This document shows, piece by piece, positions 1 to 64,000 of a stretch of DNA of 64,000 bases. The translations under genes and the position numbers were made by a program. This DNA is from Macrostomum lignano. Lineage: Eukaryota. The notes under the pieces are model-generated. The model saw nothing but the letters and a program-made list of their open reading frames with translations, was not told where the DNA came from and did no database searches. The stretch lies in the NCBI GenBank assembly GCA_002269645.1, contig NIVC01000634.1, forward strand, positions 1-64,000, in the 5' to 3' direction. The number at the start of each line of letters is the position of its first letter. Positions within the stretch are counted from its first letter, which is position 1.

Positions 1-1138
1 GCCTTGACTTGCATAAGCCACACTGCCTATCTTTTGACTTAATTAGCAATTTCTAGATGTTTTTATGGGTTTGTCCAAATTGGTAAGCCACCTTTCAAAT
101 ATGAAATAGATATCATAGCTTCAATTTTGCCTATAGCCCACCATTGCTTAGCATCTATCATCTGCCAAACCATTTTTAAATATGAGAGTAAATGATGTGT
201 GCATATAAAAACTGAGTTAGAGCTTTAACTTGCCTATCACTCCTGTCATTCATGTATAGTTCATATTCATACTTAAATCAACTGATTATATATTGTATGC
301 CCCTGTGGTATAGAGAGTAAATTGCACAAATTGCAAATAAGATCTAAGAGAAATTGCTGAACACAAAGGATAGTGACTTTTCAATGTTGCTAAGTATAAG
401 TTGTGGGACAGCACCTTTACCATATCCATTTTTCAGGGTAAAATTTCAAAATTTAGAGTTATATAATGTACATGTACACTCTACACACAAAAAACCCAGG
501 GTCTCATTCTTAAGGGTTTGTTTTCCTAATCTCAAGGGTTATTCCTATGTTCTTACTTACTACTTAAATGATTTCCATAGAAGTAGACACTAGCCCTGAG
601 GCTGAGTATCAATTTTGTCTTTGACTCTAAAAAGAATAGCTAGAGATAAAAACTCAAATGGTCAATAGAAGAAATAAGTATAAAAAGAAAAGTGAGTTTA
701 TTTAACTTAGCTTGTAGTTGGCTCCTATTTATACAAAAGTATAAAATATATTTAATGTTTATACAATATAACAGTAGTACAATTTTTAAAAATGCAAATT
801 TCTAAGAAAACAAGAAAATAGAATCAAAGCCTATTACATATAATATATATAACATACCATATGCTTGTCTTTTAGGCTATGTTATGTTATAAGGCATATA
901 GTGTTATTTTGTCTATTGTCTTTTTGACACAACTTGAAAATAGACATAATGACTTTGAAAACAAAAAGCAATCTGTGACTTACTTTTTGACAAAAGTGCA
1001 ACTTATCTATGAAAAAAGTGGTAAAGAAACTGGTAGCAAAAAACAGCAAGCAATTTGCAATATTCTATTATTATTATTAAATTACTTATATCAAATTCTA
1101 AAATGCATGAGATTATAGATATTTTTATTACATACATG

Positions 1139-1290
1139 CGCAACTTCGGGAATCACCCAGCCGTTTCTATTGGCAACACACATGTAAGTCGCTATTGGCT
1201 GAGAGCAGTCACGTGACTACTTTTCTGTCCAATAGCGACTTACATGTGTGTGTTGCCAATAGAAACGGCCGAGTGAATCCCAAGGTTGCG
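1139..1290. promoter_or_regulatory. 152-bp palindromic (hairpin) element upstream of domino; promoter cassette or MITE
   Basis: Arms 1139-1198 and 1229-1290 are near-perfect reverse complements (gccgtttctattggcaacacacatgtaagtcgctattgg / ccaatagcgacttacatgtgtgtgttgccaatagaaacggc). A perfect 12-bp palindrome AGTCACGTGACT (E-box core) lies at 1207-1218, and four CCAAT/ATTGG boxes are placed symmetrically. It sits about 410 bp upstream of the ATG at 1699. Confidence 0.75.
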
Positions 1291-1698
1291 CCTAAGCATG
1301 ATAGATAACGACTTAATAAGATAGAGATATACTAAAAGTAAATTTTCTAATTGAAATTGAAAACAGAATTTGCTACTTTCCAAAATCTAATTTTAGAAAA
1401 AAATTGTATAACCAAGGTTGGTTGTTTACTGTCAAAATTGACTGCTCAAGAAAAACCAGATACATGCATATTACATATATAGCATAATGTATTAATCATG
1501 GCTTTATTACTTGAAATCCAATGGCAATGCTAGAGAATTTCGTAAAAAAATATTCTGTCGAGCAGCAGCAGTTCACTGGCGCAGCAATTGGCCAACAATC
1601 AGCGGTGGCGCTTGCTTATCTGACGGCGCCAACCGTCTCTCCCTCGTCTCTTGGAAAATTAATCCTCTAAGTCGTTTGTCGGGGCGCAGTTCGGTGCG

Positions 1699-4600
1699 AT
1701 GTCAGCGGCGCCACCTCCATCTAGCGGCAGTGGCGGCGCGAAGCCTAAGCGATCGTCAATTGGTGCCGCCGCCTCGCCAGCGCCTGTGGATGCCAAACGG
1801 GCTCGGCTGGCTGCGCCTGTTGCGCCCAGTTTAGTGGAGTTGCGCCGGGCCTACCACGATCACGTAGCCGAGCTCAGCTACCTTCAGGCTGGCAACAATC
1901 TATTAGACTATCTGCTGTGGCGTCAGTCCTGCCCAAAATCTCTCTTAGCCGCTTTGAAAGCCGAAGCGCTCGACGAAGACGATCGAAGATGGATTGGCGA
2001 GATGGAGAAGTCCGGGCGGTGCGCGAATTGTTTCCTCGGTAAAAATTTTTTGCTTCTTTATCGACATGCTATGAGGGGTCTCAATGAGTCAGTCTTTTTA
2101 GGTTTCGGGTTTTTAGAAATTTGATGATAGATTTTTTGAACTGCATTTCCAACAGAAAGCATACCGAAACTGTAAAGAAACACGATGGGAAATTATGTAT
2201 ATAAGTATGCCATCAGCCAGTTTCACGGCAGCTCCTAAAACCCCGGTTCCATTTCACCAGGCCAGCCACGGTGCCGCAGGAATGCGAGCAGGCGGCGACA
2301 ACAGGCAATCCTATTGTGAACTACCTGCAGCTGCCGAGGCGCAGCTCGCCGCCTTCTCAACAGCAGCGTCAGCTGAGGCGAACTTCGTCTCAGCAGTCCA
2401 GCCAGGCCTCTCCGCAGCCGTCTCTGGCGTCCCAGACTTCTTCATCTCCGACAAAACAGGAAAAAGAAGCAGAAATTGTTGACCAGGCGAAGCACGAGGC
2501 TCAGGTGATGCAGAAGGTGGCCGAGCTCAAAGCGGCCGGTCTTTGGTCCAGCAAGCGGCTGCCGAAATGCCTGGAGCCGCCCAGGCCCAAGTCGCACTGG
2601 GACTATTTGCTAGAAGAGATGCAATGGCTGGCCACGGATTTTATGCAAGAGAGAAAGTTTCGTCGCGTCTTTTCTCGCAAGGTAAGCATTAGGTTGAGAT
2701 ACTTTGATAAATATGAACTTTACTGCTTTCATTCTCGTGATTGACAAATCATTCCCAGATGTGCCTGATGGTTCAGCGACATTTCCGCGAAAAAGAGGAC
2801 AGAGAGCGGCGCCAGGAGAAGGAAGAATTTCATAATTTAAAGCGCATCGCCTCTCAGTGCGCCAGGATGGTGCGCGAGTGGTGGCTGGGAATTCAAAAGG
2901 TGAGGCAGCTCTGCGGCTAAAATGGTATACTCATACTCAAGTGAACTCATCGCGAGCTGCCGATTTATTGCGCGAACAGATTATTTCCTTAAAATCTGGA
3001 CCGTTAAGCAGCTCGCTACATTAGCACTTATTCTTTTTCACTGACACAGAAATTCGCTCTACCCGATGCGTCTGTGTTATAAATTAGAATTACATTGCTT
3101 CTATCGGCGCAAACTGTTTTAATAATGCCTATTTTTAACGAGAGAGATTGAATTAATCGCCAAACTTGGCTACCCGCAGTTCGTGGAGTTCAAGCACAGC
3201 AACAGGCTAGAGGAGAAGCGACGAAAAGCTCTCGACCTGCATTTAAACTTCATCGTTGACCAGACTGAAAAGTACTCGGAGTGGCTTGTCGAAGGCCTCA
3301 ACGCCGGTGGCGCCAGCAGTAGTGGAGGCGCCGGGTCCGTCGCCGGCAGAGATGACGAAGAATTCGTGCCGGCCGCATCGGATCTGGACGCCGACATGGA
3401 TGACGAGGAGACCATAGCCAAGGCCGAGGCTGAGGACTTGGCCGATACACAGGATGGCGACGACGAAATTGCCGCCCTGCAACGCGACATGGACCAGCCA
3501 ATGGAAGAGCTTCTGCGCAGCCTGCCGCCTGAGATTCTAGAGAAGCCGGCCAGTCTTCCGGGCTCGGAGGCTGGCACTGATGATGATAAAGACAAAGGCG
3601 ACACCGGCGACGAAGACAGCGAGTTTCGCATGGACTCCGACGACGCCGAGGCCGAGGATGTCGAAGATACAATCGCCGAAGAGGAGGCGGCTGTGGGCGG
3701 CAGCGGCGATGCCGGCGTCGAGGTCGACCAGCTGGCGGAGGAGGCCGAGCTGCCGCTTGAAGAGCTACTGAAACGCTATCGCGGCGCGTTCGAAGGAGGC
3801 CACAGCGAAGCCGACGAGGCGGCGTCTGTGGCAGAAAAAAGCGGCGGCGAAGACGGTACCGCCTCCGGCAAGTCTGGCGACGCCTCGGACAACACAGACG
3901 ACGAAGCCTCTGCAGGCGCCAAATCGGCCATTGCTGAGCTGGCCGAGATGGATGCCACTTCCGATACCGGCGACGCCAATGGCGAGGACGTCGAGGCGCA
4001 AAGGCGATGTCGGGAGAAGCTGGATGAAGGCTATCGGGAGCTGGCGGCTGAGGCGCTGTCCGCGCTGCCGAAGGGATTCACACTGAACTCCACTAAGATT
4101 AGCGTGCCTATTCCGCACCTGCTGCGCGGTGGCAGCCTTCGCGAGTACCAGATTGTTGGCCTCGATTGGCTGGCCACACTCTACGATAAGCGGCTTAATG
4201 GCATTCTTGCTGACGAAATGGGTCTTGGCAAAACCATCCAGACCATCGCCCTGCTGGCGCATCTGGCCTGCGACCGCGGTGTCTGGGGGCCGCATCTCAT
4301 TGTTGTGCCAACGAGCGTCATGCTCAACTGGGAGATGGAGTTCAAGAAGTGGTGCCCCGGCTTTAAGATTCTTACCTATTTCGGCTCTCTAAAAGAGCGC
4401 AAGGAGAAGCGCAAAGGCTGGACAAAGACGAACGCATTCCACGTGTGCATCACCTCTTACAAGTTAGCCATTCAGGATTCCCGCTGCTTCAAGCTCAAGA
4501 AATGGAAGTACCTGATTCTTGACGAGGCGCAGAACATCAAGAACTTCAAGTCGCAGCGCTGGCAGACGCTTCTGACATTCAACAGTCAGAGGCGCCTTCT

Positions 4601-7600
4601 ATTAACTGGAACGCCGTTGCAAAACTCCCTCATGGAGCTGTGGTCGCTAATGCATTTTCTAATGCCTCAAGTCTTTCAGTCTCACAGAGAGTTTCGCGAA
4701 TGGTTTGCCAACCCCCTCACCGGCATGGTGGAGGGCACACAGGAGTACAGCGACCAGCTGGTACGGCGACTTCACAAGGTGAGATAATTGGCTTGCTTGC
4801 ACTTTTTTCTAGCTAAGTATTACTGATCTGAAAACTATATAGGGTTATCATTTTACTTTCAAAACAGGTGTTGAGGCCTTTCCTTCTTCGGCGTTTGAAA
4901 AAGGACGTCGAGAAGCAGATGCCAAAGAAATACGAACACGTCGTCATGTGCCGACTGTCCAAGCGTCAGCGGTACCTCTACGACGACTTCATGTCGCGTG
5001 CGTCAACCAAGGAGACTCTGGCTAGCGGCCATTTCATGAGCGTCATCAATGTGCTAATGCAGCTGCGCAAGGTGTGCAACCACCCCAATCTGTTCGAGGA
5101 GCGGCCCACTGTGTCGCCGCTGCGTGTTGACCCAATTCGCATTGACGTGCCCGGCGATGTTCTCCGACTGCGAGACTACGATCCTATGCGCCAAGTTCTG
5201 CTGGAGACTCTGTGGCCAAACATGTGCGAGATGGAGCGCGACCTGCCCAGCTTCGTTGCCAGCCGGGTGGAACAGCTTCGACCGAAGCGTCCGCTAATTC
5301 AAGAGCTCGCAGACGATGCCGCACAGGATGCCGCAATTGGCAGTTCAAACGGCTCCTTCCCGGAGTCTGTGTTTAATTTTCGCGGCTTACCAGTGTCTCG
5401 CAAACCGTTTATCTCGCGAGCCACCCTCAAGGAGTCTAAGCTGGAATTGGCAAAGACAGCAGCACTGCCACCAGGTTTGTAAAGAAGTCAATTTTGCAAC
5501 AATCCTTATTGGTTTTCTTCCTTTTTACTTAATAAAAATGATCATCATCCACTTTAAATAAAGAATATTTCACAAACAAATATTTATATAGATTAGACAT
5601 TTATTATCGGTGGATAAGAATCCGTACTTTGCAAAAATCGCATATTATGTTTTTATTATAAAACCCGGCCTCCGAGGCTCCGACAGTCTCGATCCCGAAC
5701 AGATTCCTTCCTTAGGGTTGCTTTCATAAGACCGAAATTTCATAAAGCCGAGAGACACCTGCCTACCTACACAAGACCGAAATTTCACAATGCCGAAACC
5801 ACTGCATGGTCCTTCATAATCATAAGACCTAAATTTCACATCGTATAGAAAACTCAATATGCAAACCCTTCACAAGACCGAAACTTCATATGTCTGAACT
5901 TTTACATCATAGAAAAATTAATACAACAAGGACCATGCAGAATTTTCGGCGTTGTGAAATTTCGGTCTTTTGAAGGGCCTTGCATATTGAGTTTTCTACA
6001 GTGTGAAATGAGATGTTTCGGCGTTGTGAAATGTCGGTCTTATGAGGCTCCCCCCTTCCTTAGCCCATGCATTCATTAAGCAAATACACAGTCACGAACC
6101 CCTTTGTCGTGTCTGCCTCTTGTATCTTCTTTGCTTCTTTGCTTTTGACTTGAGGGGTCCCCGCGGCGCATTAAATGACTGTCTCTCCTCCCCACTGAGT
6201 GCACAACTTGTATGTACGCAAAAACACGCTGGGCCGGGGTTTGACTTCAAAAATCGATATTCCTTCTAGAATTTTCTACGCACCACCCACCCTCCCGTAC
6301 CCTATTCCAGCCCTGTGCTACTTGCCTTCTCATTGGCTGACACGCCTCTGTCACGCCCCTCTGGCGTGCACACCGCACAACCCCCCATGGTCCCTAGGTC
6401 TTGCCCTATATGAAATCACCGACTCGAAGCCCCACTGGCCCCTTCCCCTTTGCTTATCACACGAATACAGTGGGATTGTTCCAACTTCCAAATCCAAAGC
6501 ATTTATTTCATGCCGTATAGTTTGACTACTGACTGAAGCAGATTTCAGCGCTGAATAAAGACTTTGTCTTCTCAAGTTTTCTCCTTCTCAAATGAATACC
6601 TGAATAAAAATGGTTAAACGAAATTTCTGTCATCGACATCAATCCATGGCGCCAGTGGTAAGTGAAGTCCAACCACTTTTCGTGTTAAATTCCAATCTAG
6701 AAGCACAATTCGAATCTAGACCGAAATTGAAAGAAATATTGACTGCTACAGTTTACCCAGTATAAATTTTAAGACCTCCGTGCAGTCACACCCTTGTTAC
6801 TGAACAATTAAGTTATTGTTCTCAGTAATCGTTCTGTCGCGATTTGGCCGCACTCTGGTGTTTAGCAGTCAAAGATGATCCGGCTAAAAGTGAGAAACGT
6901 CTCTAGCAGATTTTACGAGTCGTTTTCGAACATTTAGCGACAGTTTTTCACACTAACGTTTTCTATGCTTAACATGACATGATTACTTGTTTCTCTTGGC
7001 TGACTAAGCTATATGCTATGCAGATTCCGAGATTTTATGATATTTTAATAGCATCCAGGAACAAACCATTTGATCTTGTTCTCTACTAAAGGTTTCCTCC
7101 CTCTCTCCTACTTCATTTGAAGGATCTCGGCCCCAGCCTGAGAAGGTTGACACCAGGCATCTATGCAAGAAGCTCGCCAGCAAGTATGCAATTGGTATGT
7201 AGACTTTTTCTTTTTTCTTATCAATTTTATTATAAAGCAAAACTAGAAACTTGGCCGTTTTCATTCGTGTGATTCCGACAATACGCGTATTCTCGGCATC
7301 GAATACGACAAATAGCAGCCAGTTATTTTACTGACTGTCTTTAATTAAACTGGCCTAACAGCAGCTGCTTTCATTATTTACGTGCTGTCGCCATTTTAAC
7401 CCGACTGTGCTGGCGGTGACAGCCCCGAGTAATGACACAATTATTGCAAATCCACCATCAGCAATAAATCTTTCTCATTGCTTTTGCCGCTCTTTCCGTT
7501 CTTCTCAACAGAAGCTCCCGTCGATCCCGACGCCCAGCTGCCAGACGGCATCCGGCAGATTCGGCAGCAGGCGCGCCACGATCGAGTCAGCTTGCTGGAC

Positions 7601-10600
7601 CGACTCAGCGATCGCCGATGCCAGTTCCAGCCGGTGTACGGCTGCGACCTGCTCGCCGCCGTCTCCATTTTCCGGCACCCGACAGAGCCGCACTCGGTGC
7701 TGCCCAGCTGGCGACGCGGCTGCTTGTGGACCAGCAGCACTCAGCGGACTCAGCCTCGTGCGCAGTCCTACTGTCTGATGCGCGGCCACCTCCACTGCCT
7801 TAAATCTCAGCTGAGAAAGTCCGATCCTCGCCTGCTGTTTGCCTCCACCAGCGGCCTGGAATGCCTCGTTAATCGGCCCGAGGATCGGCTGGTTGAGCTT
7901 CGCGATGTTATTGACAGGTGCGATTCTTCTATCCCTATTGTAATGTGAAATCCGAACTTGATTTCATTTTGAAATGATTATAAAATCCTGCAATTCAGAT
8001 ATTTAGCTGATGTCAAACCAAGACGATCTTAGCATGATCCCTGCTCTTGTCCACCTAAGATAGTAGGCCTTTGATTAATCAATTTCTAGTGATTTCTTTC
8101 ACCACTGCCTCATTGCAGATTTTGCTTCGCGGTGCCTCCCGTGCTGGCCGGCGAGCCGTTTCTCTCCTGCCCTTGGCAGCAGCGCCAAGTCGCTGTCGAG
8201 CGCGAATCTGCAATCCGCAGCCAGAGCAGCCGGTGCGACCTGTTGCACCCGATCGCCAGTCGCCAAGCGGTGCAGTTCCCAGACGGCCGGCTGATTCAGT
8301 ACGACTGCGGCAAGCTGCAGAGTCTGGATCTGCTGCTGAAACGACTAAAGCCCAAGGGCCACCGGGTGCTCATTTTCACCCAGATGGCGCGCATGCTGGA
8401 CATCCTAGAGCAGTTCCTGTCGCATCACGGCCACATCTACCTGCGGCTTGACGGCACAACTCGAGTTGAGCAGCGCCAGATTCTCATGGAAAGATTCAAT
8501 GCTGATAGCCGGATTTTTGTGTTCATTCTGAGCACTCGGTCTGGCGGCCTGGGCGTCAACCTCACCGGCGCCGATACTGTGGTGTTCTACGACTCGGACT
8601 GGAACCCCACCATGGATGCGCAGGCTCAGGATCGCTGCCATCGCATCGGCCAGACTAGGGATGTTCACATTTACAGGTGAGCAGGCCTAATGTCCTGTAA
8701 TAATGTAGCCTATTTCATTCATTGCCGTCTCCCGCTTCCGAGACTTCTACCAATTAACTCAGTTGGAATTCATCGGCTGAAAAGTGACGGCTAACATTAC
8801 ATATTAATTGTAGCAGAGTAAATTTTCCTATTCTTGCTCCATTTCTGTAATAATTCCAGGCAAGAATAGGCAGATGGCTTTGCAACAGTTGCTTTAAAAA
8901 CTATTTTAGTGTCAACAGTTCTGTGCTCTGTGTATCTTCTAAGCTAAACATAATAAACATTGCACATTACTATTTTATCCAGGCTGATCAGCGAGAAAAC
9001 AGTCGAAGAGAACATTCTGAAGAAAGCCAACCAGAAACGCTGGCTAAACGATGTCGCCATTGAGGGAGGCAACTTCACCGCCGCTTTCTTTCAACAGAAC
9101 ACCATCAAGGAGCTGTTTTCTGAACCGACTGGCCTGGATGACTTGGTTGCCAAGAAGAAGACGCGCCTGGCTGCTGCTGAGCAGGAGCAGCAGGCGGAAG
9201 CTGAGAGTCGGCCGGGTATCGAAACGGTAATTTATTAAAGTTCATCGCTTGTACTATTTATTAATTCTATTTGTTATGCGTGCATTTAGTTTTTATAAGG
9301 ATTAAAAACAAAACAGGTGAGCTTCCTAATAAAAGGGGCGAATCAAATGATCATTGATCGATAGGAATGAATAAGCTTTCTTGAACCTATAATCAGACTT
9401 GACATTTTAAATCAACTGCGATTTGCTTCTGACCGATCCGCACGAATCCCCGCTTAACCCACAGGCCCTCGAAGAGGTGGAAGACGAATCCGATCGGCAA
9501 GCAGCCGAGAAGGCCAAGAAAGAGACTGTCGAAGAGCTGGCCGAATTTGATGAAGACATTCCCTGGGATGAGAACGAAGCCCTGCTTCGGCAGCGCGAGC
9601 ATCGACTGGAGCGCAGGCTGGCCGCGTTAGAAAGCGAGGTTTGCTTTGCCTTAATGCGATTTTTGTGCTTTTATTCATTTCATTTGCTAAATAATGATAA
9701 ATCCAGGGGAGTTCAGAGTCACGGTTCTGAACCAATAACTCGTGTCTTTGCCGTGCTTAAGAATTCCGAGATTAAACTTCCATTCAGTGTGCGCTTTGAC
9801 CAAATGCTTGCAACTGCTGCTATTGCTTAATGTTCGAGTGTTGGAGGCCGTGACTGAAACAGTAAAATCAATTAGTTCGACAGGGCATTCATGATGAAGC
9901 TTATCGCTTGGCCAGTCTGCAACAAATTGCGCTGAAGTGGTGCTGCAATGCGCGCTGCTTAAAGCGGCGGGACCCCGCATTGATTTTTGGGCAGACTATG
10001 CTATTCAACTAAGCGGCTTATTAGCTGCGGTCTGATCTAGCCCTCTTGTACTGTAGCTTCCGTCTCAGTGTAATTAGAAATATTTTTATATTACTGCATA
10101 TTGCAGTCCTTTTATTATTAAAACTCCCCTCCTTTGCCAATTGCCAGCTGTCTTCTCTGGAGCGCTACGGCTTGAGCTTCATCGAATCCCATCAGGAGCT
10201 GATGATGAACTGGGAGCTTGAGCAGGCCGAGGTCAACATCGAGCAGTCCAAGCGCGAGTGGGAGCTGCAGCAGCTCAAGCAGCTTCGGCAGGAAGAGGAG
10301 CTGCGCGCCGAGCTGGAAGAAGACGACATGTTCATGTGCTACGGGGCCTACGACCCCGCCAGACAGGTACGGGAGCTTGCGCGCCAGATGGAGATCGAAG
10401 ATGCGGATCATGACTTAAGGGTTGGAGGGGAGGAAGCTGCGGTTTCGAACGCGTCGCCGGACCGCGGACGGACAGCGGACCGACTGGTGTCCAGTCTGGG
10501 AATTCGCCAGGTGCAGCTGGCTGACGATTCCACGGGTGCTGGCGTTGGTGCAGATGCGAACTCCACGCTAGCAGCGCGGCGACGAGCGAAAAAGATAAAG

Positions 10601-11260
10601 CGCCAACGGCGGGTGGCTGCCGAGACTGCGGCGCAGCAGAACCAATTGGCTTCTCCACTTCAGCAGGAGCAGCAGCGCCAGCAACTGTTCACTGAGGAGA
10701 GTCTGGTGATTGTCGATAATGAGACCAGCGAATCTGGGCCTCCAGTCCAGCTGCCAACGCTGCTCATGCGACAGCAGAAGCGCAAGGCTGATCCAACTGA
10801 GCGAAGCTTTCGGCTTTTCCCGCCAGCTGCTGCGCCGCCCATGACTCACGCCCCGCCGACAATCTCGCAGCCCCTACATTCATCGCATACCACAGCAACA
10901 CCAGCTTCATCTGCCGGCGTCACATTGCTGCAACCCCAATCTTCTGCTCGGCCGGTGACCCTCGTAACTCGCCAGATTGTTATTCCAAATGGCCAGGTCA
11001 TCCACCAGCAGTTTATCCAGCCGCGGTACCTGCAGCAGCAGTCTCACCAGGGCCAGGCTATACGACTGGTACCGGTTTCCCAGTCGCCATCTCAAACTCA
11101 AAATCTGGTGTTAATGCCGCAGTCTAAGCAGCAACAGCCGCAGCAGCAGCTAATCACACTGCATCGCTCTGTGCCGCAGCAAACTGTCCGCCTTGTCCCA
11201 GCTGCCCCCTCATCAGCCGCAGCTTCTCCCGGCTCTTTGGGATTTCAGAATCCGCGTTAA
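1699..11260 (+). CDS. dom: Domino/SRCAP/EP400-family SWR1-type chromatin-remodelling ATPase, short (DOM-B/SRCAP-like) isoform, ~1860 aa
   Basis: Phase-consistent GT-AG exons: 1699-2018, 2261-2681, 2759-2899, 3180-4778, 4868-5474, 7512-7917, 8119-8676, 8983-9226, 9465-9638, 10148-11260 (5583 nt). Motifs: N-terminal HVAELSYLQAGNNLLDYLLW block, HSA (KSHWDYLLEEMQWLATDF), Walker A GILADEMGLGKT, DEAQ box, split ATPase insertion, and HelicC (QAQDRCHRIGQTRDVHIYRL). The last exon reads through into a Q/P-rich tail ending at TAA 11258-11260; AATAAA is at 11775-11780. Confidence 0.95.
5720..6047. mobile_element. Foldback/MITE-like inverted-repeat element in domino intron 5
   Basis: The motif AAGACCGAAATTTCA occurs several times on + (about 5728, 5773, 5826, 5875) and as its reverse complement (about 5955-5969, 6028-6042). 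gaaaactcaatatgcaaacccttc (5849) is mirrored by gaagggccttgcatattgagttttc (5972). Confidence 0.65.
6045..6660 (+). mobile_element. Possible LTR remnant with PBS-like sequence
   Basis: In order: ATTGG box, TATA-like TATATGAA (6407), AATAAA (6554, 6603), then ...CA followed immediately by TGGCGCCAG (6647-6655). No second LTR and no gag/pol ORF were found. Confidence 0.2.
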
Positions 11261-12742
11261 TGTTTTATTTGGGCTGGGAATCCTTGGATAAATTAATTCA
11301 CTTAGTTGTATTGCATAATAAGTTTTATCACAGCGCTAATTTTGTTATTGCTTTATGGCATTAATTATCCAGAGTATCATATATACCAAAATATTAATAG
11401 CTTAGTACTGCTGATAATGGATCAAAAATTCAAAATTGCACCATAATTGTAGCGCTTTAGTGAAACAAAGGCCCGGCCAGCAAACTCGCAAACTAGGCAT
11501 GTGTTTATTTATAAATCATGCAACTTTGTAAACAAAACAGATTTCCCTGCTAAATTTACACGGAGCTGTCTGGCATTTCCTTAGTGAGGCGGCTAATTAA
11601 TTTACTGCAAGGACAACAAATGTGTGCAATGCGTGCACGGTTTTCATTCCTGATGTAGGCTAAGATTGCGTGTCCCCATTGCACAGTTTCTATTGCTTAA
11701 AAGTGATCAATCTGTCAATTCTCTGTGGACTTGTACATGCTTTCAATTTAACTGTTTGCCGTTGGAAAGTGCAAAATAAAAATGCGTATTGCATAAGTTA
11801 TTTTTCATGAAAAACCAGCCTGTGGCGGTGCAGTGGCCCGCTATGAACCGCGAGAAAATCAAAATGGCTTATTGGTTTATTCGTTTCAATCGTCTTTCTC
11901 CTACACAAGAAAGTAAAAGTGATTAATTAATGCCCGTGTGGATCGAAATTGTCGAGGGGCAATTATAATTTCATCGAAAAGCTATTCAAATTAAGCGGCC
12001 ACTTTCAGTTCCCGTTTTCCGAGCGCACAGACCGTAATAATACCTTGGTTATAATAGCGAGCCGCACGTCTTTCAAAATACGTCTAGAACCCAATATTAA
12101 AAAATACTAAATTCCCCATTCGCTTAGTTAATGCCTACTCGAAGTACTAAAGAAATGACTGTATTTGAAAGACGTTTGAATCGTTATAACCAATACAAAA
12201 ATGGACTTCGTAGCTAGCAAAATAATAGTTCGGCCAAATGATTTTGTGTTTGGCCAACGCTATTTTGCTTGCTGCTGTCTGCCAGAATTCTCGCTGCGCT
12301 TCGTGGCTGACACTGAATTGGTTCGCTGCAACAAGAAATGTCGACAATTGAAGTAGCGTGTGTACATGTAGCTCAAAATGATAATTAGCCTTGCACGGAA
12401 ATGAAACTTGGACTGGAAAGTATACTCCGAGCGTGTGAATTAATTTGTAGTCCATGAGCACAAAGTTTTAGAATTAAAAACGTTGGCATTAGGTGGTGAT
12501 GCATGAAAATATGCGCATCTTAGCTTGTAGGGCTGTATTTTTGTTTAGATAAAATTTTATTTGCAGCGACCCGCGCCAAAGGCGGTTGGTAATTTTAGAA
12601 ATTACAAAGTACATTCCGGCGGCAGAGCAGCTGCACCTATGAGTATATACTGAGTACAGATGTATTTCGCAGTTGTACTAATTAATACAGTGGAAAGTCT
12701 TCCTAAAGAATTCATTCCCTTCCAACTTTTAATTGCTTCTAG

Positions 12743-12778
12743 GTCTTCATCTTTAAGGATACTGGCGAGCTGCTTCCG
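12743..12778 (+). CDS. dom: 36-nt microexon (VFIFKDTGELLP) of the long Domino isoform
   Basis: Strong acceptor (ttttaattgcttctAG) and perfect donor (GTAAGT), phase 0-0. It joins ...YDPARQ (donor 10367) to IWHPLEL (acceptor 16022), restoring the spacing of the EP400/DOM-A block that precedes the WxP..D.Y.D motif. Confidence 0.75.
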
Positions 12779-13551
12779 GTAAGTGATAATTTTGTTTAAT
12801 TAAGCTCTTGTTTTGTGTTTCCATTTGTCCAATGTGTGTCCCCTGTCCGACTTAGAGTTCGCTATTTCCAAGTTCATTGCAGCCAAACGACTTAATTTAA
12901 TTTTAAGTCGAATGATTTAATTTCAACATGGCTCAAAACTAGAGGCCAAATGCCAAATGGCACCATATTTAAAAAAATAAAAAATCTTTTGATAAGCTCG
13001 TGCTACACCTCCGTCTCAGTGGTTTTTACTCTGTTTCTGAATTGCGATTTTGCGTTAGAATAAAGCGCCGATCACTATAACTAGCTTAGAAGTGTCTTTT
13101 ACATTCTAATTCTAATGCACTTAGCTATCTCCAAGATAGAAATCATCTTAGCTCAACTTACGAAGTGGCTCCCAGTCGCAGCGCATAGACGATTGGCTTG
13201 GTGTTGGGAATTCAATAATAAATATAAAACAGCGGCCGAGCCTTGGCGAGAGAGAATCTGCACTCTGCCTTGCTCATCCCCACTGGGACTTGCCAGCCAT
13301 AGACATCTCTTTGTACAGTTGGCTCGAAAGGCAACTCGGGCCCATTCCGCTGCTCAGCCCAGAGGGGAAGGCTTTTTCGGCTTACGGCTTTGCATTAGAG
13401 CCGCTCGCATTTTGACCTTAACAAAAGACAACCCGAGGCCCAAGGTGCAGTTAGAGGCAACGAGAAGCGTCCACGAGCCACATCTAGCTAAGCTTGCGTC
13501 GGATTTGGTCAACCACAGCTGCAGCACCTATATACCTAAGCAGACTGAACT

Positions 13552-15055
13552 ATGCGCGAGATTGTGCACATGCAGGCTGGCCAGTGTGGCAATCAAATTG
13601 GAGCAAAGGTAAGCCTTATTTATTCTCCATTATTTTAACACCATGGTCGCGTTTTAGTGAGATCGGACTCCCAATTTCCCTTACTGTGTCCTCCTTGGTC
13701 TTTTTAGTTTTGGGAGGTGATCTCAGATGAGCATGGCATCGACCCCACTGGCACCTACCATGGCGATTCGGACCTGCAACTCGAGCGAATATCGGTTTAT
13801 TACAACGAAGCTACCGGCGGCAAATACGTGCCGAGAGCTGTGCTCATCGACCTGGAGCCCGGCACCATGGAGAGCGTTCGGGCCAGCTCCTTTGGCATGC
13901 TGTTCCAGCCCGACAATCTGGTCTTTGGCAAGAGCGGCGCCGGCAACAACTGGGCCAAGGGCTACTACACAGAGGGCGCCGAGATCATCGACAAAGTCAT
14001 GGATGTTATCCGCAAAGAGTGCGAAGGCTGCGACTGCCTGCAGGGCTTCCAGCTGACCCACTCGCTTGGCGGCGGCACCGGCAGCGGCATGGGATCTCTG
14101 CTGCTGAGCAAAATTCGCGAGGAATATCCAGACAGAATAATCACCTCCTTCTCTGTGGTTCCTTCGCCAAAGGTAAGCTGAGCTGTTTTTTCTAAACCAA
14201 GTTTGTGCTTTGCCTCTAACCACGCCACCGAATCTATTCCAGGTGTCGGACACGGTGGTTGAGCCCTACAACTGCATGCTGTCTCTGCACCAGCTGGTTG
14301 AGAACACCGACGAAACCTTCTGCATCGACAACGAGGCCCTGTATTACATCAGCTTCCACACCTTGAAGCTGGCCACCCCCAGCTACAGCGATCTGAACCA
14401 TCTGGTCAGCGCGGCCATGTCCGGCGTCACCACCTGTGTCCGCTTTCCCGGCCAGCTGAATGCTGACCTGCGCAAGCTGGCAGTGAACATGGTGCCGTTT
14501 CCTCGCCTGCACTTCTTCATGCCCGGCTTCGCCCCGCTGACCGCTCGCGGCAGCAGTTCCTACAGGCAGGTGAATGTCTCCGAGCTCACCCTGCAGATGT
14601 TCGACGCCAAGAACATGATGGCCGCCTGCGACCCCAAGCACGGCCGCTACCTCACTGTGGCTGCCATCTTCCGCGGCCGAATGTCCACCAAAGAGGTCGA
14701 CGAGCAGATGCTCAACCTGCAGAACAAGAACAGCTCGTACTTTGTTGAATGGATACCCAACAATGTGAAGACCGCAGTGTGCGACATCCCGCCCAGAGGA
14801 CTCAAGATGTCGGTGACCTTCATCGGCAACTCCACCTCAATCCAGGAGCTGTTCAAGCGAGTCTCCGAGCAGTTCAGCGCCATGTTTAAGCGGAAAGCAT
14901 TCTTGCACTGGTACACCAACGAAGGCATGGACGATCACGAGTTCATGGAGGCCGAGTCCAACGTCAACGATCTGGTGTCCGAGCTGCAGCAGTACCAGGA
15001 CGCCACCGCCGACGACGAGGGCGAGTACGAAGAAGAAGAAGAGGAGTTGGAATGA
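13552..15055 (+). CDS. tubb: Beta-tubulin, divergent isotype, 444 aa, nested in a domino intron
   Basis: Exons 13552-13608, 13708-14172, 14243-15055 (1335 nt). Contains the MREI start, GGGTGSG signature, NNWAKG, CDIPPRG and an acidic C-terminal tail [12 protein letters not shown]. Confidence 0.98.
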
Positions 15056-16021
15056 CACTGACGGCCACCGAGCCCCCCTGCCCCCTACTGCAGTCCCCTG
15101 TGCCTCGCTGCACTTTTTTTTGCGTTCTCCTACTCGTAACCTCTTTACCAAAGCGCATTGCTGGCCTGGATCAGTGCCCAACGGCCAAGCAGTCTTCACA
15201 CCGACAATCGGAGATACCGCACTGCCCGAACCTCCCCCACCTCTGATGCGCAGCATATCGCTTCAATCTGTCCCTCTCGCATTGTTTATCGCGTCACAAT
15301 GTCCTGGCAACCACAATTCCCTATTTAGTGTCATTGCGCTATTTATTTACCTTGGCATAACCCGTACAGTTACCTGCTTGTACGGACGGATTTTGTAGGG
15401 CTCAAATTGGTTTTAAACACGCAAAACACACGTCACATTTCTGTACACCAGCGCAGCCGACAGCGAGCGGTTGAACACAGGTGGACAACTGCACTCGGCA
15501 TCCACTTAGCATTTTAGTTTACCTTGACTCATTATTTATTACTGTTGTACAGTCGTACTCGAATACATATAACGCTTGATTTTAGTGTCAGCTATGCACT
15601 GCATATTTCTGTCTTTGACTTCTGTTTTGTCTTTATCGATGCAACGGGAAAAACAGCATGAAAAATTCTCACAAACCCGGGTCTGCTAAATCAGCTAGAA
15701 AAGAATATGTTAAAGCTCATCACGAATGATAAAGCTTGGAAAAATTGCTGCTCCCAGCTTCTTCCTCTTCGGCGAGAATTTTTCAAACAGTTACGCTTGA
15801 TCTCCAGTTGTGCTGGTTGCAAAGAAAACGCGGTTTTTTCATTCCTCTTCCACCGTTGCAGTTTCGCAAGAGTTAGTGGTTATTTCTTTTCTTGTGAACT
15901 GCTCCATCTGGTGTCTGTTTTACTCCCAGGCTCCTCAGATGCGGCTTGTGCATGTGGGGGGGGGGCTCACCCGCGATTCTTACTCTGTTTATTCCGCCCA
16001 TTGCTAACCGTCTCCGAGCAG

Positions 16022-18999
16022 ATCTGGCACCCGCTCGAGCTGAAGGAGAATGACCACTACGTGGACCCCGTCGCCAGCCAGCTGTACTGCTTGGACCAGC
16101 CGTTGCGGGACGATGAAATGCCCCCGCTGTGGCGCCGCGCGAGCGAAGCGGGACGGCCGCTGGCGGCGGCTTCCGACTGCAGGAGCCACCGCCCGGTTGG
16201 CGACGGCGCGGCGGCGTGACCAAAGCCTCTGTGCGCGGCGCTGGCGGGAGTCGGTCCGCTCGAGCCGCCGCTGCTGCTGCCGCCGCAGCCAGCGGATCAG
16301 GCGGCGTCCTGCAACCGCTGCGCCTGAAAGACGAACTTCCGCCAACCCTGGCAGCCGCCGCGGAATCCGCCGGCTCCAGCAGTCACTACAGGCACCCTAG
16401 CGGCAAACTGCAGATTCCCAAATCTCTGTTCCACCGGGATAGCCTGTCCCTGTCCTACGCCAAGCCGAAGCGGCCGCTGGTGCAGCGCCCAGGCGTTGGC
16501 GGCGTTGTCGGCCCAGGCGGCGTTGGTGGCCTGGGCGTCGGTCCGGGGCATCAGCAGATGCTGGCCAGGCCCGGGTACAGCAACTATGACAACCCGAGCG
16601 GCACCGACTTCGATCTGCAGCCAAAGTGGAGCGCTCACGAGCAGCTGGGCATCATCCAGAGCATCGAGCGCTTCCAGGAGATGTACCTGGAGACGGCCCT
16701 GTCCTATGAGCCGCGGTTCACCACCCAGATTCCAAACTGGGATTTGGCCGAGTACTACGTCAACAATTTCGTTCGATCCCGCTGCTACCGCGGCAAGTTT
16801 CACATTCACGCCCACATCGACCAACTGGCCAGCAAGGTCATGGACGATGGCACGGCGGCTGCCGCAGCTGCCGCCGCCGCTTCCGGATCGGGCAACGATG
16901 CCGCCTCATCGCAGCAGCTCCCAGCCTCTGCCGACGGTTCAACCAGCTCTTCTTCCACAGCTGCCGGAGGCGCGCAGGCCGCGGCGGCCGCTGCTGTGGC
17001 CGCAGCAAAGAAGGCCGCCCGCTGCCGCCTGAAGCGGGGAATCCTGCGGTCCCGGCTGAGCGCAGGCGAATCGGCGACCCAGCTGAACTACTCAGTGGAC
17101 GCCAAGGGCCAGGCCATGCGTAGCCTCCTACGCTGCGGCCTGAGCACCGGCTCCGGTGGCGGCGGCGGCGGTCACAGCCGCAAAGGCGGCCCCGCCATCG
17201 GACTGAACCGGCCGCGACCGACTTCCACGGGCTCCTCCGCCTCATCCGGCGTGACGCTATTCAAGAACACCCAGCACCTGCAGCTGCTGCAGGAAGAGGG
17301 CATCAAGCTGGACACCATCGTGAGTCCCGCGCACATCATCCGCCTGGCTGAGGAGCGGCGCAAAACCCAGCCGGTCTCTACTGCCATCACCGCTGACGTT
17401 GGCGAGCAACAGCAGCAGCAGCCACAGCAGCAGCAGCAGCAGCAGCATTCTCTGCATCAACAGCAGCTGCAGAAACTGCGAATGTCCAATCAGGGCGGCC
17501 TGACGTCAATCGGGCCGGGAGGCTCGCAGTCGCATGTGAGTTGGGGATCATTATAAGAGTGCAGATAATCACGCCAGCTCTTAGGCTGCTAAACAATCTA
17601 TAGTTAAAGCATTGGGGGTTTATTTAGCTGGCATTTGCCTCCAGCTGCAGGTGTCCACCTCGGCCGGGGCGGCCGCCAAGTCCAGCATCCTGGTGCCCGG
17701 CACCGCCAGCTCCGTCCTCGGCTTCCAGCGCAGCGGCGGCGGGCCTTTCCGGGCCGCTAGTGCGGCCGCTGCTGCCGCCGCTGCAGCAGCCTCAACGACA
17801 TCCGGCGGGAAGCCGCCGACGGCTCCGGCCAGGATTCTCACCTCTGGCTTCGGCGGCCCCTCGAGCTCGTCCAGCAGCGGCGCCAGCAGCGGCAGCACGC
17901 TGCTCCGCCCGCCACCGCAGCCAATGCCGCTGCCGCAGTCCCAGGCAACTCTGCCCGTGTCGCTGCAGGCGCCTCAGCAGCCGATTTCAATCACTTCAAC
18001 GCAGCACCAGCCTGCTGGCCTGGCCGCGGCCACCGGCATCGGCCTTGGCGGGCTGCGGCGTCCCGGCGGCGCCTACGCATTTCCAGCCTCGGCTGGCGGA
18101 GTCGGCCGGCTGAACCCGAACCAGCCTGCCGCCTTCGTGCGCACCCTGGGTGAGTTCAGGGGACCGTCGGGATTTTAAATTGCTGCATCTTAGCTGTGGG
18201 CTGTCGGTAGCTCCAACCCGTTGAAAAACTAAAAAGTGGTTGCTAACAACTCTCAAGTGACTCAAGCGACTCTGTTGTGACTCTGGTGACTTTTTAACGA
18301 CTCAAACGCGTCTAGTGCGACGGAGAGGCGGCTGTTGCGTCACAAGCGCATCACGTGAATTTTAGGATCGTAAAAGAGTCCTCAGTGACTCAACAGCTAC
18401 TCCAGCACGCCTCAGATACGACGTTTTACCGTCGCGTCAGAGTCACTTGCGTCGCCCCATTGTCTTTCATTATCATGTCACAATCGACCCCATCCCGCTC
18501 CCGGCCAGGTCCGCGGTCCAGCATTCTCGGAGCTGCCGGCGGAGCGACCTCGGTCCCGACCACCCTGGTCACCACCTTGCCGCGGGCCCGCCTGCAGGGC
18601 CCTTCGGCAGCCGCCGCCGCAGGGTCAGCGCAGCAGCAGCCGTCGGGTTCCGCCGGTGTCGCTCCCGCCAGCCTGTACAGCGGCGGCGGTGGCGGCGGCG
18701 GCCGTCACGTGATCCTGCAGGGCACCACCACCGTCACGGTTCGCCAGATTCCCGATTTGAGGTCGGCCGACTCGGCCAGCCAGCAGCCAATCATCATCTC
18801 GGCCGCCAAGCCGACCCCGGCCGCCAGCATCAGCCTCATCCCGCCCGGTTCCGCCGCCGCTCACGCCGCCGCTGCCGCCGCCTCAGCCGCCTCCTCAGCC
18901 GCCAGCGTCTATCCGTCATTCACTGTCTCGGCCAGCGCGCATTCCTCGGTGGCGACTCTGCCGCCAGTGGATTTGGACAGCATTGACGATGGCAACTAG
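16022..18999 (+). CDS. dom: Alternative 3' exons of domino encoding a p400/DOM-A-like C-terminus (SANT domain plus Q/A-rich tail); long isoform ~2410 aa
   Basis: Exons 16022-17535, 17651 (or 17645)-18149 and 18509-18999. IWHP..DHYVDP..LY...PPLW resembles the EP400 LWTPP..DIYLD block. PKWSAHEQLGIIQSIERF...PNWDLAEYYVN...YRG resembles the EP400 SANT domain (W...ED..LLQ...PNWDLVSDVVN...YRS). One base is needed at 16130-16132 to keep the frame. Confidence 0.85.
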
Positions 19000-19006
19000 C
19001 GAAAAG

Positions 19007-19170
19007 GAATGCCGTCCCTGTCTCTTCCCCTGACCTTCGATGGGATGCCGTCCCTGTCTCTTCCCCTGACCTTCGATGGGATGCCGTCCCTGTCTCTTCC
19101 CCTGACCTTCGATGGGATGCCGCCACCACCTCTCCCCTGACCTTCGATGGCATGCCGCCACCACCTCTCC
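19007..19170. repeat. 36-bp minisatellite, ~4.5 copies, in the domino long-isoform 3' UTR
   Basis: Unit gatgccgtccctgtctcttcccctgaccttcgatgg starts 8 nt after the stop codon. Confidence 0.9.
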
Positions 19171-19886
19171 TGCCGCACAGAGATTGGCTGGTTTCTAAAA
19201 CCCGGACCTTTGTACAAAATCAAAGCCAATCAATGAGTGGCATTGTGTATTTACAATGTGCTGGTGGGAGTTTTGTTCATATTTAATACAGCTTTGCATT
19301 GCGTTGTGTTCGTCTGTTGACGCGTTTTGTACTCACTTGGCTTCGACATTAATCCTAAGTTGCTGCGAGTATTTAAGGTAAATAACAAATTCATACTTAC
19401 TTCACTGCTCGCTGCATAAGTTTCACTTGCTGTTGTTGAATTTGGCACCCGCCTGTAATATTGACTGCGTCCAACATTTTCCATCGCTGTTCCTCTCGAA
19501 TGTTTGGCTCATTAGGCTCGAAATTGCTCTTTAATTGAATGTTATTCTTGCGTCTCCCTGTGCTTGTGTCCGTTGCTTATTGGAATGGTTAATCATTAAA
19601 TTGAATTGATTATGCTAATTAGCCTTTTGCGGCTGTTAATCTTATTTGCAGGCCAATAAATAGTGTGTTTAATTTTTTTAATCGGCAGCTCAATTAAAAT
19701 AGACTTGACTTTGTTTTGTTTTGCCTTTTGCCTGTGGCTGCTACCCATTTATTCTCCCTGCATCTCACGCTCTCATCCCGATACAGGGAACGAGAGAAGC
19801 AATTAATAACATTGTAAAAGCTCGATCCACAGCGGCTGCAAACTCAAATAAACAATTATTCGATAGCAGATACATCTCGACATGGT

Positions 19887-20220
19887 TGCCCTAGCAACCA
19901 TGGACTTCTCTAGCTTCCCAAACAATCAAATGCCCATCCAGCAACCAGGGCAAGCTTCCCTTAGCAAACAAACTCTTCTAGCTTCTCTAGCAACCAGATG
20001 CCCCTCTAGCTTCCCTAGCAACCAGATGTCCCTCTAGCTTCCCAAGCAAACAGATGCCCCTCTAGCTTCCCTAGCAACCAAATGTCCCTCTAGCTTCCCT
20101 AGCAACCAGATGCCCCTCTAGCTTCCCTAGTAACCAGGCTACCCTCTCTAGCTTCCCTAGCAACCAGATGCCCCTCTAGCTTCCCTAGTAACCAGGCGCC
20201 CCTCTCTAGCTTCCCTAGCA
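19887..20220. repeat. ~28-30-bp minisatellite
   Basis: Unit ctctagcttccctagcaaccagatgccc, about 10 degenerate copies. Confidence 0.9.
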
Positions 20221-21104
20221 CTATGTCACTATGATTCTCCTCGTAATTTATTCTCAAGTACAGAGTATAAGGTAGGTAAATTAAATTGTCTTACTCGACT
20301 CATAGGCTTTATGACTCTACTGTATCATTTTTAGTTGACTGTGTAATAAAAGCGTAACAGATTCATAAAACCAAATGAGTCGAGTTGCGCCATTTTTATG
20401 ATTTTTAGACAGGACATGTACGTAGAATACAAAATTAACACAGAATCCTAATTTTATAAACGAAAAGCTTTGTGAATATCAATAGAGCTATAGCAAAGAT
20501 ACAGCATATCAAAAGATGAACATTAGGTCTGCCTTCTATCGAAAGCAATAACCAGCCTCATAAACTTTTCCAAGAAACGGTAGTCTCCCGTCCTACTTGA
20601 GTAGTCCTTGGTCTTACCTACGGTGCGATGGCGTGGGCAAAGTTGAAGAACATGCGACAAACTTGGCCCCTCAATGCCTACATGTATGAAAAGTCAACGT
20701 GGGCGTGACAGAATTTTGGTGGCGCCTTCCAATCCTTTATCTCCCAGCCTCATCTTCCCCTCATCTTTGTTTCTTCTATTCTATATTCCTTTCTTTCCAG
20801 TTTCCCTGTCAAGCTGCGTTGCGCTGAAGATGCGAGCGAATTGAGTTTGTGTGACCGGGGGCGGGCCTACACAGCAGTGCCTGCTGACTCCGGTTGGGGA
20901 AGTTTCAAGTTGCCGTCACGGGTGACGGCGGCCGCGGCCCAATAGCACCGACGCCGGCCTTGGTTACCATGAAAACTATGGGAGCAAAACAATGCGGGAT
21001 TTTATATCCCAAAAGTTTTGTCTCAGGGAGGGAACTCTGCGCCTCTGTCGCTGAGTTGCTGTTTATAGCTTCTTGGTCTGCTTTTAAAAGAACAGCAATT
21101 TGCC

Positions 21105-43461
<22,357 letters not shown>

Positions 43462-43759
43462 ATTTGGCTGTTGGGCAACAAAGAAAAACTTTTAATGATA
43501 GAAGAAGTCTGGATTTAGCGATTGACAGCTCTGTTTTTAATGATGTAACCTTTTGTACTTCTAACACTAGTTGTCGAAAACCGAATTCTGCTTTAAAATG
43601 CATTGGCGAGTTAGGAATCTCCCATTCTTAGCTCTAAAATTAGCGATTGCTTCTCGTTCTGCCCTTCTGATGTTTATTTGGTCGGAGCTTGCCTTCACAA
43701 GATTGAACTTGGTTCTGGGAGAATGCTAAGTCTTCGTAGACGGTACGACAGTTGGAGTC

Positions 43760-44210
43760 ATAGGCAGCTTAGGTCATAGACAACTTGGGTCATAGACAGC
43801 TTGGGTCATAGACAGCTTGGGTCATAGACAACTTGGGTCATAGACAGCTTGGGTCATAGACAGCTTGGGTCATAGAAAGCTTGGGGCATAGACAGCTTGG
43901 GTCATAGAAAACTTGGGTCATGGACAGCTTGGGTCATAGACTGCGTGGGTCATAGACTGCTTGGGTCATAGACAGCTTGGGTTATAGACAGCTTGGGTCA
44001 TGGACAGCTTGGGTCATAGACTGCTTGGGTCATAGACAGCTTGGGTTATAGACAGATTGACTCATAGACAGTTGAGGTCATAGACAGCTTGAGTCATAGA
44101 CGGCTTGGGTCATAGACTGTTTGGGTCATGAAAAGCTTGGGGCATAGACAGCTTGGGTTATAGAAAACTTGGGTCATAGACAGTTTGGTTCGTAGAAAAT
44201 TGGGTCATTT
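43760..44210. repeat. 16-bp satellite array A
   Basis: Unit gggtcatagacagctt, about 27 copies. Confidence 0.92.
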
Positions 44211-45059
44211 ACATTGTACTGCTTCATAGACTGTTTGAAAAGAAAAATCAAAACTTACTATCTCGCTAACGCATTCCGAATCCAACTAGACCCTCAATTT
44301 CTTTCATAAATTGGTCCCATATTTTGCCCACCATTACACGTAGGAGCACCACGTTGAGGCGAACAAAAGTTCTAATGTTTTTTCTCCCCTCTTTTTGGCA
44401 GTTTCGTAGCCTTTTTCTTCTCTCCAGCATATTGATATTTTTCTATATTAGAAAGAATCTTCATATACTCTAAGTAGTTCGCAAGCGTTTTTTGAAAGCG
44501 ATTAGTAGGATTATCACCATGTTTGGAAGTACCAAAACAATTGCTTGATATTGACGCTACCAGCTTATTCTATAAAACTATCTACTGATGTATGCTACTT
44601 TCAGTAGGCCTAATTGTCTTCTAGAAAGCTAATACTCGTTTATCTGTCACTCGTATGCTTCTCTCTACTGTTTAAACAGCAATCAGTCTCGCTTCGTTAT
44701 TTAAAACTCTTTGCTGTGCTTTTCTGCTTCAGCTACTAGTAAGTAGCAATCAAAGAATATTTCTTAATTTTCCATCGAACTATTTAATTTTTTTAATTCT
44801 TGTTGCTACCCCAAAAATTTTATTATTTTTCTTGAGGAAATAAAAAACGCACGAAAGTTTTCAAATAAAGGTTTCAACCAGCAGCACAAATCCGGTCATT
44901 GATGATTGTTTTCATTTTAGAATTAGAAGCTTTTTGAATATTTCTGTACACTGAGTGAGTGAGTCTGAGTGGGAACTGGCCGAGACAACCCTCGTTGTTT
45001 CGTTTCGTGAATACGAAAAGTTTTCGGTTTGTGGCCGTTTGGTCATGTGGATGCTCGAG

Positions 45060-45585
45060 TCATAGACGTTTTGTGACATGGACAATTGCGGTCATAGTTT
45101 TGGACATAAACCATTTAGGTCATATATACGAGTAGCTTGGGTTAACGACAGTTCGTGGGTCATAGATAGTTTGGGGTCATAGACAGTTGAGTCATAGACA
45201 GTTGGGGTCATAGACAGTTGGGGTCATAGTTTTGGACAAAAAAACCGTTTAGGTCATATATAGCTTGGGTTAACGACAGTTCAGTGATAGCTAGAGTTAC
45301 AGACCATGTGGTCAAAGACAGTTTGTGGGTCATATACAGTTTGGGTCATAGACAGTTTGTGGGTCATAGACAGCTTGCGTCATAGACAGTTTGTGAGTCA
45401 TAGACAGTTTGAGTCAGTTTGTGGGTCATAGACAGTTGGGTCATAGGCAGTTTGTGGGTCATAGACGGTTGGGTCATAGACAGTTTGTGGGTCATAGACA
45501 GTTGGGTGATAGACAGTTTTTTGGGTCAGATAGTTTGGGGTAATAGATCGTTGGGTTATAGACAGCTTGGGGTCGTAGACAGTTA
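45060..45585. repeat. 15-18-bp satellite array B, same family and orientation as array A
   Basis: Unit gggtcatagacagtt(tgt). Confidence 0.88.
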
Positions 45586-46129
45586 ATGTTAGAGAAAATT
45601 CGTTTATTCGCAGCCAGACTTCACTCAACTCCTAAGATTATACTAGTTAGTTTGTTTAATCCAACTCAATATTTCTGTGTTCGAGCAGCAAATCTCGCAT
45701 GACCATTGCTCGGATGCTTACAGTTCTGCGACTAAAACTAGCAAAAAACAACATGGAAAGCAAATATTCAGCTGAATCGCCAAGCTCATCTACTGCTGAG
45801 TTCATCCACTCGTAAACTATAAAACTACTGCAAATAATAAATGAGCCACGAAAGCGCTAACAGAAAACTGCTGATAGCGTACGGAACTAAGGAGCGGGTG
45901 AATTTAGGAACTAAACAAATTTCGCATAGCAACACAACGTGGAACGATAAAAGTACGGCGACAACCCATGGGAGTTTGAATTTGTTGGAGATTTTTTTCC
46001 AAAAAGTAAAATAAAAAACGACTTTGTCTGTGCAAAGAACGGAGTGCAAAAATATCGGCCTTCAATCAAGTTTCCATTGATCTTGCTTTGCCTCGCCTCG
46101 GAATTTTCAAAACAAATCGCCGTCCTTGT

Positions 46130-46415
46130 ACTTTCGCCATTCTTGCACTTTAGCCGTCCTTGCACTTCAGCCATCCTTGCACTTTAGCCGTCCTTGCACT
46201 TCAGCCATCCTTGCACTTTATCCGTCCTTGCACTTTAGCCGTCCTTGCACTTCAGTCATCCTTGCACTTTCGCCGTCCTTGCACTTCAGTCATCCTTGCA
46301 CTTTAGCCATCCTTGCACTTCAGTCATCCTTGCACTTTCGCCGTCCTTGCACTTCAGCCGATCTTTTGTACTTTTCGCACTTTAGCCAATTCTCCTTGCA
46401 CTTTACTCGTACTTG
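46130..46415. repeat. 17-bp minisatellite in the ENT4-like 3' UTR
   Basis: Unit ccttgcactttagccgt, abutting the stop codon at 46424. Confidence 0.9.
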
Positions 46416-46423
46416 CACTAAAG

Positions 46424-51779
<5,356 letters not shown>

Positions 51780-52782
51780 TGGCCAGATCCGCTGCGGCTC
51801 CGCCAGCGCTGCCAGCCGGCCCGGTCAGTTTTGTGCCGCTCAGCTCCGCGGCTTCTCCCGCCTCCCCTCCCCGCCTTCCCCGCCTTCCCCGCCTGTGCGC
51901 TCCGTGGATGAGGGGATCGGACAGGGAGTTGGGGATCGGACAGGGAGTTGGGGAATCAGGCACGGGAGTGTACAGGCGGGTTGAGGTTGTTATTTGGGAG
52001 GAGAGATGAAGGAGGCTGCGGTAGCAGCAGCCAGTACAGTTTTCCGCTGTCTGCCTGCCTGTCTGAATCCCCTTTCCCAAATCCACCCTGCGCAGCGCAC
52101 GGCCCAGCCCGGCGCACAAGTCTGTCATCGGGCGCGAAAGCAACTCCAGCACTACTAGATAGTAGAAATGCACGCTAATTAAGCCTTTTTATAAATGTCT
52201 GAGCAGCATTCAGACAAGAACTGCTCAAGTGGAAGGACGGGAGACTGCGAGCCGTACGTTTCTTAGAAAACGTTTATGAGGCTGGTTTTTTCCGAAGACT
52301 ACACTATAGAGATAGGAATTTTTCATTTTTTCAGCACAAAAATTTGTTTTTGCTTTCGATAGTAGGCAGACCCAATGCTCCTCTTTTGATATGTTGTGCC
52401 TCTCTTATAGCTCTATTGATATTTATAAAGCTTTTTGTTCAGAAAATCAGGATTCTGTGTTAATACTTTGTTCCACGCACAACTGCACATGTCCTGTGCC
52501 GAAAAAGCATTAAAATGGCACGGCTCGGCTCATTGGTTTTATGAATCTATTCTGTCATTTTTAGCTCACTGTGTAACAATATGTGTAACAGAGATGATTA
52601 AATAGATTTATTAAACCAAAGATTCGAGCTGTGCCATGCATTTTTATGATTTTTAGGTGCAGGGAATGTCTGTCTTCGCACCTTCTCAAACACGAATCAA
52701 TCATCAATCACTGGGGCATTCGGTGCAGCCCCAGTGCGCCAATCAGCACTGCGCATCAGCACAACGGACCGCATGTGTGTCT

Positions 52783-53008
52783 GCATCAGCTGTGACTTCG
52801 GTAGCCATGTGTGTCTGCATCAGCTGTGACTTCGGTAGCCATGTGTGTCTGCATCAGCTGTGACTTCGGTAGCCATGTGTGTCTGCATCAGCTGTGACTT
52901 CGGTGGCCATGTGTGTCTGCATCAGCTGTGACTTCGGTGGCCATGTGTGTCTGTATCAGCTGTGACTTCGGTGGCCATGTGTGTCTGCATCAGGTCTGAC
53001 TTCGGTGG
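52783..53008. repeat. 34-bp minisatellite, ~6 copies, each containing a TGCATCAG acceptor-like sequence
   Basis: Unit catcagctgtgacttcggtagccatgtgtgtctg. Confidence 0.92.
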
Positions 53009-53634
53009 TCCACTGGCCTTCACCAAGGATACTCCGACTTCGCTTGATCAAGCCTTCACATCGGAGCAAACCTCAGCTGCGGAGCTCGGCTTACGCACCC
53101 GAGGTGTGTTGCACTGCAGCTGCAGCATCTTCATCTGGCCGCAGTCATGCAGAACTGCAAAGGCAAATATAATTATAAATGCCTGAAATTTTTGTCACGC
53201 GCAGCTCAAGTTCGCTGGAGAGGGCCGGAGCGTGTTGACCCCGCGGGTAGAACTGGCGAGACAGACAGAAATAAACTGGCATATGATCGACCGTTACAGG
53301 GGGAGTGAGAGCTTGGCACCTGGGCCTGTGCTCAGTTTGCTGTGTTTGTCGAGACTGTGTTTTTCTCTGCTGGCGCTCAGCGGTGCGGAGAGGCGCAGCG
53401 AAGGAAGAGGGGGGAGGGGGGTCAGAGAAGAGAGCAGAGCGGTTGGCCCCACCGCAAGCCCCCCTCAGACCGCAGACTCAGCTCTCTTCCGCTCTCTCCA
53501 TTTCTTTTCAAAAAGAGAGCAGGCGGGTCAACGGCAAAGCCTGACTCTGAGAGAAGAAAATGTTGAGGCCAGCGGAGCCGCTGAATTGAAACTCGTCATT
53601 GCTGAAGCTGCTCAAGCTGCTCAAGCTGCTCAAG

Positions 53635-56298
53635 GCCTCTCCCCGGTTATGATTGCCGACGACTCCGAGCGGGCGCTGACCTCCGGCCTGCTCAGCGCGC
53701 TGGGAACCGAGGCGCGCCAGATCCCGCTGCGCCCGACCACGGCCGGCCTCACCCGTCGGGCCCGCCTGGCCAAGCCGACGGCGCCTCTGCCGCTTGAGGA
53801 AGACGGCGGCTCCGGCGGGGACGGCGGCCTGCAGCTGCCGCTGATCGACGACGCTCGCCGACAGAAGCGTCGGAAGCGGCCACCAGCTGGCGGCTCCAGT
53901 CCGGACCGGCTGGAAGCACTCGGCCCCCGGCGCCTCGGCCGAACAAGGCGAGTCGGCGACTCGACCTGCCACGGCCGCCGCATCCTGGCGTCGACGCCGC
54001 TCGGAGACGTCGCCGAAGCCGATGGCTGCCGATGTTGCCGATTGCGTCAACACGCGCTACGCGGTGCTGAACGGCCGCACCCGGACGGAGGCCAGCGATT
54101 TCGAGGCCTTCAGGCGGCGCTACGGCCGCGGCAGCGAATGGGGTCGCGTGGCGTGGGCGGCCCGCTGCATGGAGCAGTTCCTCACCGCCTACTCCGTGCC
54201 GATCGCCTTCGTCAACGGCGAGAAGCTGGCGGCCCTGGCTGAGCAGCTCGACTTGTCCGGCCGGCGGCCGACCGGAGCTCAGCTTCTCGACTGTCTCATC
54301 AACCGGTCGGACGTGGCGCGGCTGGTGTCGCAGCCCGGCCGGCGGTTCTCCGGCCCGGACGGCCGGTTCCGAGCCTGCGCGCTCATCCAGGCCCGCTGGC
54401 GCGGCTTCGCGCAGCGCCGCCGCTACCTGGAGCTGCGGCGCCGGCGCCAGGCGGCCGTTGTCATCGCCACGGCCTGGCTGCTGCAACTGCGCCGGAGGGT
54501 CGCCCGGGTGCGTCTCAGCGAAGCCCGGTCGCAGCACCTAGACGGCTACAGGCGCAGGCTGCGGCTGCTCGCCAAGAACTGGGCGGACTGGCAGCGCCAG
54601 CGCCGCGTCCTGGTGCACATCCCGTCGGCTGGGCTCTCGGAGCGGACGCGGAGTCGTCTCGGCGATGACGGCATCGACCAGCTGCAGGCCGGGCAGATGG
54701 CGCGGTTGTGCGACATCCGCGACCCAAATGTTGACGTCGTGCTGGTCTGCCCGCGGCCGGTGAGCCCGGAGGTGGCGCAGTACTTCAGCCGGCTGGCGGG
54801 CCTTCAGCCTGCCATCCGGTCGGGCCGCGCCGAGGACCAGGCGGACGCCAGCAGGAGGTTTCGCCTGGTGGTGCCGGAGGCGGTCGGTCAGTTCCGCGGG
54901 CTGCCGCTGTGCCTGTCCACCCTGCTCAACTACTCGCCGAAGGCGCTCCGCCAGATTCGCGAGGTGGTGGTGGGCCGGCGGGCCTTCATCGTGCCCGGGC
55001 TGGCCTGCGCCGACGACCTCGCCGTGGCCGACCAGCTGGACCTGCCGATCCTCTGCCCGGAGCCCGGCGCCCTACGGCTGTACAGCGGCAGCGCGGGAGT
55101 CGGAGAAATTCTTCGAGCTGCCGGGCTGCCGATGCCGCCGGGCGAAGCCGGGCTGGCGGCGTCGGTCGAATGTCTGGCTGACAGGCTGGCGGCGCTGGTC
55201 ACCTCCAACCTGGACGTCGGCCGGTGGCAGGTGACGCTGGAGGATTCGGTCGACGAAGCGGAGGACGCGGATCGAAGCCGGCGGGTGTTCGACACGGAGC
55301 GACTTCGCTGTCGCCAGTGGGCGCTGGAGGAGCGGCAGCGGCTTGGAGAGGCGTGGTCAACGTCTTGGAGTCAGGAGGGCGTCAAGCTGAAGGTGCTGGA
55401 GGAGCTTCACCAGTCCGACTCGGCAGGGCTGAGCGGCCAGTGCGGCCGGGAGTTCCTGGCCGAGTTCGCCGCTCGCGGAGGCTGCATTCGAGCGTGCGCG
55501 GACGGCAGGGCGGCTCGGGTCAGCGCCGACCTCTGCGTTGAGCCGAGCGGAGCTGTGCGGCTCGTCAGCTGCGCGGACGGCGGCGGCAGCGGCGGTCCGA
55601 GGTTCGTACCCCAGTCAGCGCTGCCACCGAGCCGCCTCTCCGAGCTCTGTGGCCGGCTCGGCTCGGCCTGCTTCGAACGACGACTCATCGGGCACGTCAG
55701 CGTCGAATTCGACGTGTTCCAGGAGGGCGGCAGCTCCGCGCCTGCCGTGCTGACAGCCGGGCTGCGGTTCGGCTACTCGGACACGGCCGCGATGGCGCAG
55801 CTGCTGCAGTTCGCCACCAACTCCAGCCTCGACCCGGTTGGCCACGAGCTCACGATGAGGCGGCGGCTTCCCGGCGGCGGCGGCGGAGGCAGCAGCAGCG
55901 GAGTTCGGCACCGACCGCGCACCGCCGCTGCTGCAGTCGGCTCCACCGGCAGTGGTCGTCAGCGTCGATTTGCCGCTCTGTCGGCCGGCCTGCGGCACTC
56001 CGGCCTGGCCGCCGTGGACTTCGGCGTCTTCTTCCAGCTGTGCAAAGCCCGTGGCGTCGGGTTCGACGTCGCGGACCTCACCGGCACCGTCTTCTGCCTG
56101 GCCGAATCGGCTCGGCGCGACCGCCTGTGCGTCCTGACGGTGTCGAACGGGTCGCATCGGGCGCGGGCGGAGTTCGCGCGGGTGCTGGCCGCCATCAACG
56201 AGGAGCTGGGCGCGGCGGAGTTGTCGAACTTCGCGGACTACCTGCCGCCGGAGGGCGAGAGAGTCGAGCGGCTGAAGGCGCGGGGCTCGGAGGCCTGA
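53635..56298 (+). CDS. iqch: IQCH-like (IQ motif-containing H) protein; 5' end uncertain, one frame break
   Basis: ORF 54022-56298 has the IQ motif LIQARWRGFAQRR and IQCH-typical blocks (VIATAWLL, RVLVHIPS, RLCDIRDPNVDVV, YSPKALRQI, DDLAVADQLDLPIL, FQLCKARGVGFD). IQCH-like upstream sequence (LSPVMIADDSERALTSGLL) is in another frame from 53635. Candidate small upstream exons: 52994-53103 (AELGLR) and 53205-53246. Confidence 0.85.
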
Positions 56299-56935
56299 CG
56301 GAGAAAATCTGCTCAGGAAAGCAATGTATAAGAGAGATGAAACAGCGGCCAAAACACACGCCGGCTTCGGCTGACCTTCAGATATCTGGCAAACTATACA
56401 GCTAAACACTGAAGAGCTGCTCTCCCACTAATGCGTTTTGAAACTGCATATAAACTGTGCTTTTAAGTTTCCATAATTTTCAAGTGCGTGCCAGACACTC
56501 TTACTGCAAGTAGCCAATTTGGAGTTGTATGGAGTTGAAGTACTACTCACAGTACGAACTTTGATTAGCGATGTACCTCGCTGAGTGTGATTGAAATGTT
56601 ATTTATGCTTTGCATTTTAGCTCTGGTAGGGTAGCAGTGAAGGCATGTCAGTCTGTACAGATAAATAAACTACTATGAGTAGTGCATATGTGTTGCTCAG
56701 TACAGCACTGTGCTTGAACTGCACTTCAGCAAGGAATTGAATGTTTATTTGTGAATTTATCTAGAAAATCTATTTATTGCATATTTTTATCCCATTGCGA
56801 TTTCTCAGAATCCCACAACGCCGCGGGGCTTCCTTCTGTTCGATGATGAGCACCAGATGCCGCCGGGGTCGCGTGCTTCCCAGGTACTCAGCTCAAGCGG
56901 CTGCCACCTGCCCTTGGGAAAATCCCCGACCCCAA

Positions 56936-57935
56936 TCTGACACCTACATTGTAGCATCTGACACCTACATTGTAGCATCTGACACCTACATTGTAGCATC
57001 TGACACCTACATTGTAGCATCTGACACCCACATTGTAGCATCTGACACCCATATTGTAGCATCTGACACCTACATTGTAGCATCTGACACCTACATTGTA
57101 GCATCTGACACCCACATTGTAGCATCTGACACCTACATTGTAGCATCTGACACCCACATTGTAGCATCTGACACCCACATTGTAGCATCTGACACCCACA
57201 TTGTAGCATCTGACACACACATTGTAGCATCTGACACCCATATTGTAGCATCTGACACCCACATTGTAGCATCTGACACCCACATTGTAGCATCTGACAC
57301 ACACATTGTAGCATCTGACACCCACATTGTAGCATCTGACACCCACATTGTAGCATCTGACACACACATTGTAGCATCTGACACACACATTGTAGCATCT
57401 GACACCCACATTGTAGCATCTGACACCCATATTGTAGCATCTGACACCCACATTGTAGCATCTGACACCCACATTGTAGCATCTGACACACATTGTAGCA
57501 TCTGACACCCACATTGTAGCATCTGACACCCCCATTGTAGCATCTGACACACACATTGTAGCATCTGACACCCATATTGTAGCATCTGACACCCACATTG
57601 TAGCATCTGACACCCATATTGTAGCATCTGACACCCACATTGTAGCATCTGACACACACATTGTAGCATCTGACACCCACATTGTAGCATCTGACACCCA
57701 CATTGTAGCATCTGACACCCACATTGTAGCATCTGACACCCACATTGTAGATTCTGACACCCACATTGTAGCATCTGACACCCACATTGTAGATTCTGAC
57801 ACCCACATTGTAGCATCTGACACCCACATTGTAGGGTCTGACACCCACATTGTAGATTCTGACACCCACATTGTAGCGTCTGACACCCACATTGTAGATT
57901 CTGACACCCACATTGTAGCGTCTGACACCCACATT
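56936..57935. repeat. 21-bp minisatellite, ~47 copies, between the convergent 3' ends of IQCH and the Na/K beta-like gene
   Basis: Unit acattgtagcatctgacaccc; variants are polarised along the array (tac at the 5' end, gatt/gcgt at the 3' end). Confidence 0.97.
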
Positions 57936-58190
57936 GTACGCCCACCTTGTAGCTCTTGTGACCGCCGGGACATTTTGTGGCTTCTGACAGCCGTTATAAT
58001 TCTCTTGACACTGAAATAACGTTAATTTAAATCAAGTAACTATAAAAGGTGAAAGATTTTCAGTAATTGTCCAGCAAAAGAAGAGGACATGATTGATATC
58101 AGAGTCAGAATCCAGCTCAGATAAAGCAGAGCCATAGGTGTCAGTCAGCAACACTTTCATTCGCCGGGCTGCTCAACTGCAGCTCAGGTT

Positions 58191-59021
58191 CTACTTGAAC
58201 AGCAGCTGCAGCCGCGCCGATGTGCTGGCGTTTCTCAGAATCTCGTTGTCCAGCCAGCAGGTGACGCTGATCAAGACGTTCCTCGGCGGCCGCCTCAGCT
58301 GCACCATCGCCACTGGGGGCAGGTAGAACGGCGAGTCAGTCACGTACGGGAAGAAGTACCTGGGGAAGTAGGTGAAGGATTGGGAGAGGTACCGCATGGT
58401 GGGGTAGTAGGCCAGGCTGATGTTGGCCCCGGACACCGAGCATGCGATTCTGGGGTTCTCCGAGTAGTTCCTCGACAGCTGCGGTCCCGCCTTCACGAGG
58501 ACGCACGGGTCGCCCCTGACGTAGCCGAAGGCCGCGTAGGCGTTGCAGGGGCCGAAGGCGGCAACGGATGGCACGCAGGTCTCGCCGACGGTCGGGTAGC
58601 GCTGCTCGCTGGCGCAGTCCGTGGGGCGCCGGCGGCCCCGGTTCAGCAGCGGGCGCCACACGCGGACCGATGCGTGGCTGAGCTGCTGACCGAGCCGCGA
58701 CAACATCATCGCCATGGCCTCCGAGTTGGCCTGGTCCACCTCCACCCGGGGACCGCCGAAGTGGCTCCGAGGCTCGAGCAGCAGGTAGCCGGTGGGCGCC
58801 GGCTTGAGCAGCAGCAGGCAGACGACGGCGAGGAAGCCGGCGGCGAACAGCGTCATAATGGCCACGGCCAAAGCCACCTGGATCTTCAGCTGGTTGTCGG
58901 CGCTGCTGTCCACCTCTGTGACGGGTGCCGGCGCCGGTTCTTTCGTCGAGTCGACGGGGAAGTAGCGCGGCGAAAACCGGGACTGCCGCCGGGCGTACTT
59001 GGCGCGCTGCGGCTCCGACAT
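58191..59021 (-). CDS. Na+/K+-ATPase beta-subunit family protein (divergent, intronless), 276 aa
   Basis: Type II single TM segment (IQVALAVAIMTLFAAGFLAVVCLLLL), six extracellular Cys in the beta-subunit pattern, FGPC...FGYVRGDPC, YFFPY...YLPPVAMVQL...NVLISVTCW, and N-glycosylation sequons NYS, NIS, NAS. Confidence 0.85.
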   Translation of the reverse strand: MSEPQRAKYARRQSRFSPRYFPVDSTKEPAPAPVTEVDSSADNQLKIQVALAVAIMTLFAAGFLAVVCLLLLKPAPTGYLLLEPRSHFGGPRVEVDQANSEAMAMMLSRLGQQLSHASVRVWRPLLNRGRRRPTDCASEQRYPTVGETCVPSVAAFGPCNAYAAFGYVRGDPCVLVKAGPQLSRNYSENPRIACSVSGANISLAYYPTMRYLSQSFTYFPRYFFPYVTDSPFYLPPVAMVQLRRPPRNVLISVTCWLDNEILRNASTSARLQLLFK

Positions 59022-59644
59022 GGCCTGAGAGAGCAGCTGAACAGCCTCGGCGCGTTGAGCAGTGCGAGCTTCGCTTTTATAGGGCCTGGCATCCCATCCT
59101 CCCTGCTCTCCCCGCTCCCCCCACTGACTCCTCTTCCCCTTTTTAGTCGAGCAATTTCCGATGGAGTTCCGCTGACAAGGCGAGCTGCCTGCCGCTGCAG
59201 CGCCTCGTCCGAATGCAATCGACTTTGAATGCTGGATGGGGCTGGATGAGGGAGGCTGGAGGCTGGGGGGAGGGACAGAAAGGAAGGCAGATGGCTATTA
59301 ATAATCTCCCACACACGCGCTCACAATGGCCTCGGGAAAATCATGCGCGACTGATTTTTTCGGCTTTGTATATAGCAGACTGTAGTGGGAAGTGAACTAT
59401 GCTGAGTAGAGATCCCACCTGAGCCTTATCAATCTGCGAGGTGATCTCACTGGTCACGCCTAGCAGGCATTTTGTCCTCTGAGACTCTGAAGCAGCAGAC
59501 AGGCTATTTTATAGCATTAGAGCAACGTTTCTTGAGGTAGACATAAAACTCGTAGTTAATTAATTCAATAGAATATTAATTAGTTGCAATATTCTCTGTT
59601 AGGTGGCCAGGTGTGGCAGCCAGCGGTACATGTACAACCGCATG

Positions 59645-59800
59645 TGGATGCACTGTGTACAAGCACTGTGTACAAGCACTGTGTACATGCACTGTGTACA
59701 TGCACTGTGTACATGCACTGTGTACATGCACTGTGTACATGCACTGTGTACATGCACTGTGTAAATTGTGTGCATACACTGTTTAGAAGCACTGTGTACA
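59645..59800. repeat. 13-bp minisatellite
   Basis: Unit gcactgtgtacat, about 11 copies, in the intergenic region between two divergent genes. Confidence 0.9.
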
Positions 59801-60847
59801 ATAAAGTATGTTTTCAGCATGATAGAGGTCTAACTTGTCGGCAAGAGACTATGAAAGACAAGGTACGACCTGTTTCAGATTTCCGAAGGAGAATAAGAAG
59901 CCGTTGCGACATGCAAAACTTTCACCGAACTCAAAAGCGGCAACTTAGGAAGCGTCTCAGCTTGAGCTTGCAAGTTTGAGCTTCATAGAACGGCCCCAGG
60001 TATTCAGGGGTCCCCAGGCTGTATGAGCGCCCAGGCTGCATAAATTTCTGTCTGTCTGCAGCAGTCAGTTCGCGTAAGACTCTTATGTGCAGGCATGTGC
60101 AGGTATGTGCAGGTATGTCGATGTGATGCATCACTGAGCAGGATATTCTATTGAATCATTCCGCATTTCGGCTCTGAGCGTTCGGGCAGGGCGGAAATCG
60201 ATATGGCATTATCCCCTCGCAGTGTTCAGCCAGGTTTTTTCGGGAAAATAATCCCCACCTTGTTCTAGTAGGAATCCATTAGCATCGAAATGTATTCATA
60301 GATTATTAAGCTACGGGCTGGAGAGTGCTTAGGCTTATCTGTGTGGCTAGCAAATGTCACTTCATAGACCGGAAATGCCTTACAAATTTGCCCATCTTGC
60401 AGTAGACTTTTACCGCGAAAAGCGAAGACGACGCGCCGCAAAAGTGCAAATGCAGGAAGGCGGGGAGTTTTGCTGCCTTATTGGCTCTGCTGTGCAGCTG
60501 GCGCCTGCATGTGTTCTTTCCGTCCGATAATCCGGGACTTGGAGAGCAAAGGAACCTCGGGGTGTGGCACTGCTGCAGGCCCCGCGTTCAACAATTGGGA
60601 ATGGCCAACCGAAATGCCATCCAGGTTCCTCGCTCTCAGTTCGAACTTTTCTACCCCCCCCCCTTCTTCCCCGATCTGACGGACCCCGTTGAAAGTATTC
60701 GGGAACTCGGGAAAAAAATCGGGATGGTAAAACCCAGGTGACCCCCCTGGTTCGAAAGCGCTTTTCGAACTCCCCCCTCTCCCAGGGAGTCAGGGGGATA
60801 GAAATGCCCCGGCACGAGCGCTGTGCCTCCGGAAAAATTCGGTCGCG

Positions 60848-63800
60848 ATGTTCCGCTCAGCCAAGAGGACCCTCGCAACCGGCGCTGGCCGATCCGGCTC
60901 CTACCTGCGCGACATTCTCGCGCGACCTTCGGGCGGCGTCGAGGCCCCCAGCGACGACGGAGCCAATGACGCCCTCCAGCCGATGCTGCAGGCGTACGAT
61001 GAGAAGAACTTCACTGAGTTGGGACGCCTCCTAGGTGAGGGCGCGAACCCGCACTTGCCTCTCCGGGACAACCGGACGCTGGTGCAGCTGGCCGCCTTCG
61101 ACGGCAACCTGCAGGCGCTGCGACTGTTCAAGGAGCAGGGCGTCGATTTGAACCGACGCGGACCGGACGGCAAAGTGCCGCTGCATCACGCGCTCAGTGC
61201 CAGGCGGCTGCTGACTGTCAAGAGGATGTGCCAGCTCGGCGCCAGTCCTGATGTGCCCTACTCGTCTGGCGCCTACCCGGTACACCGGTACAGCGGCCAG
61301 GCCAGCGTGGAGGTCATCCGATGCCTGCTCAGTAAGTTGTTGAGAAGACTACTTAAGGCTTTGAACCCCAACTAGTTCTTGATCGGGGAAGAAATTGCCT
61401 ACATTTAGGCTCGTAAATCACATTATAAGAACAATCAGAATAATTGGCAGAAAATTTTAGGCCTTTAAAGCTCTGGCTGAATTAAAATCACTGTCAGAGA
61501 TCACGGATGCAGAGTCACCATCATCAGCATAGGAAACGCTGCTGTGTGCGCTGCGTCCTTCTCCCACATTGGCAGCCTCTAAAACTGCCTACCTGCCAAA
61601 GGGTGCATCTACGAGCGTATTAATCTTGCGAATAGGACAGCAACATGTGCTGCAGCGGTGCGTTGATGAAAACTGCAATCCAGATGCCGCTGCACTCGCA
61701 ACATTGAAGGAACAGTTGGCCCAGGTTTTTCAAATACAGATCTATAGTGGCTGCTGCTAAGAGAAACAGGGGTCTGCAGCAAGCAGATAAGGTCACAAAG
61801 AGGGAGGAGCCTTGAACGTCATTCCTAACCCTAACATTTCTGTAGCAGCAAGCCAGGGCTGAAAAGCTTGGTGGCAGCCGTTGAAGCCGCGAATGCTTTC
61901 ATATAATGGGCAACCGAAATCGATTGGTCATATTTCAGCATGCAACGAAGCTCGAGTGTTGCCTTACTAGTGTAGAACAAATACTACTTCCAAGTCGCCA
62001 GTAGTAGCAAGAAATGCGTTTTGCAGTGAAATTTTGGCAGGTTCCTCTATTCTCTTGAAACTCATGCGCTCATTGAACTTTTTAAGTCTTCCAGGCTAAA
62101 GTATTGAATTCCAGCCAATGGCTTGGAAGCTGGTTTGGCTGGTTCCCATACGAATCCCATCATCTACTGCTTCCAGGGGACTGTAAAGCCAGACTGGACG
62201 TGTACGACAGGCTCAACAACACTCCGCTGCACCGCGCCTGCCTCGAGGACTCGTTTCACCACGTGCTGGAGCTGATTGACTATTGCAGTGAGCAGATTCT
62301 CAACCACCGCGGCTACGAGGGCAAGACCGCCTTGCACGTGGCTGTGCTTAACCAAAACCGGCGAATCATTCGCCTGCTGCTCACCCGCGGCTCCTTCGTC
62401 GACGTGCCCGCCAGCAACGGCAAGACGGCCATCGACCTGATAATGGGCGCTAATAATGTTGTGCTCATGAGCGACTTGGCTCATTTCTACACCGACCAGA
62501 TGTCGGCGGCGGTGACCGCCACAAGCTTCAAGGAGTTGCTTGACGCGCCGCAATTCCTGCAGTACCTGGGCTTTCTGGACGCTGTGGACAACGAGTTCCA
62601 GGTGTGCAGCGTGCCGTACATTGACCTAGGCGAGGAGGAAGAGAAGCAGTTACTGAAGAAGGTAGTGAAGGATGAAAACATGGATCTCATCGAGTTTAAG
62701 GAGATTTTGATGAAGCTACTCCAGACCGAGGTGTTCCATGTGCTCTGCGACGAACAGAACGACTCCTTGCTGCGGAGAATGGCGGCCAACGTAGTCAGAT
62801 ACGTGCTGTTTCGTGAAGATGCAGTCATGTTAAAGAAGCTGGTTGCCTGCGGCCTTGTATGGAACCGTATCGAGGTCCTAATTGAGAACAAGCTCGAAGC
62901 GCTGTACCTGCATACCCCAGACCGCGGATTCGCTGGAATGCTGACTCACTTCTATCGGCACTTTGCCAGTGAACACAAAGTTCAGTGGGGACATCTGGCT
63001 AGGCACTACGGCCAGCGTTGCAGCGCCTTCGGAATGCAGGCCGACCGAGGCGGCCTGAACCAGGACGTTGCCTTCCTCCGCCACCCGATGCACACGCTGG
63101 TAATTTGGAGCATCCTGGCCGGCCGCAGCAAGCTCACGGAAATTCTACTACAGCGCGAGAGATTCGACGTTTTGCCGATGTCGCTATTTTGCGCGGCACT
63201 GCTCCGCACCTTCAAGGACAACCCGAGCGTCAACGTGGACCCCGACAGCCTGGAAGAAAAGGCGCTGGCTTGTGAGAAGTTTGCCGTGAATATTGCAGAG
63301 ACCGTGTTTGAGGTGGACACCTCCTATGATAAGTGCGTGACCACCGACTTCCTGCTGTACCCGCTACCCACCTACGGAAACGTTTCCTGTATGGACCTCG
63401 CCGCGAAGAACAGCTCTGCCCTGTTTCTGCAGAGCCCTCCATGCCAGATCGCTCTAGAGAAGAAATGGTACGGCACTCTGTATGATGCGAACGCCATCAT
63501 CCGCGAGATAATTATTTGGTTGGGCGTTATTCCCCTGAACCCAATCATACCGTGGTACCTGATGCGTCAGGAGCGAATCCTGAAGATTATGGACGAGCGG
63601 CACCGCAGCCCCACCAAAAAGAGCAGCTGCGATTCGGCTGAAAGTCAGGACTGCAGCTTCCTGCTGACCGACAGCCCCTCCGCGAAGGATGCCATTGTGG
63701 CAGAGACTGACCCAGACGAGTCGGTCGACGCCGACGGGGAAAATAGCAAAGGCGCCAATGAATCCGCCTCTAAAGAGGACAAGAAGAAGCAGGATAGTAG

Positions 63801-64000
63801 CGGCGAGCAGCAGCACCCAGCAGACGGTGTCAAAAAATCGCCTTCCACCGCGGGGGCCGGAGCGGTGGCGCGCCAGGAATGCTTCTTGTACCGATGGGCG
63901 CTGCATCTGTACGACTTTTACCATATCCCCGCAGTGAAGTTCCGCTACCACGCTACGTCGCACGTAATTATGGTGCTGCTCATGTCATACATCCTGCTCT
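60848..64000 (+). CDS. Ankyrin-repeat TRPM-like cation channel (5' part; continues beyond the window)
   Basis: Exon 60848-61331 (phase-1 donor A|GTAAGT) and exon 62177->64000 (open frame with no stop to the window end). About 6-7 ankyrin repeats (DGKVPLHHA, NNTPLHRA, EGKTALHVA), followed by TRPM-like LVWNRIEVLIEN..LEALY, HPMHTLVIWSILAGR, SCMDLAA...CQIALEKKWYG and YDFYHIPAVKF leading into the start of S1. Confidence 0.85.

Follow-up and report, generated by a model that had tools for sequence, protein, structure and literature searches.

Does the flatworm Macrostomum lignano use one gene where vertebrates use two, SRCAP and EP400, the latter with an ATPase of its own that has diverged? In Drosophila melanogaster, domino is a single SRCAP-type ATPase gene whose alternative 3' ends yield two C-termini, DOM-A with SANT and Q-rich stretches and DOM-B with no recognisable domain, and which branches about 200 aa past helicase C; the functions of the two forms are established in the fly, and other arthropods are predicted to have such isoforms (PMC7239659). 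A preliminary description of the window studied here, a 64,000-nt stretch of M. lignano contig NIVC01000634.1, had proposed the same split, with SRCAP-like and p400-like tails separated by an internal donor. The donor at 10367, the stop at 11260, the microexon at 12743, the acceptor at 16022 and the stop at 18999 named there all proved real. One gene with two C-termini remains our preferred reading, because EP400 homology runs across the predicted junctions, the Daphnia layout is identical and the divergence between two M. lignano copies follows the predicted parts. We therefore consider it likely that the locus is the domino gene of M. lignano, a split Snf2 ATPase of the SRCAP type bearing an HSA domain, whose last common exon would be a composite terminal exon leading to A and B tails.

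The common part of the gene starts with the ATG at 1699 (Table 1), its exon boundaries 5' of position 7900 being approximate. Pfam placed the HSA domain N-terminal to the ATPase (E 1.2e-10, ORF 2205-2741) and also detected SNF2-rel_dom. In phmmer searches against the PDB, the N-lobe scored 544 bits with SRCAP, 281 with EP400 and 251 with INO80, and the C-lobe 279, 165 and 169 bits, respectively, human SRCAP thus being the best match of the ATPase that would serve both tails. A long insertion separates the lobes, the first ending near 5470 and the second starting at 8119. In the public annotation of M. lignano, the gene is truncated at 1332 aa, within the helicase-C exon, and neither tail is annotated; exon 10, the B extension and the A tail are absent from every protein in the searched collections, and neither EP400 nor SRCAP is listed in the supplements of three M. 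lignano papers. The annotation is cut short by assembly indels and misses both tails.

Table 1. Features of the M. lignano domino locus and of the gene nested within it (positions in the window).
Feature	Position	Strand	Details
domino/SRCAP-type common part	1699..10366	+	Pfam, phmmer against PDB, splice sites read from sequence
HSA exons	~2261-2681, 2759-2899	+	common part
ATPase N-lobe exons	3180-4778, 4868-~5470	+	common part
Insertion-region exon	~7500-7917	+	common part
Helicase-C exon	8119-8676	+	common part
Further common exons	8983-9226, 9465-9638, 10148-10366	+	10148-10366 is exon 10
Branch point, internal phase-0 5' splice site	10366..10367	+	CAG/GTACGG, end of exon 10
B extension (predicted)	10367..11260	+	donor read-through, 297 codons, TAA at 11258-11260
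Likely 3' UTR of B mRNA	11261..11800	+	AATAAA at 11775
A-path microexon (predicted)	12743..12778	+	36 nt, 12 codons, phase 0/0, VFIFKDTGELLP; ttctag/ ... /gtaagt
Complete β-tubulin gene	13552..15055	+	in A-path intron 12779-16021; Pfam Tubulin and Tubulin_C
β-tubulin exons	13552-13608, 13708-14172, 14243-15055	+	ATG 13552, stop 15053-15055
Large A-specific exon (predicted)	16022..17535	+	acceptor gagcag/ATCTGG, donor CAT/gtgagt
A-specific exon (predicted), Ala/Ser/Pro-rich	17651..18149	+	ctgcag/GTG ... CTGG/gtgagt, ends in phase 1
Last A-specific exon (predicted)	18386..18999	+	TAG at 18997-18999

Splicing from exon 10 would lead to the microexon and from there, by an in-frame predicted junction, to the acceptor at 16022. 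Between 10367 and 16021 there are 168 stop-free, phase-0 AG..GT segments 27-63 nt long; ranked by their resemblance to the homologous sequence in relatives, the microexon came first, and just 3 other such segments among 4006 window-wide reached its score. EP400 aligned unbroken to the A path through both 10366>12743 and 12778>16022 in phmmer, whereas the SRCAP alignment ended 5' of the donor. The large exon holds the motifs IWHPLE...MPP and PKSLFHRD, a SANT-like stretch (~16620-16860), a post-SANT motif (~17230-17340) and poly-Q (~17400-17450). An EP400 C-terminal construct matched the A path with E 3.5e-9, its SANT and post-SANT matches being colinear; the post-ATPase motif [IL]W.P...D.Y.D...LY...PP is likewise colinear with EP400 ~2210-2290, within an alignment covering human residues ~2186-2290, the SANT region and the post-SANT motif. 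Every conserved motif of the A tail is common to the aligned arthropod A tails. For the last exon, the acceptor cctcag/TG at 18385/18386 is the first with fitting phase, and 18406/18407 fits too. Codon usage was frame-specific in the A exons and in the B extension; the flanks gave no such signal, nor did the ORF 5' of 16022.

A β-tubulin gene, complete and in the same orientation, lies in the intron between the microexon and the large exon; the preliminary description had missed it. Its 444-aa product matches PAA70872.1 of M. lignano exactly, in keeping with the probable flatworm of that description, and a TATA-like box lies just ahead of its ATG, at about 13529. The A path would have to splice over this entire gene.

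Daphnia pulex domino (GL732545.1) has the same three-part layout. At the codon homologous to 10366/10367 lies a phase-0 donor, AATCAG/GTTAAG, its read-through being a 198-codon ORF followed by AATAAA; a 36-nt, phase 0/0 microexon, KWISMDGLEEMP, agrees with that of M. lignano in length and position, and the downstream A exon again opens with IW. The Daphnia introns, of about 1.3 kb and 0.2 kb, hold no nested gene, unlike that of M. lignano, and the Daphnia B tail has motifs in common with those of insects (PRTRSRGTVNINLWTLD), none of which occurs in the M. lignano B tail. In fragmentary proteins from insects, a spider and a rotifer, one or the other tail diverges at the same residue, and every B-type protein, whether from an arthropod or the rotifer, starts with V (GTN) there. 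In trematodes, an SRCAP-type Echinostoma orthologue reads straight through the branch point, where the GT has been lost, and a Dicrocoelium protein has a homologous A tail and no recognisable ATPase.

The exons at 16022-18999 could instead form a separate mRNA for a stand-alone SANT-tail protein, domino then making the B form only, a reading that we regard as unlikely. A spliced leader joined at 16022 would supply an ATG in frame (M-IWHPLE...), the transcript arising from an operon with β-tubulin or from its own promoter. The biology of the species would allow this, as 30% of M. lignano genes receive a leader with a terminal ATG by trans-splicing, and 15% sit in operons whose genes are less than 1 kb apart; here, 966 nt separate the tubulin stop from the phase-0 acceptor at 16022, AATAAA and ATTAAA are absent between them, and the gene in the intron, on the same strand, does have its own promoter. 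The trematode protein with no recognisable ATPase offers a parallel. The microexon, however, lies 5' of the tubulin gene, has no other evident use, and is kept in a conserved island (12700-12870), the DNA around which shows 15-47 mismatches per 100 nt when two M. lignano copies are compared; the microexon itself differs by one synonymous change (CTG>TTG). Its length and position equal those in Daphnia, the EP400 alignment spans both junctions, and the GAGCAG before 16022 does not match the trans-acceptor motif YTNCAG. In Eaf1 and EP400, the actin/Arp module is anchored through the HSA domain, and a tail devoid of that domain would lack this anchor.

For the preferred reading, one gene with two tails, the SANT-like region needs closer attention. 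Pfam gave no SANT/Myb match at E<=1 on the window's sequence, so that the SANT content ascribed to the 16-19 kb exons found no support from this side and gained it from profile and predicted-fold matches. A profile of arthropod relatives aligned with the stretch over the domain in hhalign (94.8%, E 5.5e-8), and the homologous crustacean stretches reach 25.3 bits with Pfam Myb, above its cut-off of 24.4. An AF2 model contains the helices (pLDDT 61.7), and its top five Foldseek matches in the PDB are the EP400 chain of the human TIP60 TRRAP lobe (best E 3.4e-3, TM 0.44-0.49). The A tail thus appears to carry a divergent SANT domain, visible by profile and fold comparison only and not by Pfam.

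The SANT-bearing exons had also been described as in frame, which holds for the join at 16022 and not further on: the window's A frame hits a TGA at 16217-16219, 5' of the SANT-like stretch, whose own frame is a different one (ORF 16117-17553). This stop arises because a run of C at 16121-16125 is one base short, C5 in the window against C6 in a second M. lignano copy, 98% identical, whose 16022-type exon is one uninterrupted 502-codon ORF. If the loss of C were real, the A tail would be a decaying relic ending at 16217, and the B form, perhaps beside a short truncated A form, would be the only functional product. The break does stand in the window's own sequence and no annotation covers the tail; we nevertheless hold this to be very unlikely. 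About 880 codons are still open with frame-specific usage, and the tail differs between copies as little as the ATPase exons do. Indels between the copies in the A exons are of 6, 9 and 12 nt, all multiples of three, the 6-nt one being the sole indel of exon 17651..18149 and the 12-nt one lying in frame in the last exon. All single-base differences between the copies fall in short homopolymers, and four in the second copy would disrupt well-conserved exons; this is the signature of long-read assembly errors.

The B extension remained open over its 297 codons, the other two frames having 9 and 8 stops, and a frame of such length would be open by chance with a probability of 7e-5 to 1e-3. Substitutions relative to the second copy number 0.22 per 100 nt in the extension and 1.5-5.5 in adjacent non-coding DNA; of the two changes in the extension, one is synonymous and the other V>I. 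Conservation between copies persists to about 12000 and collapses beyond. The tail is disordered and Q/P-rich with a basic patch, RRRAKKIKRQRR. It gave only chance coiled-coil matches against PDB chains, SRCAP included, and, when compared by blastp with six B tails and with the read-through of Echinostoma, E >1 throughout. What had been called an SRCAP-like end can be called so only as a SANT-less tail on an SRCAP-type ATPase, since the tail itself has no detectable similarity to SRCAP, DOM-B or other B tails; a functional resemblance to SRCAP may be supposed. That the donor at 10367 is constitutive, the read-through ORF an intron open by accident and the EP400-like A form the only product, might be argued from the lack of a detectable homologue and from a GC-rich region with its longer chance ORFs, and is most improbable in view of the open-frame statistics, the frame-specific coding signal, the low divergence, the read-through tails at the same residue in Daphnia, hemipterans, mosquito, spider and rotifer, the Echinostoma orthologue that reads through with no GT, and the lack of an SWR1/SRCAP-type enzyme that would follow unless another gene supplied it.

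We infer that both mRNAs are produced and that the two proteins have separate roles. The donor, with C at +4, is non-consensus; left unused, this weak site would let 297 further codons be translated, and the mRNA would probably end past the AATAAA at 11775. The resulting ATPase with a disordered, SANT-less tail would be the counterpart of DOM-B and SRCAP, acting in H2A.Z exchange of the SWR1 type. When the donor is used, exon 10 would be spliced to the microexon, and the microexon to the three downstream exons across the 3.2-kb intron with its β-tubulin gene. The tail so added would be of the EP400/DOM-A type, with the IW...PP motif, a TRRAP-type SANT domain as in human TIP60, the post-SANT motif and Q-rich stretches, and its product may be the scaffold of a NuA4/TIP60-type acetyltransferase complex. 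The choice between the forms would be set by competition of splicing at the internal donor with cleavage and polyadenylation of the read-through. The IgM heavy chain has a composite terminal exon in which splicing and polyadenylation compete, and there, by analogy, an internal 5' splice site of the terminal exon likewise decides between read-through and downstream exons, giving the secreted and membrane forms. In yeast, the function of Swr1 corresponds to that of the putative B form, and Eaf1 is the counterpart of the HSA and SANT of the A form (PMC7239659); these are two unrelated genes, Eaf1 without an ATPase, in contrast to the one gene of M. lignano.

The switch is predicted to be of a known kind, DOM-A/DOM-B, in a new phylum, Platyhelminthes; it differs from that of the fly in this and in the β-tubulin gene of the A-path intron, and its isoforms are predicted where those of the fly are observed. 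Scacchetti et al. 2020 saw in the splice variants of the fly and the two genes of mammals evolution taking different routes, and they followed the isoforms to arthropods and no further (PMC7239659). Between the ancestral and repeated origins that the preliminary description had put side by side, we favour shared protostome ancestry, because the crustacean agrees in donor codon, in intron phases and in having a 36-nt microexon. This match would put the origin of the switch at or before the last common ancestor of Spiralia and Ecdysozoa, and the switch was probably in place before flatworms and arthropods split. If it is this old, vertebrate SRCAP and EP400 look as though an alternatively spliced ancestor had been duplicated and the copies subfunctionalised. 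The chances seem evenly balanced that the switch was the ancestral protostome, possibly bilaterian, one-gene source of SWR1- and NuA4/TIP60-type scaffolds, neither an arthropod invention nor convergence, and that vertebrates, and perhaps trematodes, resolved it later by duplication and division of labour. The lost GT of Echinostoma, together with the Dicrocoelium A tail, is a lead to such a later resolution in trematodes. M. lignano is tractable for transgenesis and rich in stem cells, and would be suited to isoform-specific tests of the split between H2A.Z exchange and H4 acetylation outside insects.

Starting from the ATG at 1699, the forward strand encodes an HSA domain and a split Snf2 ATPase, identified by Pfam in the window. 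Both ATPase lobes are far closer to human SRCAP than to EP400 or INO80; in phmmer searches against PDB chains, the N-lobe scored 544 bits with SRCAP and 281 with EP400, and the C-lobe 279 and 165, respectively. The boundaries of the first exons of this domino gene are ambiguous. The donor, the read-through stop, the microexon, the acceptor and the last stop all lie where the preliminary description had located them (see table), and its assignment to a probable flatworm was right, the product of a β-tubulin gene nested in the locus being an exact match to Macrostomum lignano PAA70872.1. Pfam yielded no domains in the N-terminal exon, the B extension (the read-through 10367-11260) or the A exon (beginning at 16022), and Rfam had no matches in the whole window.

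We propose that the last common exon acts as a composite terminal exon. If its internal donor, in which the C at +4 is non-consensus, is left unused, the resulting B mRNA would encode the SRCAP-type ATPase followed by a disordered tail, whereas splicing at the donor would give an A mRNA with an EP400/DOM-A tail. Should the donor of the microexon remain unused, the frame closes after six extra codons (VSDNFV, stop; window 12779-12799), a possible third, very short C-terminus.

Features of the domino locus and of other genes in the window, the four genes after β-tubulin having been judged by eye from ORF translations alone
Feature	Position	Strand	Remarks
3' common exons	8119-8676, 8983-9226, 9465-9638, 10148-10366	+	read from sequence
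Internal donor	10366/10367	+	CAG|GTACGG, phase 0, end of exon 10
A-path microexon	12743-12778	+	ttctag| ... |gtaagt
A-exon acceptor	16022	+	gagcag|ATC, phase 0
A-path final stop	18997-18999	+	TAG
β-tubulin gene	13552-15055	+	complete, three exons, inside A-path intron 12779-16021, same strand as domino
REJ/PKD-like protein, large extracellular	26300-36000	+	probable
Equilibrative nucleoside transporter-like gene	48669-51824	-	probable
IQ-motif protein	53845-56295	+	probable
Ankyrin/TRP-like protein, extends past window edge	62086-63999	+	probable

When the phmmer query against PDB chains combined the shared C-terminal region with the A path, human EP400 aligned unbroken through both proposed junctions (window vfifkdtg..ellp|iwhplelk..endhyvdp...mpplw; EP400 eyvyedvdgqtevmp|lwtpptppqddsdiyldsv...lppvyvrke), and the SRCAP alignment ended upstream of the donor. 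With the ATPase removed from the query, an EP400 C-terminal construct was still matched (E 3.5e-9), with weak colinear matches to the EP400 SANT domain and post-SANT motif. When the stop-free phase-0 AG..GT segments of 27-63 nt between 10367 and 16021 (168 in all) were ranked by their similarity to the corresponding region in relatives, the microexon came first, and in the whole window just 3 others of 4006 such segments reached its score. In fragmentary proteins of other invertebrates, either tail diverges at exactly the branch residue, A-type tails being found in one MetaClust sequence and in Daphnia pulex, and B-type tails in a mosquito, two hemipterans, a spider and a rotifer; the first residue of the latter is always V, matching the GTN of a donor that is read through. 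Word-indexed protein searches with the A junction and SANT stretch gave no matches, and those with the C-lobe and A path returned only fragments of less than 800 aa, M. lignano being absent and long proteins apparently unscored.

The genomic locus of D. pulex contains the same three parts. A donor (AATCAG|GTTAAG) at the homologous codon is followed by a read-through ORF of 198 codons that shares motifs with insect B tails, then AATAAA, a microexon of 36 nt (tcacag|AAGTGG...ATGCCA|gtaagt; KWISMDGLEEMP), and an exon that begins ATTTGGTGC (IWCPPTPP); in other arthropods, proteins predicted from contigs likewise begin at |[IM]WCPPTPP. In the old D. pulex annotation (L006 409-10134, GL732545.1), domino is split into two models of 931 aa and 665 aa that cover the A path only, and the read-through ORF is unannotated. 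Since the donor codon, the phases and the microexon length are the same in crustacean and flatworm, the arrangement appears to have been inherited from a common ancestor and not invented twice; of the two options in the preliminary description, shared ancestry in protostomes is thus favoured over repeated origin. EP400 homology, the rank of the microexon and the Daphnia layout also argue for the in-frame A path across 10366>12743 and 12778>16022 that it had put forward.

The tail exons at 16-19 kb could instead belong to a separate mRNA with a leader trans-spliced at 16022. In M. lignano, 30% of genes are trans-spliced with a leader that ends in ATG, and operons are present; joined at this phase-0 acceptor, such a leader would be in frame. 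We nevertheless consider this unlikely: the microexon, which precedes the tubulin gene, is conserved, Daphnia has the same layout, EP400 aligns across both junctions, and GAGCAG fits the trans-acceptor motif poorly. Neither AATAAA nor ATTAAA occurs between the tubulin stop and 16022. The in-frame ATG near 15707 was rejected as an independent start, coding signal being absent there. The nested β-tubulin is a divergent paralogue whose upstream region is conserved; a protein paralogue more than 90% identical is found at two other loci (L004 and L005), beside a HIT-family gene and not within domino, and DNA similarity to these loci (82%) is confined to the span from ATG to stop.

The B extension comprises 297 codons up to the TAA at 11258-11260, and an AATAAA at 11775 lies 3' of this stop. 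Its frame contains no stops, versus 9 and 8 in the other two frames, which by chance is very unlikely (probability 7e-5 to 1e-3). A codon-usage score trained on the sure exons of the window was frame-specific in the B extension and the A exons, and flat in introns, UTR and the ORF directly upstream of 16022. No similarity of the B tail to other B tails or to PDB chains, including SRCAP, was detected, so "SRCAP-like", as this C-terminus had been called, holds for the ATPase and for the lack of SANT but not for the tail sequence.

The exon at 16022 joins in frame, as had been described, but in the window this frame meets a TGA at 16217-16219, before the SANT stretch, which sits in another frame. 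By id look-up of the nested-tubulin protein, we reached a second, non-identical copy of the locus on the public contig NIVC01001201.1 (GCA_002269645.1), with 98% identity over window 3503-19170. There, the run of five C at window 16121-16125 has six, and a single uninterrupted ORF of 502 codons extends from cag|ATCTGG to CAT|gtgagt with all motifs. A small GT-AG intron mending the frame (16196-16413 or 16216-16400) was therefore dropped as the main reading. The second copy in turn has lost four single bases, at window 8511, 8996, 9519 and 18603, each loss breaking a conserved exon. Single-base differences between the copies occur exclusively in short homopolymers and thus resemble long-read assembly errors. 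As a consequence of the losses in the public copy, its annotated Domino protein of 1332 aa ends inside the helicase-C exon, and nothing is called on either tail.

Divergence between the copies is very uneven. Substitutions per 100 nt amount to 0.22 in the B extension, 0-0.36 in the A exons and 0.27 in tubulin, versus 5.5 in 11801-12742, 3.5 in 12779-13551 and 8.8 after 19000. The microexon, whose sole change is synonymous, lies in a conserved island (12700-12870) where mismatches number 2 per 100 nt, compared with 38-47 in one flank and 15-25 in the opposite one. The A exons differ by indels of 9, 6 and 12 nt in addition to the single-base loss at 18603. In the alignment of window 3503-19170 with positions 1-15612 of the second copy, the first ~5 kb (3503-8100) are identical and non-coding divergence climbs to 5-9% further 3', suggesting different haplotypes, copies on duplicated chromosomes with local homogenisation, or different assemblies.

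The window also contains many minisatellites, with periods of 17-63 nt, at 19009-19157, 19977-20220, 22052-22257, 22977-24501 (51 copies of 30 nt), 25045-25313 and 25507-26178; others lie near 34-35.2 kb, 48 kb, 50.5 kb and 56.8-58 kb. In the public contig, the 36-nt array that directly follows the A stop is much higher in copy number.

Pfam did not find a Myb/SANT domain in the sequence of the window. Nevertheless, the stretch KWSAHEQLGIIQSIE...IPNWDLAEYYVNNFVRSRCYRG aligned with the SANT of arthropod A tails, two crustacean homologues scored above the Pfam Myb cut-off at this stretch, and a profile of nine arthropod tails matched the A exon with 94.8% probability (E 5.5e-8). The AlphaFold prediction for this stretch (pLDDT 61.7) shows the expected helices, and the EP400 chain from the TRRAP lobe of human TIP60 accounted for each of its five best Foldseek PDB matches (E 3.4e-3 to 0.7, TM 0.39-0.49). 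On this indirect evidence from profile and predicted fold, we accept the SANT domain claimed for the A exon as a putative, divergent one.

An exhaustive search of 1.84 billion representative proteins with the A exon gave two matches, none from M. lignano, and the sole significant non-self relative was a 1998-aa protein of the trematode Dicrocoelium dendriticum (CAH8524108.1; OX104064.1:46805471-46867573). It contains the IW motif, SANT and the post-SANT motif in that order, and its gene has a phase-0 intron at DLP|IW and lacks a separate microexon. No recognisable Snf2 ATPase was present in the protein model or in 10 kb upstream; a "degenerate helicase lobe" in this protein was unsupported (E 2.8, no PDB match) and is kept as a lead only. 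The well-conserved SRCAP-type gene of Echinostoma caproni runs through the branch codon (...YDPQAQ LAELERL...), which reads CAA|TTG without GT, and its frame stays open for about 160 codons. Unannotated exons homologous to window exons 9-10 lie past the annotated end of this gene (L002 31191-31800, UZAN01043303.1). These two observations, which come from different species with possibly incomplete gene models, would fit trematodes having divided the two functions between separate genes.

In Drosophila, where the same kind of switch as predicted here is established, DOM-B defines a complex for H2A.V exchange of the SWR1 type and DOM-A an acetyltransferase complex of the NuA4/TIP60 type; isoforms with differing C-termini have been noted in bees, wasp, ant, beetle and spider, and the mode has been suggested to be widespread in Arthropoda (PMC7239659). 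By analogy, the M. lignano forms may serve the same two complex functions. Our incomplete literature search found no report of the switch outside arthropods, or of EP400 or SRCAP in M. lignano. The evolutionary implication of a flatworm switch depends on RNA confirmation and a wider survey; the kind of switch is already known, and what is new is its predicted occurrence in a new phylum.

Follow-up and report, generated by a model that had tools for sequence, protein, structure and literature searches.

An intact beta-tubulin gene apparently nested in the same orientation within an intron of a domino/p400-type remodeller gene in Macrostomum lignano

The analyzed window, a stretch of 64,000 nucleotides of the M. 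lignano contig NIVC01000634.1, contains an intact beta-tubulin gene that, judged from the sequence of both genes, lies within an intron of a domino/p400-type remodeller gene and in the same orientation. It appears to be a real nested gene of an ordinary kind. The sequence also supports the view that the enclosing intron (12779-16021) is exclusive to a p400/DOM-A-like transcript, provided that the alternative read-through to the stop at 11258 represents a genuine short isoform. A probable explanation of the whole locus is a single remodeller gene with two endings and an independent nested tubulin gene, with no more than incidental interference between the two. Nested genes on the strand of their host form a recognised minority, and the M. 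lignano case is, as it stands, one more.

The nested gene has three exons with GT-AG borders and phase 0 throughout:

13552-13608, + strand, beta-tubulin exon 1 (codons 1-19, beginning MREI)
13708-14172, + strand, beta-tubulin exon 2 (codons 20-174, including GGGTGSG)
14243-15055, + strand, beta-tubulin exon 3 (codons 175-444 and the stop, with the acidic tail)

The resulting ORF of 1335 nt (444 aa) has no internal stop, and its product matches Pfam PF00091 Tubulin (E 1.6e-63) and PF03953 Tubulin_C (E 3.8e-43). The protein shows full identity with M. lignano PAA70872.1 (BOX15_Mlig025496g1; Mlig025496.g1) and has the beta-tubulin hallmarks, that is, the MREI start, the GGGTGSG loop, the acidic tail, and the full length of ~445 aa. 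Its identity to canonical animal beta-tubulins is about 83% (81-85% to named ones), while these are 87-99% identical among themselves. It differs at 17 sites that are invariant across 16 canonical sequences, and nearly all of these changes are shared with M. lignano paralogs. By this comparison, the nested tubulin is a member of a divergent Macrostomum-specific paralog group. Two paralogs, Mlig024742 (L001/L002) and Mlig011676 (L003/L004), are 94-97% identical to it at the protein level and agree with it in length and tail. All three genes have the intron after codon 19, and intron 2 occurs also in Mlig024742; thus, the retained introns point to an old duplication at the DNA level. Unlike Mlig025496.g1, these paralogs are intergenic, adjoining HIT and arrestin genes. 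A literature search on the three gene identifiers gave no match.

Comparison of the nested tubulin with its paralogs at these unrelated loci yields dN/dS of 0.028-0.055 at dS of 0.7-0.9. Between this copy and a second genomic copy of the locus, the tubulin coding region has four synonymous and no non-synonymous differences. The nested tubulin is kept as a functional gene by strong purifying selection.

The host gene begins with a part that would be common to all its transcripts, whose exons were placed by tblastn with SRCAP and domino fragments:

1663-10366, + strand, shared 5' part of the host (HSA, SNF2 N-lobe, split-ATPase insertion, Helicase_C)
2436-2705, + strand, HSA domain, N-terminal to the ATPase (Pfam PF07529, E 1.4e-11)
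about 3126-4784 and 4865-5308, + strand, SNF2 N-lobe (Pfam SNF2-rel_dom, E 2.5e-64)
8132-8677, + strand, Helicase_C (Pfam, E 9.3e-26)
8975-9136, 9438-9638, and 10148-10366, + strand, further shared host exons

The best matches of the ATPase part carry the names SRCAP, domino, or p400. The ATPase is split by a long insertion, the SNF2-rel_dom match ending near 5100 and Helicase_C starting only at 8132. The peptide of 9438-10366 aligns with SRCAP 2242-2361 and with EP400. By domain content and similarity, the host is a SWR1/INO80-type remodeller (SRCAP/EP400/Domino). The homology results comprise proteins of up to ~1000 aa, so that full-length domino models were invisible in them. The public NCBI host model ends at window position 8531, 20 nt past a 1-nt deletion in the annotated contig; the NCBI annotation leaves the exons unjoined and has no feature downstream of the tubulin.

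After position 10366 the host can be continued in two ways. The first is read-through of the donor:

10367-11260, + strand, read-through past the donor CAG/GTACGG, putative short SRCAP/DOM-B-like C-terminus (297 open codons, stop at 11258-11260)

This frame has no stops, compared with nine and eight in the other two, and a frame as open arose in 1 of 20,000 shuffles. Its GC content by codon position is 0.71/0.49/0.59. By these measures the read-through ORF is clearly coding. An AATAAA follows the stop, at 11775. The donor GTACGG is weak and falls outside the common M. lignano motif GT[G/A]AG (PMC8629364). The ORF fits the ending of a short SRCAP/DOM-B-like isoform, such as the preliminary description had placed before the tubulin gene; the open frame and the stop at 11258 agree with that placement, and the isoform itself is deduced from the ORF. 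The read-through peptide scores 23 in local alignment with EP400, which is the background level, and a PDB search with it found no relative.

The second continuation is a splice to a microexon and then across the tubulin-bearing intron:

12743-12778, + strand, 36-nt phase-0 microexon VFIFKDTGELLP of the putative long p400-like isoform (boundaries TTCTAG/G and CCG/GTAAGT)
12779-16021, + strand, host intron of 3243 nt containing the whole tubulin gene (GTAAGT donor, GAGCAG/A acceptor, phase-0 flanking exons)
16022-17535, + strand, long-isoform exon (IWHPLE...YVD motif, SANT-like segment at 16624-16794, C-terminal motif TLFKNTQHLQLLQEEGIKLDTIVSPAHIIRLAEERR, poly-Q)
17585-18999, + strand, tentative additional 3' exons of the putative long isoform (stop at 18997-18999; weakly supported, with approximate splice sites)

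The chain of the exon ending at 10366, the microexon, and the exon starting at 16022 is in frame and colinear with human EP400 2109-2290 (E 4.6e-7) across both junctions. The local alignment score of the spliced chain with EP400 is 64; shuffled sequences scored 26.7 +/- 5.1, and none of 5000 reached 64. Without the microexon the score falls to 44, so that the microexon contributes 20 points, and shuffling it in place reproduced the observed score in only 7 of 5000 trials. Over the 10366/12743 junction the alignment is ungapped, YGAYDPARQ/VFIFKD standing against REDAYSMEYVYED. The microexon also forms a conserved island (12694-12814, two differences) inside the block where the two genomic copies diverge most, and the one difference within the microexon is synonymous. 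When the microexon was left out of a control PDB search, the SRCAP match disappeared too, which made the control uninformative; local alignment with shuffles was used instead. On this evidence the long isoform is apparently p400/DOM-A-like, formed via the microexon and the 3.2-kb intron.

The same boundary admits another partition of the locus, in which 11258 is the invariable end of the ATPase gene and the microexon and SANT exons make up a separate EAF1-like gene with its own promoter or spliced leader (SL), the tubulin then lying in the first intron of that gene. The weakness of the donor at 10367 and the clearly coding read-through are what such a partition would lead one to expect, and no public model joins the two parts. 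Moreover, the M. lignano SL ends in ATG (PMC8629364), so that leader splicing to the phase-0 microexon would provide an in-frame start. However, 10366 and 12743 are in phase, the EP400 alignment runs without a gap across their junction, the microexon acceptor is TAG whereas the SL motif has CAG, and in flukes and humans one polypeptide holds all these parts. We consider two separate genes distinctly unlikely and retain a single gene with two endings.

The remaining C-terminal evidence for the long isoform is of unequal strength. A three-sequence flatworm profile of the SANT-like segment 16624-16794 has the EP400 SANT region 2365-2421 as its top PDB matches, at E values of only 0.0035-0.012. 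The Pfam scan gave no SANT or Myb model in the long-isoform segment even at E 1, and the AlphaFold (AF2) model of the SANT-like segment has three helices at low confidence (pLDDT 50). A Q-rich region, QQQQQPQQQQQQQ, lies near 17400-17450. The exon at 16022-17535 matches the C-terminal part of an HSA+SNF2 protein of Opisthorchis viverrini (E 3e-7 and 3e-6), and in that species HSA, SNF2, and the same C-terminal motifs belong to a single polypeptide. The tentative downstream exons contain ORFs at 17585-18175 and 18316-18996, a GTGAGT donor at 17536, high GC3, and a 6-nt in-frame indel relative to the second copy; indels between the copies in the downstream exons are multiples of three. A phmmer search against PDB with the short junction peptide or with the whole SANT ORF gave nothing useful, while the longer spliced query and the profile worked. 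A homology search with the spliced C-terminal model gave no match at E 0.001, probably because low-complexity words overwhelmed it.

The exon at 16022 and the SANT ORF do not share a reading frame in the window, whereas in the second copy they form one continuous ORF. A 1-nt deletion in a run of C at 16120 (C5 compared with C6) disrupts the frame, and it does so in the window copy only. Among 101 candidates for a short GT-AG intron that would join the frames between 16117 and 16217, none is well signalled, and the C-run difference is preferred.

This second copy is the independent contig NIVC01001201.1 (L005), which shows 98.1% identity to the window over 15.7 kb, the arrangement being the same. 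The preliminary description had put a three-exon tubulin (13552-15055) between the microexon and the SANT exon on the same strand, and the complete ORF and the EP400-colinear flanks bear this out. It had also named an assembly misjoin as one possible refutation. Single-base homopolymer errors are indeed numerous in the assembly of this repeat-rich hidden polyploid genome, and a misjoin or a collapsed duplicate could in principle have put the tubulin inside the domino locus. However, the whole layout recurs in two independently assembled copies that are 139 substitutions and 65 indels apart over 15.7 kb; a layout common to a second genomic copy is not a misjoin. Nor is the tubulin flanked by direct or inverted repeats, as would be expected for a transposon-borne insertion; none were found. 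Thus, an artefact is extremely improbable. A search of 9-20 kb against Rfam gave no match. The earlier remark that most nested genes are antisense to their hosts is roughly right; since more than one third are on the same strand, the orientation here is unexceptional.

A separate question is how the tubulin is expressed. Upstream of its start codon lies a candidate regulatory segment:

13116-13551, + strand, probable tubulin promoter and 5' UTR (436 nt free of ATG; function deduced from sequence)

The segment came out free of ATG in 32 of 20,000 shuffles (P ~0.002), and it includes a TATAAA at 13223. The 5' flank of the tubulin is nearly identical in both genomic copies from ~13140 on, the number of differing columns per 100 nt dropping from 13-25 to 0-1 at ~13200. 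The ATG desert, the TATAAA, and this conservation together suggest a promoter of the tubulin's own. The low divergence from 13200 on may represent mosaic haplotype identity instead of constraint; the introns at 5480-7783 are likewise identical between the two copies.

The preliminary description reasoned in a Drosophila setting, which does not carry over: M. lignano has SL trans-splicing and operons (PMC8629364), through which coupling of another kind could arise. About 30% of its genes are trans-spliced and ~15% are in operons (PMC8629364), and multi-gene precursors make up almost 7% of assembled transcripts (PMC5730564). The tubulin could lack its own promoter and be excised from the host pre-mRNA by SL trans-splicing before the ATG and by 3' cleavage, each long pre-mRNA yielding either a tubulin or a p400-like mRNA. 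A single copy of the reported SL-acceptor motif [T/C]TNCAG, CTGCAG at 13519-13524, is found 27 nt before the tubulin ATG, and the sequence from the microexon donor to the ATG contains no GT[A/G]AG donor. The acceptor motif recurs 3.5 times per kb in the window, however, so that one copy near the ATG is unremarkable, and the 436-nt ATG-free stretch with its TATAAA suits the long 5' UTR of a gene with its own promoter better than an outron. SL trans-splicing is also reported to be over-represented in evolutionarily conserved and stem-cell genes (PMC8629364), whereas the nested tubulin is a lineage-specific paralog. We regard the operon-like scenario as unlikely and keep the independent tubulin promoter.

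The 3' side of the tubulin is less distinct:

15056-16021, + strand, tubulin 3' flank and remaining host intron (only the variants AATACA at 15562 and GATAAA at 15728)

On the + strand neither AATAAA nor ATTAAA occurs from 13223 to 19594. The non-nested paralogs have AATAAA 219 or 430 nt past the stop, whereas the 966 nt that follow the stop of the nested copy contain none. The missing canonical hexamer alone is not significant, as ~0.6 would be expected by chance in 966 nt (an estimate from base composition). In the proposal that the long isoform is transcribed through the tubulin promoter, splice sites, and poly(A) site, the nesting agrees with EP400 colinearity, while no canonical hexamer marks the poly(A) site.

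These observations bear on the switch that had been proposed on first inspection, by which a cell-type-specific tubulin promoter, when it fires, would truncate the host, so that the p400-like product is lost and the SRCAP-like product alone is kept. The geometry permits it, the guest being on the same strand and inside an intron of the long isoform only. In a host transcript, a nested gene can lead to intron retention, exonisation, and cryptic polyadenylation upstream of the guest (PMC3192792), and three AATAAA hexamers, at 12976, 13059, and 13217, lie between the microexon and the tubulin. A divergent tubulin paralog may also be taken as a sign of specialised expression. On the other hand, with no canonical poly(A) signal past the tubulin there is no obvious host terminator, and according to a passage in PMC3192792 another study has questioned the functional significance of nested genes. 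Synteny, suggested earlier as a check, speaks against it as well: the nested tubulin was looked for at the orthologous O. viverrini locus and is absent there, so that any coupling would be recent and lineage-specific. We find such a switch improbable.

A more general form, in which a mechanical link runs in either direction between the output of the tubulin and the choice of host isoform, has in our estimate only a slight chance of being correct. One way, long-isoform transcription would occlude the tubulin promoter; in reverse, the long isoform would be cut short when the tubulin fires or is processed, for example at the AATAAA cluster of 12976-13217 or at a weak site past 15055. Cells with the specialised tubulin would then shift toward a SRCAP-only remodeller state. 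Since all five boundaries are in phase 0, cross-splicing, if it occurred, would yield in-frame domino-tubulin or tubulin-SANT chimeras.

The model we prefer infers both isoforms of the host, the promoter and 3' end of the tubulin, and independent expression of the two genes; it can be described as follows. A remodeller gene would extend on the + strand from ~1.7 kb to ~19 kb. After 10366, its transcripts would either read through the weak 5' splice site into the 297-codon Q-rich tail with the stop at 11258, or be spliced to the microexon and across the 3.2-kb intron to the p400-specific region with its SANT-like and poly-Q segments. The tubulin would be an independent transcription unit with its own promoter and a ~300-nt ATG-free 5' UTR upstream of 13552. 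Host polymerase would read through it, and for the long isoform the spliceosome would discard it with the intron. Interaction between host and tubulin, if any, would be incidental interference and not a designed switch.

Known systems can be compared with this locus. Human same-strand intronic nested genes (PMC3192792) likewise have a complete gene with its own exons in one intron, with interference possible. In contrast to these, the M. lignano guest is a multi-exon paralog of a housekeeping family in a genome with SL trans-splicing, and the host intron is apparently isoform-specific. In Drosophila, domino produces the isoforms DOM-A, with SANT and poly-Q, and DOM-B (Scacchetti et al. 2020, PMC7239659). 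Both the fly gene and the flatworm host are single SWR1/p400-type genes with HSA and a split ATPase. The SANT and Q-rich C-terminus of the fly gene and its shorter, unstructured one would have counterparts in the putative flatworm isoforms, the long one with a SANT-like and Q-rich end, these isoforms being deduced from sequence only. No tubulin is known to be nested in the fly dom gene. In humans, two genes, EP400 and SRCAP, correspond to what is apparently one flatworm gene with two endings. EP400 2109-2290 and 2365-2421 are colinear with the flatworm long-isoform exons, whereas for SRCAP 2242-2361 the match is confined to the shared part before the branch point; the C-terminal similarity is low (E 1e-7 to 1e-2).

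The practical gain from this finding is in annotation. The public M. lignano models cut domino short at a homopolymer error, leave out the entire p400-like C-terminal half of the gene, and give no sign that Mlig025496.g1 is nested inside it. The locus also provides a compact test bed for same-strand interference between host and guest, in an animal that is transgenic-capable and uses trans-splicing. If RNA confirms both endings, alternative splicing would let the flatworm make both SWR1-like and NuA4/p400-like scaffolds from a single gene. To date this one-gene solution is documented in Drosophila, with the proposal that the use of splice variants may be widespread within arthropods (PMC7239659); a flatworm example would enlarge that range. 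If true, it would predate the split between arthropods and flatworms.

The gene that hosts the beta-tubulin copy codes, at 1.7-10.4 kb and on the same strand as tubulin, for a SWR1/INO80-type remodeller. The host exon map comes from tblastn searches in which the query proteins bore the names SRCAP, domino or p400. The features of host and guest are:

2436-2705, + strand: HSA domain of the host (Pfam E 1.4e-11)
upstream host part, + strand: SNF2 N-lobe (Pfam E 2.5e-64)
between the SNF2 N-lobe and Helicase_C, + strand: long insertion
8132-8677, + strand: Helicase_C domain of the host (Pfam E 9.3e-26)
12743-12778, + strand: 36-nt host microexon, VFIFKDTGELLP
13552-13608, 13708-14172 and 14243-15055, + strand: the three exons of beta-tubulin, separated by GT-AG, phase-0 introns

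In the long-isoform model, the exon ending at 10366 (donor CAG/GTACGG, phase 0) is joined to the microexon and then to the exon starting at 16022, and the tubulin-containing intron 12779-16021 is limited by the donor CCG/GTAAGT and the acceptor GAGCAG/A. The joined peptide aligns to human EP400 2109-2290, unbroken over both junctions (E 4.6e-7); SRCAP matches only the portion upstream of the branch. Local alignment of the junction region to the EP400 segment returned by the homology search scored 64, compared with 26.7 +/- 5.1 for shuffled sequences, none of which reached 64 in 5000 trials. The score was 44 without the microexon and 23 with the read-through peptide in its place; shuffling of the microexon residues alone gave 64 in 7 of 5000 trials. 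Two proteins are homologous to segment 16624-16794, farther downstream: one from Dicrocoelium, and a 3365-aa protein of Opisthorchis viverrini with HSA and SNF2, which matches in its C-terminal part. The top four PDB matches of the three-sequence profile fall on the EP400 SANT region 2365-2421 (E 0.0035-0.012). Because the Pfam search called no SANT domain and the AlphaFold model is of low confidence, we label the segment SANT-like. The host and guest boundaries 10366/12743, 12778/16022, 13608/13708 and 14172/14243 are all phase 0, so any host-guest cross-splice would be in frame; hypothetical examples are a splice from the host microexon to either of the last two tubulin exons, or from either of the first two into the SANT exon.

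The frame past the donor at 10367 stays open for 297 codons, up to a stop at 11258 (ORF 10367-11260). This read-through ORF is Q-rich and has coding-like GC content by codon position; it has no in-frame stop, against 9 and 8 stops when read in the other two frames, and the frame was open in 1 of 20000 shuffles. An AATAAA lies past the stop, at 11775. Measured against the M. lignano consensus GT[G/A]AG (PMC8629364), the donor at 10367 is weak, as is typical of regulated splice sites. In Drosophila, DOM-A and DOM-B have identical N-terminal parts, one end carrying SANT and a Q-rich part and the other being short and unstructured (PMC7239659). The flatworm host appears to share this logic, with a short read-through end and a spliced p400-like end, and we infer two alternative host endings in M. 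lignano.

The preliminary description named an assembly misjoin as a possible objection to the nesting. This objection is removed by a second genomic copy of the locus, contig NIVC01001201.1 (L005), which holds tubulin in the same host intron and is 98.1% identical to the window over 15.7 kb. Such a near-identical copy is expected in M. lignano, described as a hidden polyploid (PMC10468722). The window has one C fewer in the C6 run at 16120 (C-run 16121-16125). L005 has the full run, and there a single ORF that includes the SANT-like segment extends from 16022 up to the GTGAGT donor at 17536; therefore a homopolymer indel, not an intron, accounts for the clash of frames in the window. None of 101 candidate introns reconciling the frames near 16120 was convincing. 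L005 itself lacks single homopolymer bases at window-equivalent positions 8511, 8996 and 9519, in the helicase and next host exons, and the NCBI host model on this contig stops 20 nt past the 8511 indel. Due to these gaps, the public annotation contains a truncated remodeller of 1332 aa and nothing downstream of tubulin. All single-base differences between the two copies (window 16120, and the L005 equivalents of window 8511, 8996, 9519 and 18603) fall in homopolymer runs, and several disrupt conserved remodeller reading frames; they look like long-read assembly errors. Divergence of the two copies is mostly found in 11.6-13.2 kb (35-40 substitutions per kb, many indels). An island of conservation at 12694-12814 interrupts this block and covers the microexon with its splice sites, the only exonic difference being synonymous. 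Indels in downstream host exons are of 9 and 6 nt, while most intronic indels have lengths that are not divisible by three.

The spliced tubulin product has 444 aa and no internal stops, matches Tubulin (Pfam E 1.6e-63) and Tubulin_C (E 3.8e-43), and retains the MREI start, the GGGTGSG loop and the acidic tail. It is identical to PAA70872.1 ('hypothetical protein BOX15_Mlig025496g1 [Macrostomum lignano]'), which sits on L005, not on the window contig; the four nucleotide differences between the two copies are all synonymous. The closest relatives in the protein search are four M. lignano beta-tubulins (93-97% identity), all other matches being at or below ~86%. The window is flatworm rather than fly DNA. 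Identity to canonical animal beta-tubulins is ~83%, compared with 87-99% among the latter. Nearly all of the 17 replacements at sites invariant across 16 canonical sequences are common to the M. lignano paralogs, and the nested tubulin apparently belongs to a divergent, Macrostomum-specific group.

The paralogs occupy loci unrelated to this one: Mlig024742 adjoins a HIT-family gene and Mlig011676 an arrestin gene, and their similarity to the window is confined to the tubulin coding region. With dS of 0.7-0.9 and dN/dS of 0.028-0.055 relative to the paralogs, the nested copy is an old duplicate under strong purifying selection. It retains introns after codons 19 and 174; thus the duplication was DNA-based, and retroposition is rejected. 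The intron after codon 174 is also present in Mlig024742 and absent from both Mlig011676 loci (L003/L004, 10001-11429), a case of intron loss inside a young gene family. The fluke orthologue of the host (O. viverrini, a 48-kb gene) has no tubulin inside, so the nesting is lineage-specific. The fluke model itself (KL596621.1:2156374-2208473, 3365 aa) shows a weak reverse-transcriptase (RVT_1) match, suggesting that a piece of a transposon was fused into the predicted gene.

The 436 nt upstream of the tubulin ATG contain no other ATG (matched in 32 of 20000 shuffles), TATAAA occurs at 13223, and the two copies are nearly identical from ~13140 on. These features would fit an own promoter with a 5' UTR of ~300 nt. 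The near-identity could also reflect mosaic haplotype identity rather than constraint, as some host introns are likewise identical between the copies. Operon-like expression through a spliced leader is plausible in this species, but the lone acceptor motif, 27 nt before the ATG, is not telling because such motifs occur at 3.5 per kb. Three + strand AATAAA are clustered between microexon and tubulin (12976, 13059, 13217); neither AATAAA nor ATTAAA was found on the + strand of 13223-19594, a 6.4-kb stretch that takes in the tubulin 3' flank. In the intergenic paralogs, AATAAA follows the stop by 219 or 430 nt. The missing hexamer hints at a weak 3' signal that is tolerated within the host intron, its absence not being significant alone because only ~0.6 hexamers are expected by chance.

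Elsewhere in the window, a large polycystin-1/PKDREJ-like gene (28878-41213, + strand) is represented by successive ORFs with PKD, REJ, GPS, PLAT, Polycystin_dom and PKD_channel Pfam domains. Other + strand ORFs carry an IQCH-like ATP-grasp domain (53845-56295, E 3.9e-41) and ankyrin repeats with a TRPM2-like domain (62086-63999, continuing beyond the window end). The region 19009-59800 has an unusually high density of minisatellite and microsatellite arrays (e.g., 22977-24501, 34594-35206, 46917-47556, 56935-57938), including a 30-nt unit x51, GTCT x152, TCTG x159, a 21-nt unit x48 and ~20 others; as a result, several frames contain long ORFs that are spurious.

Genes nested within introns are common among animals. 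The earlier statement that most are antisense to their hosts agrees with human data (~63%), yet more than one third are same-strand (PMC3192792). The described anatomy, a complete same-strand tubulin gene in a host intron, is borne out by the intact gene, the EP400 colinearity and L005, and the locus is a real, newly recognised instance of a known arrangement. Described interference of nested genes with their hosts includes intron retention, exonisation and cryptic polyadenylation upstream of the guest (PMC3192792). The proposed switch, in which tubulin expression blocks or truncates p400-like transcripts, is a hypothesis that none of the sequence features favours specifically. Of more immediate use are the corrected M. 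lignano domino gene model and the hint that the DOM-A/DOM-B-type isoform split, discussed for arthropods (PMC7239659), may be present outside them, in a flatworm.

Follow-up and report, generated by a model that had tools for sequence, protein, structure and literature searches.

Canonical TRPM and TRPS channels have no detectable N-terminal ankyrin repeats (PMC7306681). The locus analyzed here, in a window of 64,000 nucleotides of contig NIVC01000634.1 of Macrostomum lignano, raises the question of what to make of a gene in which ankyrin repeats run directly into a TRPM-type MHR3/4 region. The sequence-only reading of this stretch had proposed an unrecognized TRP subfamily, derived either from a domain swap or from a retained intermediate. 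At issue are whether the gene is real, whether the part behind the repeats is TRPM, and whether the architecture is new.

The M. lignano ankyrin-bearing TRPM-like gene is real and intact (Table 1). Exon 1, which was defined by its ORF and translation and by Pfam Ank_2/Ank_4/Ank matches, comprises 161 codons plus 1 base (phase 1), and the spliced junction ...VIRCLL-R-DCKARLDV agrees with the contiguous SCLLRICKADVDV of the homologue P0016. Both exons were matched by P0016 and P0017 in tblastn (for exon 1, aa 148-291 and aa 122-228, respectively). In P0016, an M. lignano paralogue, ankyrin repeat 4 is interrupted at the matching site by an intron of ~70 bp, and tblastx comparison of L001 with the window revealed the same exon break. 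The frame of the long exon is open from 62086, just after a stop at 62083, to the end of the window; it was absent from the ORF list because ORFs running off the window go unlisted. Beyond the window, the exon continues for ~429 codons with S1-S6, the pore, the TRP helix, the putative rib and pole helices and the stop. These C-terminal 429 residues were taken from the database protein P0001 (1036 aa), the product of the long exon, and not from window DNA. The encoded protein has ~1198 aa, of which the window covers the first ~770, the remainder lying in the same exon just beyond.

Fused or split gene models do occur in this assembly (P0023, P0168), which is a general observation only, and one could imagine here an ankyrin gene mis-joined to a TRPM gene truncated at its 5' end, or else a pseudogene. 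Such an artefact is extremely improbable, as a single exon of 1036 codons without interruption carries ankyrin repeats 5-7 together with the MHR3/4, TM and TRP parts, the intron splits an ankyrin repeat at the site shared with P0016, the functional motifs are conserved, and the architecture recurs in at least eight M. lignano paralogue groups and three parasite genera.

Table 1. Exons, intron, encoded domains and diagnostic motifs of the ankyrin-bearing TRPM-like gene in the window.
Feature	Position	Strand	Content or basis
Exon 1	60848..61331	+	ATG, ~43-aa N-terminal tail, ankyrin repeats 1-3 and first half of repeat 4
Intron	61332..62176	+	845 bp, GTAAGT...CCAG, stops in all frames; GT(61332)...AG(62176) joins exon 1 to exon 2
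Exon 2 (long exon)	62177 onward, passing 64000
Ankyrin repeat 4 second half, repeats 5, 6, partial capping repeat 7	62177..62454	+	Pfam Ank families, P0001 aa 6-88
All-helical linker and MHR3-like region including LVWNRIEVLIENKLEALY	62458..63048	+	AF2 secondary structure
Motif LVWNR..LEALY	62854..62907
MHR4-like domain, then helix towards membrane	62938..63606	+	Pfam PF25508 positions 98-254
Motif HPMHTLVIWSILAGRSKL	63082..63135
Motif LFCAALLR	63184..63207
Motif EKFAVNIAE	63274..63300
Motif YGNVSCMDLAA..EKKWYG	63373..63474
Low-complexity acidic/serine-rich linker	63607..63876	+	Predicted disordered, P0001 aa 477-566, AF2 pLDDT 27-32
Pre-S1 helix (LYDFYHIPAVKFRYH) and start of S1	63883..64000	+	P0001, Ion_trans, AF2 helices
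Motif YDFYHIPAVKF	63910..63942
S1 start	63961..63999

The protein consists of an N-terminal tail, six full and one partial ankyrin repeats, a helical MHR3/4 region, a disordered linker and a pre-S1 helix, followed by S1-S6 with a pore loop, a TRPM-type TRP helix (LWQFERNDLIEEF..R..LPPP) and C-terminal helices. The repeats were counted by eye (residues ~44-262, with the intron splitting repeat 4), in line with the six or seven of the sequence-only reading, and Pfam detected ankyrin repeats in both exons. In the AF2 model, which covers only the long-exon product (repeats 1-4 rest on Pfam and sequence), the helix pairs of the ankyrin part are H16-22/H26-33, H51-57/H61-69 and H84-91, with pLDDT of 84-91. 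All the motifs by which MHR3/4, pre-S1 and S1 had initially been recognized were found exactly where that reading had placed them. The first half of MHR3 is divergent, and residues ~386-430 align in hhalign with the MHR3 end of the ANK-SLOG-TRPM P0046 (kW..FvkLFle..Le.LYt). The MHR4-like region contains the motifs HPMHTLVIWSILAGR, LFCAALLR, EKFAVNIAE and YGNVSCMDLAA...CQIALEKKWYG, and PF25508 (TRPM2-like, MHR) scored 38.9 bits against a cut-off of 27, over profile positions 98-254 only. The acidic/serine-rich linker varies in length and sequence among homologues. Ion_trans scored 47 bits at aa 606-863 of P0001. After the TRP region, helices are predicted at 921-934, 939-946 and 951-978 in the monomer AF2 model, and TRPM_tetra was not detected by Pfam. 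An EF-hand considered in KDENMDLIEFKEIL was rejected: by eye the spacing is unfit for a 12-residue loop, and Pfam gave none.

The post-ankyrin part is TRPM, not TRPC, TRPN or TRPA, according to Pfam, PDB search, profile-profile comparison, and AlphaFold2 with Foldseek. The best 60 PDB matches in phmmer were all TRPM except NOMPC, with no TRPC in them; nvTRPM2 (6co7) matched aa 302-906 with 1.1e-34 (123 bits) and NOMPC (5vkq) with 1.9e-25 (92 bits). The best 50 Foldseek matches of the 1036-aa AF2 model (pLDDT 73.4) were all TRPM, and the N-terminal model alone had TMq of 0.38-0.41 to the N-terminal regions of TRPM2/3/7, compared to 0.17-0.22 for TRPA1, NOMPC (0.22) and ankyrins. Alignment to ANK-SLOG-TRPM profiles by hhalign had a probability of 99.8%, with the SLOG domain skipped. 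Motif comparison of 133 sequences revealed TRPM-type S1-S6 and the TRP helix W.FQRY.LI.EY..RP.LPPP, with WQFER followed by LPPP as the TRP box; nothing in the TRP helix, S2/S3 site or S4-S5 linker departs from the TRPM type. The open frame, Pfam, hhalign and Foldseek thus bear out the earlier claim that ankyrin repeats directly precede TRPM-type MHR3/4 and TM parts in one exon, and PDB phmmer and Foldseek place the TM domain outside TRPC, TRPN and TRPA.

It could be argued that the protein is a divergent member of TRPC, TRPN or TRPA and that its linker-helix domain only looks like MHR4, as a helical linker behind ankyrin repeats, a CQ..L...W motif and a WKF.R TRP box are found in TRPC and TRPN too, and NOMPC occurs in the PDB matches. 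This is scarcely credible, given that Pfam reports PF25508 (TRPM2-like) and not TRP_2, that NOMPC lies 30 bits below TRPM and TRPC is missing from the best 60 PDB matches, that the best 50 Foldseek matches are wholly TRPM, and that LPPP after the TRP helix and the S4-S5 motif LGPKLKM are TRPM signatures. Although the order of ankyrin repeats, helical linker domain, TM and TRP helix is common to TRPC, TRPN and the window protein, in sequence and fold its linker and TM parts are far closer to TRPM. TRPC has four ankyrin repeats and an LHD with TRP_2 and an EWKFAR box, whereas the window protein lacks TRP_2 and has no TRPC in its best 50 Foldseek matches; NOMPC has ~29 ankyrin repeats. TRPS (soromelastatin), which has SLOG, usually Nudix, a distinct TRP domain and no ankyrin repeats, was set apart by domain content, the window protein having ankyrin repeats and neither SLOG nor Nudix. 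With canonical TRPMs (6co7; human TRPM2/3/4/7/8), the window protein shares MHR3/4, pre-S1, the S2/S3 Ca2+-site residues, the S4-S5 LGPKL motif, S6, the TRP helix with LPPP, and predicted rib/pole-like C-terminal helices, but it differs from them in lacking SLOG/MHR1/2 (LSDAT_euk), NUDT9H and kinase and in having bona fide ankyrin repeats (six full and one partial).

These repeats stand where the N-terminal SLOG (MHR1/2) of TRPM usually is. HMM scans found Ank, PF25508 and Ion_trans in the window protein and no LSDAT/SLOG, even at E<=1. The SLOG domains of five flatworm TRPMs revealed no SLOG-coding DNA in the whole window by tblastn, and a hidden SLOG exon was sought in the intron and upstream and not found. 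The replacement of MHR1/2 noted earlier is consistent with these results. The region between the ankyrin repeats and MHR3 is ~120 aa, all-helical and devoid of beta strands; judged from its modeled structure, it has the wrong fold class for SLOG and is too short to be such a domain. Extension past 64000 with P0001 added the pore and TRP helix, and NUDT9H and the kinase domain are absent from the encoded protein.

Ankyrin repeats, PF25508 and Ion_trans without LSDAT are also combined in P0016-19, P0021, P0022 and P0024 of M. lignano and in proteins of Opisthorchis, Dicrocoelium and Schistocephalus. A word-indexed homologue search with an ankyrin-containing query was swamped by generic ankyrin proteins and missed a 46%-identical paralogue; with the ankyrin part stripped off, it returned two M. 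lignano paralogues only, and a 6-sequence family profile added no homologues to it. An exhaustive profile search read 1.84 billion representatives. Members of the resulting clade (bootstrap 73-86%) that have names are all flatworm, and M. lignano has at least eight paralogue groups of ankyrin-bearing, SLOG-less TRPM-like proteins. In the trees, which are unrooted neighbor-joining trees built without a TRPC/TRPN/TRPS outgroup and with deep nodes at <25% support, the window protein falls in a Macrostomum-only subclade (100%), sister to a parasite subclade (82%). It is best regarded as a co-family paralogue of the parasite proteins and not as an established orthologue.

The architecture has already been described. 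In the 2023 to 2026 literature, TRPM_MCLZ (Smp_333650), the meclonazepam-activated schistosome channel and a validated anthelmintic target, is a functional TRPM channel that is SLOG-less and has N-terminal ankyrin repeats. Multiple ankyrin-like repeats and an earlier label, "TRPM7-like," were reported for it (PMC10788528); it "lacks the NH2-terminal MHR1/2 or SLOG domain," in whose place are ankyrin-repeat-like modules (PMC11731825); and it was placed "next to," not inside, other flatworm TRPMs, with the label "TRPM-like" being proposed and a duplication of exon 3a/3b being described (PMC12861061). As the combination of ankyrin repeats and MHR3/4 is catalogued under this name, the proposal of an unrecognized TRP subfamily does not stand: the gene is a free-living member of a TRPM_MCLZ-type family.

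We estimate a probability of roughly 0.8 that the window protein belongs to the flatworm TRPM-like clade whose parasite members include TRPM_MCLZ, a link that rests on architecture, taxa, exon duplication and approximate residue numbering and not on the Smp_333650 sequence. TRPM_MCLZ and its trematode and cestode orthologues share with it ankyrin repeats in place of SLOG/MHR1/2, an MHR4-like region, TRPM-type S1-S6 and TRP helix, a short C-terminus without NUDT9H, a few-exon gene and flatworm origin. Consistent with the link are the two tandem MHR4+TM copies of Opisthorchis P0023, which agree with the published exon 3a/3b duplication, and the UniRef name "TRPM7" of the Schistocephalus member, which agrees with the older label. 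The window protein, with only 21-24% identity to those of the parasites, lies in the separate Macrostomum-only subclade; its pore motif is VGDY rather than F(E/D)(V/I)S-type; and its host is free-living. (S)-meclonazepam acts via the S1-S4 pocket of TRPM_MCLZ, where an S4 His is associated with sensitivity and Tyr/Phe with poor sensitivity. The window protein has Tyr877 (RLL-Y-IST), the low-sensitivity state, at the inferred equivalent of Sm H946, an equivalence based solely on where the motif lies and on numbering.

Ankyrin repeats are promiscuous modules, their similarity here carries no specific signal, and the subclades stand apart from each other (100 and 82%), all of which would fit a Macrostomum-type subclade that gained its repeats independently of parasite TRPM_MCLZ, the architecture being convergent. 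We consider such convergence very unlikely, because the subclades are sister at 73-86%, SLOG is missing from both, and ankyrin repeats and MHR4-like region are joined in an order common to the two. What is new is modest, namely the presence and expansion of the family in a flatworm that is free-living and early-branching. The published work searched on the TRPM_MCLZ family sampled parasitic flatworms only; the family is present in free-living M. lignano and therefore predates parasitism. The textbook view that TRPMs are without ankyrin repeats needs qualifying.

Of the two origins suggested by the sequence-only reading, the domain swap is favored and the retained intermediate disfavored. A flatworm TRPM may have lost or replaced SLOG and come to carry N-terminal ankyrin repeats, with later expansion in M. 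lignano to at least eight paralogue groups. Such lineage-specific domain replacement is the better reading because the clade adjoins flatworm SLOG-bearing TRPMs (58-73% support; tree without outgroup). The alternative is an ancient intermediate that branched before the TRPM/TRPS ancestor gained SLOG and kept the ankyrin and linker-helix layout of TRPC/TRPN. It is consistent with the lack of detectable N-terminal ankyrin repeats in canonical TRPM and TRPS (PMC7306681), the distinctness of the clade (73-86%), the position of TRPM_MCLZ "next to" other flatworm TRPMs (PMC12861061), and the unsupported deep nodes of an unrooted tree. We regard it as unlikely, as the named members are all flatworm among the 1.84 billion representatives searched, the clade groups with flatworm SLOG-bearing TRPMs (58-73%), the motifs of the TRP helix, S2/S3 site and S4-S5 linker are those of a TRPM throughout, and survival in flatworms only would need losses in every other phylum. 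That the clade is the sole survivor of a pre-SLOG TRPM/TRPS stem lineage and not a flatworm invention is quite improbable; if true, it would give a direct view of how the melastatin N-terminus was assembled.

The route of the favored domain replacement was also considered. The ANK-SLOG-TRPMs (M. lignano Mlig003066, i.e., P0046, and Clonorchis/Opisthorchis "TRPM2," i.e., P0050) are likewise flatworm proteins with N-terminal ankyrin repeats and full PF25508, and they neighbor the SLOG-less clade in the TM tree, but they retain SLOG between the ankyrin repeats and MHR3 and have ~1700-1790 aa. Their ankyrin parts are no closer to the ankyrin region of the SLOG-less family than generic ankyrin proteins are, and a path by loss of SLOG from an ANK-SLOG ancestor is therefore not supported, the ankyrin similarity being indistinguishable from the generic level.

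The window protein is predicted to assemble as a tetrameric non-selective cation channel, probably Ca2+-permeable because its pore motif VGDY, which corresponds to YGEL of nvTRPM2, contains an acidic residue. The S2/S3 acidic-polar cluster of TRPM binds Ca2+ in TRPM2/4/5/8. Given that this cluster (EE..E and WN..D) and the S1-S4 ligand cavity are kept, gating by intracellular Ca2+ and/or by small ligands in the cavity is likely. Sensing of ADP-ribose or nucleotides via SLOG/NUDT9H would not be possible on this domain content. The ankyrin solenoid probably sits where MHR1/2 would be, in the peripheral lower tier, and serves in interaction or regulation. As an experiment of nature, the SLOG-less family bears on how the SLOG/MHR1/2 tier contributes to TRPM gating, and M. 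lignano, which can be genetically manipulated, is a tractable species in which to identify the native stimulus and to work out what the ankyrin domain does.

The ankyrin-bearing, TRPM-like channel gene at the end of the window is read across two frames and one intron (see the table). Once spliced, its exons join as ...VIRCLL-R-DCKARLDV..., a point at which P0016, a homologue from Macrostomum lignano, has the continuous sequence SCLLRICKADVDV and at which the P0016 gene also has an intron. Both exons were matched by P0016 and by another homologue, P0017, in tblastn searches. Given that the sequence beyond 64000 is supplied by P0001, a 1036-aa database protein that is the product of the long exon, the full product has ~1198 aa. 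The gene is real, intact and well conserved. Every motif quoted in the sequence-only reading was found exactly where that reading had placed it, and the long exon is indeed missing from the ORF list, solely because it runs off the window end.

Coordinates of the TRPM-like gene and of other features in the window
Feature	Position	Strand	Detail
SNF2-related helicase domain ORF	3183-4787	+	218 bits
G-rich minisatellite	22977-24501
G-rich minisatellite	25045-25313
G-rich minisatellite	25507-26178
Polycystin-1/PKDREJ-like gene	~28884-41216	+	large, multi-exon
PKD domain + REJ of this gene	28884-32276	+
REJ of this gene	33029-34054	+
Polycystin_dom + PKD_channel of this gene	39900-41216	+
IQCH-like ATP-grasp gene	54022-56298	+	single exon, 758 aa, PF24923 at 142 bits
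TRPM-like gene, ORF in first frame	60848		ATG start
TRPM-like gene, intron donor	61332		GTAAGT
TRPM-like gene, in-frame stop before open third frame	62083
TRPM-like gene, open third frame	62086 to window end
TRPM-like gene, intron acceptor	ending 62176		CAG

Pfam scans identified ankyrin families in both exons, the TRPM2-like domain PF25508 of the MHR region at aa 254-416 of P0001 (38.9 bits, cut-off 27) and Ion_trans at aa 606-863 (47 bits). LSDAT/SLOG, TRP_2, TRPM_tetra and NUDIX had no match in the product even at E<=1, and tblastn with SLOG regions from five TRPMs of flatworms found no match within the whole 64 kb. By eye, we counted six full ankyrin repeats and one partial capping repeat (residues ~44-262), of which the fourth is interrupted by the intron. 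The architectural proposal that ankyrin repeats stand where MHR1/2 should be was correct.

The channel part of the gene is TRPM. The best 60 PDB matches in phmmer searches were all TRPM except NOMPC, which scored ~30 bits below Nematostella TRPM2 (6co7; 1.1e-34, aligned from the MHR4-like region at aa 302 to S6 and the TRP helix at aa 906); TRPC was absent among these 60. The AlphaFold2 model of P0001, built with a 12-sequence family alignment (mean pLDDT 73.4, pTM 0.69), has an all-helical cytosolic N-terminus, a disordered stretch at aa 477-566, and six TM helices plus a pore helix, as well as TRP and C-terminal helices, and its top 50 Foldseek matches in the PDB were only TRPM. A separate model of residues 1-476 (pLDDT 78.5) matched the N-terminal regions of TRPM2/3/7 with TMq, the Foldseek structural match score, of 0.38-0.41, versus only 0.17-0.22 for TRPA1, NOMPC and ankyrins. 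Profile-profile alignment of the family N-terminus with flatworm TRPM N-termini (probability 99.8%) paired ankyrin repeats with ankyrin repeats, jumped over the target's SLOG domain, and went on to align LVWNRIEVLIE...LEALY to the MHR3 motif kW..FvkLFle..Le.LYt, followed by the whole of MHR4. Among 133 aligned TM domains, the window protein retains LGPKLKM (S4-S5), LLNLIIALF (S6), W.F.R..LI.E(Y/F)..R..LPPP, and the TRPM residues EE..(Q/E) in S2 and WN..D in S3, which make up the Ca2+ site in TRPM2/4/5/8.

An exhaustive profile search over 1.84 billion representatives gave 2451 matches, whose architectures were assigned by Pfam scans and source names. Ankyrin repeats, PF25508 and Ion_trans without SLOG were found in seven more M. 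lignano clusters (P0016, P0017, P0018, P0019, P0021, P0022 and P0024), in Opisthorchis viverrini/felineus (P0023), Dicrocoelium dendriticum (P0029) and Schistocephalus solidus (P0027), and in some further assemblies, including a metagenome contig. This is a flatworm family, as its named members are only from flatworms. The window gene adds one more paralogue in M. lignano, sharing 46% identity with Mlig030565. At least eight distinct paralogue groups of this kind occur in M. lignano (P0016-P0022, P0024/P0174 and the window gene), most with 2-3 near-identical copies, which fits a duplicated genome. On the 11-kb metagenome contig (ENA ERZ8811445 NODE_2627), a 458-aa ankyrin ORF lies directly upstream of a 755-aa channel ORF as a split family member; this contig is probably flatworm DNA within an environmental or host sample.

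In an unrooted neighbour-joining tree (133 sequences, 310 columns, 200 bootstraps), whose deep nodes are weak, the ankyrin-bearing sequences without SLOG form one clade at 81% (73-86% with other distance corrections), within which the parasite sequences (82%) and the Macrostomum sequences (100%) form separate subclades. The window gene joins P0016, P0017 and P0020 at 94%. Grouped next with this SLOG-less clade (58-73%) are SLOG-bearing TRPMs, among which all eight nameable proteins are from flatworms (Schistosoma, Clonorchis and M. lignano), and TRPMs of mollusc, annelid, echinoderm, hemichordate and vertebrate fall in farther clades.

TRPM and TRPS were described as being without ankyrin repeats from a sample that contained no Platyhelminthes (Himmel et al., 2020; PMC7306681). 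The schistosome channel TRPM_MCLZ (Smp_333650), formerly TRPM7-like, is a functional cation channel opened by meclonazepam; its gene has three exons and its N-terminus 'multiple ankyrin-like repeats' (Park et al.; PMC10788528). This channel 'lacks the NH2-terminal MHR1/2 or SLOG domain', in whose place it has ankyrin-repeat-like modules (PMC11731825). Its exon 3 is duplicated (3a/3b) in Clonorchis, Opisthorchis and Paragonimus (PMC12861061). We noticed that P0023 (O. viverrini KER32702.1, 1906 aa) contains the MHR4 and TM region twice in tandem (aa 414-1004 and 1145-1690), evidently a read-through of both alternative exons, 3a and 3b, into one protein, and that the Schistocephalus member is called TRPM7 in UniRef. 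Thus, the parasite subclade very probably represents the TRPM_MCLZ orthologues, an indirect link drawn from this duplication and this name. Because ankyrin repeats in place of MHR1/2 are already catalogued for this named channel, the suggestion of an unrecognised TRP subfamily does not hold. Instead of a TRP subfamily of its own, the window gene represents a new member, from a free-living species, of a channel type that is known and was described recently, and it forms part of a lineage-specific expansion of that type. In word searches of these papers, neither Macrostomum nor planarians nor any free-living species came up. The finding is of moderate interest, for specialists in flatworms and TRP evolution.

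Of the two origins suggested from the sequence, a domain swap fits better than an ancient intermediate retained between TRPC/TRPN and TRPM/TRPS. Although unrooted trees that are weak at depth leave room for the latter, the named members are confined to flatworms, their clade adjoins SLOG-bearing TRPMs of flatworms, and the channel core is TRPM-like throughout, all of which argue for the swap. Pfam scans also revealed TRPMs with ankyrin repeats, SLOG, full MHR and channel in M. lignano (P0046; Mlig003066, three copies of 1781-1786 aa) and in Clonorchis sinensis and Opisthorchis viverrini (P0050/P0195), an architecture thus common to Macrostomorpha and Trematoda. These proteins could be intermediates toward the SLOG-less family, and their existence suggests a route in which ankyrin repeats were gained before SLOG was lost. 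As the ankyrin regions of the two groups share no specific signal above generic ankyrin similarity, we offer this route only as a hypothesis.

Judged from its sequence, the window protein would be a tetrameric, non-selective cation channel, probably permeable to Ca2+. Its putative pore motif VGDY carries an acidic residue at the site of YGEL in nvTRPM2, and the S2/S3 Ca2+-site residues are kept, as is the S1-S4 cavity, the drug-binding site in the parasite relatives. Gating by ADP-ribose or nucleotides would not be expected, because the protein is without SLOG and NUDT9H. The ankyrin solenoid presumably lies in the outer cytosolic tier, where it may serve in regulation or partner binding. By alignment, Tyr877 in S4 would be equivalent to the determinant of meclonazepam sensitivity, which is His in sensitive schistosomes but Tyr/Phe in insensitive species.

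Elsewhere in the window, the polycystin-1/PKDREJ-like gene, which lies ~20 kb upstream of the TRPM-like gene, is also related to the TRP superfamily. The protein of the IQCH-like gene is matched exactly, with identical coordinates, on M. lignano contig NIVC01000634.1 (GCA_002269645.1), which shows that the window comprises bases 1-64000 of this contig. The SNF2-related ORF probably corresponds to a single exon of a gene for a chromatin remodeller. The G-rich minisatellites, with units of 30 bp (51 copies, 95% matches), 63 bp (4.3 copies) and 17/18 bp (16-36 copies), account for the strong GC skew at 23-26 kb.
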